Source: Mobula hypostoma (lineage: Eukaryota). Taken from it: a stretch of DNA of 64,000 nucleotides. The notes under the pieces were generated by a model. It had not been told where the DNA came from. It searched no databases and worked only from the letters and a program-made list of their open reading frames with translations. The translations under genes and the position numbers were made by a program. The stretch lies in the NCBI RefSeq assembly GCF_963921235.1, contig NC_086097.1, forward strand, positions 103,604,001 through 103,668,000. Reading direction: 5' to 3'. Shown here piece by piece: positions 1 through 64,000 of the stretch; within the stretch, counting starts at the first letter, position 1, and every line of letters begins with the position of its first letter.

Positions 1-2370
1 TGCAAGCTTGATTTCAATGTTTAAGAGTAGTTTGGATAGGTACGCAGATGGTGGGAGTACCGAAGGCTACAGTCCCTGTGAAGGTGATGGAAGTAGGCAG
101 CTTAAATATCTCAGCACAGACTAGATAGGCCAAAGGGCCTGTTTCTGTGCCATACTTTTCTGAAACTATGTCTATTCCAGATAAGAGCTGGGATCAGAGG
201 AGGGAAGAGGGTTGGTAGTGTCCGAGGAGAGGGGAGGGTTGGGGTTTCAGGGAAGGTGGGGTGGGAGGAAGATGGAGTCTCGAGGACTTGAGAAGCAGGG
301 GATTGCAGAGTGGAGGTGGGGGAAGAAAAGAGCCACATAACCATGTTAAAAGGCTGCGATAGAGTAAACATGGAGAGGATGTTTCCTATGGTGGGGGAGT
401 CTAAGGCCAGAGGATACTGCCTCAGAATAGAGGGATGTCCATTTAGAACAGAGTTAAGGAGGAACTTGTTTAGTCAGAGAATGGTGAATCTGTGAAATCT
501 GTTGCCATAGGTGGCTGTGGAGGCCAAGTCCATACATATTTAAGTGGAGGTTGGTTCTTGATTAGTTAGGCATAGGGAGAAGGCAGAACAGAGGTGAGAA
601 GGGAAATGGATCAGTTATAATCAAATGGATGAGAAAACCCGATGGGCTGAATGGCCTAATTCTGCTCCTATGTCTTATGGTCTTATGGAAAATGAGCTCT
701 GAGCAGCAGGAATGAATTTCAATCAGCTCCACAGCCCAAGTACAAAAGGCGGCAGCAGCAGTGAAAAAGAGCTTTGATCAGTGGTGAATTGGGAGGAGGG
801 AGAAAAGGCATACTGTGGTGATAGTGGATTCGTTAGTTAGGGGAATAGATTGGAGGTTCTGTGAGCGAGAATGAGATTCCTGGATGGTATGTTGTCTCCC
901 GGGAGCCAGGTTCCAGGATATCTCGGATCGAGTCCTCAGCATTCTTAAGTGGAAGGTGAACAGTCAGAAGTCGTGTTCCATGTAGGTGCCAATGACATGG
1001 ATAGGACGAATGATGCGGTTCTGCACAAGGAGTTCAGGGAGTTAGGTGCGAAGTTAATGAGCAGGACCTCCAGGGCTGTGATCTCAGGTTGGCTACTTGT
1101 GCCAAGTGCTAGTGAGGCCAGAACTAAGAAGATTATACAGTTTAATATGTGGCTAAGGAGTTGGTGTAGGAGGGGGGGGCATAAGATTTTTGGATCATTG
1201 GGCTCTCTTCCAGGGAAGGTAGGACAGAAGGGACGGTTTGTATCTGAACTGGAAAGGAAAATTGGATCTACCATGATGAAATGGTGGAGCAGACTCGACA
1301 GGCTGAAAGGCCTAATTCTGCTCCTCTGTCTTAAGGTCTTATTTTCATATCGGCTGGGACAAAATAAGGGGTACGTTGTCAGCAGTGCTAGCTGATTTAC
1401 CTCACTCAAAAGGTGGGCTGTTAGCAACAGAGTCAGGAACTCTGGGTGCATGGCACTAATGTTTAACGAGCACAACTTTATCTAATGGGAACAGTTTTAA
1501 GGTGCTTGGAAGCAGGTACAGAGGACATGTCAGGGGTAAGTTTTTTTTACGCAGAGAGTGGCGAGTGCATAGAATACGCTGCCGGTGACGGTGGTAGAGG
1601 CGGATACGATAGGGTGTTTTAAGAGACTCCTGGATAGGTACACAAGGCTTAGAAAAATAGATGGCTATGGGTACCCGAGGTAATTTCTAAAGTAAGCACA
1701 TGTTCAGCACAGCTTTGTGTATTGTGCGGTAGGTTTTCTATGTAATGACAGCAGACCATGGTTACACACAATGCTCTGAAATCCAGCACCAGTGTCAAGG
1801 CCCTTCCTCTACAATTTTAGCTGGAGCCTAACCAATATTTCATTGAGTGCTGTATATCATTCTGGTTGCCACACTACAGGGAAGACATGAATGCACTAAG
1901 CAAGGCTCAGGAGTGATCCACCAGAATATAGCTGGGATGAAGCATTTCATTTATATGGAGAGACTGGATAGATTGTTTCCTTCCTTGGAGTCAAGGAGCT
2001 GAGGGGAAACCAGGTTCTCCTATATAAAATTATGAGGTGCGAAGATAAGGACTTTTCTGTATTACAGAGGTGCCGGGGGGAGAGGTTCAGGTTTAAAGGT
2101 AGAATATATAGAGGAGATTTGAAAGAAAAATCTTTTCACTCATCAGGTCATTTTAAACTGGAGCACACAGCTTGGGGGGGGTGGGGGGAAGGGAAGTGGA
2201 AGCTGATATTCACAGAACATTAAACAATATCCAGACAAGGACTTGAAACACCAAGACTTAAGAAGATTATACAAGAGTGCTGGTAAATAGGATGAGTACA
2301 GATGGGTATATGATGTCTGCATGGACACAGTGGATTGAAGACCTTGATTTGTGAGGTATAACATGTAGCA
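1..2370 (+). mobile_element. Cluster of CR1 LINE fragments (several 3' ends plus an ORF1 SGNH-esterase remnant at ~800-1250)
   Basis: RT C-terminal peptide (RMFPMVGESKARG...FSQRMVNL), esterase-like VVFHVGANDM, and typical CR1 tails such as aatggcctaattctgctcctatgtcttatggtcttatgg. Confidence 0.8.
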
Positions 2371-2429
2371 GATGTAGGTATACAAAATAGTACAATAGCT
2401 TGCATTCTAATACTTTCATTTGCACTTAC

Positions 2430-2481
2430 CAATGTCTTGCTCCACTTCAGCATCAATTCTCCCAATCCTTGTTATTCCTTC
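2430..2481 (-). CDS. STARD9: STARD9/KIF16A coding exon (start of FHA domain), EGITRIGRIDAEVEQDI
   Basis: Hand translation. Acceptor taattttAG, donor GTaagt, 52 nt, phase 0 to 1. Resembles recalled human STARD9 EGTTKIGRIDSDQEQDI. Not in the ORF track as such. Confidence 0.92.
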
Positions 2482-3158
2482 CTAAAATTATGAAGACATG
2501 CAAATCAATTGCTTAAACTGATTAAACAGAACTCTCTGAATTACTCCAAAAATATATGAACAAGTGTTTTATTTTAAGATTAGCTAATAAGATAAATTAC
2601 ATTGGTGTATGTCTACAAAATGTTATAAAGTAAAGTCAGTGATATTTAGTTTGGGAATTGAAGTCCCAGAAAACAAAGTGTTTATGTGTGTGTGTGTATA
2701 TATATATAAAAAGCGATGTGACAGAATATCAAAGATCAAGAGTTGGACCTCTGATTTTTGTTTATGCAAGCTACTATAGTCAGAAAGTTCATTGTTAAAG
2801 GACCTTTAGAAAGGTCGATAGAAACACATTTAATAATTATCAATATTACAGAGCAAAGAAACTGCAGAAGAATATGAATGAGCAACTCAAGTTTTAGTAA
2901 AGGTATCATGAATTGAAATGGTATTTTTATATATTCTTTCAGATCATGAATGCTGTAGCAAGGTCAAATTTAAAAAAATGATGATTTTACATTTATATTG
3001 CTGAAGTATGTTCTACTGATTGCCTGTGCCAACTTCAGACATTGCATACCTTGCCACTGGTGCAGAAATCTACAACATGCCAACTGCGAAACAATGCCGA
3101 ACTATGGAGTGAGTAACAATACAAAAAGCCAGTAAATTTAGACAAGGATCCTTCAGGA

Positions 3159-3781
3159 CCACTGGGAGATCTTGCTCTGTTTGCCAGAGAAAGCAAGATC
3201 TCCCAGTGGCCACACGTTTTAAATCCTCGTCCCATTCCCATTCTGATATGTCTATCCACGGCCTCCTCTACTGTAAAGATGAAGCACACTTAGGTTGGAG
3301 GAATAACACCTTATATTCCGTCTGGGTAGCCTCCAACCTGATGGCATGAACATTGACTTCTCAAACTTCCGCTAATGTCCCGCCTCCCCCTCGTATCCCA
3401 TCTGTTATTTATTTATTGATTTATTTATATACACACATTATTTTTCTCTCTCTCCTTTTTCTCCCTCTGTTCCTCTCACTATACTCCTTGCCCATCCGCT
3501 GGGCTTCCTCCCTCCCCCTTTTCTTTCTCCCTAGGCCTCCTGTCCCATGATCCTCTCATATCCTTTTTGTCAATCACCTGTCCAGCTCTTGGCTCCATCC
3601 CTCCCCCTCCTGTCTTCTCCTATCATTTCGGATCTCCCCCTCCCCCTCCCACTTTCAAACCTCATACTAGCTCTTCTTTCAGTTAGTACCGACGAAGGGT
3701 CTCGGTCCAAAACGTCAACTGTACCTCTTCCTATAGATGCTGCCTGACCTGCTGCATTCACCAGCAACTTTTATGTGTGTT
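3159..3781 (+). mobile_element. Penelope-like element 3' fragment (GIY-YIG C-terminus plus pLTR)
   Basis: Closely matches the reverse complement of 39565-40160. Degenerate hammerhead at 3685-3720; 18-bp fold-back at the 5' junction. Confidence 0.88.
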
Positions 3782-4329
3782 ACAAAAAAAAAGGAATACA
3801 GATGTTGGAATTCTAGAATAAAAACCAAAAAATGCTGAGAATGTTCAGCATGTGAGGCAGGATATTTTGGGAAAGAAAGAATTAAAAATTCAAATCAAAG
3901 TCAGAAAAGTTAAGTTAAAGGAAAAATGAAGGTCCAAAGAGGGGGGAAGTGGAGGGAATGTAGTGAAGATGGAGACCAAGCTTTTTCAAAGTACCACAAA
4001 TGCTTTTGTAACATTCAAAGGCAGGGATATCAATGCTGGTTAATATTAGATGATCTGTTTGGAAACAAGTAAATTGAAAAATTTCTGATGGGAGTGCAGC
4101 AAAAGTAACAAATAGTGCTGGAACTGTAAGATCAGATCATGGTAATTGCCAGAAATCAGAGTTAAAAGACTCGAGTATAAATATTTAGCAGATCAGATTA
4201 TATCTGTTTAGAGACAAAAGAATGAGCTAACATTACAAGTTACTTCAAAACTGGCCCATTATGATTCAAACAGGAAAGGCTGGTTTCTGAAATTATTAAA
4301 CCTAATATTTATTACAGAATGTTGTAATG

Positions 4330-4562
4330 TGTATTTATTTAGCAGTAAGGTGTGGAGTCGGCCTTCCGGCCCTTTGATCCACACCACTCCAGCAACCCCC
4401 GACAAACCCAAACAACTCTAACCTAATCACAGGACAATTTAGAAAGCTCAATTAATCTACCCTGATTTGGACTGTGGGAGGACTCCTTACAGAATGGCAC
4501 TGGAATTCCAGAATGCCCAGAGGTGTAACAGCATTGCACTATCGCTAACATGGCCATGGCGC
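4330..4562 (-). mobile_element. tRNA-derived V-SINE (HE1-like) remnant
   Basis: Minus strand has a tRNA-like head, a V-domain-like cctcccacagtccaaa and a CR1-type tail (gggccggaaggccgac...taaataaat). Recognised from memory only. Confidence 0.5.
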
Positions 4563-4599
4563 TCATGTACGAATGTACTATGTACTAGTAACATGTACA

Positions 4600-5750
4600 A
4601 ATGTGCTGCTAGAAGATGAGATGGTGCTCCTTGAGCTTATCCTGTGCTTTGTTGGAACAGTGGAGGAGGTCGACGACAGAGGTCAGAGTAGAAGTGGGAT
4701 GGACAGGTTGAAGCTTAGTATTACTACTGTGGACTGAATAGAAGAGCCCTGTAATCTGCATTTGATTTCTTCCATGTCGAGGAGGCTGTTCCAGAGCACT
4801 GAATTTAGTGCACAAAATTGGAAGTATAAGGATCTCTACTTTACTTGGAATGACACTTTAATTGAGCAGTACTTTTAGGGAAAATCAACAATTCTTTCCC
4901 CAAAGATGCTGCCTGATTTGCTGAGCATTCCCAAAATTTCATATTTTTTTCAGATCTCCATTTATAACACCTCAGGAAATCCACCCTTCCAATTAATTTC
5001 TTCCATCATCCAGGGGCCCCAAACAGTTTTTCCACGTAAAGCAGTAATTCATTTGCACTGCTTCCAATGTTGTGCATTGCTTTCAGTTCACAAGTTTCCA
5101 GTCACCTGTCAATTCATTTCTCCATCTCTTTTCCAGTCCAACCTCTGTTTTGGTTTCCTATACTAATCAAACAAAGCCTAATACATAAGCTAGACAATCA
5201 GCACCTCACCTTTTGCATGGGCTTGTTGCAACCTCTGGAGTTTAATACTGCACATAAAAAATTCAGATAAGCAGCCTTTCGAGTTCTGATTCAAGGTCAT
5301 CGACTTGTAACATGAAGTCAGTGTTTCTCTTTTCACAGATGCTGTCTGATCTGCTGAGTATTCCTGGCATTCAACTTCAGATTTCTAGCAACTGCCAAAT
5401 TCTACTTTTCACTTTTCCGGCATGTTGCTTCTTTCCGTTGCCAGCAATCACCTTCTTTTACTTACACTCCTTCAAACACATTGGTATTGACGGAATTGTA
5501 TTAATTTTTAATTCTTATACAACACCAAAAAAAGTTGTGTCACCAGGACAACCTTGGTCTCCATCTTTTCAGATATCCCCTGTGTTCTCTCTATTCCTCC
5601 CCAACTCTGCAAATAAAACCATGCTCATTTCCTCACTTCTCCAGTTGTGAAGATTTATAGATCAGAAACATTAACTCTGTTTTCTCTCTACAGATGTTAC
5701 ATAAACCTGAGCCATGCCACTATTTTCTATTCTACTTCTGTCAAATGGAA
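4600..5750. mobile_element. Old Penelope-like remnants in both orientations
   Basis: Peptides KLKEHHLIF (-) and KLDNQHLTFCMGLLQPLEFN (+) resemble the GIY-YIG tail RLEEQHLIFRLGSLQPDGMN. pLTR-like cagatgctg...ctgctgag repeats; decayed hammerhead-like motifs near 5282 and 5643. Confidence 0.6.
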
Positions 5751-5820
5751 ATTTGTATCCACATTTCATATGACTAAAATGCATTACTTGTACAAATGGG
5801 ACATTGAAAATAACCAATGA

Positions 5821-8800
5821 GGGTTCCGGTGACGCCATCGTTCAGAATGGCAGCTTAAATCAATAGCTCCTCTGAAAAAACGCATATTTTGCCCCGTTAA
5901 TCCATCATATACAAGATCTTTCGAAAATACCTTTATTGATAAGGGGAGCAAGAATGGGGAAAAAGAATGGAGATATAAAAAGCACCGCTGCGGAGCCTAT
6001 GGAAGAGAGAGGTTCAGCGCGCGGCTCTCCTACACGTGCGCGTGGCGGCGAAGCTGACGCAGGGCCTCGTGCAGGCGAAGCGGCAAATATGATAAGGATT
6101 CTGGAGGAGGTAAGGGAAGTCCAAAAAGATATAAAACAGCAACTCAATGATGCTGATGTCAATCAGAAAATAGCAGTGGCAGAGTCTCGAATTGAGAAGG
6201 TGGAAGATCACGAGCAAAATGTGGAACAGATACGAGTAAGACGATAAAAATATTAAATCAACAGGGAAGTAAATTGCTTGACCAGGAGGAAAGATCATGA
6301 CGGAAAAATATCAGGATTTATAATGTTCCCGAAGGAGCGGAGGGATTGTCGATGATGGACTTTGTAGATAAGCTGCTGTGGTAAGCGCTGGAGATTCCCC
6401 CGACAATGGAGATTGAAATTGAGAGAACGCATCATTCGCTCGTCCCGTGGCCCTCTGGAGACAGAGAAAGTAAACCACGCTCAATAGTACTTAAATTCTT
6501 TCAAGTCAAGAGCAAGACGGAGATTCTACGAAGGACCTGGGGTAAGAAGAGGGTTTTTTTGGAACGGTAAGTTAATATACTTCCATCATGATTAGCCCTC
6601 AGTGCTCCTACAGAAACGGAAGGAATATTCCAAAGCGAAACGAATATTAAAGCAAGTAAAGATTAAATTCCAAACCCTGCACCCTGCTAAACTGAGGGTA
6701 TTTTACCAAGAAGGGATACGACTATACCAGACGGTGGAAGAGGCGACTACAGACATGAACAATTAGCGTATTTCCCGAACTGCTTGGGAAATAGTAAGCG
6801 TCCTGAGAAAGCAGGGGACGGGAGCAGGACGAGAGAAGGATATTAGGAAGAGACTGTCAGTTCTCCGAGGGCAGCCCTCACCTCTTCCAGAAGAGCCATA
6901 AGGTTTGGCTAACTTTTAAAGTGCTGATACACTAAACAGAAGCAAAAATAGACAGTGATATACCTATCTCGAGAAATACGTATTAAAATGTGGATTTTAT
7001 ATTCTTGGCTCTATCCCTCCCCCTCCTGTCTTCTCCTATCATTTTGGATCTCCCCCTCCCCCTCCAACTTTTAAATCCCTTACTCACTCTTCCTTCAGTT
7101 AGTCCTGACGAAGGGTCTCGGCCTGAGACATCGACTGCACCTCTTCCTACAGATGCTGCCTGGCCTGCTGCGTTCACCAGCAACTTTGATGTGTGTTGCG
7201 TGGATTTTATATTACTCAATTTTTAAAATTCATTTGTTCATTCCCTTTTCCCCACCTAAATGAGAATATATACATGGGAGGAATACACAGGGAAATCATT
7301 TCTGTGTAATGGACACAGTTTTTTTACTTTTATAGGTACTGCAACAGGGGCCCTCAACCCACAGGTAGGAGGGGCTATCCCCCACAGCTCGACTTTTTTT
7401 CTAGCCCAACCCAGGGTCACCTAGAGACCCCAGCCTTGGAATCACACCTTTGTTACCTTTTTTTTATTATTTGCGTTTCTTGGCTCTTATTTGTTCAGGG
7501 AGTAGATCGATTAAGTTATACTCTGCAAATTTCAATGATATACTAACAGATAAATACACATGGCTAAGGACAAGGTAAAATTCATTTCTTTTAATGTCAG
7601 TGGACAGTCAAGCGCAGTAAAATTCTATCAAAAATGAAAAAAGAACAGGCCCATGTATATTTACAGGAAACTCACTTAAGTGATAATGAGCATGGAAAAT
7701 TAAAGAGAATGGACTTCACTAATTTGTTTTTCTCCTCATATAAATCAGGACATAGAAGAGGAGTTGCTATTCTCATCTCAAGCAAGCTAAAATTTGAAAA
7801 AGTATTTCAAATGGAAGATAAGGAGGGCAGATATATTCTAGTAAGGGGGAATATAGATGGAAATCCAGTTATTTTATTGAATATATACACCCCCCCCAGG
7901 AAGTGATATTAGTTTCTTACAGAAAATTACTAATATTATGGTAACAGAAACAGAAGGCCTCATGATATGTGGGGGAGACTTAAATTTACAATGACAACCA
8001 AAGTTAGACTCTTCCAATAGAAAAACTTATGAAACAAAGTCCTTACATAAGAAAGTTAACACTCTTTTTGAGGATGTTGGTCTAATTGATACATGGAGGG
8101 ACCTTTTCCCCGACAGAAGGGATTACACTCATTATTCTGCCCCCCATTCCGTATATACAAGAATAGACTACTTTATAACATTTGGAAAAGATAGAGACAA
8201 AAAAAAAATCACCTGTGGAATTGTGACCATGCACCTATGTACTTATCTGTTTATTTTGACCTACAACCAAAGAATACTATTTGGAAACTAAATTCAAATC
8301 GACTCAATGATCCCTATTTTAAAGAATAAATTAAAAAAGAAATTGGTCTTTACTTAGAATTCAATGATAATGGAGAGGTTTCACCTCCCATTCTATGCGA
8401 TACTCTGAAGGCCATCTTAAGAGGGAAAATTATAGCGATATCTTCATGTAAGACGAAAATAAGGAATAGAACATTAGAGGAATTACAAAATAAGCTGAAG
8501 GAACTAGAAAAAAAACAAATTGAGTTTGGCACAGGATACACTAGAGGAAATTTAAAACATTAGGAATGAAATTAATAGTTTGGCTACACAAGAAATCAGA
8601 AAAAATTTAATGTTTCTGAAACAGAGACACATGAAAGTGGATCTAAATCTATGAAAATACTGGAGTGGAAACTGAAAAAAAAGATAGCAGAAAATAGAAT
8701 TCATAGAATAAGGGATTCAAGAACAAAAGTGATAAAAAAAAATAAGCCAAGTGAAATTCAAGAAGTTTTTGAAATCATTTTACAAAACTCTATATTCCAA

Positions 8801-11535
8801 AGTTCCAGGGGGAAGCATAATCCAGATTGACACCTTCCTGAATTCTTTAGAGTTACCCACTTTAAGCAAAGAACAAAATAGAATGATGACTGCTGACATA
8901 ACTGAAGCTGAACTAAAAAATGCAATTAGTAGGCTTAAATTAAGTAAGTCACCAGGATCAGCTGGATATACAGCAGAGTGGTATAAAGAGTTCAGAAATG
9001 AGTTAATTCCTGTTTTGCTCCCCACACTGAACTGGGCTCTAGGAAAGGCACAAATGCCACCCAGCTGGAAGGAGGCGATAATCTCAGCTATACCGAAAGA
9101 AGGCAAGGATAAAATGGAATGTGGGTCATTTAGACCAATATCTGTTCTTAATGTAGATTATAGATTATTTACCTCCATCATGGCCAAATGATTAGAAGAT
9201 TTACTACCCACACTGATACACAATGATCAGACAGGTTTTATACAACAGCGCCAAACACAAGACAATATACGAACGACACTTCACATTATGGATCATATTA
9301 AAAAAATGAAATTGAAGCAATAGTGATAAGTGTGGATGCTGAAAAGGCATTTGATTTAATTGAAATTTTCTTTACAGAGTTTTACATAGATTTCGTCTAC
9401 ATGACACAATTATTAAAACTATACAGGCACTATACGACAATCCTACTGCCAGGATTAAAATCAATGGATATTTATCTAATAGTTTTACCCCAGAAAGGGG
9501 CACAAGACAGGGTTGTGCATGGTCACCGCTACTCTTCACATTATATCTGGAACCATTAGCTCAATACATCAGACAAAATGAAGATATCAGGGGAATTACT
9601 ATTAAAGAGACAGAGCATAAATTGGCCTGTTATGTGGATGACATTAACCAACGTACCCTTTACCTAAATTGAAGCAATCCTTTGAACAATATGGCTAATT
9701 ATCAGGATACAAGATCAACATAGATAAAACCCAACTACTTTCATATAACTACAGGCCACCAAGAGAAATTGAAAGTAGATATCTGTTTGGGCATAGCAAA
9801 CAGAATCCTTCAAATATTTGGGCATCATTATGCCAAAAGATTTGGCAAAATTATCAGAATGCAATTATCAGCCTATATATCAAAAAATTAAGGAAGATAT
9901 AACAAGATGGAACCTAATTCTTTTTCTTGGTCTCAGTTCAAGGATTGAATCTATTAAAATGAATATACTGCCCAGACTACTATATCTCTTTCAGACCCTG
10001 CCAATAGAGATTAACCAAAATTAATTCAATGAATGGAACAAGATGCTATCAAGATATATATGGCAAGGTAAAAGGCTGAGGGTTCGTCTCAAAACTTTGC
10101 AATTAGCCAAGGAAAAGGGGGGATGGGGCCTACCTTCTCTTGGAGATTATTATTTTGCAGCACAGTTGAGAGCCGTGATATGCTGGTGCAACCCATCATA
10201 TGGCGCTCAATGGAAAAACATTGAGGAGAGGATACTTCCCATCCCCACACAGGCAATTTTGACTGATAACAACATACAAAGTTACATAAATAATATTGAC
10301 AGCCCATGGGTGAAATGGACTCTTAAAATATGGAAAACTATTATAAAAGAATATAAACTAGAGAGAGACATTGCAATTCTTAAATGGTGTGCATATGACT
10401 CGGATTTTACGCCGAATAAACTGGATGCTAGATTTAAGGACTGGACAGCTAAAGGAATAACAGCTATTTGCAATATAATGAAAGAAGGAACACTGTTCAG
10501 TTTTGAAATTCTCAAAGAGAAATATTTATTCGAAAAACAAGACCTTTACCGGTATTTACAGATACGACAGTATGTTAATAGGAAGGTTAAAAATGTAACC
10601 AAGGCAAGTACATGTCTGATAGAGCTATTTAGAAAAGCATATAATCCAGACAACAGTAGTAGAATAATTTTAAGCATTTATAAGGGTTTGTCAAATCTTA
10701 AAACACATTTGACTTCATACATTAAAACAAAATGGGAGAAGGAAGGAGGGATAATAATATCTGAGGAAGACTGGACAATAATATGGAGGTATCAATGGAA
10801 GTGTACCAGGTCACAGAAATGGAGGGAGTTCGGGTGGAAAAACTTGGTAAGATATTTTATTACACCCTTTCAGAACTCACATTATAATAGTAATTCCCCT
10901 GCTTGCTGGAGAAATTGTGGAAATCAAAATGCAAACCATTATCATATTTTCTGGGATTGCCCCATTATCAAAGACCATTGGAGTGGGATACATAATGCCC
11001 TACAAGACATCTTTAAATGTGAAATACCCTTAGAGAGTAAGACCATATATTTTGGGTATGTACCTCAAGAATGGTTGAAAAGAGATAAATATTTAATGAA
11101 TGTACTGCTGGTGGCTGGTAAAAAGACCCTTACTAGGAAATGGTTATCTCAGGAGAGCCCAACTTTAAATGCATGGATGGAAATTACAATGGACATTTAC
11201 AAAATGGAGAAGATAACAGCATCTGTTAATCATAACATGGAACAATTTTATTCATACTGGAAAAATGGTTTAACTACATAATACCTCATAGGCCTGATTT
11301 TATTCTCACAAGTCAATGAATATGTTGTAAAAAAAATCACTCCCTACTCCGTACAGAGTTTTCTTCTTTTGATTGTTCTTTCTTTCCTCTCCTTTCTATA
11401 AGTGTATATTTCAGATAAATATTATGTGGAGATTTGTGACAAATATGACTGTATGATATATGTCCTTAATCTGAAATACATCTTATGGAAATGTTTGTTT
11501 GCTGATGAAATTCAATAAAAAATTACAAAAAAAAA
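5821..11535 (+). mobile_element. Full-length L1-clade LINE (ORF1 ~5954-6900, ORF2 ~7560-11330, both disrupted)
   Basis: 15-bp TSD GAAAATAACCAATGA at 5806-5820 and 11536-11550. AATAAA at 11514 then an A-tail. ORF1 RKNIRIYNVPE/PRSIVLKF; ORF2 APE endonuclease (YLQETH), RT (DAEKAFD, YVDD) and C-terminal CWRNC...HIFWDC knuckle. Several stops and frameshifts. Confidence 0.95.
7004..7199 (+). mobile_element. Solo Penelope pLTR fragment nested in the L1 inter-ORF region
   Basis: 14-bp TSD GTGGATTTTATATT at 6990-7003 and 7200-7213. Hammerhead motif at 7101-7136 with GAAA changed to GAGA. Confidence 0.9.
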
Positions 11536-12639
11536 GAAAATAACCAATGAATATTTAAACACAGCAAACAATTTAAGTTTAGCAGGCACAACATGTGAAA
11601 GGATAACTGATCATCAATAGTATCCTTACTTACAGTTCAGCTGGTCCTATAGAAAGATAAACAAGCGAAGAAAACAAAAGGAAGAAAGATAATTCAAAGA
11701 AGAAAATATATGGTGAATTATAATAATTTCCTTATAAATTTATTAATGTATAACACTTGTGTAATACTTGACCTCTTTCCATTACAGATTTGTTTCTATC
11801 CATATTAATAATACTAAAATGATCACTGTTCTTCTGAGCCTTCAAATTTAATTTCCAAGAAAACTTCAGTATGAATCTCACTGCACAATGTCTCACACTA
11901 ACTCATTATTTCCCAAACTAGCTCAATTTCTGTCTCACTAGCTAGAATAATTTCTGTCTCACTTTGTAGACTGCGTATAAATTAGTATATCCAAGAACAC
12001 TGTGGGAAGCTAGAGAGGAAATTGCGGGAGATCTGCCGAAGATGTATGCAGCATCATTAGTGACGGGTGAAGAGCCAGAAGACAGGAGGGCAGAGAGGGC
12101 TGCATCTTTATCTAAGAAAAGCTGCAAAGAATAAATTGGTAACTACAGCCTAACATTTAAGGAATACAAGCACTCGGAAAGACTGAAATAGTCAGCCCTT
12201 TTTGTGTGTGGAAGATCACATCTCATGAATTTGATTATGTTTTTGTGAAGTAACCAAAATGATTGATGAAGGCAGAGCTATCAACGTCTATATGGATTTC
12301 AGGAAGGCCTCTGATAAATTTCCAGGCTGCTATGTTAAGTTAGACTGCATGGAATTCAGAGAGAGCTAGCTAATTGGCTTAATGATAGGAAAAGAGGGTG
12401 AGGGTGAGGGTGAGGGTGAAAGGCTATTTTTCGAACTGGAGGCCAGTGACTGACGATATTGCAGAATTTAATAATGGACTATTGTAAAACTATTGCTAGT
12501 TTATATTAATCTCAAAGTAAGGTCTAAACCAGTAAGTACAGCAAAGCAACATATGCTGATGATATTCAATCTTCATAGCTCACTGTCTGCTTTACACCAT
12601 GCATATTTTGAACAGAATTTGAATGTTTTGAATGTATTC

Positions 12640-14090
12640 TATGCATGCCTTGACCAGAAAGGGACTGGAATGTCACCACCCACTCTGACAGCCTCCAATG
12701 CATCTAAACCTACAGTCACCACTGCAAATATAAAATTAATCTTCTGGAGGAGTGGACCCATGGAAAGCAACTGGCCCAGATGGTGTACCTAGCTGTGTTC
12801 TTCGATTCTGCGTGGATCAGCTGGCAGGGGTACATGTAGACATTTTTAACAACTCTCTGCTTCAATCTAAGGCTCCCATCTGTTTTAATAAGACCACTAT
12901 CATCCCAGTACCTACCAAAACACAAGGTAACGTGCCTTAATGACTATTGCTTGGTGGCTCTGACATATTGAAATGCTTCAAGAGGGTGATCATGGAATGC
13001 ATGAATTCCAGCCTCCTAGACCACCTTGATCACCAACTGCCAAAACAGGTCGATGGCAGAAGCCATTTCCCTGCCCCTACACTCATCTCTGAAGCAGTGG
13101 ACAGGAAAGACACCTATGAAAAAACTTATGCTTATTGACTAGAGTTCCACCTTTCATAGTATAATTCCAAGCAAACTCATCTACAAACTTCTAAACCTGG
13201 GACTAAACACCTCCCTTTGTAACCTGATCCTTGACTTCCTGACCAACAGACTGCAATTTGTAAGGATAGGTAGCACAACCTCTGCCACGATTATTCTCAG
13301 CTTTGGCAAGCCACAAGGCTGCATCCTCAGCCCCTACTCTACTCACAACTGTGTGGCCCAATTCCACTCCAAATCCATCTACACATTTGCATATGATACC
13401 ATTCTAGTGGACCGTATCTCAAATACTGATGAGTTGGAGTACAGAAGGAGCCAGAAAGCCTAATGACATGTTATCACGATAACAACCTTTTCCACAAAGT
13501 CAGCTGAACCAGTCAATGATTTGAGAAAAGGGGGTCGTGCACATGTTCCTATTTACATTAACAATGCTCAGGTCAAAAGGGTTGAGAGTTTCAAGTTCCT
13601 AGGAATGAAGCTCATCAATAGCCTATCCTGGTCTAACCATGTTAATGCCATGGTACGAAAGCTCACCGGTGCCTCTATTTCCTCATGAGGCTAAAGAAAT
13701 TTGACATGTCCTATTTGACCCTCACGAATTTTTATTGTTGCCCACAGAAAGCATCTTGTCTGGATACATCACAGCTTGGTATGGCTGCATCTCTGCCTAT
13801 GAATGCAAAAAAACTGCAGAGAGCTATGGACACGTCTTAGCACATCACAAAAACCAGCTTCCCTTACATGTAGACACGTACTACCGTGCTCAAAGACAGC
13901 TTCTATTCCACTGTTATAAAAGCATGGAATATTTCTCTAGTATGATAAGATAGGCTCTTGACCTCACAATCTACCCTGTTGTGAGCTTGCACCTTACTGT
14001 CTACCTGCACAGCACTTCCTCTGTACTGTACCACTTTATTCTGCACTGTTGTTGTTTTACCTTGTACTACCTCAATATGTGACAACGATA
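12640..14090 (+). mobile_element. Rex1/Babar-type LINE RT fragment (decayed)
   Basis: GPDGVPSCVLRFCVDQLAGVHVDIFNNSL...TTIIPVP and ESILSGYITAWYG, typical of Rex1/Babar RT. Confidence 0.8.
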
Positions 14091-14624
14091 AACACTAACA
14101 TAAGCATAAAAGATCTTAATAAGGAGGAGAGAAAATTGTCAAATTGAGTTCAAGAGCTGCAAGATGATGTTTTAGCTCAATAACATTGTGGTTAAACCAC
14201 ACAGAGTATTGTGTTCCATTCTGGAAGCTTTAGAGAAAGTACAAAGGAGATTTACCAGGAAACTTTCTGGATTGGAGAATGTGTCTTATGAAGAAAGGTT
14301 GCATCCTTTCCTCATAAGACCCTAAACACATGTAACATTAGATCATTTTTCTCAATAAATAAATGAACAAGTATAACATCTTTTGTGTTATTTATTTAAT
14401 TAGGTTCTCTTTATCTAGTTTTAGGACTTGCGTGAAGATCTGATCATGTTTTAGGTCATATTTATGCAGAAATGGAGAAAATTCCATAGGGTTCACAAAT
14501 TTTCTAGCATCATTGTACTCCACGATCACTCTAAACATAGAATATATTGTACTGTTTGGTTTTAAATTCCAAATATATTTTGAAAATGGCAACAAAATAC
14601 ATTGAATCAATTCAAAAATCTTAC

Positions 14625-14804
14625 CCTGAGATAATAAAGACAAACACCTGTACTTAATATATCCTCATCCACTGCTATTAAATGAGGTAACTGGGAGGCA
14701 ACAATGACTCCTGTTTTCCTTCTGTTTATGTCCACATAATATTCCTCCATGATTGCTTTTGTGTCTTTCCATCTGTCTGTCCAGTCTTTGGTAAGCTGAT
14801 CCAC
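14625..14804 (-). CDS. STARD9: STARD9 coding exon VDQLTKDWTDRW...LPHLIAVDEDILSTGVCLYYLR
   Basis: Acceptor ctttcttAG, donor GTaaga, 180 nt, phase 0/0. Kinesin-3 pre-FHA motif LPHL..DD.LSTG..LY.L. Confidence 0.95.
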
Positions 14805-14858
14805 CTAAGAAAGATTACAGTAATACCTGATGTCAGTATTTCCTGAGACAAATTAATA

Positions 14859-15780
14859 ACCATAAGACCATAAGACAAAGGAGCAGAAGTCGGCCATTCG
14901 GCCCATCGAGTCTCCTCCGCCATTTTATCATGAGCTGATCCATTCTCCTATTTAGTCCCACTCCCCCGCCTTCTCACCAATCTCTGCCTTAAATACACCC
15001 AATGACTTGGCCTCCACTGCTGCCCGTGGCAACAAATTCCATAGATTCACCACCCTCTGACTAAAAAAATTTCTTCGCATTTCTGTTCTGAATGGGCGCC
15101 CTTCAATCCTTAAGTCATGCCCTCTTGTATTAGACTCGCCCATCATGGGAAACAACTTTGCCACATCCACTCTGTCCATGCCTTTCAACATTCGAAATGT
15201 TTCTATGAGGTCCCCCCTCATTCTTCTAAACTCCAAGAGCGGACAAACGTTTCTCATATGTTAACCCTCTCATTCCCAAAATCATTCTAGTGAATCTTCT
15301 CTGTACCCTCTCCAACGTCAGCACATCCTTTCTTAAATAAGGAGACCAAAACTGCCCACAGTACTCCAAGTGAGGTCTCACCAGCGCCTTACAGAGCCTC
15401 AACATCACATCCCTGCTCCTATACTCTATTCCTCTAGAAATGATTGCATTCGCCTTCTTCACTACCGACTCAACCTGGAGGTTAACCTTAAGGGTATCCT
15501 GTACGAGGACTCCCAAGTCCCATTGCATCTCAGAACTTTGAATTCTTTCCCCATTTATAATAATAGTCTGCCCGTTTATTTTTTCTGCCAAAGTGCATAA
15601 CCATACACTTTCCAACATTGTACCTCATTTGCCACTTCTTTGCCCATTCTTCCAACCTATCCAAGTCTCTCTGCAGACTCACTGTTTCCTCAGCACTACC
15701 GGCCCCTCCACATATCTTCATATCTTAGCAACAAAGCCATCTATTCCATAATCCAAATCGTTGAAGTACAATGTAAAAAG
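14859..15780 (-). mobile_element. CR1 LINE 3' portion
   Basis: LVRPHLEYCGQFWSP and RNFFSQRVVNLWN; ccataagaccataagac tail about 55 nt from the exon acceptor. Confidence 0.9.
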
Positions 15781-16982
15781 AAGATTGAGGAAAAGTGTGA
15801 GGTAACATACTTGAGAGCAAATTAGTTATTTTCTGTTTTTGTTATGGAACATTTTCTTATGCAGTTGCTAGAGATGCAAAACATCTTATTTTACTTCCTA
15901 CTATGTAGACACGCAAAACAGCCCTTCCATGCGAACACAGCAATTCATCTGCACTACTTCCAGTTTAGTGAATTGCATTCAATGTTCTAAATGTGGTTCC
16001 CCCACACCAACCAACAAATGCTGATTGAGTAATAATTCTGCAGAATATCTTTTCTCATTCCACAAATGTGACCTTGAGCTTCCAGTCTTCATTCACTTCA
16101 ATTTGCTGTTCAATTCCCTCTCTGATTTCTTTGCCTTCTCTGTCATCTTTCATATGCCCCTTAAAGTATACTATTTCTCTACTCCACATGCTCCAACTGA
16201 TGCAACTTCAACCCAACCATTCCAAGTGTTTGACAAGAACAGACCATTCTGCCCAACAAGGCTTGCCAAATTTCTATTCACATGGTGTGTTGAAATAACT
16301 ATTGAGTTTAGATTTGAAAGACTTTTAAGGTACTACTGTCAACTATACAACCAGGTAGTTTGTTCCATGTGTCCACAACTTGCTGTGTAAAGAAATGCTC
16401 CCTGATGTTAGTCTGAAATCACCCTTTAACCAGTCTTCACCAATGGCCCTGTATCTTCATTGATGCATCTGGACCAGATGGAAAAATGGGCTGAAAAATG
16501 GCAAATGGAATTTAATGCAGACAAGTACGAGATGTTGCACCTTGGTAGGACCAACCAGGGTAAATCTTACACAGTGAGCAGTAAGGGACTGAGGAGTGCA
16601 GTAAAATAGGATTTGGGAATACAGATCCATAATTCCTTGAAAGTGGGATCACAGGTAGATAGGTATAAAGAAAGCTTATGACACACAGGCTTTCATAAAT
16701 CAATGTTTTGTGTAAGGAGTTTGGATGTTATGGTGAAATTGTATAAGACATTGATGAGGTCTAATTTGGAGTATTATGTGCAGTCTTGGTCATCGACCTA
16801 CAGGAAAGATCTAAATAAGATTGCAGAGAATATTTACAAGGACATTGCTGGGGCTTGAGGACTGGATATGGTTGAATACCTTATTCCCTAAAACAAAGAA
16901 GAATGAGGGGAGATTTGATAAAGGTACCCACAACTTCTTGAGAAGTTTTTTTCCCTCCATAACATGCCAATAAATAACCAAC

Positions 16983-17063
16983 CTTCAGTTCATTTTGAAG
17001 TAGTATTTCTGTGAGGCTTCCATCTTTCTCATCATTTTCATCACTTAGGGGACTCAAGTTTCT
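16983..17063 (-). CDS. STARD9: STARD9 coding exon RNLSPLSDENDEKDGSLTEILLQNELK
   Basis: Acceptor ttggcAG, donor GTtggt, 81 nt, phase 0/0. Resembles recalled human RNFSSLSDENLKELVLQNELK. Confidence 0.88.
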
Positions 17064-17539
17064 CTGCCAATAAATCAACGAAGATCAACATTATCAGGTG
17101 CTTTTGGTGCACTAATGACAGCTTGATTGAGTACTCAAATAGAATTGTGACAGTAATCGAACACTGATTTGTGGTGACTGAAAATCTTCACATCTACACT
17201 CCTATCACAACAGTCTTGAAGTTTAAAATGGTTATCCCAATCAAAGAGCATTTTGAGCATAATTCAATGACAAAATTATACAGAAGTACCTCATTAACCA
17301 GTAAAAAAATACTACTTACAATAAGTCTAAGTTATTCCTTGTTTTATCATTGATCATTTTACACTATCGTAATTCTACTTTTCTTCCAGTCCTGAATCAA
17401 CATCTACTTCAGACTGGTTTTAACTCAGCAGCAAAACTTGTATACCCACAGCTGCAGAGCACACCCATCCCCTAAATCAGTCAATGGAGAAAGTCTGTGT
17501 AGATTTACTTCATTGTCTGCACTTAAATTGCATTGTTAG

Positions 17540-17875
17540 TTCACTTGAGGGAGTGTTGAATTGATAAGGAGTGTTGAATTGATAAGGGGTGTTGAATTGA
17601 TAAGGGCATGTGAATTGATACGGTTGAACTGATAAGGGAATCTGTCTGTTCAAATAGGAATGGGACTCCTCTAAGGAGGGCAAGGTATTTCTTCCAGCAA
17701 ATGTTCATTCCACAACCAGCGTCACTTAAAGATACTAAATGGTCACTCATGAGTCAGCCTCTTACATATTTGCCTAAAAAATAACCAAACTTCTTGTAAT
17801 CCCACTGACCTTGAAACTTTTTGTAACATACGAAGCATGTAATGTTTTATAAATGCCAGTCTTTTCTTTTTTCCA
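17540..17875 (+). mobile_element. Ancient DeuSINE (SacSINE/AmnSINE-like) remnant with an internal 18-bp tandem repeat
   Basis: Segments tgagggagtgttg, aatgttcattccacaaccagcgtcact...atggtcact and tataaatgccagtcttttct resemble the recalled Deu-domain and tail. Unit GGAGTGTTGAATTGATAA occurs about 3 times plus degenerate copies at 17550-17640. Confidence 0.5.
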
Positions 17876-17972
17876 TCCTTAAAGTATAGGATGTCATCCA
17901 TGAGAAAGATCAGAAAGCACCCGAGTTGACTGTTATTGGCAACAATAAACAGTTGATCAAAACGCCTGTTAC

Positions 17973-18545
17973 TACGTCTATAAAAAGTATTCACCTCCTT
18001 GGAAGTTATTGTTTTATTGTTTTACAACACTGAATCACAGTGGATTTAATTTGGCTTTTTTGACACTGATCAACAGAAAAAGATTATTTTGTGTCAAAGT
18101 GAAAACGGATCTCTACAAAGTGATCTAAATTAATTACAAATATAAAACACAAAATAATTGATTGCATAAGTATCCACTTCCCCCTTAACATGATATACCA
18201 AATCATCACTGTTGCAGTAATTGTTTTTAGAAGTCATATAATTAGTTAAATGAAGATCTGTTTTGGAGACCTATGTGCAGTCAAATTGCTTCAATTGATT
18301 ATAGTGAAAATACACTGTAATCAATTGTGTATTTTGGAAGGTCCAACTGCTGGTAAGTCAGTATCCTGGCAAAAACTACACTATGAAGACAAAAGAATAC
18401 TCCAAACAACTCCGCAAAAAGGTCATTTAAAAGCACAAGTCAGAAGATAGAAAATTTCCTAGTCACTGAATATCCCTTGGTGTACAGTTAAGGGAATCAT
18501 CAAATGGAAAGAATATGGCACAGCTGTAAATCTGCCCGGAGCTCA
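17973..18545 (+). mobile_element. Tc1-like DNA transposon, 5' half
   Basis: Long TIR (ctataaaaagtattcacc...) matching the reverse complement of 41870-42086; transposase start MKTKEYSKQL at ~18383; truncated against the Gypsy 3' region. Confidence 0.85.
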
Positions 18546-19829
18546 GACGAGTCGCCTGGCTTGGATCCTACGTTCCATGGGTGGAGGAAAGGCAGCTGCC
18601 TGTGGCTCATCCAGAGGTGTGTTGACATGCTCATGGTCATGTCATGACGGCAGGGCCATGGTAGCTGAATCCTCAAAATTTTGGTGGGCTGGTTTAAGGC
18701 CACCTTCTGAAATATGTTTAGATGTATCCTTCTTATTATCTTATCTTATCTTTTCTCCCCATTCTGAAATGCAGAACGGGCCACCATAAGGGGGCCAAAG
18801 GAGATGTTGGCGGATGAAAACAAATGAGGCGGAATGTAGGTCAACAGGAACCCAAGTGTGTTGTACACCACGACGGGAGGTAGGAATAGGAGAAAAGGAA
18901 TTGAATTTACTGAGGAGGGTGGAACACTGTTGACAGGTGGACCAGGTGGTCATGGCATCAGGAATGAAATCACCTGGCACTCGTAATGGATAACCGTACA
19001 CCAATTCGGCCACGGATGACTGCAGGTCCAGTTTTGCGGCTGTTCTGAACCCCAGCAGGATCCACTGGAGATGATCATGCCAACATACATTTGTCAGGAA
19101 GCTCTCAGAACAGCCTTTAAGGAGCGGTGAAACTGCTCACAGAGGCCATTAGACTGCGGGTGATACATCATGGTGTGAAGTAGCCTAAATTCGAGGTTCT
19201 GGGCCATCTGATATGAATTGGTCAAAGGAAATATCAGATGGGGTGCCAAACTGAGCAACCCAGGAGCTGATGAAAGCCCAGCCACGTCTGCAGCCATCGT
19301 CAATGCTGGAGGGGCAATATCTGGGCACCTGCTGGAGGAGGTGCGTAAAACTGCGGGGGGGGGGGAATGGCCAACTAAGTCCACATTGATGTGGTCGAAC
19401 CATCACTCAGGGACCTCAAAAAGTGCCAATGGCACCTGAACATGACCGTTAAATTTTGTCCACTGGCACTCCACAAAGGCTGCAGACCAATCATGCACAT
19501 CTTTCTGAGGCCATGCCAAACAAACTTTAGTGCAACCAATTTCTGTGAGGCCTTTTGGCCTGGATGCAAGAGGCCATGTATGGAGTTGAAAACAGCCCCT
19601 CTCCAGTTTGTGGGCACGATGGGACAAAGGCGACCACACAGGAGAGAAACCCAAATTTCCCCAAACTTAATGTCAGCCAACCACAGACCATGACTGCTGT
19701 TCGGTAAGCCTGGACGTCTGGGTCAAAAATAGCTTGGTCGACTGCCATGCCACTGTACTCAACCTTAGATGCATGGCCTCAAAGGCTGACTGTGAGAGGC
19801 AATCAGCCACGGCATTATTTTTTCACCGT

Positions 19830-22800
19830 AACGCTGTGAAATGGCGACCCTCTAGAAGAAAACAAAAATGGCAGACAATGAGAAGCTCAAACGTGCCGTA
19901 CTGCCTTTCGGAGGAGTGGAGCTGCCAGCTGAAGGCGAGCGGCTGCCACATTCTCCGACCAACAGTTTGTGCACAGCACCCATGGCACAGTCTGAAGCAT
20001 CAGTAGTACCAAGGTTTAAAAACAGACCACCATATACAGCGGGCAGCGTTGTGAGTGGGCAACAGAGTGAGAGAGAGCAGAGTGGGATGGCTTTGACTCA
20101 CCAGTCTTCAGTGAGAACAGGCAGAGGCCAGGGTAGGTTCTGGTAAGATTTTTGTCCAGTTTGTTTGGAGTAGAGAGAATGCCAGGCAGGATGTTAGAAT
20201 GCTCCTTTTGCAGGATGTGGGAAGTCAGGGTGCCCTCCGGTGTCCCTGACAACGACACCTGCAAGAAGTGCATCCAGCTGCAGCTCCTAACAAACCGCGT
20301 TAGGGAACTGGAGCAGGAGCTGGATGACCTCCGGATCATTCGGGAGAATGAGGAGATTATAGATAGTAGCTACAGGGAGGTAGTTACGCCAAAGGAGCAG
20401 AGGACAGGAAACTGGGTCACTGTCAGGCGAGGGAAGAGGAAATGGCAGACAGAGCAGGGTTCCCCTGTGGCCATTCCCCACAACAACAAGTATACTGTAT
20501 TGGATACTGTTGGGGGGAGATGACTTACCTGGGACAAGCTGCAGTAGCCGGATCTCTGGCACTGAGTCTGGTTCTGCAGTGCAGAAGGGAGGGTGGAAAA
20601 AGAGGAGAGTGGTAGTGATAGGGGACTCGATAGTTAGAGGTGCAGATAGAAGGTTCTGTGGTCGTGACAGAGAATCCAGGATGGTTTGTTGCCTCCCAGG
20701 TGCCTGGATCAAGGATGTCTCTGATCACTTGCATGACATTCTGAAGTGGGAGGGTGATCAGCCAGATGTCGTGGTGCACATCGGTACCAATGACATAGCA
20801 AGGAAGAGTGAGGAGGTCCTGGAGAGTGAGTATAGAGAGCTTGGTAGGAAGTTGAAAAGCAGGACCTTGAGAGTGGTAATCTCAGGATTGCTACCTGTGC
20901 TACGTGCCAGTGAGGGTAAGAATAGGATGCTCTGGAGGATGAACAAGTGGCTGAGGAACTGGTGTAGGGGGCAGGGTTTCAGATTTCAGGATCATTGGGA
21001 CCTCTTCTGGGGCAGGTGGGACCTGTACAAGAGAGATGGGTTGCACTTGAACTACAAGGGGACCAATATCCTTTCAGGGAGGTTTGTTAGTGCTATTGCG
21101 GAGGCTTTAAACTAGATTTGCAGGGGGATGGGAACCAGGGTGCCAGAGCTGACAGTGTGGCTGGGGTGAAAATAAATGATGTTAAACGTTCAAGCAAATC
21201 CGCTAATAGAAAGGTTGTGAGTGGTGGTAAAAATCTTCTGAGGTGTGTATATTTCAATGCTAGGAGTATTGCAGGGAAGGCAGACGAGTTGAGGACGTGG
21301 ATTGACACGTGAAATTATGATGTTATAGCAATTAGTGAAACTTGGCTACAGGAGGGGCAGGACTGGCAGCTTAATATTCCAGGGTTCCGATGTTTCAGAT
21401 GTGATAGAGGCAAAGGAATGAAAGATGGGGGGGGGTGGGGAAGTAGCATTGCTTGTCAGGGAAAATGTTGCAGCAGTGCTCAGGCAGGACAGATTAGAGG
21501 ACTTGTCTACTGAGTCCTTATGGGTGGAGCTGAGAAACAGGAAAGGTATGGCCACATTAGTGGTGTTGTATTATAGACCACCCAATAGTCAGCGAGAATT
21601 GGAGGAGCAAATTTGCAGAGAGATAGCAGGCAACTGCAGGAAACATAAAGTTGTGGTGGTAGGGGATTTTAATTTTCCACATATAGATTGGGACTCCCAT
21701 ACTGTTAGGGGTCTAGATGGTTTAGAGTTTGTAAAATGTGTTCAGGAAAGTTTTCTAAATCAATATGTAAAGTTACCAACTAGAGGGGATGCAATATTGG
21801 ATCTCCTGTTAGGAAACAAGTTAGGACAAGTGACAGAAGTGTGTGTAGGGGAGCACTTTGGTTCCAGTATTCATAACACCATTAGTTTCAACTTGATCAT
21901 GGACAAGGATAGATCTGGTCCTAGGGTTGAGGTTCTGAACTGGAAGAAGGCCAAATTTGAAGAAATGAGAAAGGATCTAAAAAGCGTGGATTGGGACAGG
22001 TTGTTCTCTGGCAAGGATGTGATCGGTAAGTGGGAAGCCTTCAAAGGAGAAATTTTGAGAGTGCAGAGCTTGTATGTTCCTGTCAGGGTTAAAGGCAAAG
22101 TGAATAGGAATAAGGAACCTTGGTTCTCAAGGGATATTGCAACTCTGATAAAGAAGACGAGAGTTGTATGACATGTATAGGAAACAGGGAGTAAATAAGG
22201 TGCTTGAGGAGTATAAAAAGTGCAAGAAAATACTTAAGAAGGAAATCAGGAGGGCTAAAAGAAGACATGAGGTTGCCTTGGCAGTCAAAGTGAAGAATAA
22301 TCCAAACAGCTTTTACAGGTATATTAAGAGTAAAAGGATTGTAAGGGATAAAATTGGTCCTCTTGAAGATCAGAGTGGTCGGCTATGTGTGGAAGCAAAA
22401 GAAATGGGGGAAATCTTAAATTTTTTTTTGCATCTGTATTTACTAAGGAAACTGGCATGAAGTCTATGGAATTCAGGGAAACAAGTAGTGAGATCATGGA
22501 AACTGTACAGATTGAAAAGGAGGAGGTGCTTGCTATCTTGAGGCAAATTAAAGTGGATAAATCCCCAGGACCTGACAGGATATTCCCTCGGACCTTGAAG
22601 GAGACTAGTGTTGAAATTGCAGGGACCCTGGCAGATGTATTTAAAATGTCAGTGTCTACGGGTGAGGTGCCGGAGGATTGGAGAGTGGCTTATGTTGTTC
22701 TGTTGTTTAAAAAAGGATCGAAAAGTAATCCGGGAAATTATTGGCCGGTAAATTTGACGTCGGTAGTGGGTAAGTTATTGGAGGGAGTACTAAGAGACAG

Positions 22801-23803
22801 AATCTACAAGCACTTGGATAGACAGGGACTTATTAGGGAGAATCGACATGGCTTTGTGCGTGGTAGTGGATGTTGTCTACATGGACGTCAGTAAGGCCTT
22901 TGACAAGGTCCCGCATGGGAGGTTAGTTAGGAAAATTCAGTCACTAGGTATACGTGGAGAGGTAGTAAATTGGATTAGACATTGGCTCAATGGAAGAAGC
23001 CAAAGAGTGGTAGTAGAGAATTGCTTCTCCGAGTGAAGGCCTGTGACTACTGGTGTGCCACAGGGATCAGTGTTGGGTCCATTGTTATTTGTCATCTATA
23101 TCAATGATCTGGATGATAATGTGCTAAATTGGATCAGCAAATTTGCTGATGATACAAAGATTGGAGGTGTAGTGGACAGTGAGGAAGGGTTTCAAAGCTT
23201 GCAAAGGGACTTGGACCAGCTGGAAAAATGGGCTGAAAAATGGCAGATGGAGTTTAATACAGACAAGTGTGAGGTATTGCACTTTGGAAGGACAAACCAA
23301 GGTAGAACATACAGGGTAAATGGTAAGGCACTGAGGAGTGCAGTAGAACAGAGGGATCTGGGAATACAGATACAAAATTCCCTAAAAGTGGCGTCACAGG
23401 TAGATAGGGTCGTAAGGAGAGCTTTTGGTACATTGGCCTTTATAAATCAAAGTATTGAGTATAAGAGCTGGAATGTTATGGTGAGGTTGTATAAGGCATT
23501 GGTGAGGCCGAATCTGGAGTATTGTGTTCAGTTCTGGTCACCAAATTACAGGAAGGATATTAATAAAGTTGAAAGAGTGCAGAGAAGGTATACAAGGATG
23601 TTGCCGGGACTTGAGAAACTGAGTTACAGAGAAAGGTTGAATAGGTTAGGACTTTATTCCCTGGAGGGTAGAAGAATGAGGGGAAATTTGATAGAGGTAT
23701 ATAAAACTATGATGGGTATAGATAGACTAGGCAGAAAATGGTTCGGCACAGCCAAGAAGGGCCAAAAGGCCTGTTTCTGTGCTGTAGTTTTTCTAAGGTT
23801 TCT
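19830..23803 (+). mobile_element. Near full-length CR1 LINE (ORF1 zinc finger plus SGNH esterase 20179-21115; ORF2 EN+RT ~21118-23720, frameshifted)
   Basis: CSFC...CKKC finger; GDS/VHIGTND/DGLHLN esterase motifs; [24 protein letters not shown]; tail ctgtagtttttctaaggtttcta. 5' boundary approximate. Confidence 0.93.
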
Positions 23804-25549
23804 AGTAAAGGCGATAGGTGCATGGGGAGCAGGTACATCTGTAGGGTCGCTTTGGAAAGAGCTTCCTTGTATCATCAAATGCCCTGATCATGTCTGCTGA
23901 CCAGTCAAGTACATGATGAGGAGCATAAATTCACGGAATGAAGCAATGATAGAAATTCAGCGTGCCTAAAATCTCCTGTAGTTTTTTAGTAGTAATCCAT
24001 ATTATGGTAGGTAATCCATAATAGTGGCTACTTTAGATGAGAGGGGTTTCACACCTTCTGTGGGGATGTGATGGCTGAGAAAGTCAATGATTGATAACCC
24101 AAACTGGAATTTAGTAGGATTAATAATCAATCCCTGTTGACTTGAGCACTCGAAAAGTGTGCAGAAATGAGATACGTGTTCTGATTTGGAGGCATTGACG
24201 ATAGGTATGTCATCCAGGTAATCAAAAAGAAAGTCTAAGTCTTTTAATACAGAGCCCATCAGCCGTTGGAAAATCTGTGCTGCATTTTTCAGCCTAAATG
24301 GCATGAGCAGAAACTCAAATAGGCCAAACGGGGTTATCATAGCCGTTTAGGAAACGTGGTGCATGCGCTTGACAGAGTCATTGTGGGGAATTTACTGCTG
24401 GAGCAGGGTAAAGACTCAAAGTCCTTGACATCCACCATCCACAAGCCACCAATTTTTAAGACTGACCAACAGTCCTTGGGCTCACAGGAGATCTGCACCG
24501 AGCAGAGGTCCAGACACTTTAGCCAGGATAAAGTCCCATTCATAACGCCACCTTCTGAAGCAGAGTGTCACCCGTTGTGTCCCGGTCTGGATCTCGGCAG
24601 TCTCTAGCAAGGTTTCGTTGCTTTTTCCCTTTTCATCAATAAGCGATGCTGGCAGCACACTTACTTGAGCACCTGTGTATCACAGGAAGCATCACCCTAA
24701 CAGGGTACTTGTCATGAACAGCAGACATCCCTGGCAGCTGGAACCCATGGTGTTCTCAGACCTCTGAGGTCCTGATGCACTGGCACTGTCAAGTTACAAG
24801 GCGGTCAGCATTTTCTCGTGTTCCTACCAAAGCGAGCATGATAAAACACAGAACTGGTGTCATCTCTTTCTCAGCTGCTGGCGTCCTTATGATGAGGGCC
24901 TTGCTGACCAAACCTATTGAGGTAGAGAAAGGAGGAGGAATGATGTACTGCAGCCTCGCCAAATGTAGAAAATCAGCCATCTTGGCAACCTCCCTATAGT
25001 CCTTCATGGATGCATTAGCGAGGGCTATGTGAACGAGCAGGCACTTACTGCACGAAGAGTTCTTTAAAAATAGAACAAGGACAGTGATTTCCCAGGAGAG
25101 ATAGCATGTGGTCCATTAGCTCTAAAGGCCTAGCATCACTGAGAACGAGTAAAGAGAGCAACTGTTTGGTGTGCTCAGACTCTGACAGTCCAAAAGTCTG
25201 TAAAAGCTGAGTTTTCAGCAATCGGTATTTATCACATACAGGCAGGTGTTCTAGTAGACTCACCATTCTCACAGCCAGGATTTGCTGAGCGATGCTACCA
25301 CGTAGAATATTCGGTGTTGTCAGCGGAGATATCTCGCAGCATGAATTGGGCCTCGGCTTCTACAAACCAAGCATTGGCATTTTTCTCCCAAACTCCGCAA
25401 GTTTCAAAGCAACTGCATTGGCCGTCATGTTTAATAACTCTGGAATTGTCCCAGAGCATCAGGGTCATCAACGTAGGTAAAACAACAGAGGCATTTTATG
25501 TTTAAGTTGTAGCAGCTCTTAGACATAAAATCCCTCCAAAGAAAGCTGG

Positions 25550-26380
25550 GCAAAGTTAAGACGGCGCTAAACAGCGACTCCTTTGCTTGCATCTTTGGAA
25601 ACAGCTTTAATTCTATCTTTGATATCTCTTTTTTTTCCTGTCAGGGTGTAGGGGGTTCTTTCGAAGACCCTGACCTGGAGTTACACTCTGACTTTGAATC
25701 TTTGCAGGAATGGGACCCGCTCTCAGGGCCTCACGACCAGCCGCTTTTTGATATCCCAAGGATGCGGCCTGGAAGACGAGCACGCCTTCAGGGTTCCGAC
25801 AGTTCGTGGCTCTGGGGATGGGCTGATTCTAGGCCAGTGCCCCTGACTGAAGCATTGCAGGAGAACACGGAACATTGGGAGCAGCAGGTTAGCTGCTGTG
25901 GGTTGTGTGGCCAGAGAGCTGCGTCTTTTTGGTGCCCACTCTCCGGGCGCAGAGCTCAGAAAAAGTGACACAAGAGAATTTTAACATTGTAAATCAGAGA
26001 GTTATTTGTAATGGGGACACTTATTTTTCCCTTATTAGGGAGAGAGAGTCTGTGGTATGTCAATTATCAGGTGAACGAGTAGTTTTTGGGTACTGCAAGC
26101 CTGTGTCTTTATTGATGATTTGCTGCACACCTAAGTGCTCAGTGGAAGGTGCTGATGCTTTTTTGCTGTTGCAGTGGGGGGGGGGGGATTTGTTCCTTGT
26201 TGCTGCTTGTGCGTGGGGGAGGGAATTGGGGGAGAGCTTTGGGATGCTAATGTTTTAACTGTCATTCATTCTTTGGGGCACTCCTCTGTTTTCATGGATG
26301 TCTGTGAAGAAAAAGAATTTCAGGATGTATATTGTATGCATTTCTCTGACATTAAATGCACCTATTGAAACCTACTGAAA
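25550..26380 (+). mobile_element. Non-autonomous LINE-derived element with a Rex1-like 3' end
   Basis: GC-rich head (aagacggcgc...), no RT ORF. 3' end aagaatttcaggatgtatattg...attaaa...ttgaaacc resembles the Rex1-type tail at 59895-59970. Confidence 0.5.
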
Positions 26381-26729
26381 TTCATCATGTCAGACCTGCC
26401 TCTTAAAGTGAACCCCAACCCAATGTTAGTGGTTGTGACTTCTGTATGTTTCCACCAATTACATTACCCTACAATATAACCATTTTGTACAAGAACATCT
26501 AAATATCATGATGTCCCCTCATATTATCTGTAAACTGTTCTCTGCTTTCAATTCTTGTTAACAAGTATCACATACCTCAATATAATTCATCATCAATTAT
26601 CTTAACTACTATTGAACTAATCTATGTCCCTTCCATTCACCCAACAATTTCTTAACCAAAAATGCTTTGAATATATGCAAGCATGGGTGCTAAGGGAAAA
26701 GATCAGAAGAAATCCAGCAGGTTACTGAT

Positions 26730-27720
26730 GACTTTCAGTTTATAGTCAAACTAAATCTGTTATCAAAGTACATATACATCACTGTATACAACTATGAGAT
26801 TCTTTTTTTTGTAGCATTCACAGTAAATCCAAGAAACACAATAGAATCAATGAAGGACCATACCCAACACAATGGACAAACAACAAACACTGCAAATACA
26901 AAGAGAGAGAAAGAAATAATAATAAATATTGAGAACATGAGTTGCAGAGTCCTTGAAAGTGTTGTGGGAACAGTTCAGTGAAGGGGTGAATGAAGTTGAG
27001 TAAAGTTTCCCTCCAGTTCACTAGTCTGATAGTTGAGGGGTAATAACTATTTCTGGATTGGTGGTGTGGGTCTTGGGCTCTTGTATCTCTTTCCTGATGG
27101 CAGCAGTGAGAAGAGAGCATGGTTTGAATAGTTGGCAGTCCTTGATACTGGATGCTGCTTTCCTGTGACAGCAGTCCATGTAGATGTGCTGAATGGTGGG
27201 GAGGCCTTTACCCATAATGAGTAGTATCCACGACTTCTTGTAGACTTTTCCATTCGAGGCCATTGGTGTTTTCATTCTAGGCTGTGATGTAGCCAGTCAG
27301 TATACATTCCACCGCACATCTATAGAAGTCTGTCAAATTTTAGGTAACATGATAAATCTTCACAAACTTCTAAGAACGTAAAGGCATTGCCATGCTTTAC
27401 TTGTAATTGCACTAGACCCAGGATAACTCCAAGGAATTTAAAGTTGCTAACCCTCTCCTCATCTGATTTTGACTCCCCCACCCTGATGAGGCTAATTCGT
27501 GGACCTCTAGTTTCTTCCTCCTGAAGTCAACAATCAGCTCCATGGTCTTGTTACATTGAGTGATAAGTTGTTGTGGCACCACTCAGCTAGACTTTCAATT
27601 TCCTTCTTATATGCTGATTCAACATCACTTTTGATTCGTCCGATGGCAGCAAACATAAATATGGCATTAGAGCTGTGCTTAGCCTTACAGTCATAAGTAT
27701 AAAGCCAGTAGAGCACGTGA
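26730..27720 (-). mobile_element. Rex1/Babar LINE 3' fragment
   Basis: ESAYKKEIESLAEWCHNNLSLNV, HALFSLLPSGKRYKS and NSYYPSTIRL. Confidence 0.82.
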
Positions 27721-28031
27721 TAAATACATGGTAACTGACTGGTCCGCTGCCTCAACTCTCAAGTCTAGAATTCCCTCCCTAAGCCTTTGCAATTCTTACT
27801 CCAAACACATGGTAAGTGCTGTCATTGCAATCAAGATCAATGCACAGAGCACCATATGACAAAGAATTTTATGCTCTATTAATCCCTAAATTTAACAATC
27901 TTAATAAGTTATTTTCATTGATTTTCCAAACTCATGCTGAGTCAGTCAGGGATCGAGAAAAATTGATGAATTTAAAAATAGATATTTCTGTAAATTTTAG
28001 TGAAACCATGGACCCAATATAATTCTTTGAT

Positions 28032-29783
28032 CATAGAACCATAGAACATTACAGCACAGAAACAGGCCTTTTAGCCCTTCTTGGCTGTGCTGAACCATTT
28101 TTCTGCCTAGACCCACTGACCTGCACACGGACCATATCCCTCCATACACCTCTCATCCATGTACCTGTCCAAGTTTTTCTTAAATGTTAAAAGTGAGCCC
28201 ACATTTACCACTTCATCTGGCAGCTCATTCCACACTCCCACCACTCTCTCTGTGTGAAGGAGCCCCCCACAATGTTTCCTTTAAACTTCTCCCCCTTCAC
28301 CCTTAACCCATGTCCTCTGGTCTTTTTTCTCCCCTAGCCTCAGTGGAAAAAGCCTGCTTGCATTCACTCTATCTATACCCGCCATAATTTTATATACCTC
28401 TATCAAATCTCCCCTCATTCTTCTATGCTCCAGGGAATAAAGTCCTAAACTATTCAACCTTTCTCTGTAACTCAGTTTCTCAAGTCCCGGCAACATCCTT
28501 GTAAACATTCTCTGCACTCTCTCAACCTTATTAATATCCTTCCTGTAATTTGGTGACCAAAACTGTACACAATACTCCAAATTCAGCCTCACCAATGCCT
28601 TATACAACCTCACCATAACATTCCAACTCTTATACTCAATACTTTGATTTATAAAGGCCAATGTACCAAAAGCTCTCTTTACGACCTCATCTACCTGTAA
28701 CGTAATTTTTAGGGAATTTTGTATCTGTATTCCCAGATCCCTCTGTTCTACTGCACTCCTCAGTGCCTTACCATTTACCCTGTATGTTCTACCTTGGTTT
28801 GTCCTTCCAAAGTGCAATACCTCACACTTGTCTGTATTAAACTCCATCTGCCATTTTTCAGCCCATTTTTCTAGCTGGTCCAAATCCCTCTGCAAGCTTT
28901 GAAAACTTTCCTCACTGTCCACTACACCTCCAATCTTTGTATCATCAGTAAATTTGCTGATCCAATTTAGCACATTATCATCCAGATCATTGATATAGAT
29001 GACAAATAACAATGGACCCAGCACTGATCCCTGTGGCACACCACCAGTCACAGGCCTCCACTCAGAGAAGCAATCCTCCACTACCACTCTCTGGCTTCCT
29101 CCATTGAATCCAATTGAATATCTAATCCAATTTACTACCTCTCCATGTATACCTAGTCACTGAATCTTCCTAACTAACCTCCCATGCGGGACCTTATCAA
29201 AGGCCTTACTGAAGTCCATGTAGACAACATCCACTGCCTTCCCTTCATCCACTTTCCTGGTAACCTCCTCAAAAGACTCTAATAGATTGGTTAAGCATGA
29301 CCTACCATGCAAAAAGCCATGTTGACTCTCCCTAATAAGTCCCTGTCTATCCAAATATTTGTAGATTCTATCTGTATAGGTTCCATGACCTCACTACTTG
29401 TTTGCCTTATTTCCATTGACTCCATGCCAGTTTCCTTAGTAAATACAGACGCAAAAACCCATTTAAGATCTCCCCCATTTCTTTTTGTTCCATACATAGC
29501 TGACCACTCTGATCGTCAAGAGGACCAATTTTAACCCTTACTATCCTTTTGCTCTTAATATACCTGTAGAAGATCTTTGGATTATCCTTCACCTTGACTG
29601 CCAAAGCAACCTCATGTCTTCTTTTAGCCCTCCTCATTTCTTTCCTAAGTTTTTTTTTGCACTTTTTATACTCCTCAAGCACATTATTTGCTCCGTTTCC
29701 TATGTATATCATACAGCTCTCTCTTCTTCTTTATCAGAGTTCCAATATACCTTGAGAACCAAGGTTCCTTATTCTTATTCACT
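28032..29783 (-). mobile_element. Young CR1 LINE, 5'-truncated, same subfamily as 19830-23803 and 57590-58148
   Basis: 268-aa RT ORF nearly identical to 23043..23900; catagaaccatagaac tail; internal deletion near 29365. Confidence 0.93.
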
Positions 29784-29895
29784 ATTCATTATCGAACTAT
29801 TTATTTTTAACATAGGTTTTGAGAATATGAAGCATGCCAATGTCAATATTTATCTTTTTTATTTCAAAAAATTCGTTTTTTGTAGCAAAACTTAC

Positions 29896-29973
29896 CAATC
29901 CAAAACTCATCAGCATGGATTTTAATCTATCAATCTCCTCCCGTAGTTCACGAATCAGTTTTACGTTAGCATC
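29896..29973 (-). CDS. STARD9: STARD9 coding exon DANVKLIRELREEIDRLKSMLMSFGL (neck coil)
   Basis: Acceptor gttttcAG, donor GTaagt, 78 nt. Kinesin-3 neck motif D.N.KLIREL.EE..RL. Confidence 0.95.
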
Positions 29974-30120
29974 CTGAAAACAGATACAAACCTTTGTAAA
30001 ATGTTGAAATCGAGTCTAGTACAATGATACTTTACACATACTGTAATAATACTGAAAAATACATACACATACCAAAAAATAATTTCTGAGGTGCAATGAA
30101 AATTTTTAAAAAAGGATTTT

Positions 30121-30295
30121 GAATTCTAAAATAAAAATAGAAAATACTACAAACACTCAGCAGGTCAGGCAGCATCAGTGGAAAGAGAAACAGAAACAGA
30201 TACCATTTCAAGGTGATAAAGGCTATGCAACCTTAAGGGTTAAGTCTGTTTCTCTCTCCACAGATGCTGCCTACTTCCAGTATTTTCTGTTTCTA
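30121..30295. mobile_element. Old Penelope-family short inverted (palindromic) pLTR remnant
   Basis: Left arm ...aggcagcatcagtggaaagagaaacaga versus right arm tctgtttctctctccacagatgctgcct. Confidence 0.6.
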
Positions 30296-31299
30296 TATAT
30301 ATTAATTGATTCATTATTTTAAAGATTTCCCTTTAAAAATTTCACAAAATTCTATTTTATTGGCACAACTGCAATCCTGCCACTCACACAGCTTTTGTGC
30401 TTCCCTGATATTAATCATTCCACAATGCTCATGTCATGTATTTAAATCGCAATATAAAATACACCTCACAAGAATATTAGCAAACAAAATTTAAACAACA
30501 AACTGAGAAAAGTAACATTAGAACATATGATCAAAATTTTATTCCAAGAGATATACAGGAATGTTTGCAAGAAGGAATAAACACAGGAAGGTAATTCCTG
30601 AGCTTGTGGTCTTGGCAGCTCAACAAACAACTGCCAATGGTGCAGCAATTAAATTTTGGGCTAATCACAGTATTTGAATGTATCACAATATATCACAACA
30701 ACTTCGGTGCTGGTGGATATTACAGCATTCAAGGGGGCAAGATCAAAGGAGAAATTTTAAACTGAGACACTGCTTAAATATTAATGTCAAATTCTGTCTT
30801 TTTATTCTGTAAAGTGCCCAAATGTTCTTATTCTGTTGAGCTTTGATTCTTGGTCAAAATCTTAAGTTTTATTGAGTATTTTACAAAAGATGAAGTAGGA
30901 ATTCCTTCAAACATTATACAGCTGCTAGTCAAAAGGCCAGCTTATCCTCATTTTAAGCCTTGTTCACAAGACGATGGTAAGGTTAGGAGTGTCGTGGGTT
31001 TATTTAAGAAGGGGGAAAAATATAGTAAGATAGTAAACCTGGAATGAACAAAAACAGAATGCAAAGAATTCAACAGATATACAAAGAGAAAGTGTGTTGA
31101 AGACATAATGTTGGTCTCACGAAGTCAGAAACAGGGAAATTATAATGGTGAGCAAAGAAATAACATACCAACTGAACACAATCTGGATCTGGCTTCATAA
31201 AGGATATTACAAGTAATGTTGGGGAACCTATGGTCTAGTTAGAGTGAGGAACAGAAGAAAATCAGTATGAGTAGAGATATGGTTTTTGAGAAACTGAAG

Positions 31300-32040
31300 C
31301 ATCAGATCCTGATGGTGTACTTTGCAGGGTACTACAAACCTGTGCTGACCAACTGGATGGATCGTTCAAGGATATCTTCAACCTCTCACTGCTGCAGCTG
31401 GAGTTGGAGGTTCCCAGTCTACCTTAAAAGGGATTGATCCTACCAGAGCCCAAGAAGATCAGGATGAGCTGACTCAATGACTATCACTGGGCAGCGTACA
31501 CATCTACTGTGATGAAGTGCTCCGAGAGGTTGGTCATGGCTAGAATTACCTCCTGCCTAAGCAAGACCCACTGTAATTTGCCTACCACTACAACAGGTCT
31601 TCGGATCACCCGGATGCAACAATCAGGCAGCTGTTTATTGATTATAGTCCAGCATTTAACACCATTATCCCCTCAATACTAATCAACAAGTTTCAAAACC
31701 TGGGTCTCCATACCTCTATTTGCAACTGGATCACTATCAGTACACATCTCCTCTTCAACACAGATGCACTTCAAGGATGTGTGCTTAGCCCATTGTTCCA
31801 TTCTCTAGACTCATGACTATGTGACAAGGCACAGCTCAAATGCCATCTATAAATTCAGCAATAAGACTGCAGTTGTTAGCAGAATCTCAGACGTCAACAA
31901 GGAGGCATTCAGGAGCAAAATAGATCAGCTGGTCAAGTGGTGTCACAATAACAACATCAGCAAATCCAGATTGTCAACTGGATGGGGAAGTTAGGAGCAG
32001 AATGAAGAGTCAGCAGTGGAAAGTGTGAGCAGATTCAACA
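31300..32040 (+). mobile_element. Rex1/Babar RT fragment
   Basis: Similar to 12770-13600 (gctgaccaactg, gatgaagtgctccgagaggttggtcatgg). Confidence 0.7.
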
Positions 32041-34910
32041 TTCTATTTTAATGCGAGGAATATTATGAATAAAGCAGATGAGCATAGAGCATGGATCAGC
32101 ACTTGGAGCTACTTGGAGCTATGAGGTTGTGGCCATTACAGAGACTTGGATAGTGCAGGGGCAGAAATGGCTACTTCAAGTGCCAGGCTTTAGATGTTTC
32201 AGAAAGGACAGGGAGGGAGGTAAAAGAGCATGGCACTGTTGATCAGGGATAGTGTCACGGCTGCAGAAAAGGAGGAAGTCATGGAGAAGTTGCCTATGAA
32301 GTCTCTGAGGGTGGAAGTTAGAAATAAGAGGGGGTCAATAACTCTACTGGGTGTTTTTTTTTATATAGACCACCCAATAGTAACAGGGGCATCGAGGAGC
32401 AGATAGGGAGACAGATTCTGGAAAGGAGTAATAATAACAGGGTCGTTGTGGTGGGAGATTTTAATTTCCCAAATATTGACTGGCTATATATATAGACTGA
32501 GGGGTTCAGATGGGGTAGAGTTTGTTATATGTGCTCAGGAAGGTTTCTTGACACAATATGTAGATAAGCCTACAAGAGGAGAGGCTGTACTTGATCTGGT
32601 ATTGGGAAATGAACCTGGTCAGGCGTCAGGTCTCTCAGTGGGAGAGCATTTTGGAGATAGTGATCACAATTCTATCTCTTTTACCATAACATTGGAGATG
32701 GATAGGAACAGACAAGCTAGGGAAATGTTTAATTGGAGTAAAGGGAAATGTGAGGCTATCAGGCAGAAACTTGGAAGCATAAATCAGAAACAGATGTTCT
32801 CAGGGAAACGTACAGAAGAAATGTGGCAAAAGTTCAGGGGATACTTGTGTGGGGTTCTGAGTAGGTATGTTCCAACGAGACATGGAAAGGATGGTAGGGT
32901 ACAAGATTCATGGTGTATAAATGCTGTTGTAAATCTAGTCAAGAAGAAAAGAAGAGCTTACGAAAGGTTCAAAAAACTAGGCAAAGATAGGAATCTAGAA
33001 GATTATAAGGCTAGCAGGAAGGAGCTTAAGAATGAAATTAGAAGAGCCAGAAGGGGCCATGAGAAGGTTTGGCGGACAAGATAAGGAAAACCCCAAGGCA
33101 TTCTACAAGTATGTGAAGAGCAAGAGGATAGGACGCGAGAGAATAGGACCAATTAAGTGTGACAGTGGAAAAGTGTGTATGGAACTGGAGGAAATAGCAG
33201 AGGTACTTAATGAATACTTTGCTTCAGTATTCACTATGGAAAAGGATCTTGGCTATTGTAGGGAGGACTTGTAGTGGACTGAAAAGCTTGAGCATGTAGA
33301 TATTAAGGAAGACGATGTGCTGGAGCTTTTGGAAAGCATCAAGTTGCATAAGTCATCGGGACCGGATGGGATGTATCCCAGGCTACCGTGGGAAGTGAGG
33401 GAGGAGATTGCTGAGCCTCTGGCAATGATCTTTGCATCATCAGTGACGATGGGACAGGTTCCCAAGGATTGGAGGGCTGCGGATGTTGTTCTCATAGTCA
33501 AGAAAGGGAGCAGAGATAGCCCAGGAAATTACAGGCCAGTGAGTCTTACTTCAGTACTTGGTAAATTGATGGAGAAGATCCTGAGAGGCAGGATTTATGA
33601 ACATTTGGAGAGGCATAATATGATTAGGAATAGTCAGCATGGCTTTGTCAAAGGCAGGTCGTGCTTTACGAGCGTGATTGAAATTTTTGAGGATGTGCCT
33701 AAACACATTGATGAAGGTAGAGCAGTAGATGTAGTGTATATAGATTTCAGCAAGTCATTTGATAAGGTACCCCATGCAAGGCTTATTGAGTAAGTAAAGA
33801 GGCATGGGATCCAAGGAGACATTGCCTTGTGGATCCAGAATTGGCTTGCCCACAGAAGACAAAGAGTGGTTGTAGGCGGGTCATATTCTGCATGGAGGTC
33901 GGTGACCAGTGGTGTGCCTCAGGGATCTGTTCTGGGACCCCTTCTCTTCGTGATTTTTATAAATGACCTGGATGAGGAAGTGGAGGGATGAGTTAGTAAA
34001 TTTGCTGATGACACAAAGGTTGGGGGTGCTGTGGATAGTGTGGAGGGCTGTCAGAAGTTACAACGGGATATTGATAGGATGCAAAACTGGGCTGAGAAGT
34101 GGCAGATGGAGTTCAGCCCAGATGAATGTGAGGTGGTTCATTTTGGTAGGTCAAATATGATGGCAGAATATAGCATTAATGGTAAGACTCTTGGCAGTGT
34201 GGAGGATCAGAGGGATCTTGGGATCCGAGTCCATAGGACACTGAAAGCTGCTGTGCAGGTTGACTCTGTGGTTAAGAAGGCATACGGTGTATTGGCCGTC
34301 ATCAATGGTGGAATTGAATTTCGGAGCTGAGAGGTAACGTTGCAGCTATATAGGACCCTGATCAGACCCCACTTGGAGTACTGTGCTCAATTCTGGTCGC
34401 CTCACTACAGGAAGGACATGGAAACCATAGAAAGGCTGCAGAGGAGATTTACAAGGATGTTGCCTGGATTGGGGAGCATGCCTTATGAGAATAGGTTGAG
34501 TGAACCCAGCCTTTCCTCCTCGGAGCGACGGAGGATGAGAGGTGACCTGATCGAGGTGTACAGGATAATGAGAGGCAATGATCGTGTGGATAGTCAGTGG
34601 CTATTCCCCAGGGCTGAAATAGCTAGCACGAGAAGGCATAGTTTTAAGGTGCTAGGAAATAGGTACAGAGGAGATGTCAGGGTTAAGTTTTTTCATGCAG
34701 AGAGTGGTGTGTGTATGGAATGGGCTGCCGGCGGTGGCAGTGGAGGCGGAAACGATAGGGTCTTTTAAGAGACTCCTGGATGGCTACATGGAGCTTAGAA
34801 AAATAGAGGGCTATGGGTAAAGCCTAGGTAGTTCTAAGCTAGGGACATGTTTGGCACAGCTTTGTGGGCCGAAGGGCTTCCTTGTGCTGTAGGTTTTCTA
34901 TGTTTCTATT
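32040..34910 (+). mobile_element. CR1 LINE ORF2 (EN+RT) to 3' end
   Basis: PTRGEAVLDLVL, GNYRPVSLTS, LIRPHLEYCAQFWSP; tail ggttttctatgtttcta; several stops. Confidence 0.92.
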
Positions 34911-35330
34911 CTTCGGATTCTGGACTAGTCTCTATGGCTTGGATAGTAGCTTCTTTCTCTGGTTACCTTTTTGCATTTAATACAGATAAATATTTTGCAA
35001 TTTTCCTTAATCATGTCAACCATTAATATTCCATCTTTGCTCTCTTTTTGTAAGTAGTCTTGTTGTTCCTCCTCAATTTTTAGCTCTACAACAAGCATGC
35101 ACTTTTTTTTCTTTATCCAATCCTCTTTATTTCCTTAGACTTAGAGTAAGGCTTCCTTAGACTTGTCCTTATCTTTCAGATTTATGGAAATACATTGGCC
35201 CTAAACTCTCAGTATTTCATCTTTATTTCCACCCCATTTGTCAGATGCAAATTAACATGCAAGTAGCTGCTCCTAGTCTATTTCTGCCAGATCCCAAAAT
35301 ATATTGAAATCAGCTTCCCCAATTCAGGAT

Positions 35331-35542
35331 GCAAACAACAGGAATTCTGCAGATGCTGGAAATTCAAGGAACACACATCAAAGTTGCTGGTGAACGCAGC
35401 AGGCCAGGCAGCATCTCTAGGAAGAGGTACAGTTGACGTTTCAGGCCGAGACCCAGGGTCTTGGCCTGAAACGTCGACTGTACCTCTTCCTAGAGATGCT
35501 GCCTGGCCTGCTGCGTTCACCAGCAACTTTGATGTGTGTTCC
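35331..35542. mobile_element. Palindromic Penelope-derived mini-insertion
   Basis: 87-bp arms at 35368-35454 and 35456-35542 with a 1-nt spacer. Direct repeat TTCCCCAATTCAGGAT at 35315-35330 and 35539-35554. Confidence 0.92.
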
Positions 35543-35699
35543 CCAATTCAGGATCTTAATTTCTCAACCATTGTTCATTCCCTTTGTATGACTACCTTGA
35601 AACCTACAGAGTGATGGTGAATATTTCCAAAATATTCTCCTGATGATGCTCCAAACCCTTGCCCAGTTACATTAACTGGGATTAGACCCAGTTAGATGG

Positions 35700-36350
35700 C
35701 TCAAACACCATCTGCTGAAGATACAACTATTGTTGGCAGAATCTCAGATGGAGATAAGAGGGCGTACAGGAGACAGATATTAGTTGAGTGGTGTCGTGCC
35801 TTGTGCTCAATGTTAGTAAGAACAAAGAGCTGATTGTGAACTTCAGGAAGGGCAAGACAAGGGAACATGAACCAATCCTCATAGAGGAGTCAGATGTGGA
35901 GAGAGTGAGCAGTTTCAAGTTCCTGGGTGTCAAGATCTCTGAGGATCTAACCTGGTTCCAACATATCCATGTTGGCAAGACAGAAGCTACATTTCATTTG
36001 GAGTTTGAAGAGATTTAATTTGTCACCAAAAACACTCAAAAACTTCTATAGATGTACGATGGAGACCATTCTGAGACCAGGCTGCGTCACAGTTTGGCAT
36101 GGGACAGAAAGTTGTAAGATTAGACAGATTCATCTTGGGTTCTAGCCTCCGTGGTATCCAAGACATCAACAAGGAGCAGTGTCACAGAAAGGCAGCATCC
36201 ATTATTGAGGACCCCCATCACCCAGAGCATGCCCTCTTTTCACTGTTACCGTCATGAAGCCTGAAGAAACATTCAACAATTCAGTAACAGCTTCTTCCCC
36301 TCTGCCATGTGATTCCTAAACAGACCTGAACCCATGAACACTATCTCACT
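35700..36350 (+). mobile_element. Rex1/Babar LINE 3' fragment
   Basis: LNVSKNKELIVNFRK...VERVSSFKFLGVKISEDLTW. Confidence 0.8.
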
Positions 36351-37211
36351 TTCTTTTAACATACAGTTTATATTAATATAAAGTATTTTGTCTCTTCCCC
36401 TCTCACCCCCAGAAGTATTCATATTTTATTGTTTTTACAAAACTGAATCACAGTCGATTTATTTTGGCTTTTCTGAAACTGATCAACAGAAAAAACACTT
36501 CCATGTCAAAGTGAAAACAAATTTCTCCAAATTGGTCTAAATTTTTTACAATTATTAAACACAAAATAGTTGACTGCATAATTACTTACTGCCTTCAAGT
36601 CAATATTTAGTAGATACACATTTGACAGCAATTACAGCTTTGAGTCTGTGTGGATAGGTCTCTATCAGCTTTGCACATCTGGACACTGCAATTTTTTCAC
36701 CATTCTTTTTTACAAAACTGCTCAAGCTCTGTCAGATTGCATGGGAATCATGAGTGAACAGCCAAAATTCTCAATTGGATTGAGGGTTGGACTCTGACTT
36801 GGCCACTCCAGGTTGTTTTTAAGCCATTCTTGTGTAACTTTGGCTTTTTGCTTAGGGTCATTATCTTGGTGGAAAACAAATTTTCTCCTAAGTCACAGTT
36901 ATCTTGCAGACTGCATCAGGTTTTCCTCCAGGATTTCCCTGTATTTTGTTGTATTCATTTTACACTCTATCTTCACAAGTCTTGCAGGGACTGCAGCAGT
37001 GAAGCATCCCCACAGCACCATGAAGCTAGCACAATGCTTCACAGTAGGGATGGTGAGTTTTTGATGATGTGTGGTGCTTGGCTTATGCCAAACATAGAGT
37101 TTAGTCTGATGGCCAAAAAGCTCAATTTTGGTTTCATCAGATCATTGAACCTTCTTCCAGCTGACCTCAGAGACTCCCACATGCCTTCTAGCAAACTCTA
37201 GCAGAGATTTA

Positions 37212-39045
37212 TAGACAATAGACAACAGGTGCAGGAGTAGGCCATTTGGCCCTTCGAGCCAGCACCACCATTCACTGTGATCATGGCTGATCATCCACAA
37301 TCAGTATCCAGTTCCTGCCTTATCCCCATAACCTTTGATTCCGCTATCTTTAAGAGCTCTATCCATCTCTTTCTTGAAAGCATCCAGAGACTTGGCCTCC
37401 ACAGCCTTCTGGGGCAGAGCATTCCATATATCCACCACTCTCTGGGTGAAAAAGTTTTTCCTCAACTCCGTTCTAAATGGCCTACATCTTATTGTTAAAT
37501 TGTGGCCTCTGGTTCTGGATTCACCCATCAGCGGGAACATGCTTCCTGCCTCCAGCGTGTCCAATCCCTTAACAATCTTATATGTTTCAATAAGATCCCC
37601 TCTCAGCCTTCTAAATTCCAGAGTATACAAGCCCAGACACTCCAATCTTTTGACATATGACAGTCCCGCCATCCCAGGAATTAACCTTGTGAACCTACGC
37701 TGCACTCCCTCAATAGCAAGAATGTCCTTCCTCAAATTTGGAGACCAAAACTGCACACAGTACTCCAGATGTGGTCTCATCAGGGCCCTGTACAGCTGCA
37801 GAAGGACCTCTTTGCTCTTATACTCAATTCCCCTTGTTATGAAGGCCAGCATGCCATTAGCTTTCTTCACTGCCTGCTGTACTTGCATGCTTGCTTTCAG
37901 TGACTGATGTACAAGAACACCTAGATCTTGTTGTACTTCCCCTTTTCCTAACTTGACTCCATTTAGATAATAATCTGCCTTCCTGTTCTTACCACCAAAG
38001 TGGATAACCTCACATTTATCCACATTAAACTGCATCTGCCATGCAGCTGCCCACTCACCCAACCTGTCCAAGTCACCCTGCATTCTCATAACATCCTCCT
38101 CACATTTCACATTGCCACCCGGCTTTGTGTCATTGGCAAATTTGCTAATATTACTTTTAATTCCCTCATCTAAATCATTGATATATATTGTAAACAGCTG
38201 TGGTCCCAGCACTGAACCCTGCGGTACCCCACTGGTCACCGCCTGCCATTCCAAAAGGGACCCGTTAATCACTACTCTTTCTTTTCTGTCAGCCAGCCAA
38301 TTTTCAATCCATGTCAGTACTCTGCCCCCAATACCATGTGCCTTAATTTTGCCCACTAATCTCCTATGTGGGACTTTATCAAAGGCTTTCTGAAAGTCCA
38401 GGTACACGACATTCACTGGCTCTCCCTTGTCCATTTTCATAGTTACATCCTCAAAAAATTCCAGAAGATTAGTCAAGCACAATTTCCCCTTCGTAAATCC
38501 ATGCTGACTTGGACCAATCCTGTTACTACTATCCAGATGTGTCATAATTTCATCTTTTATAATTGACTCCAGCATCTTTCCCACCACAGTCAGGCTAACC
38601 GGTCTATAGTTCCCTGTTTTCTCTCTTCCTCCCTTCTTGAAAAAAGGGACAACATTAGCCACCCTCCAATCCATAGGAACTGATCCTGGATCTATAGAAC
38701 ATTGGAAAATGATTACCAATGCGTCCATGATTTCTAAAGCCTTAAGTACCCTGGGATGCAGACCATCAGGTCCCGAGGACTTATCAGCCTTCAGACCCAA
38801 CAGCATTTCCTGCCTAATATAAATTTCCTTCAATTCATCCATTACCCTAGGTCCTTTGGCCACTATTATATCTGGGAGATTGTTTGTGTCTTCCCTAGTG
38901 AAGACAGATCCAAAGTACCTGTTCAACTCATCTGCCATTTCCTTGTTCCCCATAATAAATTCACCCACTTCTGTCTTCAAGGGCCCAATTTTGGTCTTAA
39001 CTATTTTTTTCCTTTTCACATACCTAAAGAAGAAGAAAAAGAAGT
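37212..39045 (-). mobile_element. 5'-truncated CR1 LINE with an uninterrupted RT reading frame, nested in Tc1
   Basis: Forms most of the 634-aa ORF 37301..39205; [10 protein letters not shown]; catalytic motif reads FAND; ctattgt-type tail at 37212. Confidence 0.93.
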
Positions 39046-39564
39046 CTTTTTCAACAGTGGCTTTCTCTTTGCCCACTCTCCCATAAAACTGCGACTGGTG
39101 AAGCACCCGGGCAACAGCTGTTGTATGCACAGTCTCTCCCATCTCAGCCACTGAAGCCTGTAAGTCTTCCAGAGTTGTCATAGTTTTCTTGGTGACCTCC
39201 CTCACTGGTCACTTTCTTGCACGGTCACTCAGTTTTTGAGGACGGCCTGCTCTAGGCAGATTTACAGCTGTGCCATATTCTTTACATTTCTTGATGATTC
39301 ACTTAACTGGACTCCAAAGGACAATCAGTGACTTGGAAATTTTCTTGTATCCATCTCCTGACTTGTGCTTTTCAATAACCTCTTCATGGAGTTGCTTGGA
39401 GTGTTCATTTGTCTTCATGGTGTAGTTTTTGCCAGGATACTGACTCACCAGCAGTTGGACCTTCCAAATACAGGTGTATTTTTACTACAATCAATTGAAA
39501 CATCTTGACTGCACACAAGGGATCTCCATTTAACTGACTTCTAAAACCAACTGACTGCACAAGT

Positions 39565-41837
39565 AACACACATAAAAGTTGCTGGTGAATGCAGCAAGCC
39601 AGGCAGCATCTCTAGGAGGAGGTACAGTCGACGTTTCGGGCTGAGACCCTTTGTCAGGACTAACTGAAAGAAGAGCTAGTAAGAGATTTGAAAGTGGGAG
39701 GGGGAGGGGCAGATCCGAAATGATAGGAGAAGACAGGAGGGGGAGGGATGGAGTCAAGAGCTGGACAGTTGATTGGCAAAAGAGATATGAGAGGATCATG
39801 GGACAGGTGGCCTACGGAGAAAGAAAAGGGGGAGGGGGGAAAAACCAGAGGATGGGCAAGGGGTATAGTGAGGGGGACAGAGGGAGAAAAAGGAGAGAGA
39901 GAAAAAGAATGTGTGCATATAAATAAATAACGGATGGGGTACGAGGGGGAGGTGGGGCATTAGCAGAAGTTTTAGAAGTCAATGTTCATGCCATCAGGTT
40001 GAAGGCTACCCAGACGGAATATAAGGTGTTGTTCCTCCAACCTGAGTGTGGCTTCATCTTTACAGTAGAGGAGGCCGTGGATAGACATATCAGAATGGGA
40101 ATGGGATGTGGAATTAAAATGTGTGGCCACTGGAAGATCCTGCTTTCTCTGGTGGACAGAGCGTAGGTGTTCAGCGAAACGATCTCCCAGTCTGCGTTGG
40201 GTCTCGTCAATATATAGAAGGCCACATCGGGAGCACTGAACGCAGTATATCACCCCTGTCGACTCACAGGTGAAGTGTCACCTCACCTGGAAGGACTGTC
40301 TGAGGCCCTGAATGGTGGTGAGGGAGGAAGTGTAAGGGCATGTGTAGCACTTGTTCAGCTTACAAGGATAAGTGCCAGGAGGGAGATCAGTGGGGAGGGA
40401 TGGGGGGGGGAACGAATGGACAAGGGAGTCGCGTAGGGAGCGATCCCTACGGAAAGCGGGGGGGGGAGGGAAAGATGTGCTTAGTGGTGGAATCCCATTG
40501 GAGGTGGTAGAAGTTACGGGAATTATATGTTGGACCCGGAGGCTGGTGGGTAGGTGAGGACAAGGGGAACCCTATTCCTAGTGGGGTGGTGGGAGGATGG
40601 AGTGAGAGCAGATGTGTGTGAAATGGCGGAGATGTGTTTGAGATCAGAGTTGATGGTGGAGGACGGGAAGTCCCTTTCTTTAAAAAAGGACATCTCCCTC
40701 GTCCTGGAATGAAAAGCCTCATCCTGAGAGTAGAAGCGGCGGAGACGGAGGAATTGTGAGAAGGGGATGGCATTTTTGCAAGAGACAGGGTGAGAAGAGG
40801 AATAGTCCAGGTAGCTGTGAGAGTCAGTAGGCTTATAGTAGACATCAGTAGATAAGCTGTCTCCAGAGACAGAGACAGAAAGATCAAGAAAGGGGAGGGA
40901 GGTGTCAGAAATGGACCAGGTAAACTTGAGGGCAGGGTGAAAGTTGGAGGCAAAGTTAATAAAGTCAACGAGCTCAGCATGCGTGCAGGAAGCAGCGCCA
41001 ATGCAGTCGTTAATGTAGCGAAGGAAAAGTGGGGGACAGGTACCAGAATAGGTTTGGATCATAGATTGTTCCACAAAGCAAACAAAAAGGCAGGCAGAGC
41101 TAGGACTCATACGGATGCCCATGGCTACACCTTTAGTTTGGAGGAAGTGGGAGGAGCCAAAGGAGAAATTATTAAGAGTAAGGACTAATTTCACTAGACG
41201 GAGCAGAGTGGTGGTAGAGGGGAACTGGTTAGGCCTGGAATCCAAAAAGAAGTGGAGAGCTTTGAGACCTTCCTGATGGGGGATGGAAGTATACAGGGAC
41301 TGGACATCCATGGTGAAAATAAAGTGGTGGGGGCCAGGGAATTTAAAATCATTGATAAGTTCCAGAGCGTGAGAAATGTCACAAACATAGGTAGGAAGGG
41401 ATCGAACAAGGGGGGATAAAACAGTGTCGAGGTATGCAGAAATGAGTTTGGTGGGGCAGGAGCAAGCTGAGACAATAGGTCTACCAGGACAGGCAGGTTT
41501 GTGGATCTTGGGTAGGAAGTAGAAACGGGAAGTGCGGGGTGTGGGAACTATAAGGTTGGTAGCAGTGGATGGGAGATCCCCTGAGCGGATAAAGTCGGTG
41601 ATAGTATGGGAGAAAATGGCCTGGTGCTCCTTAATGGGTTCACGATCGAGGGGTAAATAAGAGGAGGTATCCGCAAGCTGTCGCTGTGCCTTGCCAAGGT
41701 AGAGGTCAGTACGCCAGACTACAACAGCACTAACCTTATCGGCGGGTTTTATAGTAAGGTTAGGACTAGTGAGGAGGGAGTGGAGAGCAGAGCGTTCGGA
41801 AGGAGTGAGGTTGGAATGGGAACACTCAACTTGTGTG
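39565..41837 (-). mobile_element. Penelope-like retroelement (5'-truncated RT, GIY-YIG endonuclease, pLTR) nested in Tc1
   Basis: PLE RT motifs IKPADK, FYFLPKIHK...RPIVS, MDVQSLYTSIP, QTKGVAMG, RYIND, VYYKPT. GIY-YIG IYCVQCSRCGLLYIDETQRRLGDRFAEH at 40253-39972. 12-bp TSD GACTGCACAAGT at 39553-39564 and 41838-41849. Confidence 0.95.
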
Positions 41838-42282
41838 GACTGCACAAGTGATGATTTGTTGTGTCCTATTAAAGGAAGTGAATACTTATGCAAACAATTA
41901 TTTTGTGATTTATATTTGTAATTAATTTAGATCACTTTGTCGAGATCTGTTTTCACTTTAACATGAAAGAGTCTTTTTTTGTTGAGCAGAGTCAAAAATG
42001 TCAAATTAAATCCACTGTGATTCAGTATTGTAAAACAATAAAACATGAAAACTTCCAGAGGGGGTGAATACTTTTTATAGACACTGTATATGGTTTCTGT
42101 TTTTCACTATCTTTAACTATTTAAAATACACTTAAATACTTTAATTTATTTACTTATTTCTTTTACTTTCGATATTATCATGTATTGCATTGACTGCTGC
42201 TGCTAAGTTAACAAATTTCAGGACACACGTCAACAATAATAAACCTGATTCTTATTCTGCAGCTTCTGTTTTGGGACTACCA

Positions 42283-43370
42283 ACATCATTTTCATTATGT
42301 GCCATGATGTATGACGTGGGCGATCATGGGCTGTGAGCATGATTGTTCTTGGCAAATTTTACAGAAGTAGTTCGCCATTGCTTTCTTCTGGGCAGTGTCT
42401 TTTAAAATATGATGGCAGAATTAATGGTAAGATTCTTGGCAGAGTGGAGGATCAGGGGGATCTTGGGGTCCGAGTCCATAGGACACTCAAGGCAGCTACG
42501 CAGGTTGACTCTGTGGTTAAGAAGGCGTACGGTGTATTGGCCTTCATCAATCGTGGAATTGAATTTAGAAGCTGAGAGGTAATGTTGCAGCTATATAGGA
42601 CCCTGGTCAGACCCCACTTGGAGTACCGTGCTCAGTTCTGGTCGCCTCACTACAGGAAGAATGTGGAAGCTATAGAAAGAGTGCACAGGAGATTTACAAG
42701 GATGATGCTTGGATTGGGGAGCATGCCTTATAAGAATAGGTTGAGTGAACTCGGCCTTTTCTCCTTGGAGTGACGGAGGATGAGAGGTGACCTGATAGAG
42801 GTGTATAAGATGATGAGAGGCATTGATTGTGTGGATAGTCAGAGGCGTTTTCCCCTGGGCTGAAATGGTTGCCACAAGAGGACGTAGGTTTAAGGTGCTG
42901 GGGAGTAGGTACAGAGGAGATGTCAGGGGTAAGCTTTTTACTCAGAAAGTGGTGAGTGTGTGGAATGGGCTGCCGGCAACGGTGGTGGAGGCGGATACGA
43001 TAGGGTCTTTTAAGAGACTTTTGGATAGGTACATGGAGATTAGAAAATAGAGGGCTATAGGTAAGCCTAGTAATTTTTAAGGTAGGAACATGTTCGGCAC
43101 AACTTTGAGGGCTGTTTCTAAAACAGGTGACCCCAGCCATTATCAATACTCTTCACAGAATGTCTGCCTGGCGTTAGTGCTCGCAAAACCAAAACTTGTG
43201 ATATGCACCAGCTACTCATACGACCATCCACCACCTGCTCCCATGGCTTCACATGACCCTGATCGGGGGTCTAAGCAGGTGTTACACCTTGTCGAGGGTG
43301 GTCTGCAGGTTAATGCAGAGAGCAGTGCATTACACCATCTTTGATAGAGATACATTTCCACCCAGCCACC
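42283..43370 (-). mobile_element. RTE-related short element interrupted by a CR1 3' fragment (42405-43110, + strand)
   Basis: Minus strand gcaatggcgaactacttctgtaaaatttgccaagaacaatc resembles the RTE/BovB-type 5' motif; (ATG)n-like tail. The nested CR1 matches 34160-34870. Confidence 0.55.
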
Positions 43371-44659
43371 TAAACCATCAACAAAACAGCTCAAAAATCT
43401 CCTGGATACACTTCAAAGATTCCATACGCTCCAAGTCTTTCACCCTACAGTGATCCCAGCTTATATTATGCATTTTGGAATCTCCTACTACTACCCAATT
43501 AATGCTTACACTTCTTGATTTGCCTATATATGTTTAGGCTGTAGTATAAAGCACAAAAAGTGACACTCTTTCTATTTGAGCTTGATGCGCTCATCCTTGC
43601 AAATGTCACTTTTGTTTTATACACCTTTTCCCCACTCTCCTGTGATGCCTGAAGATAATCATATCTTGAATTGCCAGTCTTGCAACTTGTTTAACAAGTC
43701 TATGAAATAATAACAATATCATATACCAAACTACTAATCAATGCTCTTCGTTCATCCATATTACAAGCCATACTCCTTGCACCAAAATAGATACAATCAG
43801 CCTGGCCTTCCTCTCATGTTTTATTATATCCATACATGCTATGTTTACTCAACCAACTTATTTTCCTTTGAATACGTGACTCTACCTAAACCTCTCCTTC
43901 CCCAACCAAGGACAGGAGCAAAACTGTCTAGTTGCCTTGAGCACTGAGAATACATTTAATTTTCGATTCAGGTGATAAATGATATTGCTGTCATGAATGC
44001 ACTGAAGGTTCAGCAGTCTGACTCCTGGGATGGCAGGACTGACAAATGGAAAGAGATTGGGGCAATTCGGATTACATTTGCAGGAGTTCAGAAGAGTAAG
44101 AAACTTATAAAATTCTGATGAGACTGGTCAGATAATAGAGGAAGTACATTCTTGCTGGTGGAGGAGCCCAGAATCAGGGATTCCAGCCTCAGGACAGGCC
44201 ATATGGAACTGAAATGAAGATAAACTTCTTCTCTCAGAGGGTGGGGAATCTGTAAAATTCTCCACCACAGAAGCAATTGAGGCTAACATTAAATGTATTC
44301 AAGAATAAGTTAGATATATGTTAATGGCCAAAGAGATCAAAGGGCATGGAGGAAAGCAGGTAAAGGCACTGATTTTGGATGATTAGCCATGGTCACGTTG
44401 AAAGGCCAGACAAGCTCAAAAGCCAGAATAGCTTAATCCCAACATTTGCTTTTAAAGTGTGACAATGGAACGGAAATGAGCCTGACATTTCTTCTCCATT
44501 TCAAGATATGTCAAGAACTCAAGAACTGTACTTTGATCCTGCATTACACAACTCAGCTCTCCATTAATCAGCAAATCAACCCATTTAATCAAGAGTAGTT
44601 GCTACTTTAAATAAAAGCACATTAAATGCACTCATTACAAATGATTACTGTTTTCCCAC

Positions 44660-44757
44660 CTCATTCACATGTGGCTTGTTGACGATATTCTTTGCATGTG
44701 CTGCATATCGTAAAGTGCTGATAGTTTCGGTGTAACTGGTGCTTGCAGGTGAGATTG
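44660..44757 (-). CDS. STARD9: STARD9 coding exon (T)[32 protein letters not shown] (end of motor domain)
   Basis: Acceptor gacgacAG, donor GTggga, 98 nt, phase 1 to 0. Kinesin motif SP....ET.STLRYA..AK.I.NKP.VNE. Confidence 0.95.
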
Positions 44758-45399
44758 CTGTCGTCAAAATATGAACATTATGATGAGAATATTAATCATG
44801 AAAAACAAAAGAATTGCAACTTAACTGTAAAAGAAAAATTGGAAAATTGACAACCATAGCAGTAAATAACAGAAATGGGTCACTCCCAGTTTTGGAATTT
44901 AAAAAAAATATCTACAGCTACAAAATAGTACAGTGAATGCATTATAGCAGTAATGTAAAACACTATCACAAAGAAAAGCATGCAACTGTAATAATTACAA
45001 TAATCCAGAAAAATCTATTTCCACCCAATTTAAGTGTGCTACTTCTTACAACCCTTGTGACATCTCATGGTCAAGCCAGGATCTGAAACGGTATTGTTCT
45101 GAATACAAGGGTTGCTTGAATGAGTGAACACATGGACAGGAACCACTGCATGGCCAAGAGAAGTGTTATGAATTGAACCTCTTGTACGAACATCAGAAAG
45201 CACTTGAACTCAATACAAATTTGTGACATGGGATTCCTTCAAGAGTTAACATAGTTTCAACAGGCCAAATGGCCTCAGACCCGTACAGAGATACAGCAAG
45301 GAAACAGATCAATGCCCCCACTGCATCTGCCGCAACCATCAACACCCATTTACATTAATCACACCCAGCTCATTTTGTTGCCTGACTTCCAAAATCATA

Positions 45400-48300
45400 T
45401 GGAAATCGGAAATATGAAAGAGGTAAAACAAATAAAAAAGAGAAATTAATCATTGAGGAGCCAGTTGACTGAAGAGTGGTGAATATTATGCTTATTTAAG
45501 GGGGGGTCCAAGTAAAAGCTGGGAAATATAGAGCAGTAAGTCTAACATCTATAGTTGGAGAGGATTCTGATGGATAAGATACATATGCATCTGGAAAGAT
45601 AGGGGTTGATTAGGATTAGTCAGCATAACTTTATGTGTGGGAGATCACACCTTACAAACCTGATTGAGATTTTTGATGATATGACATAGAAGGTTGATAA
45701 GGGCAGGGTAGTTGGGATGGTCTTTATGGGCTTTAGGATGATCTTTGATAAAGTTCCACATGGTAGACTGCTCTGAGAGTTAGATCACATGGAATCCAGG
45801 GAGAACTGGCTAATTGGATATATAACTGGCTTCACAGCAGGAAGCTGAAGGCGATGTGGAAGGTTATTTCACAGACTGGAGGCCTGCATCGAATATTTTG
45901 ATTAATGGGTCAGTGCTGGATCCATTGTTGTTTGCCATTTGTATCAATAATTGAATAAGAATGTATACAATATGGTTAATAGGTTTGCAGATGACACTAC
46001 AACAGATAGTATAGTGAACAGTAAAGATGGTTATCAGACTTACTTGGGTGCAATCATTTGAGTAATACCACAAGACCATAAGATATAGGAGCAGAATTAG
46101 GCCATTGGCCACCGAATCTGCTCCATCATTTCATCATGGCTGATCCACCTTTCCTCTCAGCCCCAGTTTCCTGCCTCTCTCTCTATCCCCTCGTGCCCTG
46201 ACTCATCAAGAATTTATAAACATCTGCCTTAAATATATATAAAGACTTGGCTTCCACAGCTGCTTGTGGCAACGAATTCCACAGATTCACCACTCTCTGG
46301 CTAAAGAAATTCCTCCTCATCTCCATCCTATAAGTGGGTCAAGGAATAGCAAATGGAGTTTAATTTGGATAAGCACAAGATGTTACATTTTGTAAAGTCA
46401 AATCTGGGTTAGGCATTCACAGTGAACAGCAGGGCCTTGGGGAGCATTGTAGAATAGAGAAAGATCTGGAGTTGAAGTACATGGTTCAAGAAGGGAATTT
46501 GTAGAATGCCTATGAGATGGCTTTTTAAAGCAGCCTGTGGTTGTGCATGGTAGGGGAAATGCAATTCTAGATTGGGCATTGTGTAATGAACCAGATTTGA
46601 TTGGGGTGCTGAAGGTAAAGGGACACTCAGGAGGCAGTTTGACAGGGAGAAGATAAAGTCAGAGGTTTAAGTATAACAGTGGAGTAAAGGAAATTACAGA
46701 GGCTTAAGAGAGGAGCTGACTAAAGTTAATTCAAAGGAGACTCTATCAGGGATGATGGGAGAACAGCAATGGCTGGAGTTTCTGAGAGCATTTCAGAAGG
46801 CATGGGATAGATACCCAAAGATGAAGAATTATTCTAAAGAGACAATATGGCAACCATGGTTGACAAGGGAAGTCAAAGACAGCATAAAAGCAAAAAACAG
46901 GGCATATAATATAGCAAAGATTAGTGGGAAGAAGAATTGGGAAGCTTTTAAAAACCAACTGAAGGCAATGAAAAAGTCAAAAGGAGGAAGGATGAAATAC
47001 GAAGATAAGCTAACCAATAATATAAAAGAGAATACTAAATGACTTTTCAGATATATAAACAGCAAACGAGAGGCAGGTGTGGATATTGGACCACAGGAAA
47101 ATAACACGAGAGGTAACAAAGAAATGGCAGAGAAACTTAAATATTTTGCATCAGTCTTCACTGCGACAGACACTAACAGTATGATTGAAATTCGAGAGTG
47201 CCAGGGGGCAGGGGTGAGTGTAATTGCTGCTACTAAGTGCTTGGAAAAAGTCTGAAGGTAGATAAGCCACCTGGACCAGTCTCCAAAGTTCTGAAAGAGG
47301 TAGATGAAGATATTGCGGAGGCATTAGTAAAGATCTTTCAGGAATTGCTAGATTCTGGAATGATTCCGGAGGTCTGGAAAATTGCAAATGTCACTCCACT
47401 CTTTAAGAAGTGAGGGAGGCAGAAGAAAGGATATTATAGGCCAGTTACCCTGACTTTAATTATTAAGAATGATGTTTTGGGATACTTAAAGGCATATGAT
47501 AAAATCAACCAAGATTTCCCCAGGAAAAATCTTGCTGACATATCTGTTGGAGCTCTTTGAGGAAATAAAAGGCAGGATAGACAAAGGAGAGTTGTTTACT
47601 TGGATTTTCACAAGGTACCGCACGTGAGGCTGCTTAATGAGATAAGAGTCCATGGTATTACAGGAAAGACACAAGAATGGATAGAAAAGTAGTTGAGTGG
47701 CAGGAGGCAAAGAGTGGAAATGATGAGGGTCTATTCTGGTTAGTTGCTGTTGACTAGCATTCTGCAGGGGTTGGCATTGAGAACGCTTCTTTTTAAATTG
47801 TATGTTAATAATTTGGATGTCAGAATTGATGGTTTTGTGGCTAAGTTGCAGATGATACAAAGGTAGGTGGAAGGGCCAGGAATCTGCAGAAAGACTTAGA
47901 TAGATTGAGAGAATAGACAAAGAAATGGCAGATGGAGTATAGTATAGGGAGGTATACGGTCATGCACTTTGTTGGAAGGAATAAAAGTGCAGACTACTTT
48001 CTAAACGGGGAAAAAATTCAGAAATCAGAGGTGAAAGGGACTTGGGAATCCTTGGGCAGGATTCCTTAAAGCTTAACTTGCAGGTTAAGTTAGTGGTAAG
48101 GAAGGCAAATGTAATGTTAGCTTTCATTTCAAGAGGACTAGAATATGAGCAAGAATGTAATTCTGTGGTTGTATAAAGCATTAGTCATACCGCACCGGGC
48201 AGTTTTAAGAAAAGTTGTGCTGGCATTGGAGATGGCCCCGTGGAGGTTCATAAGAATGATTCCAGCAATATAAGGGATAACATATGAAGAGAATTTGATA

Positions 48301-49370
48301 GCTCTGGGCTTGTACTTTCTGCAGTTTAGAAGAATTAGGAGGGGGATCTCATTGAAACCTACCAAATATTGAAAGGCCTAGACAGAATGGTATGGAGAGG
48401 ATGTTTCCGTTGGCGGGGTAGTCCAGAACCAGAAGGCACAGCCTCTGAATAGAGGGATGTCTATTTAAAACAGGGATGAGGAGGAATTTCTTTAACCAGG
48501 GAGTGGTGAATCTGTGTAATTCATTACCACAGGTAGCTGTGGAGGCCAGGATATTGGGTGGATTTAAGGTGGAGGTTGATAGTTTCTTCATTAGTCAGGG
48601 TGTGAAAGTTTACAGGGAGAAGGCAGGAGAATGGGATTGCATGGGAAATTGATCAGCCATGATGAAATGGTGGAGCAGACTCGATGGGCCAAATGGCCTA
48701 ATTCTGCTCCTATATCTTAGGGTTCCTTAAAAGTTGAGCCACAGCACTTGGAGTGGTAAAAGTGGCCTGTGGCACGCTGGCCTTCATCAGTCAGAACACT
48801 TGAGTATAAAAGTTGTGATATCATGGTGTAGACCTATAAAGTGCTGGTGAGGCCACACTTGAACTACTGTCTTCAGTTCTGGTTGCCCTGCTAGAGGAAA
48901 TAAGTTATTAAACTGGATAGAATTCAGAAAAAATTTGCAAAGATGTTGGTAGGACTTGAGGGGCCAAGTTATAGGGATAGGCAAGGATTTTATGCAGTAG
49001 AGTGTAGGAGACTGAGAGATGATCTTATTAAGAAGTATAAAATGAGAGACATAGATCGAGTGAACACGTACAGTATTTACCCAGAGTTGAGAAAATAAAG
49101 AGTTAGAAGACATGGGTTTAAGGTGAGAAGGGAAAGATTTACCCTTTTGAGGGGCATTTTTTTTAAACACACAAAAAGGTATAGATGTGAAATGAGTTGC
49201 CAGAGGACGTGCTCAGTCAGATACACTAACAACTTTTAGAGTACAGTTATACAGGTACATGATTGGTCGAGAAGGTTACTTGCCAAACACTGGCAAATGG
49301 GACTTGGATGGGTTTCTTTGTTGGCATAGACCAGCTGGGCTGGAGAACCTGTTCCTGTGCTGTATAAACC
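45400..49370 (+). mobile_element. Composite of decayed CR1 LINEs (nested; includes a minus-strand 3' end at 46070-46330)
   Basis: QPWLTREVKDSIKAK, many RT-like fragments with stops, and multiple CR1 tails. Confidence 0.8.
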
Positions 49371-52300
49371 TAGGACGTGGGAGGGACAGAGAATGTCTGT
49401 GCGCAATCTTAGAGAATGTGGGCAAGACTTGACGATTAGTCATGCACCTTCAAAGTCATGACATCTGAGCTTTCAGTGCAAAAGCACATATAGCTCCAAA
49501 AAACAATCCTTGTAAGTAGTCAGTCATTTCTGCAGGATGGTGATGTTTTATACCAGAGGGCATAGGTTTAAGGTGAGAGAGAGGAAATTTAGAGGAGTGT
49601 TTTCAATAGACACACAGGGACTGGTGGGTACTTGCATGTACTTTGGTAATTGATTCATTATTAGCACGTGTACCGAGATACAATGAGAAACGTTCTGCAT
49701 GCCATCGAGATAGATCATTCCAAACAAAGTACAGTTACAGAGAAAGTGCAGTGCAAGTATATAAATAAGATGCAAGGCCACAAACAGGTTGATTAAGAGA
49801 TCAAGAATTCATCTTTACTATACAACAGGTCCATTCAATGGTCTTATAACAGCAAGGTTAAAGCTGTCCTTGAGCTTGGTGTGGCACTTTTATAAGTTTT
49901 TATACCTTCTGCCCCAGAAGATGGAATGACTAGGATGGAAGGACACTTTGATTATGTTGACTGCTTTCCTGTGGTAGGATGAAGTGAACACAGAACCAAT
50001 GAAAGGGAGGCTGTTTTTTTGTGAAAGACTGGGGTGTGTCTACAACTCTATAACTTCTAGTGATCTTTGGCAGAGAGGATACTCCACCTAGAAAAATTGG
50101 TGAAGGTTAACAGGGACATGACTTTTGAGGAATAGAGCTTTCTTGGCACATTGCCTATGTGGTTGGACCAAGACAAGCTACTAGTGATATTTATACCTAG
50201 AAACTTGAAGACCACATTGTCAAGTTTGCCAATGACACAACAGTGGTGGGGCTCATCAACAAAGATGAGATGGCCTACACAAAGGAGGTGGAAGAACTTG
50301 AAGCCTGCTGCCAGGCAAATAACTTCTTCCTTAATGTCAACAAGACAAAGGAGATGGTTATTGACTTCAGAACTCAGGTCACTCACACCCACCTTTACAT
50401 CAGCAGCACAGCAATGGAAACTGTGAGCAGTTTCAAACTCCTGTGAGTGTACATCTCACACAACCTACACAATCAGGAAAGCTCACCAATGCCTCTGCTT
50501 TCTAAGGAGGCTGAAGAGAGCTGGACTTTGCACATCAATGTTCATGTCATTCTACACATGCACAATACAGAACATCCTAAAAAGCTACATCGCTGCTTGG
50601 TACGGAAACTACACTGCGGTGGACAGAAAGGCTCTACAACAGGTAGTCAAACCTGCCTGATGCATCATCAGCACCAGCCTACTCGCTATCAAGGACATAT
50701 ATACAGAAAGGTGCTGGTGAATGCATACAGTATATGGAATAAAGTAGATGATCTTGTAGTGCAAGTTAGAGATTGGTAGGTATTTTGTGGCCATCGATGA
50801 GTCGTGGCTGAAAGAAGATCATAGTTGGGAGCTTAACATCCAAGGATACACATTGTATTGATAGGACAGGTGGGTAGGCAGAGGGAGTGACTTGGCTCTG
50901 TCGGTAAAAAATCAAAGCATAGAAAGAGGTGACATAGCATCGGAAGGTAGAATCAAGGTGGGTACAGTTAAGGAATTGCAAGAGTAAAAAGACCCTGATG
51001 GAAGTTATATAAAGACATCTAAGCAGGTCAACAGGGCAATGTTACGATTGTCATGGGGAATTTCAATATGCGCTAGATTGGGAAAATCAGATTGGTGCTG
51101 GATGACGAGAGAATTTGTAGAATGCCTGGAAGATGGCTTCTTAGAACGGGTTGTGGTTGAGCCCACTAGGGAATCTGCGATTCTGGATTGGGTGTTGTGT
51201 AATGAACTGGATTTGATTTGGGAGCTTAAGGAAAAGGAAACCTTAGGGCCCAGAAGTGTGTGCAGTTACTATTCCTAGGGAGAAGGTAATTGGGAAACTG
51301 AAAAGTCTGAAGGTAGATAAGCCACCTGGACCAAATGTACTACATTCCAGGGTTCTGAAAGAGGGAGATGAAGAGACAGTGGCGGCATTAGACCATAAGA
51401 CCACAAGACATAAGAGCAGAATTAGGCCATTCAGCACATTGACTCTGCTCCGCCATTCAATCATGGCTGATCCCAGATCCCACTCAACCCCATAACCTGC
51501 CTTCTCACCATACTGACTAAAGAGAAATCCTAACCTTTGTTCTAAAAGGTCACACCTCAATTTTAAGGTGTGCCCTCTGGTTCTGGATACCTCCGCCGAA
51601 AGGAAACATCCTCTCCACATCCACCTTATCTAGTCCTTTCAAAATTCAGTAGGTTTCAATGAGATCCTCCCACATTCTTCTAAATTCCAGTGAGTACAGG
51701 CCCCAAGATGTCAAATGCTCCTCATACGTTAACCCCTTAATTCCTGGAATCATCCTTGTGAACCTCCTCTGGACTCTCTCCGATAACCACACATCCTTTC
51801 TGAGGCCCAAAGCTGTTGGCAATACTCCAAGTGTGGCCTGACTAGTGTCTTATTAAAGCCATTATCTCCTGCTTTCATATTCGATACCCCTTGAAATAAA
51901 CGCCAGCTTTGTATTTGCCTTCTTTACCATAGACTCAACCTGTAAATTAATCTTCTGGAAGTCGCACAAAGACTCCTAAGTCCCTCTGCACCTCTGAATG
52001 CTTGAATTTTCTCCCCAGTTAGATAATACTATTGTTCCTTTTACCGAAATGCATTATCATACATTTCCCAATACTGTATTCCATCTATCACTTTTTTGCC
52101 CATTCTTCCAATTTGTCTAAGTCCTGCTGAAATCGCATTGCTTCCTCAGCACTACCTACCCCTCCACCTATCTTCATATCATTTGTAAACTCTGCCACAA
52201 AGCCATCAATACCAATATCTAAATCATTGACAAACAATGTGAAGAGTAGGTGTCCCAACACTGACCCCTAAGGATCACCACCAGTCACTGGCAGCCAACC

Positions 52301-52744
52301 AGAAAAGGCACCTTTTATTCCCACTCACTGCTTTCTGCCTGTCAGCCATTCCTCTATCCATGCCAGTATCTTTCCTGTAACTCCATAGGATTTGATCTTG
52401 TTAACCAGCCCTACGTGTGGCACCTTATCAAATGCCTTCTGAAAATCCGAGTAAATGACATTCACTGCCTCTCCTTTGTCCACCCTGCTGGTTACTTCCT
52501 CAAAGAACTCTTAACAGATGTGTCAGGCAAGATTTCCCTTTACAGAAACCATACTGAGTGACTTATTTTATCATTAGTCCCCAAGTACCCAGAAACTTCA
52601 TCCTTAGTAATAGACTCCAACACTTTCCCAACCACTGAGGTTAGGCTAACAACAGGAATTCTGCAGATGCTGGAAATTCAAGCAACACACATCAAAGTTG
52701 CTAGTGAACACAGCAGGCCAGGCAGCATCTCTAGGAAGAGGTAT

Positions 52745-52780
52745 AGTCGACATTTCAGGCCGAGATCCTTCATCAGGACT
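52745..52780 (-). ncRNA. Minimal type I hammerhead ribozyme motif (sense to the STARD9 pre-mRNA)
   Basis: Minus strand reads AGUC-CUGAUGA-AGG-AUCUCGG-CCU-GAAA-U-GUC^GACU: stem I, core and stem II intact. Confidence 0.7.
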
Positions 52781-53061
52781 AACTGAAGGAAGAGTTAGTA
52801 AGAGATTTGAAAGTGGGAGGGGGAGGGGGAGATCCAAAATGATAGGAGAAGACAGGAGGGGGAGGGATGGAGCCAAGAGCTGGACAGGTGATTGGCAAAG
52901 GCACCTCCTGTCCCATGATTCCCATGATCCTCTCATATCCCCTTTGCCAATCACCTGTCCAGCTCTTGGCTCCATCCCTCCCCCTCCTGTCTTCTCCTAT
53001 CATTTTGGATCTCCCCCTCCCCCTCCTACTTTCAAATCTCTTACTAACTCTTCCTTCAGTT

Positions 53062-53097
53062 AGTCCTGACGAAGGGTCTCGGCCTGAAACGTCGACA
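53062..53097 (+). ncRNA. Minimal type I hammerhead ribozyme motif
   Basis: AGUC-CUGACGA-AGG-GUCUCGG-CCU-GAAA-C-GUC^GAC; palindromic ACGU replaces stem III; predicted cleavage after 53093. Confidence 0.78.
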
Positions 53098-53633
53098 GTA
53101 CCTCTTCCTAGAGATGCTGCCTGGCCTGCTGTGTTCACCAGCAACTTTGATGTGTGTTGCTGGCCTATAATTCCTTTGTTTTTTGCCTTCCTCCCTTTTT
53201 AAAGAGTGAAGTGACATCTGCAATTTTTCAGTCCCCCGGGACCATGCCAGAGTCAAGTGATTCTTGAAAAATCACGACCAATGCATCTGTTATCAGCAAC
53301 CTCTCTCAGGACTCCAGGATGTAGTCCATTTGGTCCAGGTGATTTATCCACCTCAAGAACTTTGAGTTTACCTAGCAATTTTTCCTTTGTAATAGCAATG
53401 GCACACACTCTTGCTCTCTGATACTCTGGGACCTCTGGCACACTGCAAGTGTCTTCTACAGTGAAGACTGATGCAAAGTACTCATTAAGTTCATCTGACA
53501 TTTCTTTGACCCCATTACTGCCTCTCCAGCATCATTTTCCAGTGGTCCAATATCAACTCCCTTCTACTCTTTATATAACTGAAAAAACTTTTAGTATCCT
53601 GCTTTATATTATTGGCTAGTTTGCCCTCATATT

Positions 53634-53848
53634 TCAAAGTTGCTGGTTAACGCAGCAGGCCAAGCAGCATCTATAGGAAGAGGCGCAGTCGACGTTTCAG
53701 GCCGAGACCCTTCGTCCTGACGAAGGGTCTCGGCCTGAAACGTCGACTGCGCCTCTTCTTATAGATGCTGCTTGGCCTGCTGCGTTCACCAGCAACTTTG
53801 ATGTATGTTGCTTGAATTTCCAGCATCTGCAGAATTCCTGTTGTTTGC
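53634..53848. mobile_element. Palindromic Penelope-derived mini-insertion with an intact hammerhead core (53714-53747, + strand)
   Basis: 83-bp arms at 53634-53716 and 53719-53801 with a 2-nt spacer. Direct repeat GTTTGCCCTCATATTT at 53619-53634 and 53843-53858. Confidence 0.92.
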
Positions 53849-56299
53849 CCTCATATTTGATCTTTTCCCTTCTTATAGCTTTTTCAGTTGCCTTTTGTTG
53901 GATTTTAAAAGCTTCACAATTATCCAACTTCTCACTTACTTTTGCTACCTTATATGCCCTTTCCTTGGCTTTTATGCAGTCCTTAATTTCCCTTGTCAAC
54001 CATGGTTGCCTACCCTTGCCATTTGAGAACAACTTTTTCTGTGGGACATAGCTATCCTGTGCCTTGTGGACTATTCTCAGGAACTTTAGCCATCTCTGCT
54101 CTGTCATCATCCCCATCAGCATTCTCCTCCAATCCACCTGGGGAAGCACCTCTCTCATCCCTTTATTACACTGTGATATTGATACATGTGAGTTATATTT
54201 CTCCCTCTCGAATTGCTGTATGAATCCAATCATATTATGATTACCTCTGCCATAGTCATGAACTTTCAAGAATCTCTAGATTCTGAAATGTTTCCAGAGA
54301 CTGGAAAAGCGGAAATGTCACTCTACTCTTCAAGAAGAGAGGGAGGAAGGAGAAAGGAAACTATAGGCCTGTTAGCCTGATGTCAGTGGTTAGGAAGATG
54401 TGAGTCAATTGTTAAGGATATGGTTTCCCGGTACTTGGAGGCATATGATAAAATAGGCCAAATTCAGCATGATTTAAGGGAAAGTCTTGCCTGATAAATC
54501 TGTTAGTATTTATTTTGGAGAGGACTAAAATATAAAAGCAAAGATGTAATGTTGAGGCTTTATAAGGCACTGGAGAAGCCTCACTTAGAGTACTGCAAGC
54601 AGTTTCAGGCCCCTTATTTAAGAAAGGATGTGATGACGTTGGAGAGGATTCCAAAGAGGTTCACAGCAATTATTCCGGAATGAAAGGCTCATCAAATGAG
54701 GAGTGATTGATCGCTCTGGGCCTTTACGCGCTGGAATTTAGAAGAATGAGGAGAGAATTTCAATGAAAACTATTGAATGTTGAAAGGCCTAGGTAGAGTG
54801 GATATGGAAAGGATGTTTCCCATGGTTGAGGAGTCTAGGACCAGAGAGCACAGACTTAGAATAGAGGGACATCCACTTAAAACAGGGATGAGGAGGAATT
54901 TTTTTAACCAGAGAGTGGTGAATCTGTGTAATCCATTACCACAGGTAGCTGTGGAGGCCAGGTCATTCATTGGGTGGATTTAAGGTGGAGGTTGATAGCT
55001 TCTTGATTAGTCAGTTTACAGGGAGAAGGTAGGAGCCTGGGTCTGCTCTTATGTCTTATGAAAAAGGGCCAGTATCACGTGAAGAATCCCACTCACCCTG
55101 TCATGGACTGTTTGTCCCACTTCCTTCAGGGAGGAGGCTACGCAGCATTCATGCTAGGAACACCCAACTCAAAAACAGTTATTTTTCCAAAGCAGTAAGG
55201 CTGATTTACACCTCACTTACAAGCCTACCTCACTCCACACCCCCAACCACCACTACTTTATTAATTCCTGTCAATCACCTTATGCACAGACACTCCTGTG
55301 CCAAGATTGCTTTATGGACATACAATCAATCTATATAAATAGCTATCTTATGTATTTACATTTATTGTTCTATTGTTACTATTCTGTTCTTTATCTTTTG
55401 TGGTGCTGCATTGGATCCGGAGTGACAATTATTTCATTCTCCTTTACATGTGTGTACAGGAAATGACAATAAACAATCTTGAATCTTGAGCATCTCCACC
55501 TCAGCACCATTGATATAGACAGGATACCCCACCCTACTTTCTGAAGTCAATGAGCAGTTCTTTTGTTTTGTTGACATTGAGGGAAAGATCGTTGCCATGA
55601 TACCATGTCACTAGTCTCTTCATCTCCTTCCTGTACTCCGACTCATTGTTATTTGAGATACGGCCCACTACAGTGGTATCATCTGCAAACTTGTACTGTA
55701 GTTACAGCAGAAACTGGCCACACCCTCTCAGGTATACAGGGAGTAAAGTAGGGGCTGAGGACTCAGCCTTGTGTGAAAACAGTGTATAGGATAATCATGG
55801 TGATGGTGTTACTAACTGCAGTCTGTGGTCAAGAAATCAAGGATCCAGCTGCGGAGGAAGGTGCTGAGTCCCAGGTCTAGAAAGTCGTAATTATATTATA
55901 CAAGTCAGAGCCAAAGTCAATAATTAGAAGTCTGGCATCGGTGTCTTTGTTAACCAGGTTGTCTAGAGATGAATGTAGCACCATGGTCCTGCTTCAGCAG
56001 TATTTCAGTGGGTTGAGGTTGGTGGATCAGGGGAGGTGGTATAAACAGATACAATAACAATAATTAAACAGGTACATGAAAATTTACATGGAGAGATATG
56101 TGCAGTTTAAACTGTAAACAGTCACCACAGATGTAGTGGATCTGTTCTTGTGCTGTACTGTTCAATGTTTGTTCTTCACAAGTCAATATACGAGCAAAAC
56201 TATTTTACTGAGAAGAATTCATGAAAAGCGTGTACATATTTAGAATATCTAGCCACATAAATAGAAGTAATACCTTTTAGAAAAGAACACAATACTCAC

Positions 56300-56491
56300 T
56301 TGCAATCATGATCGTTTTAGAATTCCCTCCAAGGCTGTCCTTGAGAAGCCAGGTGAGGACAGAATCTCGGTAAGGAACATAACACTGGCGCCTGCTGCTC
56401 CCCGAGGATGCACTGGAATGGCTCCCACTGTCTCCTTCACTCATTACAGTATTTATACTCTGAAAGCTACTGGATATCTGGGAATTTTGTG
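56300..56491 (-). CDS. STARD9: STARD9 coding exon (A)QNSQISS...[27 protein letters not shown]
   Basis: Acceptor tgtgcAG, donor GTgagt, 192 nt, phase 1/1. Kinesin [19 protein letters not shown] motif with the STARD9-type Ser-rich loop-12 insert. Confidence 0.96.
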
Positions 56492-56599
56492 CTGCACAAT
56501 TCAAAGCAAAATACATCACAGAATACTTAAATAGGATTCAGTCACATTGCCTTATTCAATAAAGAACATGTTACATCAGAACATTCTAGTTAATATCTA

Positions 56600-58950
56600 A
56601 TAAGTTGGAGTTGTTAAAAAGTGAGATAGTAAGAAGTAAGAGTCAGAATGTCCCTGAATTGTAAGAGACAAAGATGACAAGCTTTGGGAAACCTGGTTCA
56701 CAAAGGACACTGAAGGTTTAATCAGGGAAAAGAAAGCAGTGTTAGAAATAATGGAGTTCACTAAGGTGGATAAATTCCCAGGACCAGACAGTATCTACCT
56801 CAGGATACTAAGAGGTGTAAGACAGGAGACTGCTGGGCTCTGATGGAGATTTCTGGATCTTGTTAGCCGCAGGTGAAATACCAGAATCTGAAGGATAGCT
56901 ATGTTATACCCTTGTCCAAAAACAGCAGTACAGATATACTTCAAGACCATAGGCTAGTGAGCCTTACGTCAATGGTAGGGAAATTATATGAGAAGATGTT
57001 AAAGGATAAGATTTAGGTTCATTTCAAAAGCAGGGGCTGATTAAGAGTCAGCATGGTTTAGTACTGGAAGGATTATGTCTCACAAATCTGATTTAGTTTT
57101 TGTAGAGGAAGTAACCAAAGAGAATGATGAAGGCTGGAAGGTAGACAGTGCACTTTACTAAGGCTTCTGACGAAGTCTTGCATGGTCGGCTGGTCAGAAG
57201 TTAGGATACAAAGGAACAAAGGTGTACTGGATCCAAAATTAGCTGCAAGATAGAAGGCAGGTAGATGGGTGTTTTTCCTAAATGGAATCCTTTAACAACT
57301 GGTGTTATGCGACAATCAGTGCTGGGAGCTGTAATATATATATAAATGGCTTCTGCCCCTTCTTTTCCAGCCCCATGAAGGGTCTTGGCCCACAACATTG
57401 ACTGTTCATTGCCTTTTATTGATGCTGCCTGAGTTGCAGAGTTCCTCCAGCATTTTGTGTGTGTTGCTCAAGATTTCCAGCATCTGAAGAATCCCTTTTG
57501 TGTATGTATATAAATGACTTAGGCCAGAATGTAGGGAATATGCAGATGACATGAAAATTGATAGAGCTGTAGAATGTTACCCAAGGATACGGTGAGGCCA
57601 AATTTGGAGTATTGTGTGCAGTTTTGGTCACCAAATTACAGGAAGGATGTTAATAAGGTTGAAAGAGTGCAGAGAAGGTTTACAAGGATGTTGCCGGGAC
57701 TTGAGAAACTCAGTTACAGAGAAAGGTTGAATAGGTTAGGACTTTATTCCCTGGAGCGTAGAAGAATGAGGGGAGATTTGATAGAGGTATATAAAAATAT
57801 GAGGGGTATAGATAGAGTGAATGCAAGCAGGCTTTTTCCACTGAGGCGAGGGGAGAAAAAAGCCAGAGGACATGGGTTAAGTGTGAAGTGGGAAAAGTTT
57901 AAAGGGAACATTAGAGGGGGGCTTCTTCACACAGAGGGTGGTGGGGGTATGGAATAAGCTGCCAGATGAGGTGGTAAATGCGGGCTCACTTTTAACATTT
58001 AAGAAAAACTTGGATCGGTACTTGGAGAGGTGTATGGAGGGATATGGTCCAGGTGCAGGTCAGTGGGACTAGGCAGAAAAACGGTTCGGCACAGCCAAGA
58101 AGGGCCAAAAGGCCTGTTTCTGTGCTGTAATGTTCTATGGTTCTATGGTCTGTGATACAGATAGAGCAGCGTGGAAATTGAGTGGGGCAGTAGCAGCTGG
58201 AATTTAATCCTGACAAGTATGAGATATGGTTAAAGCACAGAGGATCTGAGGTGAACTGGATCCAAAGTTCTGGTGCACTGAACGGAGTAAATAGCAGGGA
58301 CTTTAGGAGCTCTGATGTACAGAGAAACCATGGGGTGGAAACTGCGCAACTTTGAAAGTGGTGACATGTAGGGTAGTGAAAAAGGCATTTGGTAGGTCTG
58401 TATTTACAACCCGAGGGATTTGAGTTTAAGAGTTTGGATGCCTAGTTGTAGTTATACAAAAATTGGTTAGATTGGACGTACTGTGTACATGACAGGAAAG
58501 ATAAGGTAGCAATAGAGAGTGAAGAAAAGATTTACCAGGATGTTGCCTAGAATGAAGGGCTGTAATTGTAAGGAGAAATCAGTTAATCTGGAGACAGAGC
58601 AGTGACCTTGTAGAGGCTATAAAATTAGGAAGGGTTCTATACAATAGACAGCCAGTGTCTATTTCCCCAGAGCAAAAGCGCCTACAACTAAAAGGTACGG
58701 TTTAAAGTGAGAGGGGAGAAACTTAAAAGAGTTCTGACAAGTATTTCACAAAGGTGGTAATGAATATTTGGAACAACCTGCTAGATGAGGTAACAACCAC
58801 AGTTACAATTATAATAATTAAAAAGCATACACTTAGATAGGAAAGGCATGATTCAGCTAAATGGGATTAGCGCAGATCAACATCAAGGTCATTATGGACA
58901 AGATGGGATGCACAGGCCTGGCTTCTGTGTCGTAAACTTCTGTGGTTCTA
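56600..58950 (+). mobile_element. Old CR1 LINE containing a young CR1 3' end (57590-58148) and a PLE pLTR fragment
   Basis: Decayed RT; the nested ORF 57574..57957 is almost identical to the 23043 and 28281 copies. Confidence 0.8.
57353..57506 (+). mobile_element. Penelope pLTR fragment of a related family
   Basis: Degenerate hammerhead cagccccatgaagggtcttggcccacaacattgact and tail gtgtgttgctcaagatttccagcatctg. 14-bp TSD TATATAAATG(G/A)CTT at 57339-57352 and 57507-57520. Confidence 0.7.
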
Positions 58951-58959
58951 TGAAATTTT

Positions 58960-59970
58960 AATAGTGTTTTCCTGCTTATATGTGGATAGACTCAGGCTAG
59001 GCACAGCTCCAATGTTATATTTAAGCTTGCTGACAACCACTTTCATTGGTCAAATCAAAGGCGGTGACATATCAGCTTATAGGAGGGAAATCGAAAATCT
59101 CGCTGAATGGTGCCACAACAATAACCTCTCACTCAATGTCAACAAGATATGGGAGCTGATTATTGACTTCAGGAGGAGCAACTGAAGTCTATGAGCCAGT
59201 CTTTACTGGGGGATCAGAGGTAGAGAGGGTCAACAACTTTAAATTCCTCGGTGTTATCCTGGGTCCAGTACGTAAGTGCTATTACAAAGAAAGCAAGGCA
59301 CTGTCCCAACTTTATTAGAAGCTTGTGAAGATCTGGCATGTCATCTAAAACTTTAACTAATTTCCAAAGATTTGTGTTAGAGAGTACATCGACTGGTTGA
59401 ATCACAATCTGGTATGAAAACATTAATGGCCTTGAATGGAAAATCCTACAAAAAGTAGTAGATACAGCCCAGTCCATCACAGGTAAAGCCCTCCCCAAAT
59501 TAAACACATCTACATGGACTGTTGCTACAGGAAAGCAGTATCCATCATCAAGGACCTCCACCACCCAGGTCATGCTCTCTTCTTGCTGCTGCCATCAGGA
59601 AGGAGATACAGGAATCTCAGGACCTACACCACCAGGTTCAGGAGCAGTTATTAGCTCTCAACCATCAGATGAAACCAGAGGGGATAACCACTTAATCTCA
59701 CCCGTCCCATCACTGAACAGTTCCCACACCAATGGAGTTACATTTAAGCCCTTTCATCGCATGTTCTCAGTATTTATTGCTTATTTTTTATTATTATTTT
59801 CCTTTTGTATTTACACAGTTTGTTGTCTTTTGCATATTTGTTGTTCGTCAATTTCAATGGATGCAGTCTTTCATTGCTTCTACAAGTCCCACAAGACAAT
59901 GAATCTCAGGGTTGCATATGGTGAAAAATACATACTTGGATATTAAATCTACTTTGAATTTGACTTTGAT
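58960..59970 (+). mobile_element. Rex1/Babar LINE 3' portion
   Basis: SAYRREIENLAEWCHNNNLSLNVNKIWELIIDFRR; tail actttgaatttgactttga ending about 35 nt from the exon donor. Confidence 0.85.
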
Positions 59971-60006
59971 ATATGACAGTATTGCAGATTTGCTGCAACA
60001 TCTTAC

Positions 60007-60104
60007 CTAAAGTGGAGATGACAATTCCCAGAGTGACCAGTGATTTGTTAATGTTTGATCCTTCTGTGATCCTGTCCTTGGAGTAATTCGGATCTGCTCT
60101 TTCA
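60007..60104 (-). CDS. STARD9: STARD9 coding exon (S)ERADPNYSKDRITEGSNINKSLVTLGIVISTL
   Basis: Acceptor ttcttacAG, donor GTaaga, 98 nt, phase 2 to 1. Nearly identical to recalled STARD9 SERADPSYCKDRIAEGANINKSLVTLGIVISTL, which favours STARD9 over KIF16B. Confidence 0.96.
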
Positions 60105-60890
60105 CTGTAAGAAACCAATTAAATTGGAAAAACGAGGATGTTCTTTTGTTACACGTAACTGGATGGTTCCTCAATACATTCAAGTTGCTTCTTTGCCAGC
60201 AGAGGGCAGAATTCCATACTTTATTATTAAGATTTTCATCATGACTACATCAAAACTTTAGATCAAAAAATGACAGATTCCATTTTTGATTCATTTGTGA
60301 AGATGATCCATGTACACATGTTGTATTCACTGGAATTTATCAGTCTTAAAGTTACAAAACTTATAATTTCTCAACTAACTTTATCATTTGTCTACAAGAG
60401 GTACAAGTCCATGACTTCTGTATCACAGAGATATTTCATCAAGACTCTTATTACATGGAAAATGGTCATGGTTCATTGGTTCAGTTTATCAACCAAACTA
60501 AAAATTTCTTTTACATGTGACATTGATCTATATTTGCCCATGTTGCAATATATCACTAGGCAATGGTTCTGAAAGGGAAACGTCTCGTTTCTGTTGTACA
60601 CACAACATCAAGGAAGGGGCAAAACGATTTAAAATTATAAATAGTTAGAATTCTAAATATTGACGGCAAGGTTCAGTTAACAAGTACAAGTTTTTCTGTT
60701 ACCTCGGGGATCACGTGAAATGTTATTTAAGACCATAAGACTAGGAGCAGATTTAGTCCATTCGGCCCATCGAATCTGCTCTGCCATTCCATCAAGATTC
60801 TCTCTCACAACCCCGTTCTCCTACCTTCTCCCTTAACCTTTGACACCCTTACTATCAACCTCTGCTTTATATGTGCCCAATGACTTAGCC

Positions 60891-61435
60891 CATTGGTCTC
60901 CAACCACCAGGCCGTGGACCGGTACCAGGCCGCAAAGCATGTGCTACCGGGTCGCGAGGAAATGATATGATTTGGCAATATGAAATGATATGAGTCAGCT
61001 GTACCTTTCCTCATTCCCTGTCACGCCCACTATTGGAACTTGAACGCACGTGAGGTCATTACATAAGGAACCCCCTTTGAGTATCGCTGTCTCCCATCAC
61101 CCCTCGATGGGACTGTCTTGTTGCAGGGACACAAGTCCAGGGCTCCCACTGGTTCAGCCATATTTGTGTGCTGCAATGATTTTATATGTTCATACGGGGA
61201 AAATAAGCACTGTGTGTTTAATATCCAAACATTACTTAAAATGTTATGATGCTATTGACTTATATAAGTGACTTATAATTGACTTATCACTATATTCATG
61301 CGAGGAAAATATGCGCTGTGTGTTTAGTATTAAATTCATTAGATAATCCCTTTTAGAAACGAAATTAAGTGTATTAGCCACTTATAAGTGACTTATAGTT
61401 GACTTATCACCTACATTCCGGTCACGATTAACACC
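60891..61435 (+). mobile_element. Non-autonomous hAT-Charlie (MER1/Charlie3-like) fragment nested in a minus-strand CR1 (60730-61720)
   Basis: TIR-like CATTGGTCTCCAACC...ggccgtggaccggtacc; transposase C-terminus-like VSLSPITPRWDCLVAGTQVQGSH at ~61081-61149; right TIR not seen. Confidence 0.68.
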
Positions 61436-61890
61436 CCCATTAACTCCATTAAGTACAGGCCCACAGCCATCAAACACTCCTCATATGTTAACTCTTACAT
61501 TCCCACGACCATTCTCGCGAACTTCCACTGGACCCTCTCCAATACGAGCACTTTCTTAGATAAGGCTCTAAAGCTGCTCACAATACTCTGTGCAGCCTGA
61601 CCAACGCCTTTTAAAACGTCAGCATTACATCCTTGCTTCTAGTCCTCTCAAAATGAATGCTAACATTATATTTACCTTCCTTACCACTGACTCAACCTTT
61701 ATGTTAACCATTAGGGATTTTCAGTGTTTACCTTCCTCCTCCCAAGTATGCAGGTACAGGCATGGGCCTAAAATCATGTACTCTTCCTTTCCCCTTCACA
61801 TTCCTACCTTAATCGTTGTGTTCTCAGGTATAGCTGTGGCACACAAATATATTAGTAAAGTTTTATGAAATGAAGTTTCCAAATACTTAC

Positions 61891-61958
61891 CTCCCTGCCA
61901 AGTCAACAAGGTTGATTTTGCTTACTATCTCTGATGGGAGATTATTCTCCAGTATTGC
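61891..61958 (-). CDS. STARD9: STARD9 coding exon AILENNLPSEIVSKINLVDLAG(S) (switch II)
   Basis: Acceptor ctgttctttAG, donor GTaagt, 68 nt, phase 0 to 2. Kinesin switch-II DLAGSE is completed across the next junction. Confidence 0.96.
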
Positions 61959-62434
61959 CTAAAGAACAGAAAGGTAAATCTTAACTGAATATTTAGCCAT
62001 AAGGTAAGAAATCTCATTTTGCAATTTCTCATTGTATTTTAATTTTCTTTTTCTTAGTTGTATTGCCATAAGTTAGGCAAAAAAATCCTTGGTCCAGAAA
62101 ATTCACATGAAAAGTAGCTTTGAAACTATTCATCATTTAAACAGACGTCAATTGATTGTAACAGAAATGATTTTACCCATCTTCATTCTACATTCGGCAA
62201 TATTTTAAATTAATATAATTTGTCATAAAAGCTCAAACTGACCTAGGAGATGGATTCAGGTTCATCCAGCCTGTTGTGTGAAAATGTGCTACCTGAAAAT
62301 GTCAGCTCTAATTCGATAGCACTCCCCAAAGTAGGGAATTAATTAACTTAATGAATAGTTCTATTTCAAACACATAGTCACTCTCTGCAAAGTGGAAGAT
62401 GAATTGCACTGAAAACTTGTTGCTAGGTTATCAA

Positions 62435-63097
62435 GTTCAGTTCAGGTTTAACTGAACTGATTCAACCATACATGAACAGTCAGACACAGCACAAGGTACA
62501 TACAGCACATATAATATTGCAGTAAACATATAGTTTCACAAAAACTATATCCCTGAGTCCATGGATGTTGTGGGCAAGAACAAACTCGCGACAGTCTGCA
62601 CACAAATGTAATCCAGCTTGTCTTCCACCAAGCAAACACTGGATGCCAGCACGGATGCTGGGCGACACCGTCAGCAGTGTCTCCTGTACAGCTGTAAAAT
62701 AAAACACCCTGGCACGAGGCCTAGTCCTTGCTATAACCTGGGACATGCTGCTCCCCAACCATCAGCCCCACCAGTAAACCAGTGAACCGGACTTGCAGCA
62801 TTTCACGTTACCAATGTCCAACAGGGTCTCGCAATCACAAGAAAAGCAACTTGGACAATTACTTGCTGTTAGACTGCAGACCACCTTTGCGCACCGATTC
62901 CGATGCCTCTCTATAGCGAGCACCAACAAAGTCCGCAACAAGTATAGCTCCTCCACTAACCAGCAATTCGCTAATGGGGTAGACCTGCACTATTTAAAGT
63001 TCTTAATGTCCAGCAGTGTCTTGCGATCATAAAGAGAACATTAACACCTTTAGTTGGCCCCATAGAGGCCACTGCGTCTGAGCGCGCCACCATCTTA
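62435..63097 (-). mobile_element. Non-autonomous Rex1-like element
   Basis: Head aagatggtggcgcgctcagacg, no RT, 3' tail with repeated ctgaac/ttgaa units. Confidence 0.45.
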
Positions 63098-64000
63098 CCA
63101 TAAATTCACCATTCACCAAATCATTCAATTATTTTTAAAGAATATTAAAACAATTCATAACATTGCAACACTGATGCAAGCCAGTAAAGTCCACAGCTCT
63201 GAAGTGAAATGGATCTAAAAATCTGGTACACTTGAGCTTCCTCCCTCTATCTAAATTTGTCAGTGTAACCTGCTTTTCCCTTCTCCTCATACATTGGTCC
63301 AACTCTTTACATGCACAAGTGTTCAGCACAATCACTCCCTGTGGCAACAAGGTCCACATTCTCATCATTCTTTGGGAAAGAACTTTCTTCTGAATTCTCA
63401 AAATGGAATCCTTGCTGACTACTGTACAATGAAATATGCTCTCTATTAACCATATCAAAACTTTTCAATCTTTTAAATATTTTGTTATTTCTCCAACCTC
63501 TGTTTCTCAACAGAAGAGTCAGATCTTCTCATCTTTTTCCAATGTGTATAATCCTTGCAATTATAGCACAACGTTGTATGTGTTCTCTGCACTCATACTG
63601 AATTTTTGTAACCTGCAAACAAGAGGTATAGGCAGTACTTCAGGTGTTATCTAACAAAAATTCAACAGGTTTAACATAACCTCCCTGCTTTTCGACTCTA
63701 TTGCTTTATGTTCAGATTCCCCTGCCTGGAGAATATTGATCAATAATCTAATTGGCGAATTGCGAAAATTGACAGGTATGGTTATAATATGGTTGGATTA
63801 ATGGGCAAAGAACCAGATCCTTGGGCTATTGCTCACATCTCACAATAACAAATTTAAATGGTAAATTTAAATGCAACCAGTGAAATTAATCTGAAATAAA
63901 ACAGTTAGCCTTGGTAATGGTAACCAGAAGACTAACAGATTGTCAATCTAGCAGTGTTCATTCTTCCCTAGATCCAAAAACTACAACATTAAAGTCCATA

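Follow-up and report, generated by a model that had tools for sequence, protein, structure and literature searches.

Two truncated ends of a Penelope-like retrotransposon, joined head to head at a hammerhead motif in a single dated insertion of Mobula hypostoma

A 208-bp unit at positions 35331–35538 of the window, the whole 64,000-nt stretch of Mobula hypostoma DNA analysed here, consists of two 5'-truncated ends of a Penelope-like retrotransposon of apparent Neptune type, placed head to head and provided with one tail of 39 nt. Contigs from public runs confirmed that the unit is one real, dated insertion. Its layout, head to head with a one-sided tail, has already been published, and the unit is a by-product of ordinary insertion. 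It probably arose in a single integration in which both target ends would have primed cDNA synthesis, both cDNAs would have stopped early, and the two would have been joined head to head. The product was dead on arrival, having no hammerhead core and no open reading frame, and its transcript is predicted to fold into one long hairpin (-181.7 kcal/mol).

A repeat finder recovered the two structural features on which the original prediction was built, namely the 87-nt inverted arms around 35455 (35368–35454 and 35456–35542, 98% complementary) and the exact 16-nt direct repeat that flanks the 208-bp insert (Table 1). The chance of such a direct repeat is ~2e-7, even across 25x25 candidate positions. 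The arms are indeed separated by 1 nt, but the base between them, previously taken as a gap, is best read from the sequence as belonging to the right arm, where it was templated, and not as a spacer, since intact copies carry an A before GGGTC. The true element arms extend from 35370 to 35454 and from 35455 or 35456 to 35540, and the two outermost bases of the repeat-finder arm, 35541–35542, belong to the target-site duplication (TSD); they are matched in part by a G at 35369 that is private to the unit, this position being C in ~96% of the family depth in run X1. The final TT of the right-arm GTGTGTT is common to the element and the TSD. One arm does run on beyond the other, by 39 nt and not by the ~37 nt first estimated, and the same 39-nt tail recurs in the units at 52645 and 53848. 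The two mismatches between the arms (35434/35476 and 35448/35462) are both CpG to TpG changes, and therefore the arms were identical when inserted. Each arm differs from the in-window family consensus at 1 of 85 positions, which fits the dated age of the insertion.

Table 1. Coordinates of the two-armed unit and of related copies in the window (TSD stands for target-site duplication, RT for reverse transcriptase and pLTR for the terminal repeat of Penelope-like elements).
Feature	Position	Strand	Remarks
TSD, left copy, 16 bp	35315..35330	.	Single copy in the empty allele of run X18
Penelope 'tail', 39 nt, bounded by the family's two 3' end sites	35331..35369	-	Loose ends accumulate at 35331 and 35370
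Left arm, 5'-truncated pLTR end	35370..35454	-	Begins at GGGTC of hammerhead stem II; without CTGACGA
Right arm, 5'-truncated pLTR end without tail	35455..35540	+	Unpaired A ahead of stem II through to GTGTGTT
Hammerhead remnant: stem II, GAAA, CG, TC, stem I 3' strand	35456..35480	+	Comparison with the intact copy at 53066
TSD, right copy, 16 bp	35539..35554	.	Direct repeat; empty site
Long single-armed copy, same family	39565..41837	-	Decayed RT, CX4CxxC linker, GIY-YIG/CCHH endonuclease; 12-bp TSD 39553–39564 and 41838–41849
Second two-armed unit, absent from the original prediction	53619..53858	.	Insert 53635–53842 (208 bp), 16-bp TSD, 89-nt arms
Third two-armed unit	52645..53161	.	221-nt arms, 39-nt offset, tail on left; no TSD found
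Single-armed copy, 196 bp	7004..7199	+	Ends at the no-tail site; 14-bp TSD
Single-armed copy	3159..3781	+	Ends at the no-tail site; short snap-back palindrome 3159–3209 at the 5' end

Contigs from 4 of 22 public runs (X1, X5, X18 and X19) aligned to 35000–35760. Those of organism A (X1, possibly the source sample) span 35000–35352 and 35517–35742 with no differences, and those of organism B (X5, a separate study) span 35000–35355 with three differences and 35516–35713 with two; both outer junctions are present in the reads of the two organisms, the listed contigs stopping short of the centre. The empty orthologous site that the original prediction had suggested looking for was found in organism F (X18), where one 526-nt contig passes from 35314 directly to 35539, with 224 bases absent and the 16-mer present once. 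Because this empty site has a single 16-mer, the event was one insertion with a true TSD, and the unit entered in one piece, as had been proposed. Since the insertion is present in A and B and the site is empty in F, it took place after F had split off and before A and B separated. A and B differ at 5 of 554 aligned bases, and F differs at 21 of 462. For organism G (X19), coverage is confined to 35000–35324 on the left, with next to no depth on the right flank, and so has no bearing on the empty site. The insertion is a clean presence/absence marker, common to A and B and absent in F.

Between the arms and the 3' ends of the copies at 3781, 7199, 39565, 52645–53161 and 53634–53848, identity is 85–97%; with the end of the 39565 copy, it is 91–92%. 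In this long copy, RVT_1 was matched just below the cut-off (E 1e-6, 29 bits, cut-off 29.6). A GIY-YIG-like stretch, in which VIYC..C..CG..YI and two later H are visible, was matched at Pfam E 0.05 only, below the cut-off. The linker between RT and endonuclease reads CKLNKCYTC and fits CX2-5CxxC, a motif which, in the available text of PMC8557442, characterizes Neptune and Nematis but is lacking in Penelope/Poseidon. By this motif, the family appears to be of Neptune type; an initial reading as Poseidon clade was dropped in view of the CX4CxxC linker. Pattern scans for further family copies gave no stretch in genome contigs, 1 in viral contigs and 114 in metagenome contigs, and as none of these 115 loci matched beyond ~27 nt, they were taken as chance.

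The window holds three young two-armed units, and the two others are built like the one at 35331–35538 (hereafter the first unit) with turns of their own. The second unit (53635–53842) turns at GTC-CT-GAC in the hammerhead core and has its tail on the right; its short arm stops 8–9 nt before the inner site of the family, and both arms carry the same four variants relative to the consensus. The third unit (52645–53161) turns ~170 nt upstream of the hammerhead. These two units join at GTC and AGG matches, respectively. The palindrome at 3159–3209 lies in the endonuclease region, on a natural CTCTG/CAGAG stem ~500 nt upstream, and has no partner arm. TSDs vary within the family (16, 16, 14, 12 and none). 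As side observations, the first and second units share a length of exactly 208 bp and a TSD length of 16 bp, although they differ in junctions, ends and haplotypes; the equal length may be chance (n=2). The third unit apparently sits inside a LINE fragment at a 2–3-nt match, with a 9-nt duplication near its turn.

In the runs, loose ends from other copies concentrate at 35331 (at least 168 in X1 and 154 in X5), and likewise at 35370 and the mirrored position 35540 (227/193, 240/171, 119/60 and 40/40 in four runs), the X1 counts being lower bounds. The family thus has two end sites 39 nt apart, of which the first unit uses one per side, and single-armed copies end at the same inner site as its no-tail arm. 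The common end GTGTGTT, attributed to four copies in the original prediction, is shared by those at 3781 and 39565, but the copies at 7199 and 53160 extend 2–3 nt further (GC and GCT). At all four TSD-defined inner ends, the first 8 target bases resemble the continuation of the template, with 18 of 32 positions matching (chance 8.5, p 3e-4); without the first two positions, 13 of 24 still match over these four ends (p 0.004). In these four cases, the likeness may reflect primer–template pairing or a preference of the endonuclease for tail-like DNA. The tail of the anole element is likewise the stretch between two reverse-transcription start sites, according to the available text of PMC11167929. 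Two minor features of the ends were also noted. Tail-to-tail joints 35331/35370, which connect the outer end directly to an inner end of the opposite strand, occur in 12 contigs of X1 and 2 of X5, and could be insertions that hit an end of the element itself, multi-arm events or circles. The tail arms of the first and second units each have a private base (35369 and ~53803) that stands in register with the target DNA next to the opposite arm and raises the likeness to it, either because the target was chosen by pairing with a variant RNA or through later hairpin-templated correction.

Intact copies of the family have stem I, CTGACGA, A, stem II, GAAA, CG and TC, in this order. This layout fits the minimal form described for metazoan Penelope-like hammerheads, with CUGANGA, one unpaired base before stem II and GAAA, and the intact copies share its core, unpaired base, GAAA and short palindromic loop 3 (available text of PMC4209133). 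Rfam at the gathering score gave no match in the 64-kb window and the folds did not exceed shuffled sequences in stability (z 0.03 and 0.62), and therefore the hammerhead label rests on the motif. The axis of the first unit falls at stem II, as originally described, more exactly at its 5' base (the unpaired A). It lies 20–21 nt upstream of the cut, which we place between 35475 and 35476, assuming the type I hammerhead rule. However, it does not lie inside a hammerhead in any functional sense. The CTGACGA core and the 5' strand of stem I are absent from both arms, and the core pattern occurs at four places in the window, none of them within the unit. Since both arms lack CUGANGA, the unit, judged by its motifs, is not a ribozyme, the hammerhead motif having been destroyed by the short cut. 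A turn at the ribozyme cut was rejected for this unit as well, given the distance of the axis, and 1 of 19 listed read junctions begins at the cut; the view of the unit as functionally ribozyme-centred is not supported.

These read junctions came from the 15 best-supported of 346 joints, together with the 12 best-supported of 283 that have intervening letters. After one tail-to-tail row, three rows not crossing the centre and four duplicates had been dropped, 19 were left, 13 of them with a reported overlap; the listing is ordered by support and misses skips of ≤30 nt as well as arms much longer than the reference. Among the listed joints, other copies turn at scattered positions, in a lopsided manner and often at 2–4-nt matches, with offsets of 0–62 nt between the arm starts. 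Two or more letters are shared in 9 of the 13 listed junctions with overlap (chance 15%, p ~1e-5) and, with edge rows removed, in 6 of 8 (p 2e-4). Six of the 19 turn wholly downstream of the cut. One arm starts at 35450–35460 in 10 of the 19 listed junctions (17% expected, p 4e-4), a stretch that is also the edge of the reference arm, which confounds the excess. Within the window, two of the three young two-armed units turn in the 5' half of the hammerhead; other turns lie 20–60 nt downstream, ~170 nt upstream and ~500 nt upstream. A bias of turning points towards the hammerhead 5' half is possible, and from these two units and the 10 of 19 listed junctions, a structural stall site may exist. 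Our literature search, which covered few subscription papers, found no mapping of inversion centres on the hammerhead and no account of Penelope hammerheads in cartilaginous fish. Separately, the joints 35416>35494 and 35453>35486 were seen repeatedly, either across three organisms or across several contigs, and the former is symmetric about a short CTAG/TATA palindrome; both could be hot spots, old shared loci or the result of later duplication.

In the single integration that we propose, the target was cut with a stagger of 14–16 nt, as the duplications show. Both target 3' ends would then have primed reverse transcription, one at the inner site (GTGTGTT) and the other at the outer site 39 nt on, using the same RNA or sister RNAs from one source copy as template. 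The two cDNAs would have stopped early, after ~85 and ~124 nt, and their ends would have been joined head to head. In general, a stalled cDNA end would meet a 2–4-nt inverted match, either on the partner cDNA or on itself, but the join in the first unit is itself blunt. Because the hammerhead lies 65–95 nt from the inner start and holds a cluster of short inverted matches, short units would often turn there, and such turns would need no catalysis. The first unit has no match at its turn and an offset of 1 nt, and the short-match rule leaves both unexplained; the blunt, nearly symmetric turn is the least explained part of this unit. Of the original proposal that fold-back or template switching at the ribozyme generates such units, the turning of cDNA during integration is likely, while the centring on a functional ribozyme is not retained. 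In a more specific version, which is rather unlikely, the stubs of this very abundant family would record an integration intermediate, in which both target ends pair over several bases with RNA at the two start sites and both cDNAs tend to stall at one barrier in the hammerhead 5' half; candidates for the barrier are the fold of the ribozyme, a dimer of RNAs joined through it and an overlapping hairpin. If that were true, the commonest insert (~208 bp, as in the two units) would owe its size to the hammerhead region, with no cutting involved, a role for which the literature searched gave no precedent.

The central sequence is identical whether two cDNAs were joined or one cDNA snapped back, so the latter has to be weighed on other grounds. 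Here one target-primed cDNA would stall, fold on a short inverted match and copy itself, and the new strand would then be linked to the second target end, perhaps through annealing with a short tail cDNA. Snap-back clearly occurs in this family, as seen from the copy at 3174, whose short 5' palindrome stands on its stem with no second arm, and self-priming has been proposed from junction palindromes of rotifer elements (available text of PMC3846280). The turn of the second unit, a 3-bp stem with a 2-nt loop, would also suit it. However, the 1-nt loop of the first unit has no stem and cannot self-prime directly. That the arms within each unit carry one haplotype, and that the private tail-arm bases of the first and second units match the target beside the other arm, would follow from self-copying, yet pure self-copying alone leaves unexplained why the no-tail arm of the first and third units ends at a family start site, and the shorter cDNA cannot supply the tail. 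We regard this origin as unlikely. The strong form of stalling at the hammerhead, in which the fold, paired RNAs or a CCUUC..GAAGGG hairpin over the core stalls the reverse transcriptase and turns are concentrated at the stem II base, appears distinctly unlikely. The first and second units turn 5–10 nt apart, one more read contig is centred within 2 nt of the centre of the first unit, and the predicted hairpin ends at AAGGG, the start of both arms; an old unit at 30131–30296 also seems to turn in its own hammerhead-like region. Turns are found far from the hammerhead too, however, and the excess of listed junctions starting at 35450–35460 coincides with the reference edge, with 4 of its 10 rows having unknown or unlisted intervening letters or lying ≤2 nt from that edge. 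The shuffle-like stability of the folds is no help to this reading either. Metazoan Penelope hammerheads are thought to act as dimers (available text of PMC4209133), but insertion in vitro did not require hammerhead cleavage (available text of PMC11167929).

Two further explanations were weighed. A longer palindromic insert may have lost its middle after insertion or in assembly. Perfect palindromes are unstable, no listed contig spans the centre of the locus, the junction lacks a short match, and removal of 13 central bases from a junction of the second-unit type yields exactly that of 35331–35538. Nevertheless, the arms differ at two CpG sites only, which is what an insert that was fixed and then aged at its site should show, reads of other copies show similar short centres, and the outer junctions are common to two organisms from separate studies, which makes a secondary centre highly unlikely. 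Copying of the unit as a whole, in the manner of a MITE, as first suggested, or of a retrozyme, is extremely improbable. Its first 20 nt are unrelated to the reverse complement of its last 20 nt, leaving no terminal inverted repeats, and its central junction occurs once in the 64-kb window. The equal length and 16-bp TSDs of the first and second units would fit such copying, but the two differ in junction, ends and haplotype, TSDs vary across the family, and there is no intact hammerhead. Similarly, the recurring joints 35416>35494 and 35453>35486 turn up in several contigs, or at depths several times that of a single copy, but the reads contain hundreds of distinct joints and contig depth is not a copy number. 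For a retrozyme, moreover, there is no tandem array of direct units in the window and no complete hammerhead in the unit.

The unit has close parallels among known systems. Inverted Penelope-like insertions, Pen2a_Av and Pen2_Av, have been reported from Adineta vaga (PMC3846280; PMC8557442, Fig. 2 legend), and inverted 5'-truncated copies with a one-sided tail of 30–40 nt and one TSD have been described (PMC3846280; PMC8557442; PMC8969392), as far as the available text of these sources goes. The original prediction had likened the unit to such a product with good reason, since the unit combines a family with RT and GIY-YIG, a head-to-head join, a one-sided 39-nt tail and one TSD. Like Pen2a_Av and Pen2_Av, it has head-to-head 5'-truncated copies within one TSD, a tail at one end only and a junction palindrome; unlike these two as described in the available text, both its arms are <130 nt, it has no ORF or direct pLTR, and an empty site dates the event. 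PAc, a Poseidon element of Anolis carolinensis, provides a biochemical parallel from a different clade: its protein cuts and extends both target strands, two start sites bound its tail, and hammerhead cleavage is dispensable (available text of PMC11167929). Unlike PAc, the family here has the CX4CxxC linker of Neptune/Nematis, and whereas PAc starts in vitro without target homology, the four TSD-defined ends here resemble the template above chance (available text of PMC11167929). Opposite-strand hammerhead pairs 100–700 bp apart are recorded from Schistosoma (available text of PMC4209133). In contrast to minimal hammerheads, the two motifs of the unit are both cut off before the core, and neither can be a ribozyme. 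In L1 twin priming, both target ends prime, junctions have short matches and the inversion lies within one TSD, the arms copying different parts of one RNA. The unit differs in that its two arms are copies of one and the same 3' end, begun at two fixed start sites. It resembles non-LTR retrozymes in being a small non-coding derivative of Penelope pLTRs, but retrozymes are tandem direct repeats with intact hammerheads, whereas the unit is a single inverted pair without them (available text of 10.64898/2026.07.22.740005). As an object, the unit matters little, being a dead stub of a known insertion pattern. In a genome with very many stubs and with the empty sites of relatives, two-end priming, snap-back and hammerhead stall become separable by counting.

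Several older remains were noted elsewhere in the window, which is mostly repeats. At 30131–30296, a pLTR family of more distant kinship has left an old two-armed unit, now decayed, for which no TSD was found. At 57349–57506 lies a copy of an older subfamily, single-armed with a tail and a 10-bp TSD, which starts ~25 nt upstream of a decayed hammerhead. Weak profile matches to the pLTR end at 4878–4926 and 5275–5369 (E 2e-4 and 2e-5) are probably old relics. Long LINE-like reading frames extend over 37301–39208, 21422–23900, 28281–29156 and 10025–11281, which by eye we take to be CR1-like and L1/Tx1-like.

What the first reader, a model, noticed from the sequence alone, without database searches (positions are those of the whole stretch)
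53062..53097. Hammerhead ribozyme motif in the terminal repeat of an intronic Penelope family
Seen: young pLTR copies contain AGUC-CUGAYGA-AGG(N7)CCU-GAAA-CGUC^GACU, i.e. stem I (AGUC/GACU), the CUGANGA and GAAA core boxes, stem II and an NUH site, with palindromic ACGU instead of stem III. Cores are intact at 53062(+), 53714(+) and 52780(-) and mutated at 3685, 7101 and 39661(-). Established: PLE pLTRs carry minimal type I hammerheads thought to cleave as dimers (Cervera and De la Pena 2014). Inference: this family processes its RNA end by self-cleavage. The ORF track does not reveal this.
Basis: partly seen in the sequence, partly recalled or inferred. Interest (0 to 1): 0.72.

Follow-up and report, generated by a model that had tools for sequence, protein, structure and literature searches.

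The report
Minimal hammerhead in Penelope jumping gene
This 36-base motif matches the minimal self-cutting RNA (hammerhead) already known from Penelope-type jumping genes and occurs in over 40,000 exact copies in this genome; it is predicted to cut only weakly and in pairs, this copy is likely inert, and inserted copies stop at the motif's front edge rather than at its predicted cut site.

Summary
The motif is real at 53062-53097. It is a minimal type I hammerhead (min-HHR) in the pseudo-LTR of an RT + GIY-YIG Penelope-like element with a Neptune-type linker. Such motifs are described (Cervera and De la Pena 2014). Tandem pLTR-ORF-pLTR copies exist elsewhere in the genome, one with an open 1,014-codon frame, and 41,475 exact 35-base copies were counted. 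The host intron is confirmed: a kinesin gene on the minus strand.

Corrections:
- 53062 ends in GACA, not GACU.
- Helix II is better read GGGU/GCCU with a bulged A.
- 52780 has lost the ACGU palindrome.
- All three 'intact' copies sit in head-to-head hairpins predicted to bury them.

Self-cleavage is not shown. Core positions are no more conserved than flanks among copies. Of 57 sampled 5' ends, 29 fall in the 38 bases around the motif's front edge and 1 near the cut site, so cleaved RNA is likely not the template. Genome-wide counts show a broad stop zone, not a sharp splice-site edge. Earlier notes of this scan report the same family and stop zone on other DNA of this genome. Verdict: new member of a known kind.

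The parts
53062..53097 (+). min-HHR motif: helix I 5' strand AGUC 53062-65, CUGACGA 53066-72, unpaired A 53073, helix II 53074-77 with 53082-85, GAAA 53086-89, ACGU 53089-92, predicted cut after C53093, helix I 3' strand GACA 53094-97 (3 pairs)
   Evidence: sequence; fold
53040..53063 (+). branch-point-like CTTAC, pyrimidine tract, CAG and TAG directly before and overlapping helix I; looks like a 3' splice site, use not shown
   Evidence: pyrimidine tract plus AG also in diverged subfamilies; no spliced junction found
52920..53161 (+). right arm of a head-to-head insertion: 5'-truncated pLTR (positions -142 to 98 from the motif start) carrying the motif
52648..52899 (-). left arm of the same insertion (positions -118 to 133, with the extra ~36-base tail); arms 97% complementary over 221 bases; inserted into a LINE repeat with no clear target-site duplication
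52745..52780 (-). second motif copy: core boxes intact, ACGU changed to AUGU, one helix II pair broken; same sense as the host pre-mRNA
53634..53848 (.). separate ~215-base fold-back insertion with its axis inside the motif; 16-base direct repeat at 53619-53634 and 53843-53858
53713..53748 (+). third motif copy, first base replaced by the fold-back junction; 703 genomic matches share this junction pattern
39560..41824 (-). 5'-truncated, broken RT-endonuclease copy of the same family ending in a pLTR with a core-mutated motif (39626-39661)
   Evidence: blastn and tblastn; Pfam RVT_1
3174..3781 (+). 5'-truncated copy (endonuclease end plus pLTR), core-mutated motif at 3685
7003..7207 (+). 5'-truncated pLTR copy, core-mutated motif at 7101
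35329..35540 (.). fold-back insertion that lacks the CUGA box
44758..56299 (-). host intron (GT..AG, 11,542 bases) between two kinesin-motor exons (one ending at 56300, one at 44757-44660)

Best explanation
The motif is a minimal type I hammerhead sequence in the terminal repeat of a very abundant Penelope-like retroelement; it likely self-cleaves only weakly, as a protein-assisted dimer in transcripts of tandem elements, while uncut RNA likely serves as the template for new copies, and the copies in this intron are likely inert. Shown: the motif, its place about 300 bases after the stop codon of an RT + GIY-YIG frame and about 170 bases before the next start codon, the direct pLTR-ORF-pLTR arrangement, two 3' ends about 36 bases apart (97/98 and 127/134), and the pile-up of 5' ends at the motif's front edge. 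Inferred from related elements: reverse transcription starts in the tail; two ACGU palindromes pair between molecules to supply helix III; the element's protein chaperones the fold. Inferred here: the local copies come from truncated, folded-back cDNAs. In a head-to-head insertion the sense motif is always transcribed after its own complement and is predicted to be locked in duplex RNA.
For: Element identity: Pfam RVT_1 and GIY-YIG on one frame (both below Pfam's curated cut-off, E 2e-5 and 5e-4). ADKG, LRYIDD, a CX4CxxC linker and CxxC-YIG motifs. 3 of 6 long loci are direct pLTR-ORF-pLTR units with a motif in each repeat, 3.4-3.7 kb apart, one with an open frame of 1,014 codons from the ATG. 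Motif fits the published min-HHR consensus: unpaired base between 9 and 10.1, G10.1 paired to C or U11.1, palindromic 15.2-16.2, short helix I. Among sites with a minor allele of 15% or more, outside four listed CpGs, 1 of 36 motif positions varies (C/U at 11.1, pair kept) against 8 of 56 flank positions (Fisher p=0.068). The motif persists across diverged subfamilies whose upstream flanks differ (72 rows). Uncut template: 29 of 57 5' ends at -20..17, 1 of 57 at 18..37; plain copies only, 12 of 27 and 0 of 27. This agrees with PMC11167929: cleavage needs the protein, is dispensable for insertion, and no RNA-seq reads end at the site. Local inertness: predicted hairpins of -460 and -176 kcal/mol pair the motif bases.
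Against: No cleavage data. No excess conservation of core over loops or flanks among copies: non-CpG mismatches core 6 of 407, stems 15 of 540, loop/other 4 of 236, flank 32 of 1881. No compensatory pair changes were evident by eye across subfamilies, and the tail downstream is also conserved across them, so conservation of the block does not by itself prove catalysis. Helix II is only 3-4 pairs, shorter than the 7-8 reported for Schistosoma min-HHRs. The active dimer is 19 kcal/mol above the best dimer fold in a nearest-neighbour model. Rfam found no hammerhead. Very short cDNAs might integrate poorly, which would hide ends at the cut site, although 3 of 57 ends lie further downstream (38-65).
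Confidence: 0.75

Rival explanations
1. Efficient self-cleavage defines the element's RNA ends: tandem transcripts are cut at each motif to unit length, perhaps circularised, and then copied.
For: Intact core in over 40,000 copies; a motif in each of the two direct repeats of full units; the model proposed in PMC4209133.
Against: Insertion 3' ends lie 65-100 bases past the cut site and 5' ends avoid it. In vitro activity of such motifs is low. The motif is dispensable for insertion in the Anolis element.
Confidence: 0.15
2. The motif no longer works mainly as a ribozyme in this family. It is kept because it overlaps a transcription start or splice acceptor, or because its repeated GUC/GAC words stall the reverse transcriptase and let the cDNA fold back and prime itself.
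For: Stop zone at the front edge. Exact-match counts fall 3.2%, 3.9% and 8.1% per base from position 4 to 1, and at least 9.8% over the next two bases, against about 1.7% background decay per base. 703 matches share one fold-back junction. The monomer's best fold is a rod that pairs the core. Pyrimidine tract plus AG precedes helix I in most native-flank rows of other subfamilies (by eye). The D. virilis Penelope intron ends at helix I.
Against: All core bases match the hammerhead consensus, and the only common non-CpG-type variant keeps its pair. There is no sharp edge at the AG|UCC junction (3.9% loss). No spliced junction exists in the genome for two candidate donors (0 matches each). The whole 3' UTR is pyrimidine-rich.
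Confidence: 0.2
3. Chance resemblance to a hammerhead inside an amplified repeat.
For: The two boxes alone are not above chance in the window. The fold z-score is -0.44.
Against: The full descriptor hit nothing but this motif in 1.017 Mb, both strands (86 of 86 rows). It lies where PLEs are known to carry hammerheads, with the family's special features.
Confidence: 0.03
4. The intronic copies regulate the host kinesin gene by cutting its pre-mRNA.
For: They lie in a host intron.
Against: 53062 and 53714 are antisense to the host. The one sense copy in this intron with both boxes (52780) has a broken palindrome and helix II and is predicted to be buried in a 500-base hairpin. Exact copies occur every 77 kb genome-wide, so an intronic one is expected.
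Confidence: 0.02

Closest known systems
Minimal hammerheads (min-HHR) in pLTRs of metazoan PLEs, including fish Xena, Poseidon and Neptune (Cervera and De la Pena 2014, PMC4209133; parts 1-2 of 4 read: Results and Discussion)
   Same: Type I topology, no loop 3, palindromic ACGU, unpaired base before helix II, G10.1 pair, short helix I, one motif per pLTR, most copies single or in opposite-strand pairs 100-700 bases apart.
   Different: Helix II is 3-4 pairs (7-8 in Schistosoma). The young subfamily has G10.1-U11.1. The exact-match count here (41,475-45,139) exceeds the about 4,000 and 9,000 given there for coelacanth and Xenopus, by a different counting method. The text read names no cartilaginous fish; one of its three supplement files could not be searched.
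Neptune-clade endonuclease-positive PLEs (Craig et al. 2021, PMC8557442; passages read)
   Same: RT then C-terminal GIY-YIG, CX2-5CxxC linker, DKG motif, partial tandems, inverted 5'-truncated copy, 30-40 base tail on one end.
   Different: Clade assigned from motifs only; no tree built. Nematis shares the linker.
Poseidon of Anolis carolinensis, PAc (Frangieh et al. 2024, PMC11167929; parts 1-2 of 4 read)
   Same: Two 3' ends bounding a tail downstream of the hammerhead; no sign that cleaved RNA is the template.
   Different: There the frame starts inside helix II; here the ATG is about 170 bases after the motif start, beyond the tail. Different clade.
Drosophila virilis Penelope (PMC4209133; Schostak et al. 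2008, PMC2377424, passages read)
   Same: A splice-acceptor-like sequence abuts the 5' strand of helix I.
   Different: There the 75-base intron is proven and lies 46 bases after the start site; here splicing is unproven and no donor was found.
Non-LTR retrozymes (bioRxiv 10.64898/2026.07.22.740005; parts 1-2 of 5 and passages read)
   Same: Type I hammerheads related to pLTRs; reported in the one chondrichthyan genome sampled.
   Different: Retrozymes are head-to-tail arrays; the copies here are truncated or head-to-head ends of an autonomous element.

Membership tests
min-HHR (type I, PLE) | core boxes CUGANGA, GAAA and UH in order | tested here: met
min-HHR (type I, PLE) | helix I of about 4-5 pairs closing the motif | tested here: met
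   4-5 pairs in the family majority; only 3 in the 53062 and 53713 copies
min-HHR (type I, PLE) | helix II with G10.1-C11.1 and an unpaired base after A9 | tested here: met
   GGGU/GCCY with bulged A; position 11.1 is C in 13 and U in 39 of 54 copies
min-HHR (type I, PLE) | palindromic 15.2-16.2 in place of helix III | tested here: met
   ACGU at 53089-92; lost in 52780
min-HHR (type I, PLE) | covariation or selection on the structure | tested here: inconclusive
   no excess core conservation among copies; common variants 1 of 36 vs 8 of 56 positions, p=0.068; no compensatory changes seen by eye
min-HHR (type I, PLE) | self-cleavage as a dimer | not testable with these tools
   only energies computed; no raw RNA reads listed
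Rfam hammerhead families | covariance-model match | tested here: not met
   no hammerhead among 30 matches at E<=1; that these models need a helix III is recalled
EN+ Penelope-like element | single frame with RT and C-terminal GIY-YIG | tested here: met
   (weak Pfam scores, motifs present)
EN+ Penelope-like element | partial tandem forming pLTRs; inverted truncated copies; 30-40 base tail | tested here: met
EN+ Penelope-like element | retained spliceosomal intron | tested here: inconclusive
   acceptor-like sequence present; no spliced junction for two donors
Neptune clade | CX2-5CxxC linker between RT and endonuclease | tested here: met
   CKRNKCYTC at residue 611 of P0001; definition
Neptune clade | RT phylogenetic placement | not tested
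   no reference PLE proteins fetched
Non-LTR retrozyme | head-to-tail array of short non-coding units each with a hammerhead | tested here: not met
   window copies are single or head-to-head and continuous with the RT-endonuclease frame

The most novel reading that the evidence does not exclude
In this family the hammerhead marks where copying ends rather than where the RNA is cut. About half of all insertions stop in a 38-base zone at the motif's front edge, either because a short transcript starts there or because the folded motif stalls the reverse transcriptase and its GUC/GAC repeats let the cDNA prime itself. Tens of thousands of junctions would then be a fossil record of an undescribed step of Penelope transposition, and the ribozyme fold would be a structural signal, possibly switched by splicing at the overlapping AG.
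Probability: 0.3. Interest if true: 0.55.

Novelty: new member of a known kind. Interest (0 to 1): 0.25.

Why it matters
What hammerheads do in endonuclease-bearing Penelope elements is still open (PMC8557442). The motif itself is ordinary. A young family with over 40,000 exact copies gives unusual statistical power, and its insertion ends say that cut RNA is probably not what gets copied. That supports, from genome data in another clade, the in vitro result on the Anolis element, and it gives a precise target (positions -20 to 17) for RACE and RT-stop assays.

Tried and rejected
Rfam scan: only miRNA- and snoRNA-type matches to long hairpins (0 of 30 hammerhead); those labels were rejected as hairpin artefacts.

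RNA evidence: no run on record as RNA was listed. 8 of 22 listed runs, all contigs guessed to be RNA, were laid. They cannot show ends or strand, and only 15 of 138 and 15 of 67 joints were displayed. One joint (L069 5760 to 6368, ending at the CAG acceptor, one contig, 23 bases on the short side) looked like splicing. It was set aside because another subfamily diverges at exactly 5760 (loose ends).

Spliced genomic copies: 0 matches for two candidate donors. Other donors were not tried.

A sharp stop at the AG|UCC junction was rejected by the step counts.

A tail-only genome search with the window copy returned nothing because common words are skipped; a variant query worked. The 30 loci it gave showed the same end pattern (pooled: 0 of 42 plain ends at 29-37) but were left out of the main count.

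Lunse et al. 2017 was not held and is known here only through a review.

The binomial p-values (5e-5, 3e-20) are not relied on: 17 of the 29 ends are arms of inverted pairs and are not independent, and BLAST ends are imprecise by a few bases.

Not attempted: a homologue search, an RT tree, a covariance model, and a sense/antisense bias test within genes.

Full report
Observation. The 36 bases at 53062-53097 read AGTC CTGACGA AGGGTCTCGGCCT GAAA CGTC GACA. Both hammerhead core boxes, the ACGU palindrome and the GUC site ending at 53093 are as described. A fuzzy search found nine motif-like places in the window. Three corrections follow. The named copy ends GACA, so helix I has three pairs, whereas 51 of 55 sampled family copies have T there. 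The 53713 copy begins CGTC because it is the axis of a fold-back. The 52780 copy has AUGU for ACGU and a broken helix II pair. The copies at 3685, 7101 and 39661 are mutated in the core as stated. RNAfold pairs GGGU with GCCU and leaves the A after CUGACGA unpaired, which is the register of the published min-HHR consensus. The two boxes alone are not above chance (5 matches, 9 of 100 shuffles as high). The whole motif has 45,139 exact 34-base and 41,475 exact 35-base matches in the 3.48 Gb assembly, with none for the reversed controls. Rfam reported no hammerhead.

What the element is. Following copies upstream gave a frame with Pfam RVT_1 and GIY-YIG hits, both under the curated cut-offs. It has ADKG, LRYIDD, a CX4CxxC linker and a CxxC-YIG endonuclease start; that linker defines Neptune and Nematis (PMC8557442). 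Three of six long loci (L069, L070, L071) are direct pLTR-ORF-pLTR units with a motif in each repeat, 3,396-3,720 bases apart; two have an inverted upstream repeat and one is rearranged. L070 has an open frame of 1,014 codons from an ATG at position 171 after the motif start. The window holds a broken, 5'-truncated RT-endonuclease copy at 41824-39560 and shorter ends. In 1.064 Mb of unselected DNA (the window, 200 kb around it and 80 spaced 10-kb stretches) there were 58 tail-bearing family hits, about 190,000 per genome if extrapolated.

Surroundings. Two exons on the minus strand encode kinesin motor sequence (Pfam; best solved relatives are KIF13B) and join in frame across an 11,542-base GT..AG intron, 44758-56299. 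A STARD9/KIF16A identity is recalled, not tested. The 53062 and 52780 copies are the two arms of one head-to-head insertion (221 bases, 97% complementary) in a LINE repeat, with no clear target duplication. The 53713 copy is a second fold-back with a 16-base flanking direct repeat. Folding either insertion on either strand pairs the motif into a long duplex. In this geometry the sense motif always follows its complement in a transcript. The two plus-strand copies are antisense to the host. These copies are therefore likely inert.

Is the structure under selection? Among family copies, non-CpG mismatches are 6 of 407 in the core, 15 of 540 in stems, 4 of 236 in loop and other positions and 32 of 1881 in flanks. 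Variants common enough to mark subfamilies fall on 1 of 36 motif positions (C or U at 11.1, both pairing with G) and 8 of 56 flank positions, p=0.068. The 72 rows with other downstream flanks, mostly older subfamilies, keep the block while upstream flanks diverge, but I saw no compensatory pair changes and the tail is conserved too. A family-blind descriptor hit only this motif, 86 of 86 rows in 1.017 Mb of partly selected DNA. In nearest-neighbour energies the open-core fold loses to a rod in the monomer (-5.9 vs -9.9) and the swapped dimer loses to another dimer fold (-9.3 vs -28.1). This ignores tertiary contacts but fits the low activity reported for such motifs.

Does cleavage make the RNA end? 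Numbering the first A of the motif as 1, the cut lies between 32 and 33. Copy 3' ends cluster at 97/98 and 127/134, like the two tail-bounding RT start sites of the Anolis element. Of 58 hits, one was dropped for lying at a stretch edge. Of the 57 remaining 5' ends, 16 are beyond -300 (6 of them simply run off the reference), 8 lie in -300..-21, 29 in -20..17, 1 in 18..37 and 3 in 38..65. For copies not in inverted pairs, 12 of 27 lie in -20..17 and 0 of 27 in 18..37. Genome-wide, extending the exact pattern leftwards loses 3.2% (4 to 3), 3.9% (3 to 2), 8.1% (2 to 1) and at least 9.8% over the next two bases (48,565; 46,990; 45,139; 41,475; 37,418). Background is about 1.7% per base; the last step uses a shorter anchor and includes subfamily differences. 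This is a broad zone, highest just inside helix I, not a single edge. One fold-back junction accounts for 703 matches, about 19% of the 2-to-1 loss. New copies thus usually contain the cut site intact, which agrees with the finding that unprocessed RNA is the main substrate and that cleavage needs the protein (PMC11167929).

Possible splice site. A branch-like CTTAC, a pyrimidine tract and CAG/TAG precede helix I, and a tract plus AG recurs in other subfamilies. In D. virilis Penelope the intron ends at helix I. Against it: the AG is also helix I, the whole 3' UTR is pyrimidine-rich, no spliced junction was found for two donors, and the step counts show no edge at the AG. It remains a lead.

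Comparison and verdict. Min-HHRs in fish Neptune, Poseidon and Xena elements are in print. Five literature searches (listings only, beyond the papers named) gave no description of this family or of the stop zone. The library lacks most subscription papers and Lunse et al. 2017, and one supplement of PMC4209133 was not searchable. Earlier notes of this scan report the same family and the same stop zone on other DNA of this genome. They are AI notes and not independent support; the transcript-start wording is shared with them. The finding is a correct recognition of a known feature with an unproven functional inference: new member of a known kind, interest 0.25.

Noticed in passing
window 56300-56490 and 44660-44757, minus strand: Two consecutive exons of a kinesin-3-type motor gene; identity as STARD9/KIF16A is recalled only.
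   Followed up: partly
window 53713-53724; 703 genomic matches: A recurrent fold-back junction at the GTC-CT-GAC mini-hairpin of the motif, suggesting cDNA self-priming at one preferred spot.
   Followed up: partly
L158:5612-5802: Fold-back whose junction joins motif position 1 to about position 37, as expected if the cDNA end paired back through helix I.
   Followed up: no
L072 (3740-3885 as fetched): RT-region sequence joined through a run of seven A to a motif-plus-tail piece beginning exactly at motif position 1.
   Followed up: no
L071, L073, L074, L032: A recurring ~200-base tandem duplication in the proline/serine-rich N-terminal part of the element's frame, present in some copies only.
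   Followed up: no
window 20384-23900 and 28281-29790: LINE with a GDSL-esterase-like ORF1 and APE-RT ORF2, plus a long inverted copy (740 bases, 95%).
   Followed up: no
window 5800-11281: Degraded L1-type element (ORF1, endonuclease, RT, C-terminal part); label from reading the translations.
   Followed up: no
window 37301-39208, minus strand: A 635-codon frame that starts with a Tc3-type transposase HTH and continues into a LINE RT, probably a chance in-frame nesting.
   Followed up: no
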